From: a virus
Length of the DNA: 64,000 nt
IMG/VR virus record: IMGVR_UViG_3300046474_000470
Location: 20,888-84,887 of that record
Reading direction: 5' to 3' (one strand)
In this document: positions 1 to 64,000 of the stretch, piece after piece
How positions within the stretch are numbered: position 1 is the first letter of the stretch
Layout: each line of letters opens with the position of its first letter
Position numbers and translations under genes: made by a program
Notes under the pieces: generated by a model
The model's input: only the letters and a program-made list of their open reading frames with translations
Told to the model about the DNA's origin: nothing
The model's database searches: none

Positions 1-741
1 CTGGTCGATGTGGTTCTCGTAGATGTGGGCATCGGCCAGGAACATCGTCAGCGTGCCGGCGGTGTAGCCGGTCCACGCCGCGAACAGCTCCAGCAGCAGG
101 GCGTAGCTGGCGATATTGAAGGGCACGCCGAGGAACATGTCGCAGCTGCGCTGGTACATCGTCATATGCAGGACGCGGCCGTCGACGTGCGGCAGCAGCT
201 GGAACAGCACGTGGCAGGGCGGCAGCGCGGCTTGATCCAGCTCGGCAGCGTTCCAGGCGTTGACGATGATGCGTCGGCTGGTCGAGTTGTAGCGGACGTC
301 GTTCAACGCACGAGCAATCTGGTCGATGCTGGTCGGCGACCAGGTCACTTCACCGGCAGGGCCCTTCAGGTGCGACTCGACCAGCGGACCGCCCCAGTCG
401 CGCCATTGCGCGCCGTAGATCCGGCCAAGGTCATCCTCGCCCTCGCGCGCCGGATTCTTCAGCCACTTCTCATTCTCGTTGGCGTTCTGGTCCCAGATGT
501 TGCAGCCCAGCGCGCGGAAGTCGGCCGCGCTGGTCACGCCGCGCAAGAAGCCGATCAGCTCGCCCTTGACCGCGGCGAAGAACAGCTTCTTCGTGGTGAT
601 GGCCGGGAAGCCTTCGCGCAGATCGAACTTGAGCATGGCGCCGGGCAGCGTCAGGGTATCGATGCCCGTGCGGTTGGACTGGCGGATGCCGTCGCGAAGG
701 ATGGCCTGCAAGAGGCCGAGGTACTGATATTCTTGGGTCAT
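1..741 (-). CDS. thyA: Thymidylate synthase (runs off the window edge; absent from the ORF track)
   Basis: Manual translation from ATG at 741 gives MTQEYQYLGLLQAILRDG..NRTGIDT..FDLREGFPAITTKKL, catalytic ALPPCH and MYQRSCDMFLGVPFNIASY. Confidence 0.95.
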   Translation of the reverse strand, partial: MTQEYQYLGLLQAILRDGIRQSNRTGIDTLTLPGAMLKFDLREGFPAITTKKLFFAAVKGELIGFLRGVTSAADFRALGCNIWDQNANENEKWLKNPAREGEDDLGRIYGAQWRDWGGPLVESHLKGPAGEVTWSPTSIDQIARALNDVRYNSTSRRIIVNAWNAAELDQAALPPCHVLFQLLPHVDGRVLHMTMYQRSCDMFLGVPFNIASYALLLELFAAWTGYTAGTLTMFLADAHIYENHIDQ

Positions 742-941
742 TATTTGCTTTCAGGTTTCAGGGTTACGGTAATTTGGAGGACTTTGGCTTTCGGCATGCC
801 GATGTGGTCAAGGTCGAAATCCTTGACGCCGGAAATAAAGTTCAGATCGCGGCCGGTGTGCTTCTGGATGTATTCGGCCAACGCGGCAGTGACATCCGCT
901 CCGTCGATCTCGATATAGTCGAGCGGCTGGACGACCTTCAC
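741..941 (-). CDS. Hypothetical protein (66 aa)
   Basis: Abuts the ligase and thyA genes with overlapping start/stop codons. Confidence 0.6.
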   Translation of the reverse strand: MKVVQPLDYIEIDGADVTAALAEYIQKHTGRDLNFISGVKDFDLDHIGMPKAKVLQITVTLKPESK

Positions 942-1936
942 GCCGCCTCCTGCGCCGGCATGTCGGTCTTCTCGCGACGCCGCAAGAAGCGTGCCTGCCG
1001 AGGGGCGTCTTTAATGCCCGTATCCAGGCTCACGTATTCCGCCGGCCAGCCGCAGATCTGGTCCGGATTGTTGAACCATTCGACGCGCTGGGCGTGCGTG
1101 GCGCTGCCCGGGCCCAAGCGAATCGGCTGGCTGGTCGCCACGTCGGTCGCGAGGAAGGCGCCGATCATGCCCTTGCCGACCTTGTTCTCCTTGTGGGAGC
1201 TGCGCTCGGTGCGGCCCAAGGCGTTGGTGGTCGCCTCGTTCTGGTTTTCCATCGCCTCTTCAAAACCGGTGATGATGCAGTCCTTGACGGACGCCGGCTT
1301 GAAACGCCAGAAGTCGTTCAGCTTGGCGGTGGCGCGACCGTGCTTGTGCTTCGCTTTCGGGTCGCGGAAAATCGCGCCTTCATAGCCCAGCGCCAGGCAC
1401 TCGTCGATGAAGGCCTGCGCCTGCTCGGCGTCCTCGATAACGACGTAGGGCAGGACGTTGACCCAAGCAGGGTTCGCCTGCTCCACGATCTGCGTCAGAC
1501 GGCTGTAGCGATCCTCGTACGGCAAATCGACGACGTCCGGGTGCAGCCAGTCGAACAGGTTCCAGACGACGTTCGTCGGCAGCTCAGCCTCACCCTTGCG
1601 CAGCTTGCCGCGGCTGGTGATGCCGGTCGTCAGGCTGCACAGCGTCTTCGGCTTGTCGCCCGGCTTGTCGGGCGCTGTCAGGTGCGCCGGCAGCGTGCGG
1701 TTGGTCAGGTAGCCGTCGATCGTCAGCTCGCCGTCGAAGCCTTCGAACACAGGGTCGCTAAACTTCTCGACCAGCGCCGTGTTGGCCAAGTCTTCCAGCG
1801 AGCGCCCGGTGAACTTGCCGGTGACGTGGCAGCCGCGCACACCGTCGACCTTGCGGAAGCCCCAGACAGGGAAGCGCATGCCCTTGAAGTCCGGGGCGAT
1901 GTCGACGGCGAGTTGTGGGAGGATCTTAGTGGTCAT
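938..1936 (-). CDS. ATP-dependent DNA ligase
   Basis: Adenylation motif KVDGVR, then FDGEL, NLFD, YEGAIFR, RFKP and a C-terminal OB-fold-like region. Confidence 0.9.
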   Translation of the reverse strand: MTTKILPQLAVDIAPDFKGMRFPVWGFRKVDGVRGCHVTGKFTGRSLEDLANTALVEKFSDPVFEGFDGELTIDGYLTNRTLPAHLTAPDKPGDKPKTLCSLTTGITSRGKLRKGEAELPTNVVWNLFDWLHPDVVDLPYEDRYSRLTQIVEQANPAWVNVLPYVVIEDAEQAQAFIDECLALGYEGAIFRDPKAKHKHGRATAKLNDFWRFKPASVKDCIITGFEEAMENQNEATTNALGRTERSSHKENKVGKGMIGAFLATDVATSQPIRLGPGSATHAQRVEWFNNPDQICGWPAEYVSLDTGIKDAPRQARFLRRREKTDMPAQEAA

Positions 1937-2160
1937 TAGTTTTTCTCCACGATGATATCGATGGCTGCGTTGAAGTGAAGGGGGAGGTGCGAGTGGGAAG
2001 ACGGGACAGGCACACGCTCGCCGTCGTCGAACAGCGAGACGTCAGCGTGGCTAAGAATCGTCAGACTCGACGCAAGATGCTTCGCAAGTGTCGTCTTGCC
2101 GCTGCCAGTGTTGCCGCTGATCGTGATGGTGATAACGGGCTTGGTGTCGCTTTTGTTCAT
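1936..2160 (-). CDS. Small P-loop protein (about 74 aa)
   Basis: Likely start MNKSDTK at 2160; Walker A GNTGSGKTT after a hydrophobic strand. Confidence 0.55.
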   Translation of the reverse strand: MNKSDTKPVITITISGNTGSGKTTLAKHLASSLTILSHADVSLFDDGERVPVPSSHSHLPLHFNAAIDIIVEKN

Positions 2161-2206
2161 GGTTGCTTTCAGGTTACGTGCCCGGCGCGCGGCCGGGCTG
2201 GGTGGG

Positions 2207-2569
2207 TTATACGGTGAGTGGGTAGAGACGGCCGATCTCTTTCGCAAGGTCTGCCATCTGGTCGTGCAGCGCCTCGATGCGATGCTCAACCAGGTCATGG
2301 TCGAGTAGGAATTCGCAGTTCGGATGGGCGCCGGGCGTGCGCATCCGCTTCCAGTCAAAGCCGGTGCCGCTCTTCGGGCCTTCAACCTTGATGCCGTGCA
2401 CGCTACCCGGATACATGCGGTCCCAGACCTCCTGTATCCGATGCTCCATGTCCTCGACATAGTTCTGGTAGCTCACCAGCACGTAGACAGCGCGGCCGGC
2501 GCGCGCTAGCTGTACCGCCTTCTCGATCATGCGCGTGGTGCGACCGGTCTGCATCAGAGCGCTATTCAT
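2207..2569 (-). CDS. Hypothetical protein with degenerate P-loop-like N-terminus
   Basis: QTGRTTRMI..AVYVLV resembles a Walker A followed by a beta strand. Confidence 0.55.
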   Translation of the reverse strand: MNSALMQTGRTTRMIEKAVQLARAGRAVYVLVSYQNYVEDMEHRIQEVWDRMYPGSVHGIKVEGPKSGTGFDWKRMRTPGAHPNCEFLLDHDLVEHRIEALHDQMADLAKEIGRLYPLTV

Positions 2570-3406
2570 TTCCTCTTTCCTTTCTGGTTGCGACGGTACA
2601 CGGTCATCTGGGCCAGCGCTTTGAAGATGTGCTGGGTCTCCTTGCCGTACAGGAGCACCACACTAAGGCGCACCGGCGCATCCAGGTCGGAGTAGTGCAC
2701 GTCGGCGTCTATCGCCTCCAACGCCCAGCTGCCCCGGCGCGCGCCGGACTGAAGCCGCCCAAGTTCTTCGCGGCTGGCCATCACCCGGACCTGCAGGCGC
2801 GTCCGGAGCATGCCCGGCGCGCCGGGGCGGCCCTCCATGGCGGCGCTCAGCTCCCAGCCGGCGATGCCCTTCGACGAGATGCTCAAGGTGCGGGCGACGG
2901 CCTCTGCGACGAGATCCTTCATGCGCTCACCTCGACGGCGGCCTGTTTCAGCTTCAGCGCCAGATCCGGCGACGCCATGTGGATCACGACGTCCGAGTCG
3001 TCACCAGTGCCGAAGATGTCGCCGAAGATGGCGTTGAAAGTCTCGCCAAAGCCGCCACGCTTCAGGCCTGACACGATCAGGATCTGGCCGTCCGGCGATA
3101 CCAGCTTCGTCATCCCTTCCCACTGCGACTGCACCGTGAGGTGAGCCAGCTCAACGGTCCCGATCGTCAGGGTATAGATCTCATTGCGTTTCAACTGCGC
3201 TTTCATGCCGCCTCCTAGAGTTTTACGTGTGATCCGTCGCATAGCTTGTGCAGCCAAAACCACGGATCGTTGTGAGGGTGCTCTCGATATTCCTTGCCGC
3301 AGATCGAGCAGATACAACCGCCGCCGGCGCGCCGGAAGTCCGGGCAAGGCGTGGTCTTCTGCTCAGCCCGCATCCGATCTTCCTCAGCCATCGTGATGAA
3401 GCTCAC
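2566..3406 (-). other. Three small hypothetical CDSs (2566-2922, 2919-3206, 3215-3406; the last is Cys/His-rich)
   Basis: Tightly packed co-directional ORFs with ATGA overlaps and SD sequences. Confidence 0.55.
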
Positions 3407-6400
3407 GCTGCCTCCTTGATTTCGCCGCGCTTACGCATCTCGGAATACATCTCGGCCAGCCCCTTGTCGATTGCCTCTTTCGTAGGGTACGCACCGATCT
3501 CAGTCTGCCGATAGAAGTTCGGGCCGAACGAGATGGTCGACACGACTTCCAGATCCATGGTGGCGTACGGCGCCACCATGGCGGCGTGGCAGCGCGGCAG
3601 GAACTCGTAAAGGTCCTTAATGCGCACCGACCAGACAAGTTCGTCGTGGATCGGCCCGTAGCAGACCGCGTCGAAGTCGTACGCAAGGTTGTCACGCCAC
3701 ATGCGGCCTTCGGCAAGCTTGGTCTGCTCGCCGGCCGCGCCCTGCACCTTGAAGTTGACCGCCTGGCGCTCCGCTTTCGATTTCTCGAAGTTGGTGCCGT
3801 TGAGCAGCTGGTCGCTCAGGTGGCGCACGGCGCCCATCATGGTCCGCACGACGCCGTGCTCCTTGACCTCTTCGCGGATGGTTGCCTTCCACTGCTCGGC
3901 GATCGGATACATCGCCGCGCGCGCATCGAGGAACAGCTGGGCACGCTCGACCGAGATCATGAGCGTTGCGGCCACCTTCTCGGCCATGGCGCCGTATTCC
4001 GCCGTGAAGTTCACCTTCTTGCCCAGGCCGCGGATGTCCTTGGCCAGCTTTTTCATCTCGGCATTCAGCGCGCCTTCCAGCGCCTTCTCGTAATCCTCGT
4101 AGGTCCAGTCGAGCTTGTTCTCCTCGCGGATGATACCGAGCGCCGTAATGGTGTGCGGCGACTTGCGCTTCTCGCCCTGGAAGCAGGACAGCGCGTTCGG
4201 GTCCTGCGACTGGAACGCGATCAGGACCATTTCCTGCGAGTCGAAGTCCATGGAGACGATCACGGCGTCAGGCCGGTGCGGCACGATCACCTCGCGGAAC
4301 TTGGCCTCCTGCCCTTCGATCTTGGCGTGTTTGGGCAGCTGCTGCTTGTTCGGCTTGCTCTCGCTGGCGCGCCGGGTGTTGGTGGCGGCCTGGTTGTGCT
4401 GCGAGCGCACCTTGCCGTCCTTCCAGTGCGGGAAGTATGGGTACTTCGAGTAGAACAGCGTGCGGCGCGTGGTGACCATGCCCATCAGCTTCAGGGCTTC
4501 CAGCACGGGCTTCTGCTCCGGCATGCAGTCCTGCAAGGCGTAGGCCACCGCCAGCGCGTCCGTCTTCGGCGTGCCCTCGCGGATGCCGGCCTTCTTCATC
4601 GCGTCGGTCGGCATGTTGCGCACGCGGATCGGCAAGCCCATTACCTCGTACATCAGCTTCTGCATCTGCAGCGGCGAGCCCTTGTTGAACTGCGGCTCGC
4701 CCTTGAAGTAGGAGCGGACGTAGTCGGTGAATCCCTTCTCGGCCTGATGAATTTCCTGCAGATCTTCATCCTGCCCGGTGTCCTCGTCGGCAGTCCTCTT
4801 TGCGTCGACCAGCAGCTCCAGCATCCGAGCGAACTGCAGGTGCTCGGTCTGGGTCTCGATGAACTTCACGATCTTCGACGGCGTGCGCATCATCGTGTCC
4901 AGCACCTGGCCGGTCACGATCGTGTAGGCCTCCTTGATCTGCGCCGGCGTGATGTCGACCGTGTACTGAGGCGGCGCCGTGCCGGCCCAGCCCTGCTCGA
5001 TCAGGTACTCGCGTACCACCGCCCAGGCGGCTTCGTACGTGATGTCGTCCTCGCGCTCGAGTTCCTTGCAGCGCGCCACCGACACCTCGGTGCCGTCGAT
5101 GAAGTTCTTCGCGTGCTGGTAAGCAGCGTCGATCTCCACCTCCAGATAGACCTTGTACGAGTGCTCCAGCTGCAGGAACAGCTTGTAGTAGTTGTGCAGG
5201 GCGATCGTGCAGATGGTGTCGTCGGCGCCGTACCCAAGGACGTGCTGCGCCGATAACTCGTTCATCTTGTAGCGGCGCGTCTCGGTGGCCAGGATCGGCT
5301 CGCCGTCGTCGCCCAGCTTCAGCTGCGTCTTCGTGATCTCGGCCGGCACCATGCCAGCGGCGAGCTCCTCATCGGTCATCGGCTCGAACTTGCCGGTGCC
5401 GACCGTCTCGTAGACGTAGTCCTCGCGCAGCAGCTTGCCGCCCCTGGGCAGCGTGCCCGGCGCGCCGGTCAGCGTGCAGGTTTCCTCGTAGGTCTCCTGG
5501 CGGTAGCCCAAGGTCCCATGCGAGCGCTGCTTCAGGCCTGTCGGGATGTTCTCGTTGACGTAGTTCGCCTCGAACTTCGTGTCGCGCACGTTCGGCAGGA
5601 AGCCGTGGTAGCCATTGTCCATCTGGCGCGCGCCCCACTCGTTGAACAGGACCGCCAGCTCGAACGAGACGTTCTGGATGATCAGTTCCTTGTCCTGCGG
5701 GATCGCAGCGATGAACTGGCGCAGCTCCTCGCTGTCGACGTTGTCGGTGTCGGCGTGGTCGACCGGGAAGTACAGCGTGTACTGGTTGTTCGGGCCGAAG
5801 GTCAGCGCCAGACCGGTCAGCTTCGAGCCGAACACGTCGACGCCGTCCGGATCGCCCAGCGCGGCCAGCCACTCGTCCGATTCGTCCGGGGTGGACGTCT
5901 CGATGTCCAGCGCGATGTCGCGCGAGGCGAGGATGTGCGGCGTGGCCCAGGCGCAGGCCTGCTCGAAGGTGGCGCCGGTCACCAGCCGCACGCGGCCGTA
6001 CCAGGGCTTCAGGCGCGGGTCGTAGTCGGTGGCGGCCAGCTGGCGCACCATGCCGGCTTCCCAATGCAGCGGCTGGCGCATGGTGTTGACCCACTCAGGC
6101 CGCACGCGCGCCAGATCGAAGCAGCGGATCACCTGCGGCGCGTTGTCGAGGATCATCTGCAGCAGCTTGTCCTGCGGGCCGGAGATGTAGTCGGCCAGCG
6201 GCGACAGGTCGCTCCGGAGCAGCATGGCGTGGATCTCGGCCACACCGTCGTAGCCGTATTGGCGGCAAAACCGCGCCCAGGCGCTATTATCGCCCTTGGC
6301 GCCGAAGCCCGGGCAGCCCTTGATGTTGTCGGACGAGTCGCCGACCAGCGCCTTGTAGGTAGTGACCAGGTGGTAGTCGAAGGTGCCGTACTTGTTGAAC

Positions 6401-6930
6401 TCGAACATCTCGTTGATCCACGTCGAGACGCGCGCGCCGTGGGCGTTCGGGTGCAGGTTCAACACCGTCAAGTCGTTGTCGAACGTGGCGACGATCAGGT
6501 CGTCCTCGGTGTTGAAGGCCAGCCACGCGAGCGTGTCGTCACCCTCGGCGAAGTCCTGATACATGACCTGGGCGCCGAGCTCGAGGAAGGTCTGCTTGAG
6601 CATGTCGCGCAGCTTGTGGAATTCCTCGTAGGCCTGCGGCGGCCGGCTGCCGGCGCCGCCGCCCTTGTACTGGTTGTCGATCAGAAGGCGCTTGGACTTG
6701 CTGTTCTGCCCTTCGAAGACTAGGATCACGTCGACCGGGTTCTTCTTGTACTGCTTCATCACGTCGAGCATGCGGCCCAGCGTGTTGTCGTAGCCGTAGG
6801 CTGCGCTGTTGATGTAGACCTTCTTGCCTTCGTGCTCGACTTCGAAACCGTTCTCGCCATCTTTGCCCCAGCTCATCATCGTCCACATGAAGGACGACAT
6901 GTCGAAGGCAAGTCGTTGGTATTTTTTCAC
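3403..6930 (-). CDS. polA: Family A DNA polymerase with 5'-3' exonuclease, 3'-5' exonuclease and polymerase domains
   Basis: AGGAG then GTG at 6930. 5' nuclease motifs EGDD, DND and GDSSDNIKG; ExoI DIETS; ExoIII YGADD; motif A DFDSQE; motif B RxxxKxxNFxxxYG; motif C IHDE. Confidence 0.93.
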   Translation of the reverse strand: MKKYQRLAFDMSSFMWTMMSWGKDGENGFEVEHEGKKVYINSAAYGYDNTLGRMLDVMKQYKKNPVDVILVFEGQNSKSKRLLIDNQYKGGGAGSRPPQAYEEFHKLRDMLKQTFLELGAQVMYQDFAEGDDTLAWLAFNTEDDLIVATFDNDLTVLNLHPNAHGARVSTWINEMFEFNKYGTFDYHLVTTYKALVGDSSDNIKGCPGFGAKGDNSAWARFCRQYGYDGVAEIHAMLLRSDLSPLADYISGPQDKLLQMILDNAPQVIRCFDLARVRPEWVNTMRQPLHWEAGMVRQLAATDYDPRLKPWYGRVRLVTGATFEQACAWATPHILASRDIALDIETSTPDESDEWLAALGDPDGVDVFGSKLTGLALTFGPNNQYTLYFPVDHADTDNVDSEELRQFIAAIPQDKELIIQNVSFELAVLFNEWGARQMDNGYHGFLPNVRDTKFEANYVNENIPTGLKQRSHGTLGYRQETYEETCTLTGAPGTLPRGGKLLREDYVYETVGTGKFEPMTDEELAAGMVPAEITKTQLKLGDDGEPILATETRRYKMNELSAQHVLGYGADDTICTIALHNYYKLFLQLEHSYKVYLEVEIDAAYQHAKNFIDGTEVSVARCKELEREDDITYEAAWAVVREYLIEQGWAGTAPPQYTVDITPAQIKEAYTIVTGQVLDTMMRTPSKIVKFIETQTEHLQFARMLELLVDAKRTADEDTGQDEDLQEIHQAEKGFTDYVRSYFKGEPQFNKGSPLQMQKLMYEVMGLPIRVRNMPTDAMKKAGIREGTPKTDALAVAYALQDCMPEQKPVLEALKLMGMVTTRRTLFYSKYPYFPHWKDGKVRSQHNQAATNTRRASESKPNKQQLPKHAKIEGQEAKFREVIVPHRPDAVIVSMDFDSQEMVLIAFQSQDPNALSCFQGEKRKSPHTITALGIIREENKLDWTYEDYEKALEGALNAEMKKLAKDIRGLGKKVNFTAEYGAMAEKVAATLMISVERAQLFLDARAAMYPIAEQWKATIREEVKEHGVVRTMMGAVRHLSDQLLNGTNFEKSKAERQAVNFKVQGAAGEQTKLAEGRMWRDNLAYDFDAVCYGPIHDELVWSVRIKDLYEFLPRCHAAMVAPYATMDLEVVSTISFGPNFYRQTEIGAYPTKEAIDKGLAEMYSEMRKRGEIKEAA

Positions 6931-7118
6931 TGAAGTGCTCCTGTAGAAATGGCTCCGATAATCGCGAGGCACGCCGTCCAGATGGCAGCCACCGTCGAGA
7001 AGTGGCGCTGCCACTCATAGTGGCCGCTGCGGTGCGCCCTGCTTGCCCATCGGATGTTCATGAAGGCGTAGTACGCCGCGAGGCAGCCAATCGCTGCCCG
7101 AACAGCCATGACCATCAT
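6927..7118 (-). CDS. Small two-TM membrane protein
   Basis: Two hydrophobic segments; coupled to neighbouring genes. Confidence 0.5.
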   Translation of the reverse strand: MMVMAVRAAIGCLAAYYAFMNIRWASRAHRSGHYEWQRHFSTVAAIWTACLAIIGAISTGALQ

Positions 7119-7357
7119 GCTCGCCTCCGCAGCTTCGCCTGCTGTTCCTTCTTCGTCTCGCAAGTCGTGCAGCGGATCCGCTTGTAGGCGATGCGCACAC
7201 CCGGCAGCTCGACGCCGCAGTCGGCCTCGATGCAGTGCACGCCGTCGAAGTCGGGGTGGGTCTGAGTCAGCTGCAGCCGCACGCGCGCCAGGGCGTCAAC
7301 GTTGGCCTGCTCCTGCATCTCGGCGGCCACGTCCAGTTCGTCGCTGCGCTCGCTCAT
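7115..7357 (-). CDS. TraR/DksA-family C4 zinc-finger protein
   Basis: N-terminal DxxDxA (SDELDVA) and CxxxxC..R..CxxC zinc finger. Confidence 0.85.
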   Translation of the reverse strand: MSERSDELDVAAEMQEQANVDALARVRLQLTQTHPDFDGVHCIEADCGVELPGVRIAYKRIRCTTCETKKEQQAKLRRRA

Positions 7358-7905
7358 GCTGCACCATCCAGCAGGCCGTAGTGCAGCTGCAGCACCGCGG
7401 CGTCGAGGAAGCCGCTGTTGTCGATCTCGATGTCGCCCTCGACAACCGCGATGCCGGCTTCAGACGCGTGGCCGGCGTTGGCGCCCAGATCGGCGGCGCG
7501 GCCGGTGACGTGCAGCACCTTGCCGCCTAGGCGCCGGATCATCGCCGCCTCGTTCTCGAAGCGCACGTCCGACAGGACGAAGCGCGGGCCGGTGCCGGGC
7601 AGCGAGTACAGCGCTGCTTCGCGGGCGATGCGCTGCTCGACCACCTTGGTCCAGATCTCGGCATCCAGTGCGCGGCCCCACTCGGTGCCCAGCTTCTGCG
7701 CGGCTTCGCGCCAGGTAAAGTCGAAGCCCGGTACCGGCATCTCCTTCAGTTCGCGCGAAGCCGGCTCCGGCATGCCGGCGGCCGCCAGCATCGCCTTCAG
7801 CGGGCCGGCAAACGACAGCTTGGTAAAGCCGTGCTCACGCACGAGGTAATCGGCAAGTGTGTCCTTGCCTGCGCCGGCCTTGCCGGTCATCCCTGCTAAA
7901 ATCAT
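7354..7905 (-). CDS. Deoxynucleoside monophosphate kinase
   Basis: GKAGAGKDT, SFAGPLK, QKLGTEWGR, SDVRFENE, HASE. Confidence 0.9.
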   Translation of the reverse strand: MILAGMTGKAGAGKDTLADYLVREHGFTKLSFAGPLKAMLAAAGMPEPASRELKEMPVPGFDFTWREAAQKLGTEWGRALDAEIWTKVVEQRIAREAALYSLPGTGPRFVLSDVRFENEAAMIRRLGGKVLHVTGRAADLGANAGHASEAGIAVVEGDIEIDNSGFLDAAVLQLHYGLLDGAA

Positions 7906-8126
7906 TTGACTCCCCTATGGAACAGCCAGTTGAAGAACCGGCGGAAATAGTAGCCTCGCACGAGCGAGACGATTGTGAAGAACACGGTGATGGCGATGCT
8001 GTCCCGGGCCGACGACTGCAGATGCCAGACCGGGTTGACGACGAAGTGCTGCAGCAGCGCGCTGATGATGAACGCGGCGCCGGTGCTGACCAGCACTTCG
8101 ATCAAGGTGTGTCGACGGGTTTGCAT
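7902..8126 (-). CDS. Small membrane protein
   Basis: Two TM segments; MQTRRHTLIE..SLVRGYYFRRFFN pattern common in phage nucleotide-metabolism clusters. Confidence 0.7.
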   Translation of the reverse strand: MQTRRHTLIEVLVSTGAAFIISALLQHFVVNPVWHLQSSARDSIAITVFFTIVSLVRGYYFRRFFNWLFHRGVK

Positions 8127-9172
8127 ACGCCCTCTCTCTGCAGGTTTGCGGGCAGGGCCCGGTACTGATCCTCGAACCAGGCGCGGATCGATTCGAGCTT
8201 CTTCTGCGCCAGCGCATATGGGAACTGGGCGCCGGCGAACACGCAGTGCTTGAACTTCGTGGCGCTGATGATTTCAGGCACCAGCAAGTTGTGCCAGATC
8301 TGCAGCTTGCTGCGGTCGGTCATCGCAATGTCGTCGACGATCTCGATGCAGTCGCGATACACCTGCTCGGTGCGGCGCAGCAGCGGCAGATCCAGCGGCA
8401 GCAGCTTGAGCTGGGTGGCCAGCTCCGGGCAATGTCCGCCCAAGGTCAGGATGCGCAGCGCCTGCAAGGCGTAGTCCATGCCCTGGAACTCGGCGATGCG
8501 CCGGCGATGCACGTTCAGCACCGAGCGCAGCATCGCCAGCTGGTCGAAGCGGCACTCGTAATCGGCCTCGCCGCGGCTGGTCTCCAGCATATCCTGCACC
8601 ATGCCGGATACACTTTCGTCCCACGGCGACTCGCAGGCCGGCCGGCCGTTCTTGACGCCGATGATCGAGCGGTCGGGCAGGATGACGTGGTAGTTGTCCT
8701 CGTCGCTGACGACGTCCAGCACCGGCAGCGACTGGGCCGCGACGTGCGCGACCTCGATCGAGAACATGGCGCCGGCGGACATCTCGAGCCGGGCCGGGTA
8801 GCCGACTGGGACCGAGAAGAAGTAGGCGCGCTGGCCGAGCCGCACCTTGGGCATGCCCCAGCTGCAGTTGGCGAACGCGCCGCGCCGCATGGCGTTCGAC
8901 GGCCGGTACCAGAGGTCGTCCAGCGTCTTGAGCCAGAAGCGGCGCAGCAGCGCCTCGTCGACCGGCGCCGGCGCATTCAGGTAATCGGACAGAGGCACGC
9001 CGCCCAAGGTTGCCTTGGTCGCCAGCGGCGGCGCCACCCACGGCAGATCCACCAGCTCGACCCGGCCCGGGTTGCGCTCCTCTTCCGAGAGGGGAGACGC
9101 GACAAAAGCGGCCGAAACCGCTTTTGCCAGGGCCCGGACCTGCGCTGGTGCGCTGATCAGGTGCGAGCTCAT
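8102..9172 (-). CDS. Hypothetical protein (356 aa)
   Basis: Long co-directional ORF with normal composition; no recognised motif. Confidence 0.7.
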   Translation of the reverse strand: MSSHLISAPAQVRALAKAVSAAFVASPLSEEERNPGRVELVDLPWVAPPLATKATLGGVPLSDYLNAPAPVDEALLRRFWLKTLDDLWYRPSNAMRRGAFANCSWGMPKVRLGQRAYFFSVPVGYPARLEMSAGAMFSIEVAHVAAQSLPVLDVVSDEDNYHVILPDRSIIGVKNGRPACESPWDESVSGMVQDMLETSRGEADYECRFDQLAMLRSVLNVHRRRIAEFQGMDYALQALRILTLGGHCPELATQLKLLPLDLPLLRRTEQVYRDCIEIVDDIAMTDRSKLQIWHNLLVPEIISATKFKHCVFAGAQFPYALAQKKLESIRAWFEDQYRALPANLQREGVCKPVDTP

Positions 9173-9174
9173 GA

Positions 9175-9789
9175 TCAGCTATTCCGTGCGTCTTCGCCAC
9201 CCTTGTCGGCGCGCGCCTCGGCGGCCACGTCACTATAGGCTTCCGGGTAGCGCTCCTGCAGCTTGGCGATGTTGTCACGCGCGATGTCGATCAGCTCGGC
9301 GCCAATCAGGTGGGACAGGTCGACCAGGGCGATCAGGATCTGGCGCACTTCGAAGATCAGGTCGACGTCGCTCGGCTCGCCGACCAGCTCGTCCTCGACA
9401 CGCTGCGAGATGCGGCCGGCGGCGATCGTCAGGCGGCGCGAGACGCTGGCCAGATGGCCCTTCAGGCGGTCGCCGGTCGGCGGGTTGCCGGTAAGCGAGG
9501 TCGGCACGCGGCCGAACGCTTCGCCTTCTGGATCGAACTCGCGGGTGATGATCGGCAGGTACCACAGGACGTCGCCCGACTCTTCCTTCAGGTGGTCGCG
9601 CAGCGTGGTCTTGCCGTCCTTGTTCAGGTCGTCCAGCGACTTACCGTAGATGCAGATGCGCTTGATGATGGTGGCGATCTCGCCGGTCTCGGTGGCCACG
9701 CCCAAGGCGGCGTGCTCCATGCGAGCGAAGACGGTCGGCAGGGCTTTCTCGGTGCGTGCGGCGAGGGCAGGGTACTGTACGAAGTTCAT
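9175..9789 (-). CDS. MazG-like NTP pyrophosphohydrolase
   Basis: ETGE..K..EESGDVLWY and C-terminal NIAKLQERYP. Confidence 0.85.
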   Translation of the reverse strand: MNFVQYPALAARTEKALPTVFARMEHAALGVATETGEIATIIKRICIYGKSLDDLNKDGKTTLRDHLKEESGDVLWYLPIITREFDPEGEAFGRVPTSLTGNPPTGDRLKGHLASVSRRLTIAAGRISQRVEDELVGEPSDVDLIFEVRQILIALVDLSHLIGAELIDIARDNIAKLQERYPEAYSDVAAEARADKGGEDARNS

Positions 9790-9805
9790 GGTGTGGGTCC
9801 TTTTC

Positions 9806-10522
9806 TTATTTCATCGTTTTGAGGGCTTTGTCGATCGAGGCCTTGAGATTCGCCTCGACACCTTCCTGCTTCCTGAACCACTGCAGGTATTCCTTGGGCG
9901 TATTCACCAGCAACTCGCCGCGGTGCTTGCCGAACGTCCAGCGATGGATCGTCGTCTCCTGCGTGGCGTGGAAGTCGCGCAAGGTGCGCCGACCGGCGCG
10001 GCCGATCAGCTCGCGCAGCAGGCGATGCGTGGTGGCCACGTCGGCCATCGCGCGGTGCGCCTCGTTCGGCGGGAAGCCGAAGTGCTCGCGCAAGGTCGTC
10101 AGCTTGTGGTTGGCGACCTCGGTGCCGATCAGGCGCCGCGCATGGAACAGCGTGCAGACGGACGAGACGATGTTGCCGATGGCGTGCAGGCGCTTGACGT
10201 CGAAGCTGGCGTTGTGGGCGATCAGCACGATGTCGCGGCCGTCGAAGGCGCCATCCAGGTGGCCGGGTGTCGAGACGAACTCGGCCATCGTCGGCGCGCT
10301 GGCGACCATCTCGTCGGTGATGTTGTGCACGGCCATGGCGCCGGGCTCGATCGGGCACTCGGGGTCGATCAGCGACTGGATCTCGCGGATCGTGTCCAGC
10401 GTGTCCGGACAGATCTCGCGGAAGGCGACCTCGCAGGCCGGGCCGGTCAGGCCAGTGGTTTCGGTATCGGCGATGACCCAGGCGATCTCGCGGACTTCTT
10501 CTTGTGGTTGTTGCATGTCCAA
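9806..10522 (-). CDS. DEDDh 3'-5' exonuclease (DnaQ/ExoX-like)
   Basis: DTETTG, AHNASFD, HRAMADV and C-terminal FGKHRG..YLQW. Confidence 0.9.
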   Translation of the reverse strand: MDMQQPQEEVREIAWVIADTETTGLTGPACEVAFREICPDTLDTIREIQSLIDPECPIEPGAMAVHNITDEMVASAPTMAEFVSTPGHLDGAFDGRDIVLIAHNASFDVKRLHAIGNIVSSVCTLFHARRLIGTEVANHKLTTLREHFGFPPNEAHRAMADVATTHRLLRELIGRAGRRTLRDFHATQETTIHRWTFGKHRGELLVNTPKEYLQWFRKQEGVEANLKASIDKALKTMK

Positions 10523-10538
10523 GTTGTGGCTCCTGTAG

Positions 10539-10566
10539 AAAAGGGACCTCCGAAGAGGTCCCTTTT
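10539..10566. terminator. Intrinsic terminator, potentially bidirectional
   Basis: AAAAGGGACCTC-CGAA-GAGGTCCCTTTT, a perfect 12-bp stem with a UUCG loop on the minus strand. Confidence 0.85.
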
Positions 10567-10584
10567 GGGTGGTGTGAAGGTCGC

Positions 10585-11376
10585 TTACGCGGCTTCGTAG
10601 CGGCTGAAGTCGGCCACGGTCCAGGACATGGTGCCCTTGGTCTGGACGTTGCAGTTGATACGCACGACCTGCGCACCTTCCGGAGCGATCATGCTCTTGC
10701 CGATCTTGAAGGCCTGGTCCATCTGGTAGCGCTTGAACGAGCCTTTCGAGGTCGGCGCCAGCGACAGCTGCACCAGCGTGTCCTGCAGTTCCGGCAGGGT
10801 CTTGCGGCCCTTGTCGCCCAGGTCGACCAGCGCGCCGGCGATCACCAGACGCTCGGAGATCTTGGCCTGGTCGAAGCCTGCGTCCTTCAGGGCCTGCAGG
10901 TGCGCCTTGACGTCTTCACCCTGCGTGGTGGTAACGCCGTCGTCCGAGTAGCGGACATGCTCTTTCGCCTCGTCGCCATCGACGCCCGGCGACACGACCC
11001 ACTGATCCTGGAACGACAGGATCTCGAGAGCGATGGAGTCGCCCAGCGCCTTGCCGGTCTGCTTGTCCATCACGTTGCCGTTGGTGATCACCAGGTTGCG
11101 CAGGGTGTCCCACTCGACGCGGAAGGCATCCTTCAGCAGTTCCAGCGGGTTGACCATCGGCGCCGAACGGGCCACCTGCGAGCCGGCCGGAACTGCGACG
11201 GCGGTGCCGGGCGACTTGGCTTCTTCAGCCGGCTTGGTGGCGGCATGGGCTGCAGCAGCGGCGGCCAGACGCGCCTGAGCCTGCGCCTTGACGTCGACCG
11301 TGGTTTCGACGCCGACGTTCTCGCCGTCCGGAGCTTCGAAAGACGGAGTGGTGTTGGTGTTTTTGTTCAGTGCCAT
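10585..11376 (-). CDS. Putative ssDNA-binding/replication protein
   Basis: Has its own promoter and terminator and strong codon bias, and lies in the replication cluster. Function inferred from context only. Confidence 0.5.
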   Translation of the reverse strand: MALNKNTNTTPSFEAPDGENVGVETTVDVKAQAQARLAAAAAAHAATKPAEEAKSPGTAVAVPAGSQVARSAPMVNPLELLKDAFRVEWDTLRNLVITNGNVMDKQTGKALGDSIALEILSFQDQWVVSPGVDGDEAKEHVRYSDDGVTTTQGEDVKAHLQALKDAGFDQAKISERLVIAGALVDLGDKGRKTLPELQDTLVQLSLAPTSKGSFKRYQMDQAFKIGKSMIAPEGAQVVRINCNVQTKGTMSWTVADFSRYEAA

Positions 11377-11445
11377 TTTCATTACCTCTATCAGATTTAA
11401 GTGGTGCCGAGCCATTTATATCCCCGCTCGGCTTGGGGAGAAATC

Positions 11446-11474
11446 AGTATGGCAAACTTTTTTCCGCGTGTCAA
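11446..11474 (-). promoter_or_regulatory. Sigma70-like promoter
   Basis: TTGACA-17 nt-CATACT on the minus strand upstream of 11376. Confidence 0.75.
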
Positions 11475-14408
11475 TTATTCTTTGAAGACATCCACGCCAA
11501 GCCGCGCGAGTTCGTCAGCATCGAAGATGAACACGCCCGGCACCTGCAGCTTGTCGCCGGTGCCGCGCTTGACGAAGGCCGAGCAGTCCTGGATCGAGTG
11601 CGCGAAGGATTCGAAACCGCCGAACAGCGCCTCCTGCCCCGTCGCGCGGCAGTGCATCCGGTACCGCTGGTACGCCGGCCGCACGGCGATCTCGATGCAG
11701 GGCTTGCTGCCGAGGGTGGTGAATGCGTATTCGAAGTTCTTCCGGATCGCGTCCGCCCGTTCGGCCTCGATGTGGTGGCTCATGCTGCTGATCTCGGACA
11801 GGACCTTGATATACTCCGGCGTGGTCGCCGCCTGCAGGTCGCCCAGGCGGGAGAACACACCCTGCTCCATCTCGGCCATCAGGCCGTCGAGCTCGGGGCC
11901 GATCGCCTCGTTCACGAGGTTGCGCAGCTGGCGGAACCCGAAGCGCGCCACGGTGTGGTTGTAGACCGGGCGCTCCTTGGTATTCTGCTTGTCCTTCAGC
12001 ACCTCGGCATCGACGCCGCCCTTCAGGTCCTCCTCGGACAGCATGAACTGGCGCTTCGCCTCGGCATACAGCGCGTCGAACTCCTCGACGAAACTGCTGG
12101 CCACGCCACCCTCGATGATGCTCATGGCGAGGTACTGGCCCAGGATGCCGAGCAGGTGCTTGTGGCGCCAGAACTCCTGCCAGTGCGCGTGGTTCTTCAG
12201 GTGCTGGCTCTGGGGAGGGCGGGCCAGCGTCACCAGCACCACACGCTCCATCACCGCAGCCTCCTCTTCAGCAGCCTCGGCGATGAACGCCATCGGCGCG
12301 GCCATCTGCGAGAACTGCAGCACGCGATAGTCGTCGCTCTCGCGGGAGCCGCCGCCGCGCGCCTGGTCACGCTGGTTGTAGACGTCGCGCAGCAGGCCCT
12401 TGAGCGCGTCGAGGCGCACCTTCTGCATCACATGCGGCTTGTACTCGTCAAGCACCAGCGGGATCGACGACGACGCCATCAGGTGCTGCAGCAGCGCGAA
12501 GTTGGTCGAGCCGGGCGAGAGCGGGCGCGGCTCGCCCTTCCAGTAGAACATCGAGCCGATGCCCAGCTGGATCTCGGTCTTGCCCAGGCCGGCCGGGCCG
12601 TTGACGTGCAGCAGCGGGAACTTGCCGTAGTGCTTCTGGAACAGCTGCTTCCAGAAGCAGGCCGTGTACCAGCCCAACAGCTTGCCCAGGACTTCAGGGC
12701 GCTGGCAGGAGAACAGGTGGCGCAAGGTGTCGGTCAGCAGCTCCTTGTTGCCCGGCTCGCCCAGCCAGCTGGCCAGCGCCGGCGCGTTCGAGATGTCGGT
12801 CTTGAACACGCCGCGCGGATCCGGATAGCCGGCGAACTTGATCTTCAGGCCGGTCTCCTCGATGCGCGGCTCGAGCCGCACGCCGTGGCCGTCGGCCCAG
12901 ACCATGAACGGCTCGCGCAGCAGCGGGTTTTCGTGGTGCGGAATCGTGATCATGTCGAGGCCCTCGCGGTCTACGACATAGCTGATATTCCCTTTCTTCT
13001 TGGCTTGTTCGACAAAGCGCATCATTACCGTCCTTACTTCGGCGTCCGTCCCTTGGAAGGCGTGACCATATTTCGACACGAAGCGGTTGAAGGGCACCAG
13101 GCCGCTGAACATGTCGCTCTCCAGCGTAATGTTGCCCACCTGCTTGCCATTGACCAGCACCACCGCGTCGTAGCCGATGATCTGGTCGCTCTCGCTCGAC
13201 ATCAGAATCGAGGCGGCGTCGAACGACACCGCGCAAATCCGCTTCTTGCCGTGCTCCGTGTCCTTGTAGACGCCGTACTTCGACAGCGTCACGCCCTTGG
13301 CGACATCGGCATACTCGTCCTGCTGCAGCTCGGGGTCATCCAGCTGCGTCATCGCGTTGTCGATCTCGTCCTTGATCTCTTCCTTCGTGGCACGGATGCC
13401 GTCAAGGTCCGGCGCCGGGTGGCACAGCAGCGACTTGATGGCGCCGACCGAGAATTCGTAGCAGGCGTTGCCGTCCATGTAGCGGTGCATCCGGCGCAAC
13501 TCGTCGGCGCGCTTTTGCGGCGTGCCGTAGCGGCTGCCGTCGCCCTGGTGGTTTTCGATCAGGCCCTGGCACTCAACGATGAAGCGCTCCTCCGACAGGC
13601 CGGCGGCCACCGCGGCGATCGCCAGCTGGGTCGAGATCTGCTGGAAGCCGATGTTGGCCTTGAAGCCCAGGCCGGCCATCATCCAGCGGATCGATTCGCA
13701 GCCAGCCTTCTCGCGCACGGCAGGGTCCGGCTTGAAGCGTGCGCGTTTCTTGAGCAGCTCGTCGACCTTCTGGGCCGCCTTGGAGAACTCGATCGAGAGC
13801 TTCACACAGAACTGGGCCGGCTTGACCGGGACCGGGTCGCGCGGCGCCGACGACAGGGCGACCGCAAGTTCGGGCGTCATGTCGCGCATCTCCTGCACCG
13901 TGATCGGCACCTTGTAGCGACCGTTGGAGCGCTGCACGTTCGGTTGGCGCCACATGCGGCCGCGCCCGGAGGAGTAGATGCGCAAGTCGAGGGTCGTGAC
14001 CGACAGCTCCAGCGCGATCTCGCGGTAGATCATCGGCAGGCCGATCACCGGCTTGACCTTCTCCATGAAGACCGCCTGTGGCACTTCGATGTGAAAACCC
14101 CGTCCGCCGGTGGTGAACAGGCGACACATCTCGAGGTCGACGCCGAGCTCGACCAGCTTGTCGAGGAACTCGTTGACCTTCTCGATCACCAGCTGCTCGT
14201 CATCCGAGTCGAAGTCAAAATACAGCGGGCCATCATAGGCCAGCTTCAGCTTTTCCTCGAACGGCAGGTCGTCGACCAGCTTGGAGACCGACAGCACGGT
14301 CATGAGCATCGGCTTGAGGTCAGCGATGATCTGGTCGCGGTGCGAAACCGGAGTAGGCTGCCAGTATTCCTCGCCGCCCTGAATTTGGTAGTAGTGGAAT
14401 CCGCTCAT
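11475..14408 (-). CDS. Primase-helicase (AEP-type primase plus P-loop domain)
   Basis: YFDFD and TGGRGFH (AEP motifs); Walker A GPAGLGKT; Walker B LVLDE. Confidence 0.85.
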   Translation of the reverse strand: MSGFHYYQIQGGEEYWQPTPVSHRDQIIADLKPMLMTVLSVSKLVDDLPFEEKLKLAYDGPLYFDFDSDDEQLVIEKVNEFLDKLVELGVDLEMCRLFTTGGRGFHIEVPQAVFMEKVKPVIGLPMIYREIALELSVTTLDLRIYSSGRGRMWRQPNVQRSNGRYKVPITVQEMRDMTPELAVALSSAPRDPVPVKPAQFCVKLSIEFSKAAQKVDELLKKRARFKPDPAVREKAGCESIRWMMAGLGFKANIGFQQISTQLAIAAVAAGLSEERFIVECQGLIENHQGDGSRYGTPQKRADELRRMHRYMDGNACYEFSVGAIKSLLCHPAPDLDGIRATKEEIKDEIDNAMTQLDDPELQQDEYADVAKGVTLSKYGVYKDTEHGKKRICAVSFDAASILMSSESDQIIGYDAVVLVNGKQVGNITLESDMFSGLVPFNRFVSKYGHAFQGTDAEVRTVMMRFVEQAKKKGNISYVVDREGLDMITIPHHENPLLREPFMVWADGHGVRLEPRIEETGLKIKFAGYPDPRGVFKTDISNAPALASWLGEPGNKELLTDTLRHLFSCQRPEVLGKLLGWYTACFWKQLFQKHYGKFPLLHVNGPAGLGKTEIQLGIGSMFYWKGEPRPLSPGSTNFALLQHLMASSSIPLVLDEYKPHVMQKVRLDALKGLLRDVYNQRDQARGGGSRESDDYRVLQFSQMAAPMAFIAEAAEEEAAVMERVVLVTLARPPQSQHLKNHAHWQEFWRHKHLLGILGQYLAMSIIEGGVASSFVEEFDALYAEAKRQFMLSEEDLKGGVDAEVLKDKQNTKERPVYNHTVARFGFRQLRNLVNEAIGPELDGLMAEMEQGVFSRLGDLQAATTPEYIKVLSEISSMSHHIEAERADAIRKNFEYAFTTLGSKPCIEIAVRPAYQRYRMHCRATGQEALFGGFESFAHSIQDCSAFVKRGTGDKLQVPGVFIFDADELARLGVDVFKE

Positions 14409-14415
14409 GCCGGCC

Positions 14416-14904
14416 TCACAGTTCAACGTCGGGCCAGAGGGCGCGGAACTCCTTCACGGGTGTCAAGTGGTGCGCACCCACCTCGCTACCGGCCGATCGG
14501 ACCAGCATCGGCAAGGTGGTGTGCCAGGAACCCATCGGGTTGTCGAACACGATGGGGGCGTGGCGCACTTCGGCGAAGGCCGGCAGCCAGGCATAGACGT
14601 CAGGCAGGACTTCGCGCGGGTGGGCGCTGACCTTGATGACGGTGCTGGTGGTGTTGCTGGAAAGGATCACGGTCAGGCCGGCGGTGAAGGAAGCTTCGAT
14701 GCCGGTGACGCGGTAAATGCTGAGAATCTGAGGGCCGGTCTTGGTCAGACGCCAGGCGACGAAAGCGCGTTGCTCGCCGACCACAAACAGCACCGGCTTG
14801 CGGTCGCTGTGCTTCCAGTTCGGGTCGCCTCCCATGCGGGCGTCGAGCCACTGGGCTTGCAGACTGAGGCGTTCAGCTCTGCTGAGCACACCTGTGTTGT
14901 GCAT
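14416..14904 (-). CDS. Hypothetical protein
   Basis: SD AAGGA upstream; co-directional with neighbours. Confidence 0.6.
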   Translation of the reverse strand: MHNTGVLSRAERLSLQAQWLDARMGGDPNWKHSDRKPVLFVVGEQRAFVAWRLTKTGPQILSIYRVTGIEASFTAGLTVILSSNTTSTVIKVSAHPREVLPDVYAWLPAFAEVRHAPIVFDNPMGSWHTTLPMLVRSAGSEVGAHHLTPVKEFRALWPDVEL

Positions 14905-14961
14905 TTTGTAATCCTTTATTGGTGAACTGCAATTTGAACGGAGAATTCTACAGCGAATTTC

Positions 14962-16404
14962 CTACAGGCAAAGTAAATCTTTGATGCCCTGCTTCGAGCC
15001 GGCTGCCCGGTTGACCAGCTCGTCGTTGTTTTGCAGGCTCTTGAGCAGCTTTTCCTGGATCGTGCCGCGCGCGATCAGGAGCCTGTTGTTGGGCGGGTAG
15101 CGCTGGCCTTTCCGGTCGATCCGGCCGGTCGACTGGATGAACGGGATGGTCGTGGTCGGGATCTGGATGAACGCCGCCTCCCAGCACATGTACTGCGGGT
15201 TCAGGCCGGCGCCGGCGCTGCCCGGCTGCGCCGTCAGGCACACCGTGTCCGGATCCTCCATGAACTGCTTGATCGACTTCTTCGAATCGACCTCGGAGAA
15301 CGCCATCACGCCGCGCTTGCCAATTTTCGCAAGTCGGGCATCCATGTGTTCGCCGATCAGCCGGGATACGCTGCGGTGCGTGGTCCAGAGGATCAGCTTG
15401 CTGGCCGGCCGCGCCACGCCGTCGATCAGCGTGGTGCCGCCCAGGTCGATCTCGTCGGCGATCTCGTCGACCAGGTCGAACACCGCGGAGCGTTTCGTCG
15501 GGTCGCCGGCGAAGTAGCCGAAGTCCAGTACGATCTGCTGCGCGGCGTGATATAGCCTCGTCGCCGTGGTGGCGTCGATCTTGCCGCCGTCGTCCAGCAG
15601 CAGCAGCTGCTCCTCCATCAGGCGCTTGTACAGCGCCATGTGCTCCTTCGACAGGTCGTAGTAGATCGGGATGACGCGGCCCTTCGGCAGCGCCGAATGC
15701 ACCTCCTCCTTCGTGCGGTGGATGCGCCGCAGGTTCAAGTTCGCCTGCAGCAGGTCGAGGTTGTGCCACTCGGTCGGCTGCTTGAAGATATCGCGCTCCT
15801 TGACGTGGATGTTCTCGAACTGGGTATAGGTCGAGTAGACGTCCGGCGAATTGAGCTTGATGTAGGCGTAGTGGTCGCCCACCTTGCTGGCGATCGTGCC
15901 CGACATCAGCAGCAGGTCGCGCGACATCGAGAAGCTGCGTACGTGCTTGAACAGCACGCCGCGGCCCTTCAGGTTCTGGCATTCGTCGACCACGGTGAAC
16001 ACGTTGGCGTGTGCCATCTCCTTCGACAGCCGCTGGATGTCATTGTTGAAAAGCTGGTAGCTGGTCACCAGCCACTGCGCGCCGTCCAGATCCAGCTGGG
16101 CGCGCACTTTCGGCGAGCCGGTGTAGTCGACGACGCGGCCGGCGCCCGGAATGCTCTCCAGCCAGGCCACCCACTGGGCGACCAGGATGGGCGGCACCAG
16201 GATCACGTTGATGTCGTTCTGCAGCATCAGGGCGACGGCCGTGGCGATCACGGTCTTGCCGTAGCCGACAGGAAGGTCGGCCAGCGCGCGGCGCCAAACT
16301 GCGGCGCGCACGATGTCTTCCTTCTGCAGCTGCTCCAGCACCATCACGCCGCCCATCGGGTGGGGGAACGGGTAGGTCTCGATGACCTGTTCGAGCGTCA
16401 GCAT
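14962..16404 (-). CDS. SNF2-like superfamily 2 helicase
   Basis: GYGKT, VDECQ, MSGT, GAGLN, QSTGRIDRKGQ. Confidence 0.9.
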   Translation of the reverse strand: MLTLEQVIETYPFPHPMGGVMVLEQLQKEDIVRAAVWRRALADLPVGYGKTVIATAVALMLQNDINVILVPPILVAQWVAWLESIPGAGRVVDYTGSPKVRAQLDLDGAQWLVTSYQLFNNDIQRLSKEMAHANVFTVVDECQNLKGRGVLFKHVRSFSMSRDLLLMSGTIASKVGDHYAYIKLNSPDVYSTYTQFENIHVKERDIFKQPTEWHNLDLLQANLNLRRIHRTKEEVHSALPKGRVIPIYYDLSKEHMALYKRLMEEQLLLLDDGGKIDATTATRLYHAAQQIVLDFGYFAGDPTKRSAVFDLVDEIADEIDLGGTTLIDGVARPASKLILWTTHRSVSRLIGEHMDARLAKIGKRGVMAFSEVDSKKSIKQFMEDPDTVCLTAQPGSAGAGLNPQYMCWEAAFIQIPTTTIPFIQSTGRIDRKGQRYPPNNRLLIARGTIQEKLLKSLQNNDELVNRAAGSKQGIKDLLCL

Positions 16405-17038
16405 CGCAACCTCCTTCCGGCCAGCAGCTTGAGCAGCGGGTAGGCCTGCTCAAGTCCCGACCCTACCGGCCAGTCCGGCAGCCGATCGTAGAACTGCTGC
16501 AGCGTCAGGATGCCGGCCACGTCGATCAGCGGCTCGCCGCCGAGCAGCGCGCGCCCGGCCTGCACCGTGATGAGCGTGTACAGGCCGTTCTCGGTGGCGC
16601 TGTAGGAATGCGGCGGCCGATCCATCTCCATCGACAGCCACAGCAGGTTGGCGGCGCCCGGGCTGTCATGCGCCGCAAGGCCGAAACCCTGCGGCGCACC
16701 GTCGCTCGGCCTGGACCAGACCCAGCTGCGCGGGTTGCGCATCCAGAAGGGACTTCCAAGGTGTGCGCAGAGCGCGCGCACCTTGTCCATCTCCGGGCTG
16801 TGATCTGGCTCAGGCTTGTTCTGGAAGAACAGCGGCATCATGCGACGGCGCGCTCGAGCGCAGGGTTGCGCGCCGGCAGCGGGTGCCAGCCCATGTAGCG
16901 CCGGTTGCTGCCGGTGGCGGGACCTTTCCAGGGCCCCACCGTGACAGTGCCGTCGCGCTCCAGCAGCAGCACGCGCTCGTTCAACGGTGCCGGGTTGACG
17001 TAATCGAACTGCAGATCGTTGCGGGTGTGGTTTCTCAT
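16398..17038 (-). other. Two hypothetical CDSs (16398-16841, 16838-17038)
   Basis: Coupled co-directional ORFs. Confidence 0.55.
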
Positions 17039-17436
17039 TTCTTCTCCGGTGGTTTGCTGTCGTTGACGAATCGGGTCGGCGGCGGTGGGGGCGGCGCCGG
17101 CATCTGCCGCGGCGGCGGTGCGCCGATGGTCAGCGCTTTGATCCCAGCCCGCCCGAACAGGACTTCCTGGCAGTTGCGGCAAGCGTGGGTGTGGTTTTCA
17201 ACATAGGCATGCGCGCCGCGCGCGGCGTCGCCGGCCAGCATCGCCGCGACTTCCTCGGCGTGGCCGACCTGCCTGCAGACGATCTTGCACTTTTCATAGC
17301 CTTCGCCCGGTGCGCGCGGGCAGACAGGCTGCGGGCTGGCGCACCAGTTCTCGCCGACGAAGCGACTACCCTCTGGCGTGATGATGGTGCAGCGCACCTG
17401 CAGCTTGGCGCAGGGGCCCAGGGTTCCGGCGCTCAT
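17035..17436 (-). CDS. dCMP/cytidine deaminase-like protein
   Basis: HAE..ACRNC zinc-binding motif plus an N-terminal GEN..CPR segment. Confidence 0.8.
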   Translation of the reverse strand: MSAGTLGPCAKLQVRCTIITPEGSRFVGENWCASPQPVCPRAPGEGYEKCKIVCRQVGHAEEVAAMLAGDAARGAHAYVENHTHACRNCQEVLFGRAGIKALTIGAPPPRQMPAPPPPPPTRFVNDSKPPEKK

Positions 17437-18356
17437 TCAGATGCTCCCGTAGAAAGCTTCGATGAACGCTTTCGCGGCGTAGACGTTGACTGCATTGCCG
17501 TAGCCCCGCAGGAGTCCCACGCGGCCGGGTACCCCATCAGCCAGCGGCTGTGTGCCGGGTTCAACAGGCCGCCACTTGCTGTCCCGGCATGCGAGCCAGT
17601 CAGCAGCTGCCCAGTAGCCGTTAACCGGGCCGGGCCCTGCACGCTGATCCCATCCGGCGGGAATGCCGTCAGCACCGCGCCATGATTCAGCGTGAGGTTC
17701 TTGGTCGCGAAGTCCGGCGCCGGTGCCCGGTTGCCGTCGCAGGCTGTCGGCGTGCCCCAGCCCGTCAGCTGCGCCGCCATGCCCACCGTCACCTGGTTGG
17801 AGCAGCGGGTGCCCGCCTTGGCCTCGTTGGCGATCGGCGTGGGCCAGCCGCACAAATTCGCTTGCCGTGGCAGCTGATCCAGCCGCTCCTTGCCATTGTC
17901 CGACCGCGGCCTGATGTCGGCGCCCGAGTCCTTCCAGTCCCGCGAGGTTGGCGTCACCCAGCCGGCCTGCCCAATAGCAGCGGTCGCGGATGTGCGGGGC
18001 ACCGATGCCCGCAGACGGGAACGCGACCGCCCCGACGGCGTAGCCCAAGGCTTCCAGGTCAGCTTGTACAAGGTCGATCCAAGGGTCGACGAGACTGCTT
18101 GCAACCTGCTCTCCAAGGATTTCTGCAGGACGTCCGACGCGGGCAAGGTGGTGGAGAGCGGGCCATAGGTGCCGCTCGTCATCAAACCCTGCACCTTCGC
18201 CTGCCGAGGAGAAAGGTTGGCAAGGAGCGCTGCCCGTCCACACTCGACGGCTGTCAGGGATGCCTGCAAGTCGGAGAGCGTAGGACCAGCCGCCGATGCC
18301 GGCGAAGAAATGGCACTGGGTGAATCCGGCAAGATCTCCGGGTGTGACATCGGCAA
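17433..18356 (-). CDS. Putative beta chain of the C5 methyltransferase in an overlapping frame
   Basis: Same-strand alternative frame carrying W-x-T-P repeats and LNPAHSRWLMGYP (motif IX-like). Confidence 0.7.
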   Translation of the reverse strand: MPMSHPEILPDSPSAISSPASAAGPTLSDLQASLTAVECGRAALLANLSPRQAKVQGLMTSGTYGPLSTTLPASDVLQKSLESRLQAVSSTLGSTLYKLTWKPWATPSGRSRSRLRASVPRTSATAAIGQAGWVTPTSRDWKDSGADIRPRSDNGKERLDQLPRQANLCGWPTPIANEAKAGTRCSNQVTVGMAAQLTGWGTPTACDGNRAPAPDFATKNLTLNHGAVLTAFPPDGISVQGPARLTATGQLLTGSHAGTASGGLLNPAHSRWLMGYPAAWDSCGATAMQSTSTPRKRSSKLSTGASE

Positions 18357-18459
18357 TACTCCTTTCGTCGACCACGCCCGGCGCGATCAGGTTTTCTTTA
18401 ATCAGCTCGCGCAGCCAGGCAGCCGCGCCCTTGTCGAACTCGTTGTAGTACGCGGTCAT
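17437..18459 (-). CDS. DNA cytosine-5 methyltransferase, catalytic (alpha) chain
   Basis: Start MTAYYNEFD at 18459; FFAGIGG (I), PCQPFS (IV), EQV (VI), HIRDR (VIII), GYGNAV (X); motif IX absent. Confidence 0.9.
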   Translation of the reverse strand: MTAYYNEFDKGAAAWLRELIKENLIAPGVVDERSIADVTPGDLAGFTQCHFFAGIGGWSYALRLAGIPDSRRVWTGSAPCQPFSSAGEGAGFDDERHLWPALHHLARVGRPAEILGEQVASSLVDPWIDLVQADLEALGYAVGAVAFPSAGIGAPHIRDRCYWAGRLGDANLAGLEGLGRRHQAAVGQWQGAAGSAATASEFVRLAHADRQRGQGGHPLLQPGDGGHGGAADGLGHADSLRRQPGTGAGLRDQEPHAESWRGADGIPAGWDQRAGPGPVNGYWAAADWLACRDSKWRPVEPGTQPLADGVPGRVGLLRGYGNAVNVYAAKAFIEAFYGSI

Positions 18460-18764
18460 TTGAGCAGCGCCTTGAAGCGGGCATCGTGGTCCGCGCGCAC
18501 CGCGCGCAGCTGGTCGAACTGCGACTGGCTGATGGCGTAGAGCACGTCGGCTTCCGCCTTCGTGTCGCAAAGCGCCACGACGGTGTGGAGGGCGCAGTAA
18601 CCGCCCTCGTCCTCGCCGCGCCTGTTCTTGAAGTAGACGCGCTTTCCCGACCGGCGGATCACTTCGCGCGGCGCGTCCGTGATGTGATCCCGCAGCATCG
18701 GGGTCTGCAGGATCCACTGCCCGGGCGTGATCTCGGTCAGCGGGCCGATTTCGCGCACGCCCAT
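18456..18764 (-). CDS. Hypothetical protein
   Basis: Start MGVREIG coupled to the rdgC stop. Confidence 0.6.
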   Translation of the reverse strand: MGVREIGPLTEITPGQWILQTPMLRDHITDAPREVIRRSGKRVYFKNRRGEDEGGYCALHTVVALCDTKAEADVLYAISQSQFDQLRAVRADHDARFKALLK

Positions 18765-19627
18765 CACGCCTCCTGCACCAGGCGATCGAGCAGGATGCCC
18801 AGCTCGCGCGTCATCAGCGCGATGTCGGCGTCGAAGCGGTCGACGTCCTTCTCGGCGTCGCGGCCTTCCTGCATGACGTCGAGCGGCTTGATCTTGCGCA
18901 GCTGGCTGTTCTGGGTCATGACGAACGAAAGGCGGCTGGCGAAAGTCATGGCCACGGCCTCGACCACGGCGCCGGCTCCCAGCTGGCCGCTCACGTCGTC
19001 GCCCGAGAGCTGGGCACGCTCGTACTTCACCAGCTTGCCGCGCTCGCCCGGGTGGCGCAGCACCGCGGCGTCGTCGACGCTGAATTCGAACGGCGCCTCG
19101 TCCTTGACCCACTCGGTCACCACCTTGGCGCGCGGCCAGCTGACGTCGCACAGGCCCAAGTCGTTGCGGCTGTCCTGCACGTACTTCAGCAGCACTTTGA
19201 TGATGTCGTCGCAGGCGCTGTTCGAGGTCGAGTCGATCACGAGGCGGTGCTGATCCTGGTCGATCCAGATCAGGGTCGTGCGGCTGGTAGTCAGGGCGCG
19301 CGGCAGCAGCTCGTCGAAGGCGCGCTCCTTGAGTTCCTTCTTGGCCTTCTTGCCGGGCGGGAAGCCCTGCTGTTCTTCCAGTTCTTTGCAACGGGCTTCG
19401 ACCACGGCCGCCACGGCCGACGCCGGGATCACCTTCTTCTCGACCTTGAAGCGCAGCAGGATGTGCTTGCCCTGGCGGTAAGCGATCTCGTCGTCGCGCA
19501 CCGGCACGAAGCCGGACGACATCAACTCGTGGGTACCGACAGGAACGAAACGAGCAGCTTCAAGCTGCTCGATGGGGAATTGTGCCTTCGGGCTGATGCC
19601 GTAGACGGTTGCATTTTTGATCCACAT
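18764..19627 (-). CDS. rdgC: Recombination-associated protein RdgC
   Basis: MWIKNATVY, GFVP, EKKVIPASAV, ELLPRA, FDADIALMTREL. Confidence 0.9.
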   Translation of the reverse strand: MWIKNATVYGISPKAQFPIEQLEAARFVPVGTHELMSSGFVPVRDDEIAYRQGKHILLRFKVEKKVIPASAVAAVVEARCKELEEQQGFPPGKKAKKELKERAFDELLPRALTTSRTTLIWIDQDQHRLVIDSTSNSACDDIIKVLLKYVQDSRNDLGLCDVSWPRAKVVTEWVKDEAPFEFSVDDAAVLRHPGERGKLVKYERAQLSGDDVSGQLGAGAVVEAVAMTFASRLSFVMTQNSQLRKIKPLDVMQEGRDAEKDVDRFDADIALMTRELGILLDRLVQEA

Positions 19628-19661
19628 AGGGTTGGACTTTTCTGGTGGGAAAGGGATTATT

Positions 19662-19690
19662 AGGGTAAGCAAACTCTTCTGCTGTGTCAA
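19662..19690 (-). promoter_or_regulatory. Sigma70-like promoter for the rdgC/replication operon
   Basis: TTGACA-17 nt-TACCCT. Confidence 0.6.
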
Positions 19691-19830
19691 AACAATTTTC
19701 TCTGGTCAACTACCTCCTGTCGTTACTTTACATCCAGCAAGAAGCGTGCCAGAATTCTTGCATTCTGGCATCTCCATATTCAACCGGCAATGCCTAAGCA
19801 GGCAACGCTCGCCGGCACAAGGGAACTCTG

Positions 19831-21114
19831 ATGAGTCAAAAATTCGCAGACCGGTTGAAAGTCAGCGGCACCGCTGGTGCCGCTGGCGTCTTCAACATGG
19901 GCGCCGCCGCTACAGGCTGCCGGACCCTTGCCCAGGTCATTACGGAAGGCTCGAGCGATCCGCTGGAGATCAAGGTCGGCGATACTGGCGTGCGCTTTAC
20001 GATCAGCGACGGCTCCGGCAACTGGCTCGAAGGCTCCTTCACGATCACGACGTCGAGTAGCATCACGCTCGAGACAATCGAATCGAGCTCGGCCGCCGGC
20101 GCCTCGCCGACCTTCAGCGGCACCCTGACGATTTACAACTGCGCTACCGCCAAGTTCTTGCGTGGTTTGTTGGGCGCCGCCGATGGCATCGGTATGCACC
20201 AGCTGACGGCCGCGCCGTCGACGCCGGACACCTATGTGATGCCGATCGCGGATCCGGCCACCGGCAACACCTACAGCGTGACCGTCGCCACCCTCAAGGC
20301 GTTGTTTGGCGCCGGTGCCGGCACTGGTGGCGCGACCGATACCACGGCGCCGACGGCGTCTTCGGCTGCTGTGGCAAACGCCACGCCGACCGTCGTCGCG
20401 ATCACCATGTCCGAAGCCATGAACACGTCCTTCGTGCCTGCCGCAGCGGCCTTCACGGTAGGCGGCCATACGGTATCCAGCGTGGCGATCTCGGGCAGCA
20501 CCATCAACCTGACTGTCTCGGCGGCCTTCGTCAACGGCGAAGCAGCGCGCACCGTCAGCTATACCCAGCCAGGCACGAACAATGCTCGCGACGTGGCCGG
20601 CAATCTGCTGGCCAATTTCACCGGCCTGGCGATCACGAACAACGTCGCCGCTGCGGCGAACACGCTCGATACCAAGTACGCCATGCGTAGTACGGATGGC
20701 AACGGCGGCACGGCTGCCGTCAAATACCCGGCCCCGGGCAATATCTCGACGAATGGCTTCTATGTCGGCGACGTCTCGCTGTATATCCGCGACGGTGCCG
20801 GCGTGGCCGCACTTGCGTCGGAAGTCGTCATGTGGGCATGGAGCAAGCGTAGCGGCGGCGTGCCTGTCAAGCCGGACCTGTCGACCTACACGCAGAACGG
20901 GCAGAAGCGTGCCCCGTCCCGTCTCGGGGGCTGGACCGACGCACAGAACCCCGGCAGCAACGGCTACTACGGCCTGTACGACAACAGCGCCGGCGGCACC
21001 CTGTACATCTGGGGCACGGCGGGCACGTACGACTTGTGGCTGTTCTACTCGGACGGCTCGGCTGAGCCGTACGACAACGGCACCGGCACCCCGGTCGGCC
21101 TGGTGCTCACGTAA
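19831..21114 (+). CDS. Fibre/adhesin-like protein with SwmB-like Ig repeat
   Basis: Thr/Ala/Gly-rich; DTTAPT..FTV..VSSVAISGSTINLTV..VSYTQP..RDVAGN repeat signature. Confidence 0.65.
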   Translation: MSQKFADRLKVSGTAGAAGVFNMGAAATGCRTLAQVITEGSSDPLEIKVGDTGVRFTISDGSGNWLEGSFTITTSSSITLETIESSSAAGASPTFSGTLTIYNCATAKFLRGLLGAADGIGMHQLTAAPSTPDTYVMPIADPATGNTYSVTVATLKALFGAGAGTGGATDTTAPTASSAAVANATPTVVAITMSEAMNTSFVPAAAAFTVGGHTVSSVAISGSTINLTVSAAFVNGEAARTVSYTQPGTNNARDVAGNLLANFTGLAITNNVAAAANTLDTKYAMRSTDGNGGTAAVKYPAPGNISTNGFYVGDVSLYIRDGAGVAALASEVVMWAWSKRSGGVPVKPDLSTYTQNGQKRAPSRLGGWTDAQNPGSNGYYGLYDNSAGGTLYIWGTAGTYDLWLFYSDGSAEPYDNGTGTPVGLVLT

Positions 21115-22787
21115 TGGCAACCTCACGCGTCCTGGTCAACTCGCAGGGCCGACTTGTCTTGGCAGGCGGAAAGCCGCTTATCCTCGGCATGCCGGGCGCC
21201 GCTCAGCCTCCCGGCACAACGCCGCCCGATACGTCGGCCGCGACGAGCCTTGCCATGGTCGATTGGTACATGCAGAACGTGTCGGGCTTTACGTCGCGCT
21301 TCAACATCCAGACGACGGCAGCGAGCAACGACACGACCGCTGACGTGCCGGTGATTTTCACCTTTGCAGGTGGCGCACCGGCAGTCGTGCAGGCACGCGT
21401 GATCGACGATAACGGCACTGCGGTTGTCGACTGGACCGATATCACCACCAGCGTGCAGGTGAGCGGCAATACCTGTCTCGGCTATCTGCCGGGCGTCTCG
21501 GCTGGCATCGGCTATCTGCGTGAAGTGCGTGTCTCGGCGAGCGTCAAGGCCACCGACACGGTGCACTTCAACATCGGCTGGAACGTGCTGCCCTGGGGCC
21601 AATCGAACAACGTCGGCACGCTGGAAGGCAACAAGAGCGGCAGTGACCCGGTGCCCGGCACCGCGCTGACTGAGCTGGGCTACTACAACACGAACGGCAC
21701 GGCAGCATTCTTCGGTGAGTACGGCTTCGTGCCGGCAGGCACCAACCAGGTCAGCATCGCCAGCTACAGCCCGGTCTATGCGGGCGGGCAGGCGCTGGCG
21801 CGCTTCATCGGTACGGCGCTGCAGAGCAAGTTCGGGCGCAAGGTCGGCGTGGCCTTGAACCCTTGGGCGCGTAACGGTACGTCGCTGGGGCAGTTCGTGG
21901 ATACCGGCGGCGCGTGCACCATGCTGGACAACACCGGCACGGTAGGACCCAACATTGGCCTGTCTTCGCCCAAGCAGTTTGTCACCGGCGATTACCGGAT
22001 CGTGTCCTGGCACCAGGGCGAGACGGAATCCGGCTCGATCACGCGGGCGCAGAGAAAGGCCGATCTGAAGCGATTCTGCCAGGCGCACATTAACCATGTG
22101 GCCGTCTATGGGCGCAGCCCGTCGCAACTGACCTTCCTGTTCGCGCTGATGGGTGTCGGCAACCCAGTGCACATGGAAATCCTGCGCGGCGCCGTGCTCG
22201 ACCTGATCGCCGATCCGACAGTGCAGGCGGCAGGCTGGGACGTGCGCATCGGCTGGAACTGCATCGACCTCGACCCCGACATCGCCAGCGATGGCTTGCA
22301 CTTCAAGGGTACGTTCCAGACGCAGTCGCTGTACCGGCTGGCGCAGGCTTGCATGCATGTGGCCGACCCGGTGGGCGTGCCGAAGGGCGCCGAAGGGCCG
22401 CGCCTGACCGGCGCATTCACCCGTGCCGGCAGCGACATCACGCTGACGGTCGCGCACAGCAGTGGCACGGGACTGGTGGCGAAGTCGCCAGGTTCTGCGA
22501 TCACGGGCTGGTACGCCAACACGGCGGCGGACTTCTCAGGCACGGACATCTCCTTGAGCAACATCACCATTGTGGACGCGACCCATATCCGCGTGACCGC
22601 GACCGGGGCGCCGGCCACGTTCTACATCAAGCATTGCGGGCACAGGTATTACACCGCGCTGAGCTACCACCCAGGCGTGTCGAATCTGATCTACGACAAC
22701 TTCGCCTATCCGACCGGCGCCAACGCAACAGAGCAATTTACTGGCCTACCCCTGCAGCCAACCCCTGACCCGATACAGGTGACCTGA
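21114..22787 (+). CDS. SGNH hydrolase (sialate O-acetylesterase-like) domain protein, probable virion spike or fibre
   Basis: GQSN, WHQGE and DGLH catalytic blocks flanked by beta-rich domains. Confidence 0.8.
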   Translation: MATSRVLVNSQGRLVLAGGKPLILGMPGAAQPPGTTPPDTSAATSLAMVDWYMQNVSGFTSRFNIQTTAASNDTTADVPVIFTFAGGAPAVVQARVIDDNGTAVVDWTDITTSVQVSGNTCLGYLPGVSAGIGYLREVRVSASVKATDTVHFNIGWNVLPWGQSNNVGTLEGNKSGSDPVPGTALTELGYYNTNGTAAFFGEYGFVPAGTNQVSIASYSPVYAGGQALARFIGTALQSKFGRKVGVALNPWARNGTSLGQFVDTGGACTMLDNTGTVGPNIGLSSPKQFVTGDYRIVSWHQGETESGSITRAQRKADLKRFCQAHINHVAVYGRSPSQLTFLFALMGVGNPVHMEILRGAVLDLIADPTVQAAGWDVRIGWNCIDLDPDIASDGLHFKGTFQTQSLYRLAQACMHVADPVGVPKGAEGPRLTGAFTRAGSDITLTVAHSSGTGLVAKSPGSAITGWYANTAADFSGTDISLSNITIVDATHIRVTATGAPATFYIKHCGHRYYTALSYHPGVSNLIYDNFAYPTGANATEQFTGLPLQPTPDPIQVT

Positions 22788-23044
22788 TGCTTGGATTTGA
22801 CGCAATCGGCATGGACGCGGTCGGCCTGCCTGGGCAGGCCGGTGCTGCTGCTGCGCCGCCAGCTGTCCCGCCGGTGACGGTCAACCCGGCGCGCATCGTG
22901 AAGTTCGGCGGCGGCACGCGGGTCGCCGTCTTCCCGGGCGGCAAGCATCTGGTCGTGTTCGCCGGCGGCGTGCGCGTGGTGACGTTCGAAGGCCGCGTGA
23001 AGAAGGTCGTGTTCCCGGGCGGGACCAAGAGAGTTCAATTCTAA
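22787..23044 (+). CDS. Small protein with 9-residue VxFxGG repeats
   Basis: RIVKFGGGT/RVAVFPGGK/HLVVFAGGV/RVVTFEGRV/KKVVFPGGT. Confidence 0.7.
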   Translation: MLGFDAIGMDAVGLPGQAGAAAAPPAVPPVTVNPARIVKFGGGTRVAVFPGGKHLVVFAGGVRVVTFEGRVKKVVFPGGTKRVQF

Positions 23045-23056
23045 CAAGGACACAGC

Positions 23057-23365
23057 ATGGCAAACGCAACCGCACCATACCTGGGCTCGAAGGGCTGGAC
23101 CATCGACATCGACCCTGACGACATCAACTATGTCGTTTGGGACGTCAGTAAGGACCTGACCGACCGCGCCACCACGGCGGCGTCGGCCACCCTCATCCTG
23201 AACGGCATGACCGCGTCGCAGGGCCCCACCGTGCAGGGCAGCACGGTCATCGCCATGCTGACGGCCGTGGCCAACGCGCAAAACCCGTCAGCCACTGCGC
23301 GCGTCACCTGCGCCAATGGCGAGCGCTTTGACCGCACCATCTACTTCAACCTGGAGGATCATTGA
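23057..23365 (+). CDS. Putative fibre adaptor / small Ig-like virion protein
   Basis: DPDDINYVVWD..VTCANGERFDRTI pattern; SD AAGGA. Confidence 0.65.
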   Translation: MANATAPYLGSKGWTIDIDPDDINYVVWDVSKDLTDRATTAASATLILNGMTASQGPTVQGSTVIAMLTAVANAQNPSATARVTCANGERFDRTIYFNLEDH

Positions 23366-23532
23366 TGCCTGACGTGACCTTTCCGGCAGCCGCGCTGGTC
23401 GAAGCCCAGCGCCGCGCCCAGGCCGAAGAAGCCACCCAGCTGGAGGCCGAGCGAGCCGCCCAGCTTGCGGTACAGCCGGCGACACCGAAGCCGCCAGCGC
23501 CACCCCAAGTCTTCATCAAGGTTCGACCGTAA
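23365..23532 (+). CDS. Small protein (55 aa, below the ORF track cut-off)
   Basis: TGATG coupling; MPDVTFPAAALVEAQRR..VFIKVRP*. Confidence 0.5.
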   Translation: MPDVTFPAAALVEAQRRAQAEEATQLEAERAAQLAVQPATPKPPAPPQVFIKVRP

Positions 23533-23763
23533 CCGCCTTCAGGCGGTTAACCAGATCGAGCCCTTTCGCCGTCAGGCGGGGCTGATTCGGATCGTCGCTC
23601 GCCCAGTCGCGCTCGATCACGATGTCAGGGCGGATCACGCCCTGACGTCGGAAGGTTTCGAAGGCTTCATACATCGCTGGCGAATGCTTCTGCTCGTACG
23701 GGTAGATGTCAAACGGGTCCCTGTGGGAGTACATCCGCAGCAGGATTTCAATTTTCAGCGGGC

Positions 23764-24438
23764 TCATTTTCTCTCCTCGACAATTCGGGTTACGGTTTTC
23801 CGGCGCGCGCCGTGGGCTTCGAAAGCCACGATCGCGTGCCGGTCTGCTTTCTGGCACAGCTGGCAAGTGGCGCAGGTGATGTACTCCTTGAACTGCGCCG
23901 GGCACAGCGTCACCTTGTGCCCGGCCGGCGTCGTGCTGCCCTTCCAGCCCACCGGCACCACGACCACCAGCGGCAGGCCCAGCGGCGCCAGCCGGTCGGC
24001 ATCAAGCAGCGAGTCGGCCGACAGGTTGACCGTGAAGCCGGCCTTGTTGGCGGCCCGGATCGCCTTGACGTTCTCCTTCGTGGGTGGGTAGTGGGTGTAG
24101 GTGAAGCCCTTCTTGCCGCGGTTGGCCCGGGCCAGCTGGCGCAGCGCCGGCGCATCGATCACGTCGTTCGCACCCTGCAAGTCGCCGGCCTGGTTGTGAC
24201 GCCAGATCTGGCCTGCCTTGAGGCGACTGATCTCGTCGACGAAGTCGTCCCAGCCGATGGCGTTGCGGCCGTCGGTGACCTTGTTCCAGTGGTGGACCAG
24301 CGGGTGGTTTTCGGCGTAGCAGCCGTTGCCCTTGAAGGCGCAGGTGGATGGGCAGGAGGTTCGGGAGGAAGTTGAGACGGGGATGGGCCCGGTCTTGGCG
24401 TTGGCGGATATGCGGGTCAGGTGGACTTGTGTTGCCAC
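23764..24438 (-). CDS. Cys-rich gp88-like / radical-SAM-like phage protein
   Basis: GTG start after GGAG; NAKTG..SCPSTC..GCYA, RHNQAGD, FTYT, CPAQ..CATCQLC..FEAHG. Confidence 0.6.
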   Translation of the reverse strand: MATQVHLTRISANAKTGPIPVSTSSRTSCPSTCAFKGNGCYAENHPLVHHWNKVTDGRNAIGWDDFVDEISRLKAGQIWRHNQAGDLQGANDVIDAPALRQLARANRGKKGFTYTHYPPTKENVKAIRAANKAGFTVNLSADSLLDADRLAPLGLPLVVVVPVGWKGSTTPAGHKVTLCPAQFKEYITCATCQLCQKADRHAIVAFEAHGARRKTVTRIVEERK

Positions 24439-25098
24439 GTTTTCTCCTGTGGGAAGCGGCGACGCAGCTCGAAATAGCCAGCGCTGCTGCAGATGAGGGC
24501 TTCGCCCGGGCCGTCCATGATCTTGGACTTCAGGAACACATAGTCGACGCCGAAGAATCGGGCCGACCAGGCGTCGAACTGCTCGAGGTATCTCGGCTGG
24601 CCGTAGCCGATGATGTTGCGCAGCTGCTGACTCAGCTGGAACTTGGGCCTGTCCCGCACCAGTGGCGAGACAACGATACGCATGCCGTAAAGGGTCTCGA
24701 TCATGGGCGGTACTCCATGATGCTTTCGAACGTCGCCTTGATGTCCTCCGGATCGTCCGTCCAGCACTCGCGGTACATGCGCTCCAGCTGCTCGCGCCGG
24801 CCGACGAACTCATAGTCGTAGGGCGGGTCGATCTCACGGGTGGTGACGCCGTAATCGCGCAGGTAGCGCTCCGGCGTGTCGTCCTCCATGCAGTGGGCCG
24901 GCGCGCGCAGCACGCACAGCTCGCTGAACGGGATCAAGGTGAAGCTGACGGCCTTGCCGCTGTAGGTGGTGTTGGCGTGCAGGGAGCGGGCGTCGATCAG
25001 CGCCATGCTGAGGGCTGTGTCGGGCCGGACAGCGGTGACGTCGACGGTGAAGGTGCCATCGGTGAAGACGATGATGGCGCGGTACTTGATAGGGTCGA

Positions 25099-25353
25099 TC
25101 ACGAGGGCTCCTTGGGTAGGCGGGCGGCGAGCATGTCATCGGCGACCTCGTAAGCTCGGATCGTCAGCAGGGTGTTCGTGTAGTTGGCTTCCCAGCCGGC
25201 AGCAAGCAGGCCTTGCATGGCGCGGCCAGCGAACTCGTCGCGCAGCGCGGCTGGGTGCAGCGGCGTCCGGACCAACGCCAGAACCTCAGCCATCGTCAAA
25301 TGATAATGCTCCCGCAGATGCTCGATCGCTTCTCGGATGGTGGGTGTAGTCAT
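25099..25353 (-). CDS. Conserved small phage protein
   Basis: LRDEFAGRAMQGLLA..AYEVADDMLAAR motif. Confidence 0.7.
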   Translation of the reverse strand: MTTPTIREAIEHLREHYHLTMAEVLALVRTPLHPAALRDEFAGRAMQGLLAAGWEANYTNTLLTIRAYEVADDMLAARLPKEPS

Positions 25354-25952
25354 GGTGTGCTCCAGGGTGGGGTTTCGTTCATCTCGGCCGCGATCTGCTC
25401 GACAGCGACGGCCGCTTCCGGCGGCAGCAACAGACGCGGCAGCGCGCCGGGCGTGTACAGTCGGACCAGCGCCTCCTCGCGCATCCGGATCTTCCCCATC
25501 AGCGAGAGGTGGCCGGCCTGGTGGTTGCAGACGCGGTGCGCCAGCGCCATGTTGGCGATGTGGTCCGGGCCGCCATGCGTGATCGAGACCAGATGCTCGG
25601 GCGACTCCTCCTCGATCGCCACCGGCAGGTGGCAGAAGAAGCAGTCGTCGCCGTCGCGGTCGCGCAGCGCCTGGCAGACCACGCTGGACTTGCGTCGACG
25701 CTGCTCCTTGGGCACGGCGCGCCATGACTTGTTGCCGACATGCGCAAGGTAGGCCTCGGCAGCCGGCCCCATCCAGGTCAGCTCGGCGCGCTTGTTGGTA
25801 TAGACGATGCCGGTGCCCTTCTCGGTCTTGAACCGCAGCAGCTCCCACTCGTTGGTGGGCGAGAGCACCTCGGCGCCGCGCTCGGCGAGCCAGAGCTCGA
25901 ATTTCTCGCGCCGCGCCTCGAACTGGGCTCGGTTGAGGGTTGGGGTAGGCAT
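25350..25952 (-). CDS. HNH endonuclease domain protein
   Basis: RDGDDCFFC..EHLV..GG..NMALAHRVCN. Confidence 0.8.
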   Translation of the reverse strand: MPTPTLNRAQFEARREKFELWLAERGAEVLSPTNEWELLRFKTEKGTGIVYTNKRAELTWMGPAAEAYLAHVGNKSWRAVPKEQRRRKSSVVCQALRDRDGDDCFFCHLPVAIEEESPEHLVSITHGGPDHIANMALAHRVCNHQAGHLSLMGKIRMREEALVRLYTPGALPRLLLPPEAAVAVEQIAAEMNETPPWSTP

Positions 25953-26789
25953 TATTCCTCCTTTTTAAGTTTTGCCTGAGCCCGCTGCAGGGCGGCAAGC
26001 CGGTGCCCAAGGTCATAGCGGGTGGAGCGGAGCCGATCGAGTTCCAGCTGGGTTTCTTCCTGCTGCCGGGCGATCTCCTGCCAGGCAGACTCGAAGCGGA
26101 GGCGCTCAAGCATGGCTTGCTGGCGCAGATCCTCCAGCCGGGCGCTGTGCTGCGCGATGTGCTCACGCAGATTCTCCATCTCAGCCTGGGCCGCGACGAC
26201 GTCCTGCAGGCGGCTCACGGCGGTTTCGGGCAGCGCCGGCCGCGCCGGCGGCGCGCCGGCCGTGTCGATCTGCAGGAACACCGGCACCTCGATCGGCGTT
26301 TTCACTTCTTCCTCTTCGCAGGGTTGGCGTCATAGCCCGGCTTGCGCATCTGGATGTTGGTCTCGCGCGCGACCTTGATGATGTCGCGGTGCGGCAGGGC
26401 TTCCAGCACATCGCCGTAGGCGTCGATCAGGGTCTCGATGATCGCGACCTCGGTGCCGACCAGGCGCACCGGAACGCTGTTGTCCAGGGCGTGCTCGGCC
26501 ACCTGGATCAGCACGCTCTGGGCGGCTGCCAGGATGCCGTGCGGATCCTCGACCATCTTGAAGCGCAGCATGGTCTCGAACATGTTGCCGACCACGGCGA
26601 TGACCTTCCACTCGCGGCGCGTCGGCGCCAAGCCGTACGCCAGCTCGTGGAAGTGCTTGCGGATGTCGGCCATACGCGCCCGGCGCGTGGCTTCGGGCAT
26701 CGGCTCCGTGGGGGAGGCCCGCAGCTCGTCAAGCAGTGTGTAGTGCATGCCCATGTCGTTCGGGTGCGGGGTGTTGCGGCGGCGGGTGC

Positions 26790-27332
26790 TCATGCGGGCC
26801 TCACTTCCGCGCGGCGGGCGCGGGCATCGGTCATACGGTAAATGGTGCCGCTCTCGCTGCGGATCTGCCAGGCGCGAGTCCAGCGGCTGACCACCCTGTA
26901 CGGCTTGCCGCCGTAGACCAGCGTGTCGCCGATCTTGATCTTCGGCCGGGCCTTACGCGCAGCATGGTACTCGCGGCAGCGTCGGCGCCAGTCGATGGCG
27001 TGCTCGTAGGTGGTCTCGGTCAGGAGGTCGAGAATGCGCTCCGGGCAGCGGGCCTCGCAAGGTCCACAGCTCTCGTCCATGTCCTTGTAGCCGAAGCTGT
27101 ACTCGTCCTTCGGCGCGAAGCCGAGCAGCAGGATTGCGGCCCAGACGCGGCGCTCGCCGGTCTCCTTGTGGACCTGCTCGACCGCAGCATACAGGGTGCG
27201 CAGCTCGACGATCGAGGTGTCGAGCACCTTGTATTCGTAAGGGGAATCAGACCAGCGGAACACGCCGGCGTGGTTGAGGATGAAGTCGGTAACCTTCAGC
27301 CCTTTCGGTTTGTGCATCCAGAGCCAGCCCAT
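26790..27332 (-). CDS. Conserved hypothetical protein (DUF6927-like)
   Basis: FGYKDMDESCGP..CPERILDLL..WRRRC. Confidence 0.6.
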   Translation of the reverse strand: MGWLWMHKPKGLKVTDFILNHAGVFRWSDSPYEYKVLDTSIVELRTLYAAVEQVHKETGERRVWAAILLLGFAPKDEYSFGYKDMDESCGPCEARCPERILDLLTETTYEHAIDWRRRCREYHAARKARPKIKIGDTLVYGGKPYRVVSRWTRAWQIRSESGTIYRMTDARARRAEVRPA

Positions 27333-27642
27333 TATCTGCTCCCGTTCTCGATCGCCAGCAGCTGCTGGGCCTTGCCTTCGAGCGCCGTTGCTTCGGCCGT
27401 GGCCTTGGCGCGGATATTGGCGGCCTGGGCGCGCAGCGCCACGACCGCATTGCCGATGATCTGGTCGGGCGGCAGCAGCGAGATGTCGATCTCGACAGTG
27501 CCGACGTTGACGTAACCCATGCTGGTCATGTCGACTCTGGAAAAGGTCAAATGGCCGACCAGCCTCTCAGCGTCGGTCAGGTCCTGGGGCTTGATGTATG
27601 CCAGGCTGTGGTTGGACAGGGAGATGTTCAGGGTCAGGGTGG

Positions 27643-27990
27643 TCATACTTCCTCCGATTTGATGGTGAGTTCGTCTTCGTCCAGTTCGAAATAATCGAGC
27701 GAGAGCAGCTGGATGCCGTACGAGCCGTCCAGCGGCGGCCAGCCCTCCTCCTCGCCGCGGCGCAGCCGGCCTTCCGGATCGAGGTCGGTGATCGTCATGC
27801 GGAAGGCATGCAGCGCAAGCATCGTCAGCACGGCCTTGCAGATGTTGCCGCGTGCGGCTCGCAGCCGCTCCTGGGCGCCGCTCCAGAAGTTGTTGATCTC
27901 GTGAAGCTTCTCGTCGGTCAGGATGCTGTGGTCGATCGTGACGACCATGTCGAAGGACCAGTCGTAGGTGAGGGTGTAGCGCTTTTTCAT
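27643..27990 (-). CDS. DUF2528-like protein
   Basis: VTIDH..LHEINNFWSGA..EGWPPLDGSYGI. Confidence 0.65.
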   Translation of the reverse strand: MKKRYTLTYDWSFDMVVTIDHSILTDEKLHEINNFWSGAQERLRAARGNICKAVLTMLALHAFRMTITDLDPEGRLRRGEEEGWPPLDGSYGIQLLSLDYFELDEDELTIKSEEV

Positions 27991-29063
27991 GCTTTCTCCT
28001 TGCCAGCCACCTGGAACTGCTCGAACGACACGCGGTCCTTGTAGCTGTTGATGTGGAAGTCGTTGCTGTAGTTGCGCAGCATGCTGGCCGCCAGCGACTC
28101 GGACTTGCAGATCGTGCGGTGGCAGATCTCGCCCTGCGTCCACAGCGCCACCTGCTCCGTTGTGGCGTGGTGATCCATCCAGTGCGCGAAGATCGCCTCG
28201 AACAGGCGCCAGCTGGTGCAGGCCGGGTGCGGCGCGTGGCGGGTGTTCGGGTACCGAGGATTCTCCTTCATCCAGCCGTTTTCCAGTCGGATGTACTGCG
28301 GCTCCTGCCTTCTGTCGCCCAGGACTTCCCGCAGATATTCCGCAAGGTTGCGCTCGGCGTGCACGGCCGCCGGCTGGCCGTTCCAGTCCTCGGCCCGGAT
28401 GAAGCACTCGGCGTGATAGCCGGTCGCGTCGATCGCAGCGTCGGTCACGATGTGGGTGTGGCACAGGTTGACAACATGGTGGTCCGGGTAGCGCGGCGCG
28501 GCGATCTCGAAGGGCGCGCCGTCGTAGCCGGTGACCTTCTTCAGGAGGTCGTAGTAGGGCTGCAGGAACTCGAAGCCGACGTCGGCGAAGAGGTGGAGCC
28601 ACGGGCGGTCACCACCCATGACGATGTGCGTCATGGTGCCCTCGATCAGGGCGTCGGTGTGCTTCGTAATATCCATGCGGAAGTGCTCGCAGATCTCGGC
28701 CACTTCCTTGGCGGTGGTGGCGCGGATCAGCAGATCGGGGGAGCGGAGTTCGAATTCCATGGCTCAGCCCTCCTTCTTCACGCCGTAGCCCAGCAGCACG
28801 ACCTCGCGGCGCACTTCGACCGGCACCCAGGTGACCTTGCGCTCGGCGAGCGCTGCCACTTCCTTGCGGTCGCCGCGCGGCCCGGGGTTGTTGCGCACCG
28901 TGGCGTGCTCGATATCCGCCACCGGCGTGATGGTGATGTGCTGACCGGTGTGGGTCTGGGTGCTGCTGATGTAGAGGAACTGGCCGTCCGGCTGGACGGC
29001 GACAAAGCCTTGGGTAGTTTTCATTGGATGCTTTCAGGGTTGGTGGTTGGGAGGGAGGGATGG

Positions 29064-29852
29064 TTAAGCTGCGATGCCAGTGATTTCTTCGAGGGTGCGC
29101 TTCTTGCCGTTCTTCGGCATCATCATGACCTGACCCGTCGAGCGCTCGAGGGCCGAGTAGTTGCGATAGACGTCCGGGTCGTTGACCAGCTCCGGATGGT
29201 CGCGCACCAGCTCTGCGGCGCGGCGCAGATCCTCGTCCTGCGAGTAGATGCAGAAGACGCAGGAGAAGCGCCGCATGCCCATGCGGTAGACGACGTGCGG
29301 CTGCTGGCCAGCGGCGTCGATGGCGTCGAACACCTGCTGCTCGGACCAAGCATGGATCGGCAGCCATTCGTACCATTCGCGGCCGGCACGGCTGTTGGTC
29401 GTGTCAAAGCGGAACGGCGCCATCTTCTTGCGGGTGACCGACTCTTCCGCACGGAGCCCCATGCAGTTGACGATCAGATGCCAGGCCGGGTGGCCGGCCG
29501 CTTTCCGCTCGTAGGTCAGGTGGCGGATCAGCTTCGTGATCGGGCCGCGCTTCAGGTCCGAGGTGCACTGGCGCTGCGCTGGGCTGGGGAACATACCGCG
29601 TTCCTCGACCATCTGCAAGAGGTCACGTCGCGCCTTGACCACATGCAGCGGCTCACCGGTGGTGGTCGCCTGGATGTGCTCGACGGCGCCGGCCCACTCC
29701 ACGCGGCCCAGATCAGCGTGCACGATCACCAGCTGCTTGTGAGGCACCAGCGCTGCCAGCAGCAGGTAAGCCGCTTGTGAGTCTTTACCGCCGGAGTGGT
29801 TGACGACAAAGAGAGCGCCGCGGGCGACGAGGTCTTTGATTTGTTCGATCAT
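29064..29852 (-). CDS. PAPS reductase-family (PP-loop) protein
   Basis: SGGKDS, RQCTSDLK, GLRAEES..R, RFSCVFC. Confidence 0.85.
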   Translation of the reverse strand: MIEQIKDLVARGALFVVNHSGGKDSQAAYLLLAALVPHKQLVIVHADLGRVEWAGAVEHIQATTTGEPLHVVKARRDLLQMVEERGMFPSPAQRQCTSDLKRGPITKLIRHLTYERKAAGHPAWHLIVNCMGLRAEESVTRKKMAPFRFDTTNSRAGREWYEWLPIHAWSEQQVFDAIDAAGQQPHVVYRMGMRRFSCVFCIYSQDEDLRRAAELVRDHPELVNDPDVYRNYSALERSTGQVMMMPKNGKKRTLEEITGIAA

Positions 29853-30669
29853 TCGTGATCTCCTTCGTCAGGGTTGACGGCATCCCGGTAATCGGCTTGC
29901 GTCATGCCGTGAATGTTGTAGAACTCGGCGTCGTACTCGCGGCCGGTCAGCCCGTCGAGCTCCGGGTCGCGATAGGTGGGCGCCGCGCGCGGCGGGTATT
30001 GGTAGCCGCGGTTCGGCGGGCAGCTGGGTGCATGCTTGGTCACCCAGCGACCGCCGACCATGTTGGTCTCGCCAGCGCCGACCGCCACCGGCTGGCGACA
30101 GGCGGCGCAGATGGATTCGAATTTGTTGATCATGGTCGATAGTCCGAAACTTGATAGCTGTACAGCCCGCAGATGTCCAGCTTCTCGCTGTCGTCGCGGG
30201 CCACCTGCGTGACCAGGGTGGCCACGATGTCCTTGAGGATGTCCAGCTGCTGCTGAACCGAGCCGTCCGTCTGCTCGCGGATCGCAAGGTCTATCAGCTG
30301 CCGGGTCGAGCCGATCTGCGTCATGCCCTCGTTCGAGTGCTTGACGCCTTCAACCCAGAATTCATGCGTCATGGCTGCCGCTCCGACTTCTCGGCCGCCA
30401 GCCGCAGCGCCTCCAGTTCGTTCTGGCGCTCACGGGAGGCGCGCGCGGCGCCCACCATCTTCACGTTGCCCATGTGGAGCGGAATCTGCGGGATGCATTC
30501 GATCGTGATGACGAGGCCCCAGCTGGCAGCGCCGTCGATCAGGCCTTGCAACTCCTTGCGGGCCGCGACCAGGCTCTGCTCGGTCACCTGCAACTGGCGC
30601 TCGTACATCTTGCGCTCGTGCGTCTTGGTGGTGTCGGCGTGCGCCGCAAGGAGGTCGTCGATCGGTCGT

Positions 30670-31695
30670 TTAGATGTCATGGCTGGTCTCCCAGTTGCTG
30701 CTGCTGCCGAGGATCTCGCCGCCGGGGAGCGTGCCCGGGTCGAGCAGGATGACGAGGCACTTGCCGATATCGACGTTGCCGTCGGCGTCGCGCAGCTCGT
30801 CCTTGGAATCGACGCCGTCTTCATGCACGGCGGCGGCCGCCAACAGACGCTCCGGATCGTGGATCTTCACGTTCAGCGTGAAGTCGTAGTAGTGGCGCTG
30901 CGCCGGCGGGGCGAAGTCGGCGGCGGTGGCGGTCGGCAGATACTTGATGCTGTTCCAGCACCACCAGCCGGCGCCGATGTCCCAGGCCTTCTCGCCGTTG
31001 GGCATGATGGTCGGAGCGTAGCGCGTGGCCTGATTCTCCGTATCCTCGTCCATGTCGATGACGATCACGTTATCGCCTTCCCAGTGCATCGGCATCAGCG
31101 CGCCGTCTTCGGTCGCCTGGCGGATCAGCTCGTCGACGGCGGCGCGCTCGAAGAAGGGCTTCGACCAGCCGTTCCACAGGTCGCCGTTGCCCCAGCAGGC
31201 AAGCCGCTCGTCGTCTTTCATCCAGTCGGCGTCGACGAGCCCCTGGCGGTAGGTCGGCGGCTCCGTCATCTCGCGGAAGGTCTCGAAGAATTTGTCGCGC
31301 AGCATGCGGTGCGAGAAGCCGCCGCCGGCGGTATTGAATTCGACACTGCCGGTGCCTAGGCGCGAGATCGCCACGCGGCGGCCATCTTTGTCAACCCAGA
31401 CCTTCTTCGTGGCGTCGTTCAGGTAGTAGGTGGTGGCGTGGTCCCAGGCTGCGTTCCAGAGGCCGCGATCGGCCTCGCCTTGGGCAGTATCGTTCATCAC
31501 CATCGGGCGCTCCATCACGTCCTCGAAAGCGCTGGCCATTACCATGTTGGCGTCGCAGAAGTCGTGACTGTGGCAGGTGCCGGGGTCCATCTCGGCGGTG
31601 TTGCGGCGCAGGACCTCGGCGAATTGCTCTTCGGTCAGGACGTTCTCCAGCTGCTGCGCGAACATCTGGGCGATATTTACGACGGTTTGGGTCAT
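30670..31695 (-). CDS. Multi-domain hypothetical protein (341 aa)
   Basis: CHSHDFCDANM N-domain, then a WNGWSKP..IGAGWWCW domain. Confidence 0.7.
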   Translation of the reverse strand: MTQTVVNIAQMFAQQLENVLTEEQFAEVLRRNTAEMDPGTCHSHDFCDANMVMASAFEDVMERPMVMNDTAQGEADRGLWNAAWDHATTYYLNDATKKVWVDKDGRRVAISRLGTGSVEFNTAGGGFSHRMLRDKFFETFREMTEPPTYRQGLVDADWMKDDERLACWGNGDLWNGWSKPFFERAAVDELIRQATEDGALMPMHWEGDNVIVIDMDEDTENQATRYAPTIMPNGEKAWDIGAGWWCWNSIKYLPTATAADFAPPAQRHYYDFTLNVKIHDPERLLAAAAVHEDGVDSKDELRDADGNVDIGKCLVILLDPGTLPGGEILGSSSNWETSHDI

Positions 31696-34600
31696 GGGTG
31701 GCTCCCTTTAATTTCGTCAAGTTCGGACTGCAGATCTTCGATCTCGCATTCGGCATGGGCCGTCAGTTCAGGGTCGTCCTCGCGGTCGATGTAGGCCTGC
31801 AGCTTCCCGATTGTCTGCTCGATCACGCTGCCGGTTTGCGGCTTGAAGGTGGCGTCAGGGTATTCCTCCTGCACTTTCAGGCAGGCCATCTCGTCATCGT
31901 CGGCACGCACGAAGAAGAAAGCCAGCTCCTCGCCGTCGAGCTCGGCGCGGGCGGCCCACAGGTTGTCGGGCAGCCCGAAATACGCCCCGCCAGCGTCATA
32001 CCCTCCGTCGATCAGCGGCACGCGCTCGAGCTCGAACTCGAGATCGTCCATGCCGTGGGCGTGATGCTCGCGGCGGCCCATCGGCGCGCCGCGGCTGCAG
32101 TTCATTTCGGGCAGGCGGATGGGCATGCTATCTCCTCTTGTAGACGTGAAGGTCGACCAGATAGGTCAGGGTGGCAAGGTGGTCGAGGATCTCCTGTGCC
32201 GACTTGAAGTTGCCGGGCGCGGCATAGACGGCGTCGACCGTCTGGACGACGAACGTACCGACCTGCACGCCCAGCTGCCCGGAGAGGCCGGCGCCGCGCA
32301 GGCTGTCCAGCCGCTTCTCGACCTCTTTCGTGATAGCAGCCATGTCAGGCCTCGCCATCGTCGCGGAACTCCAGTTCGTCCATCCGGTATTCGTTGCCGT
32401 CCTCGTCAAGGTACAGCAACTGGCCAGTGGTCGAGCACGTCTGCGTTTTCTGGCTGTCCCAGAACACCTTGGTGCTGCCTTCCCAGATCGGCTCGTTCTT
32501 CTCGTCGAAGCCGGAGATATTGGCCCGGGCCGTAAGCCTTTCGAGGGTGCCAATGATCTGGGTATCGGTACCCTTCACGTATGCTTGCTTCATTTGTCAC
32601 TCTCCTTTTCTTGTTCAAGCAGGTGCGCCACGGCGCGGCCGCGCTGGTAGATGGTGTCGAAGTCGACGCCGTTCTCGTAGCTGCGCGGCCCAGCATTGTC
32701 AAAGCCGCGCTGCCAGTTCGCCCGGCTCATCGGCAGGCTGAAGACGTTGAGGTCGTTGCCGTACTGGCGGTGGCGCCGGATGTCGTCCTTCGCAAGCTCC
32801 TCGGCCTCGGCGCGGATGCCTTCGGGTGTAGTGGGGCGGCCCATGTCATTCTCCTTTCAGTTTGTCAAGGCTGCGTTGCAGGATGCTGCCCAGGTGCCCG
32901 GGGTGGAGCTCCTCGGCGCCGGCCAGCAGGGCTTCGGCCTTCTCTGCCACGTCCACCAGCGTCGGCAGCCGGTTCAGCAGCGGCATGTAGCGGGCGATGA
33001 CGTCGACCGTGTCGGCGCCGCTGACCGGCTCGTCGGCGTTGAAGCCGAGGCCTTCGAGTGCAGCGACCAGCAGCCGGGCCTGGGCGCCGATCTGGGTGGT
33101 AGGCGCCGCCACCGGCAGCACGCTGAAGTCGAAGTCGCGGATGAGGGCGGCGTCCTTGCAGTCGTCGGCATCCATGCAGCTGTCGTCCGCGTCTTCGTGC
33201 GCCAAGGTCTGGCCAAGGGACAGCGCCTTGTTCACCAGTTCGGCCACACGCTCGTTGCGCAGCATGGCGTCGGTGGTGACGATCAGTTCGAGTGCGTGTT
33301 TCATCGCACCACCTTCCATTCCTGCGCCTCGACGTCCCAGGTCACGCGCTGCATGCTGTGGAAATGGTGGCCAGGCACGATGAACTGGCCAACCTTGTAG
33401 AAGCCGGTGGCCTCGAACGCCATGATGTCTTCGTCCTTGCCGCGCACCAGCAGCGTCTGGATGCTGTCGGGGCCGTTGTCTTTATCCTGGATAATCTGCA
33501 TGTGCTACTCCTTGTAGAGGGAAAGGCCGGGCCAGGTGTCGGCGTCGACGTCGAGCATGATCCAGCCGGTATTGGTGTGCGGCTGCAGCGCGCGGAAAAC
33601 GTGCTGCAGGTCGACGGGCAGGCCGTAGAATTCGTCGCGCTGCTCGGCGTCGGCGCAGGCCTCGCAGGCCGGGATCCGGAGGAAGAAGCCGTCCTCGTAC
33701 TGGGCGATCCAGAAAGGCGGCTCGGCCTCGTCACGCTTGACGCGCAGCCAGTGCAGGGTGCGCTGTGACAGGTGGCGCAGCGCGATGGCCGGCATGGCGA
33801 TCTGACGGATCATAGCGGCTCCCCATCCACAGGCTCGCCGTCAATCTCGTAGAGGTCGACGTCGCCTTCGACGCTGACCTCGCACAGGATCGGCTCGCCG
33901 CCCGGCCAGCAGCCGAGGTTGGCGCTGGCACCGTCGACCTGTTCGCGAAGCAGATCGGCTGCAGCTTCCTTGGTGTCGGCCTTGACGCGGATGGCGCAGA
34001 CGAGGGTGGTGTCAAATGCGAATTCAGGCATAGCTGTTCCTAGTTGTTGAACCAGGCCACATGCGTGGCCCAGTCGGGTTTCGGGGTGGACCAGACGCTG
34101 TGGTCCATGCTGCGGCCTTCAGCAGTGGCCCAGTAGCCGTCGCCGTCGGAGCGGATGAAGCCGCTAGTCCTGCGGCACTGCTCGAACTCGTCAACCGTAA
34201 GCAGATCACCGCAGCTTCTATCGTGAGGCGTGAGCACGGGCACGGTCGGCGCCCAGTCGCCCCAGCTTTGCTCGCTGGCACGCCACTCGCACAGCTTGTC
34301 GAAGCGATCAGGCAGCGGCATCTCCTGCCATGTTGCGTGGGGATGCTCCAGGCCGCTGAAGACGATGCCGGCGCAGTCGCCAGTGGTGATGCCGACCTGG
34401 TCCATCACGCTGCGCAGCGCCTCGTCGAGGTCGTTGATGTTGGCTGCGACGTTGAGCATCTCGTCGGTGATGGCGTCGCCGGCGCGGCGCGTCGCCGGCT
34501 CGTCTTCGATCTCGGATATAGCGATCAAGCTCTCGTTTTCAGCGTCGATGTCGATCTGGGAGGGCAGGTTGAGACGCTCGCACAGGGCGTCGATCTGATC

Positions 34601-36360
34601 GTCGTCGAGCGGCGTGACGGCGCCGCAGTTGGTGGCGATGTCGATCAGGTTGCTCGGCACGGTACCGAGCCGCTGCAACTCGATCTGGTAGCCGCGCAGC
34701 GCGGCCAGCACGGTGGCGTGCTCGGCGGGGTTGAGGGCGTAGAGGGTGGTCATGGGTTCTCCTCGTCAATCTGGGCCTCGACCCAGTCCCAGTAGCCGCG
34801 GATCGTGATCCGCTGCGCGACGGCTTGGCGCCAGTCCCAGGCCGAATAGCGTGGGTGCTCGCCATCGCGCTCATCGTTGCTGGGCGTCGTGTACTTTTGG
34901 CGCAGTTCGTCAGCCGTCAGCAGCCGGTCGTCACGCGCAAGTTCGGGCGGGTAGTGGCTCATGCTTGTGTCTCCACTTCGTAATGCGTCCGGGCCCGCTC
35001 GAGCATGGCGTTGAAGTCCTGCTCGTTGCGGTCGGCCCAGTGCATCAGGTTGCAAAGCAGGTCGCCGAGGGCGTCTTCGCGGTCGGTGTTGGTCGCCATC
35101 TCGAAGTTGGCGATCGCGATCTCGGCCCATTCGGCGCGGGCGTCGTTCTGTCCTTCGGGGTCGGGTGGCAGGTTCATTTCATCTCCTTGGGTTGGTAATA
35201 GGCGACCTCGCCGGTCCAGGCGAAAGGCCAGGTGTCCAGCTTCACGCCGGCGCGGCCGGTGAGCAGCATGCGCGGCGGCCAGCCGGGCCACTCAGTGTTG
35301 GCCATCTCGTGGTTGACGACGGTGCCGTCGCCGTGCGGCGTGGTGACGCGGGCGCCGATGACGGGAAGGGTCACGGCCGGACCCTCCCGTCCGACAGCTT
35401 GAGCATCTCGACGTACTCGTGCAGCCGCTTCTTCGCCACGCGCAGAGCTTCTTTGATAGCCGGCACGTCCTCCGGGTAAGTGGCGCCCTTGTTGGCGTCG
35501 GCGATCGAGGCGTTGACGAACTTTGTGATGCGCTTCTTCAGTTCGCGGGCTTCGCTGGTGGTGATGGTCATGTGGTCTCCCTGTGGCGGTTGTAGCGGCG
35601 CTCCTGCTCCCGGTGGGTCAGGATCTGGTACATCTCGCTGCGCCGGCGGTGGTAGGGCAGGGCCTTGTACTCGCGCTTGAGGCGCTTGCGGATCCAGACC
35701 AGCGTCTCGCCGGTACCGTCGGCGAGCAGTATGTGCAGGGCGGCGCGCCGGATGCGCCGGGCGGCGCGGCCGTTCACGATGCCGCTCCCGACATATCGAT
35801 CACCACACGCAGACCATCCAGGATGACGTAGTAGACGTCGGCCTTGCGGGTGGTGTAGACGCGGCGCCAGCGGTGGTCGTCCAGCACCTGCACCTCGCGG
35901 GCGGTGGGCACCTTGTCCGCCCTGGTCTGGCCGTTCTTCGAAAAGCGCTCGCGCTGGTTGGTGACGGCGAGCTTGCGGTGCTGGGTTGGGTCGCTGGCGA
36001 GCATCTCGTAGTTGCTGGCGCCGACGGCGCGCACCCCGCGGATCGCGCGATCCGGGCAGCCTTCGGCGGCCATGACGGCGCGGCGCGCGGCCCCTTCGTC
36101 GGTGGCCATGGTCTCGATGGTGACCCAGCCGCGGTCGTGCTTAATTCGCAGGCGAAAACGGAACATGCTCTTCCTCCTCGTCGTCGCCGGACGAAGTCCA
36201 GCCGGTGTTGGTGGTGGCCCGGGCGCCGTACTGCTCGCAGACCGGCTCGAGGACTTGATCCTGCAGCTCCTCGACGGCGAACTTCAGGATGCTGTTCATG
36301 CTGTCCGGCGGCGGGCCGTCGTCGCCGAAGTCGATCACGATCTTGATTTCAAGTTGCATG

Positions 36361-36897
36361 TCAGATCCCCCGGTTCCAGTAGCCCAGCTTGCTCATCGCC
36401 AGCACCGCGGCCTCGGCCTGCACGATGGCGTCGTTCAGGGCGTTGTGGTGCACGCCCTGGCTGCGATCGGGCGAGATGCCGGCCAGGTCGTACAGGGTGC
36501 GGGTGCAGCGCACGTTGTAGAAGGTCCACGGCGCGTCGATGCCGGTCGCGCGGTAGGCGGCGTCCAGCAACGGCACGTCGAAGGTGGCGCCGTGGCACCA
36601 GACCTTCTCGCCTTTCTGGTAGGTGAACCAGTCGCGCAAGGAGTTCAGCACGCTGTTCAGGTGCCGGCCCTCCATACCGAACGCAGCAGCGCGCGCCTCG
36701 TCGCTCTGGCCCATCCACCAGGCCACGGTGTCCAGATCGATGGTGAGGCCGGCGGCGGCGCAGCTCTTCGGGTCGATGGCCCAGTGCCGGCCTTCTTCAA
36801 TCTGCACGCCGCGCTCGTCGAACGGCACGGCGCCGACGGAGAGAATGGCGGATCCGGGCGTGGTGCCCAGTGTTTCGATGTCAATCATGATGTGCAT
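36361..36897 (-). CDS. DEDDh 3'-5' exoribonuclease-like protein
   Basis: IMIDIETLG, TVAWW, HGATFD, HNALNDA. Confidence 0.85.
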   Translation of the reverse strand: MHIMIDIETLGTTPGSAILSVGAVPFDERGVQIEEGRHWAIDPKSCAAAGLTIDLDTVAWWMGQSDEARAAAFGMEGRHLNSVLNSLRDWFTYQKGEKVWCHGATFDVPLLDAAYRATGIDAPWTFYNVRCTRTLYDLAGISPDRSQGVHHNALNDAIVQAEAAVLAMSKLGYWNRGI

Positions 36898-38269
36898 ATG
36901 TGTTCCTTATTTGATGCGGACGAAGGCGATCGCCTCTTCCAGCGTGAGGTTGGTGAGGATCTCCTCGGCACGACCGTCGACGAGGTCTTGGCCGCCGCCG
37001 AAGGCGGCGCGCCACAGGTCGTCCGCAAGGATTTTCAGGTAGGCGTCATCGGCCAGCATGTCCGGTGCCAGCACGGCGCTGGCGCAGACGTCGTGGTCGA
37101 CCATGTGCTCGCCGACGGCCATGAGGAAGGCGCCGGCTTCGGCGTGGGTGAGGTTGGCGGGGATGGTCATGCCAGATTCTCCGCGAGGGCGCCGATCAGC
37201 TGCAGCGCGTTCATGTGGTAGGTGGAGCCGGCGTGAGCCTGCAGCGCGGCGTGAATGATGGCGTCGGCATCGCTGGCGAACTTGGGGTCGTCATAAGGCA
37301 CATCCGGATGGTCGCTCGGGCAGTCGATGCGCTGCAGCTGCAGGCGGCCGTCAACGTCAAACAGGTCCCAGCCCTCGGCCCAGGCTTGTGCATTGTCGAA
37401 ATGAATCATTCTTCCTCCGAAAGGTTGCGGCGCGCGAGCTCGGCGCGCGCCAGGTTGGCATAGGCTCGGCGGCCGGCGGCGCGCTCTTTCTCGAGCACAC
37501 CGTACACCTGCCGGTCGGTGCACTGACGCAGGTAGCCTTCGAATTCGTGGCGATCTTGGTTGGTCATGCCCAGCCCTCGTCGAACACATGAAAGACCATG
37601 CCGCCGGCCGTCTGCACGGTGCCGATAAAGGCGCCCTCGTAGTTCTGGTTCGGCCAGCCGGTGCCGATCACGCGGAGCCGGCGCGGCGCCGGCGGGCTCT
37701 CCGGATTGACCAGTGCCCAGACATAGAGCTCGCCAGCCTGCCCGCCGGTGGAGAGGATTTGCGCGTCGGCCGGCATGAGCGTCTCGCCGGACTGGATCAG
37801 ATACTTGTAGATGGTTTTCATGGCGCGTAAATCTCCGTGTTGGTGAGATCGATCTTCGGCAGCGCCTCCAGCGGCACGAAGGCGACCCAAGGGTTGGCAA
37901 TCATGTTGCTGTCGCTGGCAAGGATCAGCGCGTGGCCATACGGCGCCCACGGGATGATCTTGAAGCTGCCGATGTAGTCGTTGCTGGCGCCGCCGATGCG
38001 CGGCGTGCAGCGGCTCTCGACCCGCCGGCGAACGTCTGGCAGCGGCCGCACGTACAAACCATGCTTGAGGCAGCTGCTCAGGTTGTCGTCGCCCCAAATC
38101 TTGATGCCCGGCGCCTCGGAGCTGACGAAGAAGTAGCCGGGCGGGGCGATAGGGAGGGTGCCGCGGTCGCTGCGCTCGTAGCGGCAGTATTTGAAGTCGG
38201 CGAACAGGCTGGCCAGGTCGGGCATGACGCCGAACAGGGTCTTCGCGACGCTTTCGTCAGGTAGCGGCT

Positions 38270-38716
38270 TCATCGCGCAGCCTCCTGTGTCTGCTCGATG
38301 TCCTCGACCTGCGCGCGGACGTCGTCTTCCAGCTCCTCGCGCGCCAACAGCACGCGGATCCGGGCGATGACGTCGGCAGGCTTCGGGTCGTAGGTTTCCT
38401 CGCCCTTCTCGTTGACGGTGTAGGCGCTGCTGCTGAACAGGCGCCAGACGTCGTCGAAGTGCAGGCCGAAGAAAATCTCGAGGGCGTCCCAGTTGTTCGG
38501 GTTGTCGGCGCCGGGCGCGGTGTCCAGCAGGAGGACCGGGACGCGGCCGGAGCCGGTACCGCGCAGCTCGAAACCCTGCTGGTTAAAGACCGGGTCCTGG
38601 GCTGCATGGCCGGCGGCGCAGGCCGCGGTGCCACAGGTCCAGTTGTCCATCTTGAGCCGCCCGGGCGGCACGCGCTCGAGGATGGTGATGAGGTGTTTCA
38701 GGCGTTCACGGTTCAT
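38270..38716 (-). CDS. Hypothetical protein, paralog family B
   Basis: MNRERLKHLITIL..CGTAACAAG..DPVF..ADVIARI. Confidence 0.75.
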   Translation of the reverse strand: MNRERLKHLITILERVPPGRLKMDNWTCGTAACAAGHAAQDPVFNQQGFELRGTGSGRVPVLLLDTAPGADNPNNWDALEIFFGLHFDDVWRLFSSSAYTVNEKGEETYDPKPADVIARIRVLLAREELEDDVRAQVEDIEQTQEAAR

Positions 38717-40066
38717 GACTTCTCCTGGTAGTAGGTCTGGCAGAGGACGGCGTCGTTGAGGGCGTTGATCAGCTGGCGGCGCCACTCGTTGTCGTTTTCC
38801 ATCGGCTCCTGGTCGTAGATGAAGGTGTGGATCGGCGTGGCCTCACCGCGCTTGACTGCAGCAGAAGCCTCTTCGTAGGGAGGCAAGTTGGTCATTCCTC
38901 TTCCTCCTCGAAGCTGATCTCGACGCGCAGCAGGTTGCCGGCGCTGTCCTCCACCCGGTAGACCGGAAAGCGGCCGTCGCCCCAGGCGGTGCGGGAAGCG
39001 ACCGCCGTCTCGGCGCCGCGGCCAGCGAGCTCGCCGCCCTTGCTGCCGTCAATGGTGCGGAAGCAGGCGCTGTTGTAATCCAGGCCGTAGCGCGGCAGGG
39101 TGGTCGGGATGCGCTGGTAGGTGCCGGCGTCGAGCAGCTGGTTCATGCATTTGCCGCCTTCGCTCTCGATCGGCGACTGGAAGTGGTCGAAGTCGACGCC
39201 ATACTGCAGGACCTTACCGTCGGCGTTCTTGAAGCGGCGGATGTCCTGGAATTCGGTGTCCTGCCAGTGGGCGAGATAGCGGGGGTCGACGATGACGAAC
39301 TGGCCGGAGTCGATGGTGATGTGGCCGATGAGCTTGCGGATGGGGTGGGTCACAGGAGGTCTCCCAGGGTTTGCTGTTTGATGGTGGTGGAAACGATGCC
39401 GTACATTTCGGTACGGTGCTGGCAGTTGCCGTACTTGCGCAGACAGGTGATCATGCCGCGCGGGGCCGTGTCGCCAGCGAAGTTGAGGGCGCACTGGATG
39501 GCGTCGGCCTTGGTCAGCGCGATGCTTTGGCTTTCGGACAGGCAGCCGGGCAGATGCCACTCGGCGATCCAGATCTTGCGGCGCAGGGCGCTAGCCAGCA
39601 CGTCGGCGGCGCGAACGCCGTAACCGTCGGCCAGGCGCTCGATGGCTTCGTCGAAGGTGAGCTTCACAGCAGCCTCCCTTCGATGATGCGACTGGCCACC
39701 AGCACGACGCAGCCGGGCTTGTGCTCCACGGGCAGCATGTCGAGGTCGACGATGCAGTAGCGGCAGCGGGCGTCGCCGTGCGGGTTGATCCAGCGATGCC
39801 AGCGGTGCACCGTCTGGGCAAGCTGCAGCACTTCTTCGGGGGTGGCGCTCATGCTTCCTCCTCGATCCAGCGCAGGCCGAGGAAGTGCGGCGACCATGCC
39901 TTGTGCAGGCGCATGTCGCCGACGTCGTCGGGGTTGGACCAGACGTGCACGTAATTCGTTTCCGGGTCCCAGCCGGCAACGGTGTAGAAGCGTGCCGGAT
40001 AAGCGCCGCGCTCGCGCACGACGTCGCCCGGGCGGACCTTGAAGCCGGAGTCTTCGCGGACGAGGA

Positions 40067-40306
40067 TCATTTCTGGGCCTCGACGTCGCGTAGTTGCTTG
40101 ATCAGCGCGAGGAGGGTGTTCGGGTTGGCAGCTTCGACGAAGGCAAGCTCCGGGCTGTCTTCGCCGACACAGGTCTCCAGCACGTAGCGCATGCCGCCGT
40201 AGCTGGGCGCGGCGATGACGACGCCGGTGGATTCCCAGTCGCCGCGGAAGGTGCCGCCGCCGGCGGCGATGGCTTTCGCTTCGAGATCGTCAAGGTTGGT
40301 GGTCAT
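40067..40306 (-). CDS. Ead/Ea22-like protein
   Basis: LDDLEAKA..AFVEAANPNTLLALIKQL. Confidence 0.6.
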   Translation of the reverse strand: MTTNLDDLEAKAIAAGGGTFRGDWESTGVVIAAPSYGGMRYVLETCVGEDSPELAFVEAANPNTLLALIKQLRDVEAQK

Positions 40307-40379
40307 TCGTCGAGGCTCCAGCTGAGGCCGAGGATTTCAGCCGGCCACGGCGTCAGGTGGCGCACGTCGGTGGCGCGGC

Positions 40380-40769
40380 TCATTTCGTTTCTCCTCGTGC
40401 AAGTAATTTTTCGATGCGGGCGATGACGTCCGCGGTGGTGGGATTGCGGCCGTAGCTGCCCGACGAGAACAGATTCAGGCTCTCCTGCAGGGTGATGTCG
40501 AAGAACTGGGAGGCGACGTCGAAGCCGGTGAGCCAGTCTTCGGTACCGGCCAGTCGCGGCTGGAAAGCTGCGGCGTTGCCACCGTACTGCGACTGCTCAT
40601 AGACCAGCGTCAGGCCCTGCTCGATAAAGACTGGGTCGAGGCAGGCCCATCCAATGGCGCAGGCCACCGTGCCGCAGTCGCGGTTCTCGCGCCAGGTGCT
40701 GAGGGTGAATTGCTCGGCCGGCACGCCCTGCAGGACGGTGATCAGGTGCTGCAAACGCTCGCGGCTCAT
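40380..40769 (-). CDS. Hypothetical protein, paralog family B
   Basis: MSRERLQHLITVL..CGTVACAIG..DPVF..ADVIARI. Confidence 0.75.
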   Translation of the reverse strand: MSRERLQHLITVLQGVPAEQFTLSTWRENRDCGTVACAIGWACLDPVFIEQGLTLVYEQSQYGGNAAAFQPRLAGTEDWLTGFDVASQFFDITLQESLNLFSSGSYGRNPTTADVIARIEKLLARGETK

Positions 40770-41155
40770 TTCGTGGCTCCTGTGGCAAGGGTGATGGCGC
40801 GGTTGTAGGTGGCGACGACTTCCTTCGGCGTGCGGCCGAGGAATTCAGCGACGGCTTCGAGCGTGAGGTGGCCGGTGAGCTCCATGGTCGGCGACCAGCT
40901 GGCGCGCAGCAGGCGCGCCATGTCGAGGGTGAGATCGGAGCCCTCAGCCTGGGTGATGAGGGCTTCGATTTCTTCAGGCGACTCGGTGACGGTCAGGGAT
41001 CCGCTCACCAGGTGGACGCTCGTCAGCTGCACGCGGCTGCCGGTGTCTGTCTGGTAGGGCGGCGGCAGGGTGATGCTTTCGATGTTGGTGGTGCGGATAC
41101 GCACCGGGCGTTGGCGGGCATAGGTGGCGGCGTTGTTCAGGGTGATGAAGGACAT
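40766..41155 (-). CDS. FlbD-like N-terminal domain with possible C-terminal HTH
   Basis: FITL..IESI..VTESPEEIEALI, then TLEAVAEFLGRTPKEV. Confidence 0.45.
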   Translation of the reverse strand: MSFITLNNAATYARQRPVRIRTTNIESITLPPPYQTDTGSRVQLTSVHLVSGSLTVTESPEEIEALITQAEGSDLTLDMARLLRASWSPTMELTGHLTLEAVAEFLGRTPKEVVATYNRAITLATGATK

Positions 41156-41488
41156 TTAATTCTCCTTGATGTTGGCGATGAGGCGATCGAGCCATGCGAG
41201 GCGGGCAAGGTGCAGGATGCCGTCCTCGTTCATGTAGCCGTCGAAGTATTGAGGTGGCAGATCGCGGGTGGGCGTGCCCGGGCAAACTTCCTTGACCAGC
41301 CAGGTCGAGAGCAGGAAGAACGGGGCGATGCCCTCCTCGATGACGGCCCTGATGTCGCGCGCGAGGACGCCTTCCGCGCGCCCTTCGATGGCGTTGTGGA
41401 TGGCGAAGCAGATGTAATGCTGCTTGCCGCTGTCGATGAGGGCGCGCGCGGCCTCCAGGATGGGCAGATGCTTGTGGGTGAGGGTCAT
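41156..41488 (-). CDS. Hypothetical protein, paralog family A
   Basis: LTxxHLPIL..IC..ARLAWLDRLI. Confidence 0.75.
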   Translation of the reverse strand: MTLTHKHLPILEAARALIDSGKQHYICFAIHNAIEGRAEGVLARDIRAVIEEGIAPFFLLSTWLVKEVCPGTPTRDLPPQYFDGYMNEDGILHLARLAWLDRLIANIKEN

Positions 41489-43104
41489 TCTTCCCCCATC
41501 TCAAGGGTCTTCACCATGTCGATGACGACCGCGTCGAGAGTGCGCTGGGCACTGGCCAGGCGTTCCATGGCGTCGAGCACCTGCGGGAAACGCTCGCGGA
41601 TCTGCGGCTTGAGCTCAGCCCAGCACACGCTGCGCGTCATGTCGCCCTTTTCGGCGTGGAAGTGGCTCAGGCCGCGGGCTTCGGCGGCGTTCAGTTTTGT
41701 GGTCATGCGTTACCTCGTAATGATGGCGCCGGTGGCGTCGTTGGTTTGGCGAACGGTGAAGTCGACTTTCAGCTGGCGGATGGTGCGGCGACGCTGGCGG
41801 GCGTTGCCGGACAGGCTGAAGGTGACGATGTGCTTGTCGCCGTCCCAGACCTCGACGCGGCCGGCGTAGGGCCCGGCCGGGCTGTCGTAGCGCTGGATGA
41901 TCTTGGGGCGGTGGTGGGTCACCCAGCCGCCGTTCAGCACTTTCAGTTCGAGGCCGTCGAAGTCGACATCGATCAGCATCCGGGCGGCGGCCGCCTGCAC
42001 AGCGCTGTTGGTGACGGTCTGGCGGGCGGGCGCGGACTGGCGCCGGCCGGTGCCCAGGGGTTTGACGCGGCCCAGCTGCTGCTCTTTGCTCGAGCCGTTG
42101 CAGATGCAGCGGTCGGGCAGATACTGGTTGCAGACCGGGCAGCGCGGTGGTGTGTTTCTCATGCTCCCTCCATGTAGGCTTTGATGGCCTCGTCGAGCAT
42201 GTCGCCCGAGTAGGTCTGGATGCCGTTCGTCAGGTCGCTGGCCTGCACCACGGCGAGCCGGCCGTCGCTCCAGTGCATGGCGCGCAGGGCGGCGTAGAGG
42301 TCGGCGGGGGCGAGGGCGGCGGCGCGCTCGCACAGCGCGGCGTCATGCGAGCCGGCCATGTCGTCATGCTGGTCCTCCAGTTGTTCGATGTGGGCGGCTT
42401 GCTGGGCGAGGGCGGCACGCAGCTCGGCGATCTCGGCGATCATGTGCACGGTGTTCAGCGGCGCGACGCGCTTTTGCGGGTGGCGCTTGAACCAGTCGGC
42501 GCGGCGCTCCTCCCAAGTCTTTACGGGCTTCATTTTCTTCCTTTCTTGGCAAGTTTCTTGGCGTCGACGGCGTCGTTCCAGGCGCGGTGCTCGGCGTGCT
42601 GGGCGCGAGTCTGCATGACGGCGGCCCAGTCGATAGGCTCGCGGAACCGCCAGTATTCGCCCGGCACCGGCGGGAAGCCGGCCAGCGCGTGTTCGGGCGG
42701 CGGCGCCTCGCCAGCGTACTGGACGTGCTTGTTGCCGTCGTAGTGCGTCAGGTCGTAATTCATCTGGTTGCCGCAGGTCGGGCACTTGAAGCCGTAAATG
42801 GTGCGTCGGGTGCGACCGCAGTCCGCGCCGAAGCAGTAGGGCACGTAGTTGGGATCGTCATCCTTTTGCTTTTGCATCGGGTCGTCCTTCAGCCGCGGGT
42901 GATTGATGTCGGTCTTGGGGATGCGGTGGCGCGCGGCCAGCTGCTCGGCGAGTTGTTCGAGGCTCATTTAATCCTCGTAGCGGTAAGAGGTCAGGCGGTG
43001 CGCAAGTGCGCGGCCCGCCTCGTAGGTGGCGTCCAGGCCTTCGAGGCGGGTGGTGCAGGCCCGGCGGAATTCGTAGATGCCGAGCAGGAAAGCGTGAAGT
43101 CGTT

Positions 43105-43422
43105 TCATGGTTGCTCCAGGTCGTGGATGAGCTTGTCGAGCCACGCAAGCCGGGCCAGTGGCATCAGGTCGCAAGGCGTACGGAACAGGATGTTGAGAGC
43201 GATATCGGGATCTTCGGCGCCGGGATACAGCTGGGCGCCGAGCCACATCTCAAGCGTGTAGTGCGGCGCGATGCTGGCCTGGATGTGGTCGACGACCTCT
43301 TCGTGCAGGGCGTCAAGTCTGAACTGCAGGACTTCGACACACAGGCAGAGGAAGCGCTGCCGGCCTGAGATGAGGACGGCACGGGCGCGGCGCAGGATCG
43401 GGAGGTGTTGTTCAGTCAGCAT
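43105..43422 (-). CDS. Hypothetical protein, paralog family A
   Basis: LTxxHLPIL..LC..ARLAWLDKLI. Confidence 0.75.
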   Translation of the reverse strand: MLTEQHLPILRRARAVLISGRQRFLCLCVEVLQFRLDALHEEVVDHIQASIAPHYTLEMWLGAQLYPGAEDPDIALNILFRTPCDLMPLARLAWLDKLIHDLEQP

Positions 43423-43771
43423 GATCGATATCCCAGATGAGTTTGTCCAGCCACACGAGGCGCATGTTGCGGCGCAGCTGCTCGTAGGCGGGGCGGCGCG
43501 GGTCGTGCATGTTCGGGACGTCAGCCAGCAGGCTGGGCAGCGGGATGCCAGCGCGGCCCATCTTCATGATCACCCAGCTGGTGAGGTAGGGCTGCTCGTC
43601 GAGCTCGTGCTCGACGTACTTGATGATCTGGCCGGCAAGCTGTTGGATGGCTTCGTCTTTCGTGCGCTCGCTAATGCGTCTGCAGGCGTAGCAGATGAAG
43701 AGCTCGCGCTCGGCGGTGATATCGTCGCGCACCAGGTGCAGCAGTGGGAGGTGGTCGCGGGTGAGGGTCAT
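43412..43771 (-). CDS. Hypothetical protein, paralog family A
   Basis: LTxxHLPLL..IC..RLVWLDKLI. Confidence 0.75.
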   Translation of the reverse strand: MTLTRDHLPLLHLVRDDITAERELFICYACRRISERTKDEAIQQLAGQIIKYVEHELDEQPYLTSWVIMKMGRAGIPLPSLLADVPNMHDPRRPAYEQLRRNMRLVWLDKLIWDIDHAD

Positions 43772-44453
43772 GACGTGGCCTTTATGTCAGCGATGATCTG
43801 GTCGACCAGCGCAAGTGTTGCTGCCTGGTTGGGTGGGGTGAGGGCTTTGAGCTCGTCGCAGGCGGTCTGGACCTTGCGCCGGTGGTCGGATGCGGCGACA
43901 TCATCCAGCGCTTGCAGGATGCTTTCACCGGCTTCGACGCGGCCGCGCACATGATTCAGGATGCGAAGGCGGATGGCGGCGCTCATAGGTGGCCGTCCAG
44001 TCGAGCGCGCACAGGCTCTTCGAGGCCGGCCACGAAGTCGGAGGCTTCGGACAGGGCGCGCAGGACGGGCGCAAGGTTGCGGTGCTGCCATGCGTCGAGC
44101 TCGACCACAGGCACGCCGCCGGCGGTGAAGTAGCCGTCACGGCTCACACCGAAGGCGTGGCGCTTGAGGTTGAAGGGGCGCAGGTGGCGCCGGATCTCGT
44201 AGGCGGCCAGGCAGGCGGCCTTGTGATAGGCGACGTCGAGGATGGCTTCGATTTCCAGGGTTTGCATGTTCATGGCTCAGTCCCTGATGGTGGCATGTTC
44301 GGCCTGCAGGCGGGCAAGTCGCTCCTGCAGCATGGCGACGTTGGCGTTGGCGCGCTCTTGGGCGAGCTTGGCGAGGAAGAGGTCGTGTTCGGTTTCGCGG
44401 ATGGTCTGGCCACGCATCTCGGCGAGGCTGGGCGGCTGGAAGAAGGTTTTCAT

Positions 44454-44962
44454 GTAATTTTGAGAGGAAAGTGTGAGTTTTGATGGTTGGGCGAAAAACG
44501 ACTGATAAGTAGCCAGTTTCTTCGTGTTCTGTACAGAAGTTTGTTGTTGTCTAAAAGAAATGAACACTTTTACGCGAAGTTACGGAAAAGTTGTAGGCTG
44601 TACAACATTTGCAACAAAATGACGTACAGTCACTCGTGTATAAGAGCACAGGTAACCTATTTTCGACCTTGTAACTTTGAGATGAAATTGTGAATTACCG
44701 AGGCTAAACTGTGTTCGTGAGGGCCGTTCTGGAAATGAAAAGAGCCCCCCCTAAACATCAAAAAATCGAGGTCGGCCAGATAAGAACACAAAACAGGAAA
44801 AAACAAAAAACCTAAATCGCCCAATCGTTCTACAGCTATACCCAAAATGGTGATCACAGTATAGATAATTACTTTTTAGGGTGTGCTCTCTATAGGGCGG
44901 CTTGGGCAGGCGTCGATTTTGTGTGGTATTATCCAACTTCCCAACCCACTTGCGAGACCATC
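44454..44962. promoter_or_regulatory. AT-rich divergent intergenic region (promoters, possible origin)
   Basis: Sharp GC drop, no credible ORF, A-tracts, short palindromes, and extended -10 TGGTATTAT near 44924. Confidence 0.6.
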
Positions 44963-45700
44963 ATGGAAAACCTGAATCGAATCCTGAAACAAGAAGACGT
45001 GCCTCAGCATTTCGTCCTGGAAGGCTCACGCCTGTACCGGAAATACAGCACGGGCGCCGTCACCCAGCTCAAGAGCATGGACGGCAACACGGTCGTCACC
45101 TTGTTCGATGGCCACCGCTTGCGCGGCGTCGATATTGCGTGGTGCCTGCTGCACGGAAACTGGCCAGCCTTTCCGATCGTCCAGCTGCACGAAGATCCGC
45201 ATGACTTCTCGGAGGGCAATCTCTACCCTGCCCGCCTCAAGCGCCTGCGCTACCGTGAAACGCAGAAGGGTCTGCTGTTCTATCACCCGCTCAGCCTGCT
45301 CGGGCACATCAGCGCGAAACGCTGCCGCGAACACTGGGAGCATCTGGCCCATGACTACTATATGAAGGACTACACCTATGTCCTGCGGGCTGAGGCGTAC
45401 GATCGCGAGATGCGGCTGACCACCCTGCAGAGTCTGCCGCCAAAGCCTGTGCCCCCAGAACACGCCCAATACGCCAAGCGCCCGGCACGCCCTAAAGCGG
45501 TCCCGGGCATGGAATGGCACTGGTGGCAGGGCGCGTGGATCAGCGTGCCGGTCGCCGTGCACGTCTCGGACGATTACCGCGTGCGCATCAAGGCCGCGCA
45601 GGCCGGCGCCACGTCGTTCCGCTTCGATCCCGAGGCGCAGCGCACGCGCGCCTACCTGCCTGACGGCTCCGAGCTGGTTCATGCTGCCACCTCGGCCTGA
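44963..45700 (+). CDS. Degenerate HNH-endonuclease-like protein
   Basis: IAWCLLHGNWP..IVQLHEDPHDFSEGNL resembles the HNH_3 scaffold (AWxxxxGxWP..IDHxDG..NNxxxNL) but lacks catalytic residues. Confidence 0.55.
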   Translation: MENLNRILKQEDVPQHFVLEGSRLYRKYSTGAVTQLKSMDGNTVVTLFDGHRLRGVDIAWCLLHGNWPAFPIVQLHEDPHDFSEGNLYPARLKRLRYRETQKGLLFYHPLSLLGHISAKRCREHWEHLAHDYYMKDYTYVLRAEAYDREMRLTTLQSLPPKPVPPEHAQYAKRPARPKAVPGMEWHWWQGAWISVPVAVHVSDDYRVRIKAAQAGATSFRFDPEAQRTRAYLPDGSELVHAATSA

Positions 45701-47028
45701 GCCAGCTTCTCCAGCTGGTTCTGGTGGTTGCGCTCGATCGCTGCCTCGTGCCATGTGTCGCACGCGGCAACGATCCGGCCGGAATAATGCTCGACCACGA
45801 AAGGCTTGGCCACCTTGTCGGCAGCGATGGCCCGGCGGGCCAGATAGGAGAGTTCGGACATTTTGTTGTCTTTCTTTTATTTACGTGGTTCTTTCGATTC
45901 CAGCCAGATGATCAGGCCGATCACGCTGGAAAACACAAGCAGGCACAGCCCATCGAACAGCGGGAAGGCGTTCACGCTGCCACCTCGGCAGCGATGCCGC
46001 GGGCGTTCTCGTACGCGATCAGGCCGTGTACCAGGATGATGAGCCAGACCAGGCCGCGCAAGATCAGGCCGTAATACTGCAAACCGTCCTCACCTGCAGC
46101 TTGTTGGTCGACGCCGGCCAGCACGACCATGACGAGGGTGGAAAAGAGGATTTTGATGGCTTTCATGTGGGTCTCCAGTGGTTAGAACGTCCACGTCAGC
46201 GCCGCTGCGCTGACATTGAAGCTCTAGCAGACCAGATCAATGGGCACGAGGCGCGACTCGTACTGCATGCGGTCGATGCGCACGGAGCAGCCCCAGCCAT
46301 CAAGGTGCGAAGTCCACGCTTCGTCGTCCGGCTCGATCTTTGCTTCGGCTGCCTGCCGCCGGTATTGCAGCTGGGTTAGATTGGCGCCATGCTCGTCCAG
46401 GATGACGGTCGGCGCGCTGCCGTTGTCAGGGTGGGCGGTGATGGTAGCTCGGTAGATTTTCATGTTGACGTCCTTTCAGAGTTAGCAAACTAGCTTGATT
46501 TTGCGGATGTAGGCCGTGTAATCGAGGCTGGTGCCGTCCGGATCGGTGATCCGGACTTCAGAGCTTCCATCCGGGAAGCTCTTCCAGTCCTGCTCACCGG
46601 CAATCGCTGCCTGCCGGACATGCAGGCGGCGCGTGAGTTCGGCCAGATCGGCGCCGTACTCGCGCAGCACGTCGTTCAAGGCACCCTCGAATTCGGTGGA
46701 GGTTTCGATTGCGGATTCGTAGATAGTCGTCATGCTGCACTCCATTTGAAGGTGAGGGATGTTTTCGGCGTCGACAGGTCTGGGCGATTCTTTTCGCCGC
46801 GCGCTTTTGGCGGCATCGGGATATTCAGCGCGCCTGCCTCGATTACGTGGCCGCGCTTTTCTTTTCGGCGCTTCGGAACCTGCACAATCTCAGGATCGAA
46901 CAGTTTCGATCGGGTCTCAATGACAGGTTCTGTAACCAGGTTTTTATGCGGTTTCGGCAGCGCTTTTGCATATTGCGCTATCGTCCCACGTAGGGCCGTT
47001 TTAATCGGCAACCTAATTATCTTTCTCA
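45679..47028 (-). other. Six small early CDSs (45679-45861, about 45877-45975, 45972-46166, 46224-46463, 46482-46733, 46730-47028), two of them hydrophobic
   Basis: ORF track plus a manually read 32-aa TM peptide MNAFPLFDGLCLLVFSSVIGLIIWLESKEPRK. Confidence 0.55.
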
Positions 47029-47039
47029 TCGTTTTTTCT

Positions 47040-47755
47040 CCTAACAATATCGCTGTCCGATTCGGCATCGCGTAACAACCCGATGGCGAACCGGACAGAG
47101 TATTGCCTTTACCGTATTCACGCCCGGTAAATGGCGCTATCGCTTGCCAAAGCGATTCCGCTCATCGCGGCTAGGCTTGCTAAACCTAGATTGGTTTCAC
47201 TGCCTACGCAATCATTCGGCCTTATCCTGTCCCGGCTTATCTCACTCAGATTATCAGGCCACCATTTCCGGCTGATACAAGAGCTATTTTCGCTTTCCAT
47301 GTCAGCTACTAGGCCGGTATCTATCCGGCATTCACTGGCATGCGCACAGATTGCCCACCGTACAGCGCCTGTTGACGCTTGAACCTGTCCAACTACATAC
47401 AGCGGGTTTTCGTTTGATTGCGCCGCTCTAGGAAACGTCCCAGAGCGTGCGTTTTATGCTGACGGCCCGATTCACTAGTACCGCGTTAGGTATAGGATGA
47501 AACGCGACAGGCGACACGGCTGAAAGGACAGCGTGAGCATGCGCGCAACAGATTCACAGTCGCGGATTTAGGTGGGCTCTATTGTTAAAGAATGGTCCCG
47601 ATGCTAGCGGCTGGACGGTGGCGAATGACGCCAGCGATTCCGCTAGGGTACGGCGCGCGGTGGTCCTATCAGCGTTCTGTGATAGGCCGCACGATATGAA
47701 GCTATCTATAAGGGCGCACGCGCCCTTATAGATAGCACCATAAAGGTGCTATGCA
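47040..47755 (-). ncRNA. Putative large structured non-coding RNA / antitermination leader
   Basis: About 700 nt without a credible ORF, containing at least 11 inverted repeats and boxA-like TTCTTTAACAAT. Confidence 0.55.
47581..47592 (-). promoter_or_regulatory. boxA-like antitermination element
   Basis: Minus strand reads TTCTTTAACAAT; the rrn boxA core is GCTCTTTAACAA. Confidence 0.6.
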
Positions 47756-47759
47756 GGGT

Positions 47760-48503
47760 TTAGGCCGGAACCGGTTCCGCTTTGGAGTCAGCCGCCACTT
47801 TCGCCAGCAACAGCGCGGTTTCACGCGTCTTGGCGGCTTCGATAATCATGGTTTCCAATTCCGCCGGGAGCATGCCCGATTTGAGCATGTCAGCCACGGT
47901 GCGCGCCATGATATCGGGCGCAGTGGCGGCTTCGACGCGCGCCGCCACTTCCGAAGTGACAGCGGCGCGCGCTTCCCGTTCCGCTTCCTTGGCGGCTTTG
48001 GCAGCATCCGCCAGCTTGGCGGCTTTGGCGGCTTCACGGGCGGCTTTGGCGGCTTCCTCCTCTTCCGCCGTGCGCGCCGGGGATGCCATCAAGAGCGTAA
48101 AATTGCCCGTGAACGCGTCAGCATAGTCCGACGCCAGCGGCGCAAGGATGGCGTCGCGTTCCGCTTGCGCTTTCGGCAAGTCTTTCAGCATCTCCGGCGC
48201 AGGGAATGCCGCCAGCGTCGCCAGCACGGCGGCGTAGACACGATGGAAGCGCTTGGCGGCCGCGTTCAGAGTCTTTGCGCCAACGGCATCCTTGCATGCC
48301 TTGTTGGCGTCAGCCGTGTCCGCACCGTACATTTGCGCGTCATTGGACAGTTTGATAAACGCGGTTTTGTTGCCTGCCAGCATGATCGAATAGGCGGCGC
48401 TGTAGACGGTGCAAGAGATCAGATCGAATTGCGCGGCTTCGTCGCCAGCGACGGCGCGGAACAGATCGGACATGGCGATATTGCGGGATTGAGTAGCTTT
48501 CAT
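47760..48503 (-). CDS. Ala-rich hypothetical protein, first gene of the leftward unit
   Basis: SD AGGAG; 247 aa with a coiled-coil-like C-terminal half. Confidence 0.75.
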   Translation of the reverse strand: MKATQSRNIAMSDLFRAVAGDEAAQFDLISCTVYSAAYSIMLAGNKTAFIKLSNDAQMYGADTADANKACKDAVGAKTLNAAAKRFHRVYAAVLATLAAFPAPEMLKDLPKAQAERDAILAPLASDYADAFTGNFTLLMASPARTAEEEEAAKAAREAAKAAKLADAAKAAKEAEREARAAVTSEVAARVEAATAPDIMARTVADMLKSGMLPAELETMIIEAAKTRETALLLAKVAADSKAEPVPA

Positions 48504-48611
48504 TTGTAAGACTCCTGAGAATGGGTGACTGCGATTAGATAAGGTTCGGTGCGCGGCGGCATCTTCGCCACCACCACCACTACACTACAAAAACACTACA
48601 ACTAAGCACTC

Positions 48612-48640
48612 ATTATGCGGGAAAACTGTGTTGTTGTCCC
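48612..48640 (-). promoter_or_regulatory. Candidate early promoter
   Basis: GGGACA-17 nt-CATAAT upstream of 48503. Confidence 0.45.
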
Positions 48641-49008
48641 ATTGTATTTTTGTATCAAGCTGCGCAGGTGGATAGCTTTTCCCTATGCTGGCCCGGCTGG
48701 CGCCCTCGCGCAGGTGAGGCTATCGAGACCTGGCTATTGATAGTTTTTAGCTATATCTGGGACGGTAACTGTGGCGAAAATACCACTTGACAAACCGGGA
48801 ATCACTAAAACCGGTCAGTGAATTGTGAATTAATTACGTCATAAACTGTGTCATTAGTTGACAACTCACTCGGATTTGCCTAAATAATAGGCAGATTTGT
48901 GTCGCGATTTAACACATTGCTTTTAAGCAATGCCGCTAGGACGCGTTTAACGGCCCTATGCGCGGCCTGGACGGCGCGCGGGTGCATGTGCGCGCCGATT
49001 GTGTCGCC

Positions 49009-49036
49009 GCTCTGAGGGGCTCTGAGGGGCTCTGAG
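49009..49036 (+). repeat. 10-bp tandem repeat GCTCTGAGGG, about 2.8 copies
   Basis: GCTCTGAGGG GCTCTGAGGG GCTCTGAG. Confidence 0.9.
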
Positions 49037-49084
49037 ACGGGGGTACTTTCCTGACAGCAAGCAGGTGCCCGCGCCCTCCTACCT

Positions 49085-49215
49085 GCCCAAAAATTTCTCC
49101 CAAATTTTTAAACTTTTGCGTAGCTTTTCGTCAACTATTACCGAAATTCCGAAATTTCATGCCATTTCGTTGACTTTTTCAGAAATTTTTCGGATTTTCC
49201 GAAATTTTCCGTCAC
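49085..49215. repeat. AT-rich tract of repeated (G/C/A)AAATT units, candidate packaging/terminase-binding site
   Basis: About six AAATT(T/C) units just upstream of the terminase module. Confidence 0.55.
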
Positions 49216-49254
49216 TTTCTAGGCAAAAACCTTTCCTCGTGGCATACTTATTGC

Positions 49255-49542
49255 ATGCTACGCGACGACCTCAAACCCTACATTGACGCCCTCAAGCGCC
49301 GGGAAATCACCGGCCGCGAGGTCGCGCGCCTGCTCGGCACCCATGAAAGCTACATTTCCCGGGTCCTGGCCAGGATGAACATCACCCGCGATCCCCCGGC
49401 CAAGCCGCTGACCGACAAGATCATCAACCAGGCGCGCGCCGAGCACCGCCTGCTGTGCGCCCAAACGATGGAGCCGAAGGCCGCGGCCAAAGCCGCCAAC
49501 TGCAGCCTGCGAACCATCTACCGCTTGCGAGGCAAGACCTGA
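49255..49542 (+). CDS. Double helix-turn-helix DNA-binding protein
   Basis: ITGREVARLLGTHESYISRVL and PKAAAKAANCSLRTIYRL. Confidence 0.75.
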   Translation: MLRDDLKPYIDALKRREITGREVARLLGTHESYISRVLARMNITRDPPAKPLTDKIINQARAEHRLLCAQTMEPKAAAKAANCSLRTIYRLRGKT

Positions 49543-49994
49543 TGGCCCTCAAGGACTTCAACATGAAGGGCGGCCCGGCCGCCAAAGCCGACCCGCTCGA
49601 AGGGCTGGACGACAGCGAGCTGCTGACGCTGCGCCACCGCCTCGACAAGAAGCTGAACCTCGACCTGACTCAGCTCAACCTTGCGGAAGAGTTGGGCATG
49701 CAGTACCGCTCCGGCCAGATCCTATTGGCTTCGGTGCAGGACGACAAGGACACGCCGGCGAACCAGAAGGCCCAGGTGTTCAACTCGGTCGGCGCCGCAC
49801 TGGAAAAGATCGTCAAGCAGCAAAGGGTCGTGTACGACGCCGAGCGCCTCAAGCGCTTCGAGAGCGCTTTCCTGAAGACCCTGGACCTGTACGGCACCGA
49901 CGAACAGAAGCGCCGCTTCTTCGACCTGTACGGCGAGTACCTGCGCGCCGACGAGAAGCCGGCCGCACCGCCAGCGATCGAGGATGCGTCATGA
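49542..49994 (+). CDS. Putative terminase small subunit
   Basis: Helical 150-aa protein upstream of TerL; positional inference. Confidence 0.5.
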   Translation: MALKDFNMKGGPAAKADPLEGLDDSELLTLRHRLDKKLNLDLTQLNLAEELGMQYRSGQILLASVQDDKDTPANQKAQVFNSVGAALEKIVKQQRVVYDAERLKRFESAFLKTLDLYGTDEQKRRFFDLYGEYLRADEKPAAPPAIEDAS

Positions 49995-50734
49995 GAATCG
50001 AAGCCAACAAGCACCCGGCCGCCATCCATATCCGCGAAGTGCTGGTGCAGGGCGTGCCGCTCCTGCCCGGCACCTGCAAATGGGTCGACCTCGAGAAGAA
50101 CGAAGCCTGCATCTACCGCACCGGTGCCGACGGCCGCCCGCTGATCGAGGACGGCAACTGGGTCGAGCACACCATCCACGCAACGCTTGCCATTCGGATC
50201 GACGACCAGCACCGCCACCTGCTCAGCTGGAGGCCGGCGCCATGATCGACGCCCTCGCTTACGGCATCGTCGTCGCTGGCGTCGTGCTGGTGATCGGCCT
50301 GACCCTTGGCGCCGGCTGCCTGGCCAGCTACATCTGGGGCTCGATCTTCTGGTTCCGGATCCGCCGCATCTACCGCCTGCATACGGTCTGGCACTACCTC
50401 AAGAAGCTGGAAGCGACCGGTCGCTACCACTTCCCGCCGCCCGACGAGGAGAACCCATGAGAGCCGGCGAACTTTTACAGCGGATGATCGCCGCCGGCGT
50501 GCTGCCCGAACCACAACAAAGGTCTGTCATGAGCACCCGATACCGCGCGCGCCCGCGCCAGCCCATCCGCCGCATGCCGCTACTGGCCGTCACCATCGTG
50601 ATCGGCATCCTGATCTGGGGCGCGCCGCTGGCGCTCGTCTTCGTATGAGCGACCGGGCCTATTTCCTGCTGCGCTGTGCCGCCGCCGCCGAACTGCTGGC
50701 CCTGGTCGCAGCGATCATCACAAAAATGCCATGA
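49991..50734 (+). other. Cluster of small CDSs, several with single TM helices
   Basis: 49991-50245, 50242-50460, about 50530-50648 and 50645-50734, mostly with ATGA coupling. Confidence 0.5.
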
Positions 50735-52425
50735 GCCACGCTGATCCCAAGCTGCTCGAGCACCTCAACCGGCTCGAGCAGGCGCTCTTCAACAGCTACG
50801 ACCTGGGCGACGTCGTGCGCTACCTCGAGGAGAAAACCTTCCTCAAGGGCGATCGCTTCTCCTTCCACGACCACGAGTTCCAGAAGGACATCCTGTCCGA
50901 CACCAGCCGCGTGGTCTACGTCCAGAAGTGCGCCCAGGTGGGCATGTCCGAGTGCATGGCGCGCTACGCGCTGGCGGTTTCCCGCGTCATGCCTTACTTC
51001 TCGGTGATCATGACGCTGCCGTTCGCGAACGACGCGACCAACTTCACCAAGACCCGCCTGGACCCCATCATCGACGAGTCGCCCGACCTGCGCGACTCGA
51101 TCGACAACGACCTCAATAACGCGGCGATCAAATCGATCGGCACCAGCCTGCTGTACATGCGCGGATGCTCGGGCACGACGACCGCGCTGTCGGTGCCGGC
51201 CGACATGCTGATCCACGACGAGGTCGACCGCTCGGATCCGGACACCCTTGCCCAGTTCCAGTCGCGCATCAAGCACAGCAAGTGGAAGCTCACGCGCCGC
51301 TTCGGCACGCCGACCACCGAAGGCCGCGGCATCGCGCTGGAGATGACGACCGCGCGCCGCATGCGGCGCGCCTGCACCTGCAACCACTGCGGCCTGCAGT
51401 TCGTCCCGAACTTCCACAAGCACGTCAAGATTCCGGACTATGCGGGCGAATTCAAGGACATCAACAAGCACAACATCGACACGCTGCGCTGGCGCGAGGC
51501 GCGCCTGCACTGCCCGGGCTGCGACGCAGAACCCAGCCTGGCGCCGCAGCACCGCGAGTGGATCTGCGAGAACCCGCAGGACAACTTCGAGGCGATCGGC
51601 TACTACGTCACGCCCTTCGAGGTGCCCGAGATCGTCACTGTGCCGTCCCTCATCCAGGAGATCACGAAGTACAAGACCTGGGCGGAATTCGTCAACCAGG
51701 CGCTGGGCGAGACCGCCGACGCCGGCAACGCCCAGCTCAACGAACAGGATGTCGAGGAGTGCCGCGCCACCATCCCGCTGACCTCGAACGAGCTGCACGC
51801 CATGGGCATCGACGTCGGCCAGACTTGCCACGTCGCGGTCGGCCGCCGCACGATGGCCGGCCAGCTGCTGGTCGTGCACAAGGAGCAGGTGCCGCTGGCC
51901 AAGCTGGCGACCCGCCGGCGCGAGCTGGCCGCCAAGTTCCGGGTCCTGATCACCGTGATCGACGCCTTCCCCGAGACCAACCTGGTGCACCAGATGCAGC
52001 GCCAGGACAAGAACCTGTACGGCGGCGTCTACGCGCAGAGCCGCCTGCTGGCGACCTACAAGATCGTCATGGTCGACGAGGACAAGGCCGAGGGCAAGCT
52101 GCCGATCAACCAGGCGCAGATCATGCGCGACATCAATTTCGACGAGGTGATGGCGCTCTACAAGGCCCGGTCCCTGCTGTGGGCGCCCAGCGGCGACCAC
52201 ACCGACCGCCTCTGGTCGCTGCACATGCTGGACATGAAGCGTACCCAGGTGTTCGACAAGAACCAGGAACTGGTCTACACCTGGGCGAAGTCGAAGGAGG
52301 GTAACGACCACTTCATGCACACCTTGGGCTACCTGCATGTAGCGTCGCAGCTGATGGAGACCGCCTCGCGCGACGTGCCGTTCGTCGGCGTGACGCTGTT
52401 CGGCACCTTCCGCGTCAAGCATTGA
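50731..52425 (+). CDS. terL: Terminase large subunit (lambda gpA-like ATPase)
   Basis: KCAQVGMSE Walker A, IHDEVD, GTPT, CxxC..CxxC, nuclease GIDVG..NDHFMH. Confidence 0.92.
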   Translation: MSHADPKLLEHLNRLEQALFNSYDLGDVVRYLEEKTFLKGDRFSFHDHEFQKDILSDTSRVVYVQKCAQVGMSECMARYALAVSRVMPYFSVIMTLPFANDATNFTKTRLDPIIDESPDLRDSIDNDLNNAAIKSIGTSLLYMRGCSGTTTALSVPADMLIHDEVDRSDPDTLAQFQSRIKHSKWKLTRRFGTPTTEGRGIALEMTTARRMRRACTCNHCGLQFVPNFHKHVKIPDYAGEFKDINKHNIDTLRWREARLHCPGCDAEPSLAPQHREWICENPQDNFEAIGYYVTPFEVPEIVTVPSLIQEITKYKTWAEFVNQALGETADAGNAQLNEQDVEECRATIPLTSNELHAMGIDVGQTCHVAVGRRTMAGQLLVVHKEQVPLAKLATRRRELAAKFRVLITVIDAFPETNLVHQMQRQDKNLYGGVYAQSRLLATYKIVMVDEDKAEGKLPINQAQIMRDINFDEVMALYKARSLLWAPSGDHTDRLWSLHMLDMKRTQVFDKNQELVYTWAKSKEGNDHFMHTLGYLHVASQLMETASRDVPFVGVTLFGTFRVKH

Positions 52426-52451
52426 CAGCTGGCAATTGTTTGCCATATCCT
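52422..52451 (+). promoter_or_regulatory. Sigma70-like promoter with palindrome in the spacer
   Basis: TTGACA-18 nt-TATCCT; TGGCAA-TTGT-TTGCCA at 52430-52445. Confidence 0.6.
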
Positions 52452-52483
52452 GTGGGTCCCACTACCCACAGAAATAAAAAATC

Positions 52484-52816
52484 ATGGCCCAGACCTTCGC
52501 CGATTCGCCTTCTATCCGTACCGCCAGCGGCATCGCCAGCCTCAACGACCTCGTCAAGACCGCGGCAGCCGCGCCGCAGCCGCAAGTGCCGGCCGCGATG
52601 AACGATCTGCGCAACAACATCGAGCGGCTCGACCAGAGCATCAGCATCCTGGCTGAGCGCCTCAAGTCCGTTGTCACGTGCGTGCCAGAAGACAGCAAGG
52701 CTCACCCTGTACCTGTCGGCCTGGTGGAGCTGGCCAACGCCCTTGACCAGAATTCTGCGCATATCAACTACCTGAACGACAAGGTAAATGGCTTGCTTTC
52801 CGGGCTGCAACTCTGA
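52484..52816 (+). CDS. Coiled-coil hypothetical protein (moron-like)
   Basis: Has its own promoter and terminator between terL and portal. Confidence 0.65.
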   Translation: MAQTFADSPSIRTASGIASLNDLVKTAAAAPQPQVPAAMNDLRNNIERLDQSISILAERLKSVVTCVPEDSKAHPVPVGLVELANALDQNSAHINYLNDKVNGLLSGLQL

Positions 52817-52907
52817 TACATTGAAGCCCTAGCATCCTGAAAATGCTGAATCAGCCGGCCGGGCCTCTCTCGACCGGTAAGGGCCGGGAGATCCCCAGCC
52901 GAGAACG

Positions 52908-52936
52908 AGCCCGCCTGGAAGCGGGCTTTTTCTTTT
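52908..52936 (+). terminator. Intrinsic terminator
   Basis: AGCCCGC-CTGGAA-GCGGGCT followed by TTTTCTTTT. Confidence 0.85.
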
Positions 52937-53061
52937 CCGCAACCCGTGACATACTGAACACGGGCGCGCCCGGCTAAGACAACGCCTTGGAGTTTTGTGC
53001 CGTATGGATAATCGACAGCCAAGAGGCGGGGCGCTCACTTCCATGCCGCAAAGCAAAATCC

Positions 53062-53090
53062 TTGCCAGCAGGATATTTCGGTGAGATACT
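53062..53090 (+). promoter_or_regulatory. Portal promoter
   Basis: TTGCCA-17 nt-GATACT with extended TG. Confidence 0.6.
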
Positions 53091-53097
53091 CTGCGGC

Positions 53098-54693
53098 ATG
53101 TTTAACGCCGCCCTCCAACTCCTCGCCAAGCTGAACCCGGCCAAGCCTGCGAAGGGCGGCACCGGCACAGGCACGCTTCAGCCTGTCACCGGCCAGCCGG
53201 TGATGCCGCTGATCGAGACGCCCAAGGTCCCGAACAAGCAGACCACGCTGCCCGGCTACCTCCCGAACACGTCGTACGTCAGCTCGCCGCTGAGCAAGAA
53301 GGACAGCCGGGCCGCCAGCACGGATCCGGCAGTCGCCGCGCGCCAGGCCGCGAGCACGCCGGACGTCATTCGGAGTCTGGCGCGCCTCACGCCCGACCTG
53401 TCGGCCGCGGTCAACGCGTTCCTGCGCGTCGGCATCCCCGAAAAGTACCGGGTCGTGGCCCGCAACATGGACGGCTCGTTCAACCGCGAAGCGACCGCGC
53501 TGGCGGCCAACATCCTGCGCCAGTTCGACCTGATGCCGGACTACGCGTCCGGCTTCTCCCAGGTGTCGAACCTACGCTCGGTGGCCGAAGCCCTGGCCAA
53601 GGAAATCATCATCGAGGGCGGCTGCGCGATGGAGCTGGTGCTGGACAAGAACCGGCTGCCGTACAAGTTCCAGCCAGTGCCCGTCTCCCAGATCGTGTTC
53701 GTCGAGGACAAGAACGTCCAGTCGATCAAGCCACAGCAGCTGCTGTCCGGCACCTATATCGACCTGGACATCCCGACCTTCTTCTACACCTCGCTCGACC
53801 AGGATCTGCTGACCGCCTACGCGATCAGCCCGCTGGAAAGCGCGGTGCAGCCGGTGCTGACGGCGGCCGATTTCGCCAACGACATGCGCCGGATCTGCAA
53901 GCGCGCCGTGTTCCCGCGTTACGACGTCTCGATCGACGAGGCGCTGCTGCGCGAACGCATCCCGCCTGAAGTGCTGAACGACACCGCACTGCTCACCGAT
54001 TTCATGAACTCGACGCTGGCGTCGATCAACCAGGTCATCAACACGATGAACCCGGAAGACGCGATCGTCCACTTCGACTTTTTCACCGTGACCGTGGTCG
54101 ACATGAAGTCGGCCAACAGCGCGGAAAGCTTCGATACCGTCAAGGGCATCATCGACGAGAAGGTCTCGACCGGCGCCAAGACCATGCCGTCGATCCTAGG
54201 CCACGGCTCGGGCTCGCAGAACGTGGCCAGCACCGAGACCCTGGTCTTCATGATGAGCGCGAACGGCATGGTCCGTCTCAAGCTGCAGGAGGTCTTCTCC
54301 AAGGCGATGACGCTGAGCGTGCGCCTGTTCGGTCACGACGTCACCGTCGAATTCCTCTACGACGACATCAACCTGCGTCCGACCTTGGAGCTTGAGAGTT
54401 TCAAGTCGATGAAGCAGGCGCGCAACCTCGAGCTCCTCAGCCTTGGGTTCCTGACCGACGACGAGGCCTCGCTGGAACTGACCGGCGAGATGACCCCGGA
54501 CGGCTTCGCGCCGCTGTCGGGCACCGGTTTCTACAAGGGCCGCGCTGCGGCCGACCAGGCCGGCGGCGCGCCGGGCCAGCAGGGCGACGGCACCTCGAAG
54601 GGCAACGACAACCCGATGGGCAACAAGCAGGGTGCCGGCCAGCAGGGCCAGAAATCCGACGCGCCGAGCAAACCAAAAGGACCACAGAAATGA
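53098..54693 (+). CDS. Portal protein
   Basis: About 530 aa between TerL and protease; SPLESA..; C-terminal LLSLGFLTDDEA helix and low-complexity tail. Confidence 0.85.
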   Translation: MFNAALQLLAKLNPAKPAKGGTGTGTLQPVTGQPVMPLIETPKVPNKQTTLPGYLPNTSYVSSPLSKKDSRAASTDPAVAARQAASTPDVIRSLARLTPDLSAAVNAFLRVGIPEKYRVVARNMDGSFNREATALAANILRQFDLMPDYASGFSQVSNLRSVAEALAKEIIIEGGCAMELVLDKNRLPYKFQPVPVSQIVFVEDKNVQSIKPQQLLSGTYIDLDIPTFFYTSLDQDLLTAYAISPLESAVQPVLTAADFANDMRRICKRAVFPRYDVSIDEALLRERIPPEVLNDTALLTDFMNSTLASINQVINTMNPEDAIVHFDFFTVTVVDMKSANSAESFDTVKGIIDEKVSTGAKTMPSILGHGSGSQNVASTETLVFMMSANGMVRLKLQEVFSKAMTLSVRLFGHDVTVEFLYDDINLRPTLELESFKSMKQARNLELLSLGFLTDDEASLELTGEMTPDGFAPLSGTGFYKGRAAADQAGGAPGQQGDGTSKGNDNPMGNKQGAGQQGQKSDAPSKPKGPQK

Positions 54694-55490
54694 ACTATAT
54701 CCTCTGGGCCGGCTCGCCGGAAAGCTATGACGTCGTCGAGCGTGCGCGCGTCAGCGCGCAGGCGATGGCCGCCGACATCATCGCCCGCGGTATCGACCAG
54801 CCCGAAGTGCCGAAGATGTGGCAGAAGCAGGGCAACCTGGCCATCATCCCGATCAACGGCTCGCTGATCGAAGGCCACGCCGGCTGGATGTCTTTCTTCG
54901 GCGTGACCGGCTATGCCGACATCGAGGACGCCCTGACCCAGGCAGCGATGGACGGCGACGTCAAGCGCATCCTGCTCGAAGGCCGTTCCGGCGGCGGCGC
55001 CGCCAGCGGCGCCCAGCCGCTGGCCGACTACATCAGCCAGATCAAGGCGGTCAAGCCGATCGACGCGCATATCAGCACCCTTGGCGCATCCGCCTGCTAC
55101 TGGGCCATGAGCGCGGCCGACAACCTGACGATCAGCCCGATGGCTATCACCGGCTCGATCGGCGCCGTCCAGATCCACACCAGCTACGCCCGCCAGCTGC
55201 AAGCCGACGGCATCGACAAGACGGTCGTGCGCTCGGGCGAATACAAGATGCTCGGCAACCCGTACGAAGCCCTGACCGACACGGCCAAGGCCGAGATGCA
55301 GAGCCAGGTCGACGACGTCAGCGCCCTGTTCGAAGCCCACGTCGGGAAAATGCTGGGCGTTTCCGCCGAGCATGTCCGCACGCACATGGGCAAGGGCCGG
55401 ACCTTCCTTGGCCAGCGCGCCGTGGATGCAGGTCTCGTCAAGAAAGTCCAGACCTTCGACGCGGCTGTTGCCGCAGCGAAAAATCGTTGA
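54690..55490 (+). CDS. S49 (SppA-like) prohead protease
   Basis: SGGG, ASACYW, GSIG, SGEYK. Confidence 0.9.
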   Translation: MNYILWAGSPESYDVVERARVSAQAMAADIIARGIDQPEVPKMWQKQGNLAIIPINGSLIEGHAGWMSFFGVTGYADIEDALTQAAMDGDVKRILLEGRSGGGAASGAQPLADYISQIKAVKPIDAHISTLGASACYWAMSAADNLTISPMAITGSIGAVQIHTSYARQLQADGIDKTVVRSGEYKMLGNPYEALTDTAKAEMQSQVDDVSALFEAHVGKMLGVSAEHVRTHMGKGRTFLGQRAVDAGLVKKVQTFDAAVAAAKNR

Positions 55491-55515
55491 CAAAGCAAAA
55501 TACGTGCCCAATAAT
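55487..55515 (+). promoter_or_regulatory. Sigma70-like promoter for scaffold-decoration-capsid
   Basis: TTGACA-17 nt-AATAAT. Confidence 0.7.
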
Positions 55516-55540
55516 TGCCATCATTCAAAAGGATGCCGAA

Positions 55541-56161
55541 ATGAAACTTAACGCCGCACAACTTGCCGCGCTCGCGCGTGGCGCAACGCAGGCCGAGGTC
55601 GCCGCTCTGGCTGACGCTCCGACCACAAGCGCTTCGGCATCCGCTGAGGCTGACGTCGCTGCAGCTGCTGCCGCTACCGCTGCGGCCGCTACCGGCGCCG
55701 CCACCCCGACCGCACCGCCGGCCGGCGAAGCTGCTGCAGGCGAAGCTGCTCCGGCAGCTGCCACCGCCGCCGCCGCTGCTGCACCAGCCGCCGCTGCTGC
55801 ACCGTCCGAACTGGTCGCCCACCTGACTGCCCAGCTGACCGAGGCCAATGCCGCGCTGCTGGCCGCCAAGGTCGAAGCCGAAGGCTTCAAGGCCCAGGCT
55901 GCCCAAGTCGAGCCGATGGTCGCTGCCATGCGCAGCGTGATCGGCGAGAAGCTAGTCGCGCTGGGCGGCTCGGCCGACATCGCTGCCGGCTACACCGCAT
56001 CGAATATCGTCGCCGAGTTCCAGCGTATCGACGCGATCCACAAGACCCAGTTCCGTGTCGGCGGTGTTGCCGCCGTCGCGTCGCCGGAAACCAAGCCTGC
56101 GGCCAAAGCCGTCATCAGTCCGCTGTTCACTGCGGCCGTTGAGAATTCTCTCGTTAAATAA
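55541..56161 (+). CDS. Putative scaffolding protein
   Basis: Ala-rich with coiled coil, between protease and decoration protein. Confidence 0.7.
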   Translation: MKLNAAQLAALARGATQAEVAALADAPTTSASASAEADVAAAAAATAAAATGAATPTAPPAGEAAAGEAAPAAATAAAAAAPAAAAAPSELVAHLTAQLTEANAALLAAKVEAEGFKAQAAQVEPMVAAMRSVIGEKLVALGGSADIAAGYTASNIVAEFQRIDAIHKTQFRVGGVAAVASPETKPAAKAVISPLFTAAVENSLVK

Positions 56162-56172
56162 AGGGGCGCACC

Positions 56173-56721
56173 ATGTCCAAAGCACACTTCATCACCCCGA
56201 CGGGTCCGACCCCTGACGTCATGACTGTCCGCCTCGGTTCGGGCCGGGCAGTCAACGGCGTCGTCGGCTCCGGCGGCAACATGTCCTACCTGGACGAAGG
56301 CAAATTCGTCAAGCTGGTCGGCGAATCCCAGTTCGATCTGGCCGCCGCCGGCGACGTGATCGAGGCGCAGATCGTCTCGGTCGACGCAGCCCTGTCCGAC
56401 GGTTTCACCATCGGCGGCATCAAGGAGACGAAGGAAATCTACGTCACCGCAGCCGGCCTGCAAGCGACCGAAGGCACCGGCAACATCGCCGTCGGCGACT
56501 ACGTCGTGTGCGGTTCGCAGGAAGCCAAGGGCGTCGCCATGTCGACCCCCTACCCGAAGGTCGTGAAGTCGACTGTGCAGATCGGCGCCGCTCCGGCCGA
56601 CCTCGCTGCTGCCGGCGTTCAGGCAAAACTTGCAGCTCATCCCTGGCGCGTTGTGTCGCTGGGCCCTACCGGTACCGGCGCTCCCGGCACCACCATCGTC
56701 ATCACCCGTCTCGGGAGCTAA
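56173..56721 (+). CDS. Head decoration/cement protein
   Basis: GKFVKL..IAVGDYVV; immediately upstream of the capsid gene. Confidence 0.7.
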   Translation: MSKAHFITPTGPTPDVMTVRLGSGRAVNGVVGSGGNMSYLDEGKFVKLVGESQFDLAAAGDVIEAQIVSVDAALSDGFTIGGIKETKEIYVTAAGLQATEGTGNIAVGDYVVCGSQEAKGVAMSTPYPKVVKSTVQIGAAPADLAAAGVQAKLAAHPWRVVSLGPTGTGAPGTTIVITRLGS

Positions 56722-56726
56722 TCACC

Positions 56727-57953
56727 ATGGCATTCTTCATCAATAAAGACGGCGCCGCCCAGCACATCGAAATCAACGCTGCGCTGTACGCCGAGGCGAA
56801 AGCCGAAAAGAAATCGGTTCCGCAGCTGCTGAACTCGAAATTCCACGCTGACGTGGACCTGAGCAAGGGCTCGCCCTTCGCCCAGCTGTGCGCCTCGGAA
56901 GGCCTGATCTCCACGCCGCAAGGCTCGAACCCGTTCGGCCTGCGCTCGCCGACCATCGCCGAGATCCTGGACGGCAAGTCCGGTTTCGAAGCCGCCAGCG
57001 GCACCAACGTGCAGCAGAAGGGCAACCCGTACGGTTCGCAGTCGCGCAACCTGTTCCCGGCGGCCGTGATCGCTGCGATCGAATCGGCTGTCGACGTGGA
57101 TCGCACCACCGACACCCAGATGTTCGAGCGCATGATCGGTCAGCGCATCTCGATCGGTGGCGACACCTTCGAGCAGCCGGTGATCAACTACACCACGCCG
57201 GGTGAGCAGGGCCCGCTGAAGGCCAAGGCGCAGCGCGTGACTCAGCTGGGTACCGTGCCGACCATGCTGCAGATCACCACCTCGGACAAGCCTCGCCGCC
57301 TGCCGACCTACGGCATCGGTATCGAGATGTCGGACCAGGCGACCAAGACCCAGACCCTGGATCTGGTGGCGATGACCGTCAAGCGCTACATGGAAGTCGA
57401 GAAGGACCAGCGCGTCTACAACTACATCTCGAGCCTGTACCTGGGCGACAACGACATGGTGATCGGCTCGGTGCCGACCATCACTTCGAACTCGCTGGAC
57501 GCCAACGCGACCGGCGGCGTGATGACCCACAAGGCCTGGGTGAAGTGGCTGGCCACCAAGCGCAAGTCGCGCAAGATCACTCACGCGATCTGCGACATCG
57601 ACACCTACCTGAAGATCGAAGCGCGCGCCGGCCGCCCAGGCCTGACCGCCTACGATCCGCGCCTGCCGATCAAGGAAGCGCAGGCTCGCGTGTCGAACCT
57701 GGACTTCCAGGACGTGGACTTCTTCATCGTCGACTCGGCTGTCGACGGCGGCCCGGTCCCGGCCGGCGAAGTCTGGGGTCTGGACGCACGCAAGGCGATC
57801 ACCTCGGTGTCGAACACCGAAGCGGATTACCAGGCGACCGAATCCTTCATCCTGCGTCGCAGCTCGATGATGGTCATGCACTGGTCGCAGGAAGTGTATC
57901 GCACCTTCGGTGACAGCGAATTGACGCCGTTCACGCGCCTGGTCATCTCGTAA
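56727..57953 (+). CDS. Major capsid protein
   Basis: 408 aa, strong codon bias, YGIGIEMSD backbone-helix-like region, followed by a strong terminator. Confidence 0.85.
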   Translation: MAFFINKDGAAQHIEINAALYAEAKAEKKSVPQLLNSKFHADVDLSKGSPFAQLCASEGLISTPQGSNPFGLRSPTIAEILDGKSGFEAASGTNVQQKGNPYGSQSRNLFPAAVIAAIESAVDVDRTTDTQMFERMIGQRISIGGDTFEQPVINYTTPGEQGPLKAKAQRVTQLGTVPTMLQITTSDKPRRLPTYGIGIEMSDQATKTQTLDLVAMTVKRYMEVEKDQRVYNYISSLYLGDNDMVIGSVPTITSNSLDANATGGVMTHKAWVKWLATKRKSRKITHAICDIDTYLKIEARAGRPGLTAYDPRLPIKEAQARVSNLDFQDVDFFIVDSAVDGGPVPAGEVWGLDARKAITSVSNTEADYQATESFILRRSSMMVMHWSQEVYRTFGDSELTPFTRLVIS

Positions 57954-57967
57954 TCGAGAGCGACCCC

Positions 57968-57999
57968 AGAAAACAGCCCTTCGGGGCTGTTTTCTTTTT
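57968..57999 (+). terminator. Intrinsic terminator
   Basis: AGAAAACAGCCC-TTCG-GGGCTGTTTTCT-TTTT. Confidence 0.9.
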
Positions 58000-58068
58000 C
58001 AGGGCAAACAACTTGCCGCTTGTCACTTTCCGTGACACAATACTTCCTCCCACACACAAGGAGCCATC

Positions 58069-58855
58069 ATGTCCGAAACCGTCACTGTCCAACGCGCCTG
58101 GCTGCGCAACGATGCCCTCTTCCCGATGGAAGATCCGACCAACGGTACCCGCTGGGACGCCGGCCAGACCAAGAAGGCCGAGCTCACTCGCTGGGTCCTG
58201 AATCAGCCGGTCCTGCAGCGCACTACCGACCCGAGCGACGATCAGCCGAGCCAGAAGGACATCGACAAGATCGCTGCCCAGAACGCGGCCGACGAAGCTG
58301 CGCGCGCCGAGCGCGAACGCAACGCCGAACGCATCCAGAGCCTTGCCAACGGCAAGTTGCCGGTCGACGAGGCGATCGCCCAGGCCACCGCCGACACTGC
58401 CGGCGCCGCCGCCGCCGCTGCCGGCGCCGCCGCCGCTGCACCGGAAAAGGCCTGATCATGAGCTACTCGTTCAGCGCCAAGGGCGCCACGGTCGAGCTGG
58501 CGCGCGCCGCAGCTGAAGTCGAGATCGACAAGATCCTTGGCTACCAGCCGGTGCACGCCAAGGACAAGGAAGCCATCCTCGCCAACGTCACCGCCGTCAC
58601 GAGCCTGCTGGCGGAAGACGCCAACAAGGACGTCCAGATCAACTGCAACGGCTACCTGTGCTGGAGCGGCATTGTCGATGGCCACGAGGTATTCACCAGC
58701 GCGGCCATCAACTGCTACGCCAGCGTGGTGGACCGCGTGGTGCCGGCATGAACCCCGGCCTGCAGCCCAAGCTGCTGACCCTGCTGGTCCGTCTGGCTTG
58801 CGCCCGGATCGGCGCCCAGTGGCAGATGAAGCACCGGCAGCTGACCGCCAGCTGA
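58069..58855 (+). other. Small operon of hypothetical CDSs (58069-58455, 58458-58751, 58748-58855)
   Basis: Promoter TTGCCG-17-CACAAT at 58013-58041, SD AAGGAG, terminator at 58858. Confidence 0.6.
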
Positions 58856-58857
58856 CA

Positions 58858-58887
58858 AAAGGCCCGCCGAGTGCGGGCCTTTCTTTT
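58858..58887 (+). terminator. Intrinsic terminator
   Basis: AAAGGCCCGC-CGAGT-GCGGGCCTTT-CTTTT. Confidence 0.85.
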
Positions 58888-58934
58888 AATCAAGCAATTT
58901 CTGTGCCACAATACTCCATCCTCTGGAGAATCCC

Positions 58935-59426
58935 ATGTCCGTCGAACTTGTCCTCACATCCAGCGTGCGCGCGATCCTTGGCGTCTCGTCCAAGGAGCTG
59001 CCCGATACCGTCCTGACCAACCCGATCTACGCGGTGCGCCTGCGCGAGGACCTGCGCGACCTGAACACGCAGCTGGTGGCGGACTTCGCCTCGATCGGCG
59101 CGCTGACCACGCGCACCGACGACCAGGAGCGCTTCGTCGAGCTGGCCAGCACCTATGCCGCCTACCATGTGGCGAACCAGTGCCTGGGCGCGCTGCCGAT
59201 GTTCTCGCCGCTGACGCTGAAAGACGAGAAGGCCGAACTGACCCGCAACGTCGACGCATTCAAGGGTCTGCGCGAAGATGTCTCGCAGGTGATGAACGTC
59301 ATGAAGACGCGCCTGCAGAACGCCTACGCCAAGATCAACAGCGCCGCGCCGGCGCCGAACCCGACCGCACGCACGTTGCTCGCCTCGGTCGGCCTGGCCA
59401 CCGACCCTGTCACCGGCGCAGGCTGA
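58935..59426 (+). CDS. Putative head-tail adaptor
   Basis: VRAILGVS..ELPD helical pattern; position after capsid. Confidence 0.65.
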   Translation: MSVELVLTSSVRAILGVSSKELPDTVLTNPIYAVRLREDLRDLNTQLVADFASIGALTTRTDDQERFVELASTYAAYHVANQCLGALPMFSPLTLKDEKAELTRNVDAFKGLREDVSQVMNVMKTRLQNAYAKINSAAPAPNPTARTLLASVGLATDPVTGAG

Positions 59427-59428
59427 TC

Positions 59429-60268
59429 ATGGAGTTCGCCGACGTCACGTCGTTTTTCAATAACGATCCGGTCTACGACGCGTACACCGGCGAGTTCCTT
59501 TTCTATTGTCACTCCAAGGCACACAACGACCAGAGTTCGGCCGGCGCCACCATTCGCCGGCGAACCATGACGACCGAGGTTGACGCCGCGGCGCCCGCGC
59601 GCGGTGTCGTCAATCTGCTGGGTGACCCATGGCTTGTGGGCGTGAGCAACGTCGACGCCTTTCAGGGCGAGGCCGTGCGCCGCGTCTGGGGCCTCAAGCG
59701 CGGCATCAACTCGATGGCGCTGCTCACGCCAGCGCAGGCCTGCGCCGGCGCGCCCGGCCTGCAGCTGTACGCCCAGAAGGAGCTGTACAAGGACATGGTC
59801 AACCGCCAGAGCTTCTCGGACTGGGATCCGCTCTGGAGCGTGAACGTCGCGCCGAACGAGGCCGCGGACTCGCGCGGCATGTTCCTGCGCGAGGGCACGA
59901 CCCTGCACCGCATCCGCAGCCTGTACATGGAGGTCGACGGCCTGCGCGTGCTTGAGGCTGACGAGTTCGAGAGCGATGCCCTGCAAACGGCCACGTTCAC
60001 GACCAGCGCCACCCTGAACCTTGTGACGGACAAGCTGGAGACCACCAGCGTCACGCTGCCGGTGATCCAGACCGATTCAATGAAGTTCTATCGCTATCGC
60101 ACGCAGGTGGAAGCTGACACCCAGCCGGGCGACCGGGTGGTGTTCGTCTCGGCCGCCAGCGCGGCGCCGCAGCCGGGATCCCAGTTCACGATGATGGGCG
60201 CTACCTGGCGCGTGCTGACCTCGATCGTTGAGCACGATGCGCGAGTCCTGCGCGCGAGGCTGGTGTGA
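59429..60268 (+). CDS. Putative head-closure protein
   Basis: Beta-rich; ends PGSQFT..TWRV..LRARL; positional. Confidence 0.6.
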   Translation: MEFADVTSFFNNDPVYDAYTGEFLFYCHSKAHNDQSSAGATIRRRTMTTEVDAAAPARGVVNLLGDPWLVGVSNVDAFQGEAVRRVWGLKRGINSMALLTPAQACAGAPGLQLYAQKELYKDMVNRQSFSDWDPLWSVNVAPNEAADSRGMFLREGTTLHRIRSLYMEVDGLRVLEADEFESDALQTATFTTSATLNLVTDKLETTSVTLPVIQTDSMKFYRYRTQVEADTQPGDRVVFVSAASAAPQPGSQFTMMGATWRVLTSIVEHDARVLRARLV

Positions 60269-60813
60269 TCGGGATCAACGCCAGCAAGCTGGCGGCCTCG
60301 ATCAAGTCGCTGGAAAAGGTGCGCAAGAAGGTGGCCGATACCGCCGACGGCATCTACCGCCAGAAGCTCTACTACCTGTACGAGCGGCTTGTGCGCGTCT
60401 CACCGCAGTGGTCGGGCGACTTTGCCAGCAACTGGAACATCGTCGTCGACGGCAACATGCCAGTCTACAAGCCGTGGCCGGGCAAGTTCGAGTCCATGGT
60501 GCACCGCAAGGACGGCGAGCACGGCGCAGCCTACCGCGTGACGCCGCACCAGGCTGGCGACCCTGAAGCCGTCGGCACAGCGCTGGCGCGCGGCGCGGCG
60601 CAGCTGCGCGGCGTGACCATCAAGAGCCAGATCCACTTCGTCAACGCCACCGAGCTCGAAGTCGGCGCCGCCGGCGCCACGATGATCGGACTGGACGGCA
60701 TCGAGCGCCTGCGGCCGGAAAACGTCATCCCGACCCACACCAGCCTCCAGGTCTATATCCGCACGCAGGCCGTGGCCGTCCCTGAAAACCTGAATAACCC
60801 GGAGGTCCCGTGA
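60265..60813 (+). CDS. Putative neck / tail-completion protein (HK97 gp10-like)
   Basis: SPQWSGDFASNW..IHFVN. Confidence 0.65.
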   Translation: MIGINASKLAASIKSLEKVRKKVADTADGIYRQKLYYLYERLVRVSPQWSGDFASNWNIVVDGNMPVYKPWPGKFESMVHRKDGEHGAAYRVTPHQAGDPEAVGTALARGAAQLRGVTIKSQIHFVNATELEVGAAGATMIGLDGIERLRPENVIPTHTSLQVYIRTQAVAVPENLNNPEVP

Positions 60814-61238
60814 GCGACACCTACACCCTGAGCCAGGCCCGCCGCGCCGTGATGGCCGTGGTCGACCAGATCGTGGTCGACCACGCCACCTACCAGCTGG
60901 CGGTCGAGACCGCCAACCGCCATGTGGTCGATGCGACCGCCCAGACCAACCCGTTCCTGCAGGTCGTGGTGGTGCCGATGGGCGGTGAGCAGGCCGAGAT
61001 CGGCCAGAACCCGAACGTCCGGCACGACGGCCAGATCCGGATCTCGGCGGTGGTCAAGGACGGCGCGGGCACGGCCGACGCCGAGGACCTGATCGCCTTC
61101 GTGCTGCCCTACTTCAGCACGAAAGCACTTGGCCAGCTGCAGTGCCATGCCGGTGTCGAGGTGGGCGGGCGCGCCGACAAGGGCCTCTGGTACCAGATGG
61201 CGATCGTGCCCTACCACTACTTCAGCAGACCTGCGTAA
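60810..61238 (+). CDS. Putative tail terminator protein
   Basis: 142 aa; GQIRISAVVKDGAGT..WYQ..VPY; directly before the tail tube gene. Confidence 0.65.
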   Translation: MSDTYTLSQARRAVMAVVDQIVVDHATYQLAVETANRHVVDATAQTNPFLQVVVVPMGGEQAEIGQNPNVRHDGQIRISAVVKDGAGTADAEDLIAFVLPYFSTKALGQLQCHAGVEVGGRADKGLWYQMAIVPYHYFSRPA

Positions 61239-61311
61239 ATAACTGGCAAACAATTTACACATGGCAATAGTTGCCTGCTAGACTTCGAGAAAATTTCCTC
61301 GGAGAACCGTC

Positions 61312-62571
61312 ATGCCCACTTTCGCAAATGCCAGCCGCGAGCAAATCGCTTATATCCCGGAAGCCACTTTCGGCGTCATCCCGGGCACCGGCAACTCCTT
61401 CGCGCTGCGCAATACCGGCGAATCCCTGTCGTTCAACCTGACCAAGGAGAACGACAAGGAGATGAACCCGGCGGCCGAACTGACCTCGTCGACCACGACC
61501 TACGGCCAGGCTGACGGCGACATCAAGGTGCACATGCAGTACGCCGAGTACGACCGCCTGTTCGCGTCGCTGATGCGTTCGGCCTGGAGCGTCTACGGCA
61601 CCAACGGCGTCGGCACCACCTTCTCCGCATCGACCACCGCCGGCACCGCTGGCACCGTCGCTTCGGTGATCACCGCTGCTGTCGCGCCGACCGGCGCCAA
61701 CGCATTCACCACCCTGCAGCCGGGCCAGTGGATCCAGATCAACATGCCGGGCGACCCGAACGACGACAAGCTGGTGCGCGTCTCGACCTCGGTTGCGCCG
61801 ACCGCCACGACCATCACGCTGGACGTCAACACCCCGCTGACCGCTGCGACCTCGATCGCCAACAGCTTCGTGAGCGCCTCGCGCATCTCGAACGGCACCA
61901 CGCTGTCGTCGTTCACGATCGAAAAGCAGATGCTGGACGTCAACCAGTTCCACACCTACCGCGGCATGATGGTGTCGAAGTTCTCGACCCAGATCGCTTC
62001 GAAGTCGATGACCGAAGGTACCTTCACCTTCCTGGGCAAGGACCAGCTGACCAGCGGCACCGGCCAGACCCTGACCGCGTCCCGCCTGCCGGGCACCGTC
62101 GGCGCGTCGCAGACCTACGATATCCAGAACGGTGTCCGCGGCGTCGGCAACCTGTGGGAAGGCGGCGCACCGCTGACCTCGACCTCGATCAAGTCGATCT
62201 CGTTCGACATCGACAGCGGCCTGCGCCCGCAGGATGCGGCCGGCACCCTTGGCCTGGTCGGCGTCGGCATCGGCACCTTCGTCGCCAAGGGCAAGCTGAC
62301 CGTCTACTTCGCGGACGGCTCGCTGTACGCGAAATTCCTGAACGACGTCTACACCTCGTTCACGGTTTCGACCGTCGACACCTCTGCCAACGGCTACATC
62401 ATCACGCTGCCGAAGGCTATGCTGACCAACGGCAAGATCGTCGCCGGCAGCAAGGACACCGACATCATGGCCGAGTTCGACTTCACCGGCTATTCGGACA
62501 AGGGCAACGCCAACGCCACGCTGCGCAAGACGATGTTCATCGACCGCGTGGGCGCCGCCGTGCTGCCGTAA
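61312..62571 (+). CDS. Major tail tube protein with inserted domain
   Basis: EATFGV..LRNTGESL, SFTIEK..YRGMMV, GKLTVYF, ITLP. Confidence 0.85.
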   Translation: MPTFANASREQIAYIPEATFGVIPGTGNSFALRNTGESLSFNLTKENDKEMNPAAELTSSTTTYGQADGDIKVHMQYAEYDRLFASLMRSAWSVYGTNGVGTTFSASTTAGTAGTVASVITAAVAPTGANAFTTLQPGQWIQINMPGDPNDDKLVRVSTSVAPTATTITLDVNTPLTAATSIANSFVSASRISNGTTLSSFTIEKQMLDVNQFHTYRGMMVSKFSTQIASKSMTEGTFTFLGKDQLTSGTGQTLTASRLPGTVGASQTYDIQNGVRGVGNLWEGGAPLTSTSIKSISFDIDSGLRPQDAAGTLGLVGVGIGTFVAKGKLTVYFADGSLYAKFLNDVYTSFTVSTVDTSANGYIITLPKAMLTNGKIVAGSKDTDIMAEFDFTGYSDKGNANATLRKTMFIDRVGAAVLP

Positions 62572-62595
62572 CAGTTTCAGGGTGGGAAGTGGGTT

Positions 62596-62622
62596 GGGCG
62601 CGACTTCGGTCGCGCCCTTTTT
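62596..62622 (+). terminator. Intrinsic terminator
   Basis: GGGCGCGAC-TTCG-GTCGCGCCC-TTTTT. Confidence 0.9.
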
Positions 62623-63325
62623 ATTCGGCGTACGCCAGCGCCGGCACGCCGGCAGGCGAGCCCTTTTTCAGCCAGCGCAGCACCGACGCATGTGGTCGCC
62701 CGACGTAGGCGACGGCTTCCTGCACCGATCCAAACTCCAGCGGCACCGTGCCGCCGACTGGCCAAACCCAGACAGGCCGCAGCCTGCTGGCACGGAGGGC
62801 CGCACGAGTGGTATCAGGAATCTTTCGACCGCGCGCGAGATCAGCTAGACGCTGCACACGCTCAGGTGATAATCTGCGCCCCCTCAGAGATGCTGACAGG
62901 CGAGCTTTGGTCTGCTCTGACCTCTTTCTGCCTAGGTGCGTACGCCGTGCCGTCTCAGCTGCCTGCGCCCGACGCTCAGCTGAGTGCTCTGCAGTATGGA
63001 TGATGCCGCCGCCGCGGGTCAGATTGAACCCAGCCGGCGAGAAGCTCTCGCGTGCAGCGATCGCCTCCACCTCCAGCGCCGGAAGGTCATCCACGTTAGC
63101 CGCGCGCCAGACTGCTGCATCGAAGGCATCTAGGCCGTGCACTGCGATCGCTCGGTAGAGCCGGGAGTCCTTCGCCTGGCGGGTGCGATGGCGCATGACG
63201 CGCTGGCGCATGTTCTTGCTGATGCCGACGTACTCCATGCCCGTGGACCTGAGCCGGATGACATACACGCCCGACACGGCCGGAATGCGATTGTGGGCTT
63301 CCTGCAGTGGGTGCCAATCCATCAT
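62621..63325 (-). mobile_element. Free-standing GIY-YIG homing endonuclease with NUMOD3-like repeats
   Basis: GVYVI..YVGIS..R..H, E..GFN, HSAE..GRKRSEQTKARLS..GRKIPDTT. Confidence 0.85.
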
Positions 63326-63373
63326 ATCTCCTCAAAACATCCACGCTACCACAAAGACATTTCCAATAGGAAC

Positions 63374-63402
63374 TTGACACACGTAAACTATTTCTGCACA
63401 CT
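63374..63402 (+). promoter_or_regulatory. Sigma70-like promoter for the tail chaperone operon
   Basis: TTGACA-17 nt-CACACT. Confidence 0.65.
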
Positions 63403-63437
63403 GCGATTTCCCATCCCCAACACCACAGGAACTGACC

Positions 63438-63851
63438 ATGGATTTCCACCGCGCTTATGCGACCGATCCCAAAGCTGAACTCGAAGGCAAGGAATTCGAC
63501 TGGGGCGGCGGCGTCAAGCTGACCATCGCCCGCGCGCACAACCCGTCCTACACCCGCCTGCTGGCCAGCCTGTATGAGAAGAACAAGGAAGCCCTGGACA
63601 AGAAGGACACCGCTGAAGAGCTGGCGGCTGCCGAAGCGCTGTCGAACAAGATCATGGCCGAGGTGATGGCCAAGTCGATCCTGCTGGGCTGGTCGGGTCC
63701 GGTCACCTTCAAGGGTGAAGATCTGCCGTACAACACCGCCAACGCCCAGAAGCTGCTGGCGCTGAAGGACTTCCAGAACGAAGTGGCCAAGCGCGCCGCC
63801 GACTTCCGCAACTTCCGCTTCGAGACCGAAGAGGCCGACGCAAAAAACTAG
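63438..63851 (+). CDS. Tail assembly chaperone (gpG-like)
   Basis: IARAHNPSY..ILLGWSG..PYN..LL; ends at a slippery site. Confidence 0.85.
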   Translation: MDFHRAYATDPKAELEGKEFDWGGGVKLTIARAHNPSYTRLLASLYEKNKEALDKKDTAEELAAAEALSNKIMAEVMAKSILLGWSGPVTFKGEDLPYNTANAQKLLALKDFQNEVAKRAADFRNFRFETEEADAKN

Positions 63852-64000
63852 TCGAGTACCTCCAGTGGGACCTCACATGGGGTCCGCAGCTCAAGTACCT
63901 GCTTGAGTTACAGGAGGATCTCGGGACGGTTCCGAAGGCCCTTCAGAATCGTCCGGTGCTGGACGTGCGCCAGCACCACTACTACACCGCGTACCAGGCG
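63842..64000 (+). CDS. -1 frameshift extension of the tail chaperone (gpGT-like, partial)
   Basis: A AAA AAC heptamer at 63842-63848; the -1 frame is open to the window end (LVEYLQWDLTWG..ALQNRPVL..). Confidence 0.8.

Follow-up and report, generated by a model that had tools for sequence, protein, structure and literature searches.

A predicted large phage RNA that carries a boxA-like motif and matches no catalogued RNA family

An uncultured soil phage with an 85-kb genome has a gap without genes in its early region. As judged by comparison among related phages, this gap is noncoding and holds a large structured RNA of several domains on the minus strand (Table 1). This predicted RNA carries a boxA-like element and matches no catalogued RNA family. 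To our knowledge, few structured RNAs are at once large, conserved, and endowed with complex tertiary features, and the majority of those few have proved to have unusual functions. Here a well-understood host signal is joined to approximately 550 nt of unexplained conserved architecture, and this combination offers an experimental handle. The DNA analysed, hereafter called the window, is a stretch of 64,000 nucleotides of the phage genome.

The gap extends from the stop codon of a 247-aa minus-strand ORF to the ATG at position 47029 of the next gene. Homologue alignments place the conserved start of that downstream gene at M14 of a listed 112-aa ORF, which leaves a protein of 99 aa, and the untranslated stretch is therefore 730 nt long. 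A noncoding gap at 47040–47755 in an otherwise gene-dense genome had been proposed from the sequence of the window (the sequence-only reading); it is real and slightly larger than claimed. Comparison of the homologues in all six frames revealed no conserved reading frame or small ORF within the gap. Instead, similarity between homologues appears as short pieces in all six frames that switch from one frame to another, and every frame is interrupted.

At least 12 related phage contigs in IMG/VR have a homologous gap in the same location. A covariance model of the 3′ domain (R1) recovers 12 loci at 64–156 bits and scores strongly on the gene strand only, and the family is known from one phage clade represented by 13 IMG/VR contigs. 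The impression that the element resembles no recognized RNA class held up against Rfam (4227 models, including GOLLD, ROOL, OLE, raiA, HEARO, riboswitches, ribozymes, r-protein leaders, tmRNA, and RNase P), which gave no match at the gathering threshold in the window or in eight relatives. At E<5, the window yielded only evident chance matches below threshold (three to two microRNA precursor families; others to aceE-II and atpB). ARAGORN reported no tRNA or tmRNA in the window, and a blastn search of 50,697 GenBank phages with the region gave no match. Pattern scans of metagenome and genome contigs with CGCTTTGGCARGCGNNNGCGCC left only chance matches after filtering with an nhmmer profile. A search of sequencing runs listed no RNA run with the sequence, which speaks neither for nor against its transcription, and two DNA runs, both of them rhizosphere metagenomes, one of which may be the source sample.

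Folding energy relative to shuffled controls and covariation among homologues, which the sequence-only reading had named as checks, both came out in favor of a structured RNA. The minus strand has a folding energy of -272 kcal/mol compared with -238 ± 6 kcal/mol for shuffles (z -5.5), and the plus strand also folds better than its controls (z -4.9). Among six full-length homologues, compensatory changes occur in 84 of the 184 predicted pairs, a value reached by none of 500 shuffles, and 90% of cells in the whole-RNA alignment are paired versus 34–42% for slid controls. The proposal that the RNA is read on the minus strand is supported by this covariation, by an excess of G-U over A-C cells (104 versus 34), and by a better consensus energy (-192 kcal/mol, compared with -160 kcal/mol for the other strand). 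Note that R1 covers the 3′ domain only; the evidence for the 5′ modules consists of MAFFT/RNAalifold alignments and reading of the sequences.

The repeats that had first drawn attention to the region fared unevenly. Ten of the 11 inverted repeats coincide with consensus helices derived from homologues, including 47108–47131, which is one stem of a pseudoknot, but the repeat at 47482–47506 matches no single helix and extends over 3′ strands of both helix 7 and helix 8. The motif GUGAAU (ATTCAC on the plus strand) is present at all four reported sites (47116, 47330, 47470, and 47552), yet it is conserved only at 47552 and partly at 47116. Its recurrence is mostly specific to the window, and calling these copies repeated protein-binding motifs overstates what they are. 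A direct repeat at 47338 and 47537 is also present as described.

Table 1. Predicted RNA, its parts, and neighboring genes. Positions are those of the window.
Feature	Position	Strand	Evidence or remark
Whole structured RNA region	47030..47759	-	ORF list, homologue alignments, fold z -5.5, covariation, no Rfam match
247-aa gene upstream of the RNA, opening the unit; Ala/Lys/Glu-rich center	47760..48503	-	precedes the RNA in all relatives (synteny)
Downstream 99-aa gene; pI 10.9, Pro/Lys/Arg-rich	46730..47029	-	homologues found
Conserved convergent gene	44921-45700	+	separates the unit of the RNA from the replication-gene array
Hairpins at the 5′ edge, immediately behind the stop codon	47696..47752	-	helix 2: 11/20 pairs compensatory
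Hairpin whose stem covaries freely and whose 10-nt loop ACAGAACGCU (47671-47680) is conserved	47654..47693	-	helices 3 and 4
Branched or extended hairpin preceding boxA	47598..47653	-	helix 5: 6/18 pairs compensatory
boxA-like element AUUCUUUAACAAU, unpaired	47581..47593	-	9-10 invariant columns in 7 homologues
Domain 2, multi-helix	47462..47582	-	helices 6-9; closed by a long-range helix starting right after boxA
Conserved single-stranded linker CAGCAUAAAACG	47450..47461	-	near-invariant, unpaired in the alignment
Hairpin 10 and middle domain	47206..47447	-	helices 10-21
3′ domain, conserved more widely than any other part	47033..47193	-	covariance model R1, covariation
H-type pseudoknot	47108..47137	-	covariation, duplex energies

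At the 5′ edge of the predicted RNA, a short hairpin overlaps the base of a hairpin of approximately 20 bp with a GC-rich top. The long hairpin (47696–47741) was considered as an intrinsic terminator and rejected: it is followed by CUUCAUAUCG, with no U-tract. The loop ACAnAACGCU of the next hairpin is kept in the window and in relatives L003–L005, L009, L228, L236, L245, and L249, with ACAUAACGAU in L233, and it is carried on at least eight different stems. Inspection by eye revealed no co-varying complementarity between this loop and other conserved single strands. Domain 2 is closed by pairing of 47573–47582 with 47462–47469, and the middle domain by pairing of GCGCAAUCA with UGAUUGCGU (47415–47423 with 47206–47214). 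Hairpin 10 and the middle domain are naturally deleted as a whole in relative L236.

The 3′ domain comprises, in order, a hairpin (47171–47189), a hairpin with an invariant GAUGA loop (47158–47170), a hairpin with a UGGC loop (47139–47156), the pseudoknot, and a closing helix (47043–47107) that ends just 5′ of the Shine-Dalgarno sequence of the 99-aa gene. Here 94% of cells are paired, and 37 of 46 pairs show compensatory changes (0 of 500 shuffles). Pseudoknot stem 1 joins GCGCC (47133–47137) to GGCGU (47120–47124), and stem 2 joins AUUUACCG (47125–47132) to CGGUAAA (47108–47114), with a conserved loop GAAUA at 47115–47119. Stem 2 occurs in at least eight different complementary versions among the homologues, and its duplex energy is -7.3 kcal/mol when each sequence is paired with its own partner versus -3.1 kcal/mol with mismatched partners. 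Sequestration of the Shine-Dalgarno sequence is not visible in the structure.

The boxA-like UUCUUUAACAAU that had been noted at 47581–47592 lies on the minus strand and is unpaired, both in the consensus from RNAalifold and in the single-sequence centroid. Its YCUUUAACAA is invariant in seven homologues, with recognizable variants across the clade. Only one other invariant run in the alignment is comparably long, and that run sits in a stem. In the window, AUUCUUUAACA matches 10 of the 11 positions of GYUCUUUAANA (PMC5725501), a gamma-proteobacterial consensus that may differ from that of the host. The mismatch lies at G2, which is A in the window and C in L004 and L005. A match with one mismatch is not above chance in the window alone; the motif carries weight because of its invariance across homologues. 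In more distant relatives, variants with zero to two mismatches occupy the corresponding position. Among them are perfect 8-nt cores in L240 (CGCUCUUU), L248 (UGUUCUUU), and L243 (CGCUCUUA, which lies approximately 25 nt upstream of where the alignment would put it), and L244 carries GCUCCUU. Across the clade, positions 7–13 (UUAACAA) are better kept than positions 2–6. NusB/S10 read boxA nucleotides 1–8, and in lambda boxA the changes G2U, C5A, and U6G abolish function (PMC3177189). The departure at G2 and the uneven conservation along the motif both weigh against recruitment of Nus factors by it.

The sequence-only reading had also placed the element after the first early gene, at the head of a very long minus-strand array. 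It does follow the first gene, but it does not head the long array. The first leftward unit is short: in it the 247-aa gene is followed by the RNA, then by the gene for the small basic protein and a handful of small ORFs, and it ends at the conserved convergent gene. A second promoter-like AT-rich region also separates this unit from the replication-gene array. Within that second region, a boxA-like UGCUCUUAUAC (44637–44647) and GUUCUUAUC (44787) are probably chance occurrences because they are not conserved in relatives. Neither a sigma-70-like promoter nor an intrinsic terminator was found within the element or at its ends, and a terminator scan of the minus strand from 46500 to 48500 gave none. 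A small basic protein (pI 10–11.5) lies 3′ of the RNA in five of six lineages. At E 0.01, the 99-aa and 247-aa proteins match no Pfam or PHROG family, the one exception being a COX15-CtaA match below threshold, and searches of the Protein Atlas with both proteins gave only unnamed viral clusters below 0.9.

BoxA recruits NusB/E, and the resulting Rho-resistant complexes also chaperone rRNA folding (PMC12360218, PMC8632103, PMC4807359). Our preferred reading, in which we have roughly even confidence, is that the element is a co-transcribed intercistronic RNA whose boxA recruits Nus factors against Rho and aids folding, and whose 3′ pseudoknot may tune expression of the basic protein. Transcription would start in a promoter region near 48.6 kb and run through the whole unit, from the 247-aa gene and the RNA to the gene for the 99-aa basic protein and the small ORFs that follow. 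On leaving the translated 247-aa gene, polymerase would enter 730 nt of untranslated RNA, where host NusB/S10 could bind boxA and, with NusA, NusG, and SuhB, form a modified elongation complex of the rrn type. Such a complex would guard against Rho-dependent polarity, so that both the RNA and the downstream genes are made, and would aid co-transcriptional folding of the long RNA, as at rRNA operons. Lying a few nucleotides 5′ of the ribosome-binding site of the basic protein, the pseudoknot domain might conceivably set its translation or feed back on it, in the manner of the structured lambda nutL-N leader and of ribosomal-protein leaders. When boxA lies close to a ribosome-binding site, it can cause translational repression, and the structured leader of nutL-N has been discussed accordingly (PMC5725501). 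Even this conservative reading, that of a giant intercistronic leader, would represent unusually elaborate phage gene control. A simple anti-Rho signal does not explain the approximately 550 nt of conserved structure that looks tertiary in the alignments.

A stand-alone RNA or RNP is a reading that we regard as unlikely but worth keeping in view. The RNA would be excised from the early transcript, for example by RNase III at the long perfect hairpin at its 5′ edge, and would then function in trans, either by itself or together with the 99-aa or 247-aa protein. It could be a scaffold, a decoy, an enzyme cofactor, or an anti-defence RNA, and boxA would serve only rRNA-like biogenesis. Its size and modularity, the conserved loops (GAUGA, UGGC, and ACAnAACGCU), the pseudoknot, and the long-range helices are consistent with this, as are the loss of the middle domain as a block in L236 and the very basic protein that follows. 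Moreover, the 3′ domain remains recognizable (64–114 bits) where the flanking proteins are undetectable by tblastn. However, the RNA is without a promoter or terminator of its own, is embedded between the same two genes (the basic-protein gene in five of six lineages), and is confined to one phage clade. There is also no leader-trailer helix to bracket it, since the ends pair no better with their own partners (-15.9 kcal/mol) than with mismatched ones (-15.8 kcal/mol). A bolder and rather doubtful version proposes a new class of phage RNA of approximately 0.7 kb that is made like a miniature rRNA on boxA/Nus-modified polymerase and then acts itself early in infection, probably as an RNP with the adjacent basic protein, for example by taking over or shielding a host machine.

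We find it more doubtful that the element is a nut-like site, at which boxA and a conserved hairpin (for example, that with the ACAnAACGCU loop) would load a phage N-like protein, perhaps the 99-aa protein, and render polymerase resistant to termination so that it reads through the convergent gene into the replication-gene array. The layout of a first gene or promoter, a boxA, and a small basic protein recalls lambda pL-nutL-N and pR-cro-nutR, a strictly conserved loop on covarying stems is typical of a protein-binding loop, and the minus-strand array behind holds genes for DNA polymerase, primase, helicase, and methyltransferase. Against this, that long array is preceded by its own promoter-like region, and predicted intrinsic terminators downstream (28000–47100) are no commoner than in shuffles (14 found versus 14.3 expected). 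A lambda-type nut site was rejected on two grounds: there is no conserved local hairpin 3′ of boxA, let alone a boxB with a GNRA-like pentaloop, the next helix being long-range, and neither neighboring protein matches an antiterminator family in Pfam or PHROG. Approximately 700 nt is also more than a nut site needs.

Competition of boxA RNA for Nus factors is classical knowledge, and a conserved boxA on an RNA that gene order suggests is early could in principle make that RNA an abundant decoy titrating NusB/S10 from host rRNA operons; we consider this very unlikely, as there is a single boxA per 730 nt and the rest of the structure would be left unexplained. Least credible of all is a DNA-level element (an origin, packaging or partition site, or operator cluster) or a missed protein gene, which would fit the density of hairpins, the lower G+C content (55% versus 65%), and the good folding of both strands, but for which compensatory changes with G-U intermediates, strand asymmetry, and a covarying pseudoknot lack a rationale at the DNA level, and the region contains neither iterons or direct-repeat arrays nor a conserved frame.

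Several known systems were compared with the element. RfaH ops/JUMPstart elements have the sequence GGCGGUAGnnUG, in which G5 and T6 do not vary. The 3′ domain of relatives contains GCGGUAGCG, but the corresponding positions (GCGAUAGCG in the window, GCGGCAGCG in L003, and GCGGUGGCG in L005) vary with pairing in the UGGC hairpin, and the likeness was rejected because these key bases covary with the stem. The HK022 put RNA is a two-hairpin element of approximately 70 nt that lies directly behind its promoter and acts without protein factors; by this description it differs from the present element in size and in position, which here is after a gene. The mRNA leaders for S15, S4, and L20 likewise have a pseudoknot just 5′ of the ribosome-binding site of a small basic protein, but the analogy is one of layout only, given that neither sequence nor model matches and that the phage structure is far larger. 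GOLLD, ROOL, OLE, raiA, and HEARO offer a likeness in scale, with several hundred nucleotides, multiple domains, a pseudoknot, and carriage by phages. Unlike them, the present RNA has no Rfam match, lacks its own promoter and terminator, includes a boxA, and occurs in one phage clade.

The lambda nut region resembles the phage locus in that an element with boxA follows the first gene (nutR after cro) and precedes a small, very basic protein (nutL before N). The structured leader of lambda N also controls N translation. Unlike lambda, the locus has no boxB beside boxA and no N-family protein, and its element is approximately 10 times larger. Leaders and spacers of rrn operons (boxB hairpin, boxA, and boxC, with NusA/B/E/G, SuhB, and S4) share with it a single-stranded, boxA-like element of the UCUUUAACAA type that follows hairpins and leads into a long, highly structured RNA that is not translated and belongs to the same transcript, with Rho resistance and folding as the proposed roles. 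The phage RNA differs in lying between protein genes and in not being rRNA, no boxC or leader-trailer helix is recognized, and the 5′ half of its boxA departs from the consensus. The cases of Nus-dependent non-ribosomal RNA known so far are CRISPR-array and suhB transcripts.

Other lytic phages also place a host-type boxA ahead of a long gene-free early stretch. T7 carries boxA behind its early promoters (PMC3709561), and the early gap of phiEco32 (genes 124–125) holds four perfect copies of GYTCTTTAANA on the gene strand. Unlike phiEco32, the phage described here has one boxA, which follows a gene rather than tandem promoters; the proteins neighboring the phiEco32 gap are unrelated to those here, and R1, a model of the 3′ domain only, found nothing above 3.3 bits at the phiEco32 locus with filters off. 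If the miniature-rRNA reading were true, then together with the unrelated RNAs of the phiEco32 group it would suggest that lytic phages generally borrow rRNA biogenesis for large functional RNAs. If unrelated phages such as this clade and the phiEco32 group have independently put boxA before large untranslated RNAs, Nus-dependent protection and folding would represent a wider principle.

The DNA containing the stretch originates from rhizosphere metagenomes, and the source record is an IMG/VR phage of 84,887 bp with direct terminal repeats, rated complete, of which the window comprises bases 20888–84887. An HTH protein, a 179-aa protein, and a GpA-type large terminase are encoded rightward from 49255, and minus-strand genes run leftward from 48503, with DNA polymerase, primase, helicase, and DNA methyltransferase genes further along. 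Because homologues place the start of the downstream 99-aa gene at the ATG at 47029, which has a good Shine-Dalgarno sequence ahead of it, the untranslated gap spans 47030–47759. We conclude that this gap encodes a real, well-supported, and previously uncatalogued large structured RNA family that carries a boxA-type signal and is limited to a clade of uncultured soil phages (~85–93 kb). The RNA is multi-domain and conserved, and it lies within an early-looking operon in the same orientation.

A sequence-only reading had described a hairpin-dense stretch here, and the region indeed folds better than its dinucleotide shuffles on both strands (minus, −272 versus −238 ± 6 kcal/mol, z −5.5; plus, z −4.9). 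That reading had named covariation as a check, and an alignment of six full-length homologues, averaging 67% column identity, provides it: among 184 pairs predicted by RNAalifold, 84 exhibit both-sided changes, 90% of cells are paired versus 34–42% when partners are slid by 1–3 columns, and in 500 column shuffles the observed value was not reached for any of five measures. Ten of its eleven inverted repeats coincide with comparatively supported helices, whereas 47482–47506 maps to no single consensus helix. Its ATTCAC copies are located as claimed, but in relatives one copy is conserved and a second only partly; its internal direct repeat is present (15–18 nt). The RNA, which that reading could not assign to a known class, has no match in Rfam, either in the window or in its relatives.

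The functional strand is the minus strand, as originally read. The consensus energy is −192 kcal/mol on this strand versus −160 on the opposite strand, G-U cells exceed A-C cells (104 versus 34, or 39 versus 24 for pairs common to both strands), and R1, a covariance model of the 3′ domain, scores 64–156 bits on the minus (gene) strand only. The alignment of model-fitted R1 matches (15 rows, 14 distinct, with three spurious weak hits at E 0.015–0.57) is 94% paired, with compensatory changes in 37 of 46 pairs and 0 of 500 shuffles equaling it. Two mutually crossing stems in this domain form an H-type pseudoknot. In stem 1, GCGCC pairs with GGCGY, and in stem 2 the intervening segment pairs with a segment 3′ of a conserved GAAUA. 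At least eight distinct complementary versions of stem 2 occur among homologues (UUUACCG/CGGUAAA, UUUCCC/GGGAAA, GUUCC/GGAAC, CCCUCCCC/GGGGAGGG, UCUCG/CGAGA, GACUG/CAGUC, and others), and its mean duplex energy is −7.3 kcal/mol with its own partner versus −3.1 with partners from other sequences.

Features of the RNA and its relatives. Window coordinates unless a locus (L-number, from related phage contigs) is named.
Feature	Location	Strand	Remark
First leftward ORF, 247 aa	47760–48503	−	immediately 5′ of RNA
Short hairpin overlapping base of ~20-bp long hairpin	47696–47752	−	directly after stop codon; no U-tract
Hairpin with 10-nt loop ACAnAACGCU	47654–47693	−	loop kept on at least 8 different stems, distant relatives included
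Branched hairpin	47598–47653	−	
boxA-like AUUCUUUAACAAU	47581–47593	−	unpaired
Multi-helix domain	47462–47582	−	long-range closing helix
Conserved single strand CAGCAUAAAACG	47450–47461	−	
Hairpin and middle domain	47206–47447	−	middle domain closed by GCGCAAUCA/UGAUUGCGU
3′ domain	47033–47193	−	invariant GAUGA and UGGC loops, pseudoknot, closing helix
Gap in terminase relative	L240 4330–5058	−	
Gap in terminase relative	L245 5204–5773	−	
Gap in terminase relative	L248 ~4910–5770	−	
Gap in terminase relative	L249 ~640–1155	−	
boxA-like GUUCAUUAACAAU	L238, L245		
boxA-like GCUCCUUAACAAU	L244		
boxA-like GAUCUUUAACAAA	L249		
boxA-like GGUCUAUAACAAC	L236		deletion variant
boxA-like CGCUCUUUAUGA	L240		
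boxA-like UGUUCUUUAUCC	L248		
boxA-like CGCUCUUA	L243		lambda type; ~25 nt upstream of aligned position

The closing helix of the 3′ domain stops just short of the Shine-Dalgarno sequence, and a helix linking the 5′ and 3′ flanks of the RNA was not supported. A natural deletion variant (L236 5250–5760, minus strand) joins the 5′ module straight to the 3′ domain, with hairpin 10 and the middle domain gone (~250 nt). Since this variant lacks the whole block, the block is a separable module.

Relatives were collected by searches with the 99-aa protein (three IMG/VR contigs), a DNA pattern (two further contigs), and the terminase (32 loci). Using nhmmer and R1, the element was found at the same place in L231–L234, L236–L238, L242/L243, L244, and L247, always 3′ of a 247-aa homologue, on the gene strand, and ~2.5–3 kb from the terminase gene. 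A degenerate 26-nt 3′-domain pattern matched 12 IMG/VR contigs plus the window's record (13 in all, one alone new), and pattern scans of metagenome and genome contigs yielded nothing beyond chance matches. Four distant terminase relatives (L240, L245, L248, and L249) keep a gap of 570–900 nt after the 247-aa homologue and have the 5′ module, but not the R1 domain, in common with the window. The 5′ hairpins and a boxA-like motif recur in these gaps together with the hairpin bearing the ACAnAACGCU loop, which is clear in L245 and L249. Farther downstream the sequence does not match R1, so the RNA body there may have been replaced or have diverged strongly.

The boxA-like element noticed initially recurs in relatives. 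Across seven homologues, CUUUAACAA(U) is unpaired and does not vary. The two longest invariant runs of the alignment are this one and another that sits in a stem. Exact YCTTTAACAA occurs once in 64 kb. Each of the seven homologues has one mismatch to GYUCUUUAANA, a gamma-proteobacterial consensus that may not be the host's (PMC5725501), and in the window alone a one-mismatch match is not above chance. The variants in relatives indicate that a boxA-like signal is retained at this place clade-wide while its flanks diverge. The window has A at position 2, where two relatives have C; defects in lambda boxA result from G2U, C5A, and U6G (PMC3177189). Conservation is higher in the 3′ half of the motif than at nucleotides 2–6, although NusB/S10 read nucleotides 1–8 (PMC3177189). 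Two further candidates in a second AT-rich region, UGCUCUUAUAC and GUUCUUAUC (44637–44647 and 44779–44787, minus strand), are probably chance occurrences, as a check of the equivalent position in 12 relatives did not find them.

Neither the 247-aa nor the 99-aa protein matched a known family. In five of six lineages the gene after the RNA encodes a proline-rich protein that is small and very basic (pI 10–11.5), and these proteins are barely alignable from lineage to lineage. In L234, the RNA end and the 99-aa homologue are separated by ~200 nt (4450–4654, minus strand) that contain a different small ORF. Four small ORFs occur 3′ of the 99-aa gene in the window and only one in the related locus L003; two neighboring ORFs of the four (46482–46745, 87 aa, and 46224–46463, 79 aa, minus strand) both terminate in LVC and appear paralogue-like. 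A conserved 259-aa ORF (44921–45700, plus strand), 58% identical to its L003 counterpart across 240 residues and belonging to no Pfam or PHROG family, converges on this short leftward unit and separates it from the replication-gene array, whose head is a second AT-rich promoter-like region beyond it. Because both intervene, the RNA does not directly head the very long array, contrary to the sequence-only reading. No sigma-70-like promoter or intrinsic terminator was found inside the element or at its edges, and terminator predictions downstream of it do not exceed the frequency in shuffled sequence. Within the AT-rich divergent control region (48504–49254), TTCCGAAATTT occurs three times (49147, 49178, and 49197), an imperfect repeat of 40 nt is present in direct orientation (49094/49175), and CCCCTCAGAG-type units recur in tandem around 49010–49040. 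Lying beside the HTH and terminase genes, these could be signals for a regulator, a promoter, or packaging.

With about even confidence, we favor a co-transcribed RNA whose boxA would secure its own synthesis and folding as well as expression of the genes behind it, and whose 3′ domain would tune the basic protein. The unpaired boxA-like motif lies toward the 5′ side, and the pseudoknot domain adjoins the ribosome-binding site of the next gene. This reading is favored because an untranslated stretch of 730 nt flanked by translated genes would be a setting for Rho polarity and because boxA has suitable precedents. At rRNA operons, boxA-nucleated Nus complexes provide Rho-resistant elongation and act as an RNA-folding chaperone (PMC12360218, PMC8632103, PMC4807359); they can influence translation of a nearby gene, as for suhB and the structured nutL-N leader (PMC5725501); and the lytic phage T7 is able to use host boxA (PMC3709561). 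A processed, trans-acting RNA or RNP would better account for the elaborate conserved structure, and we consider it possible but unlikely. The layout would also suit a nut-like site serving a phage antiterminator, but boxB and an N-like family are lacking, which makes this reading improbable; a Nus decoy is very improbable. A DNA element or a missed gene is scarcely credible, since wobble-tolerant covariation and the pseudoknot would be left unexplained and no iterons were found in the region, and since homologues conserve no reading frame, their peptide similarity being short, frame-switching pieces spread over all six frames.

Among known systems, the rrn leader, lambda nut, and the non-coding early region of phiEco32-like phages are the closest functional analogues. 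In phiEco32, from an unrelated phage group, GYTCTTTAANA is matched perfectly four times, versus 0.2 expected, on the gene strand of a gene-free early gap of 1.9 kb that separates genes 124 and 125 (L263 12788–14731, corresponding to phiEco32 72787–74730, minus strand). Because neither R1 nor the neighboring proteins show homology to phiEco32, the analogous layout of boxA with a long untranslated RNA is a resemblance of design, not descent.
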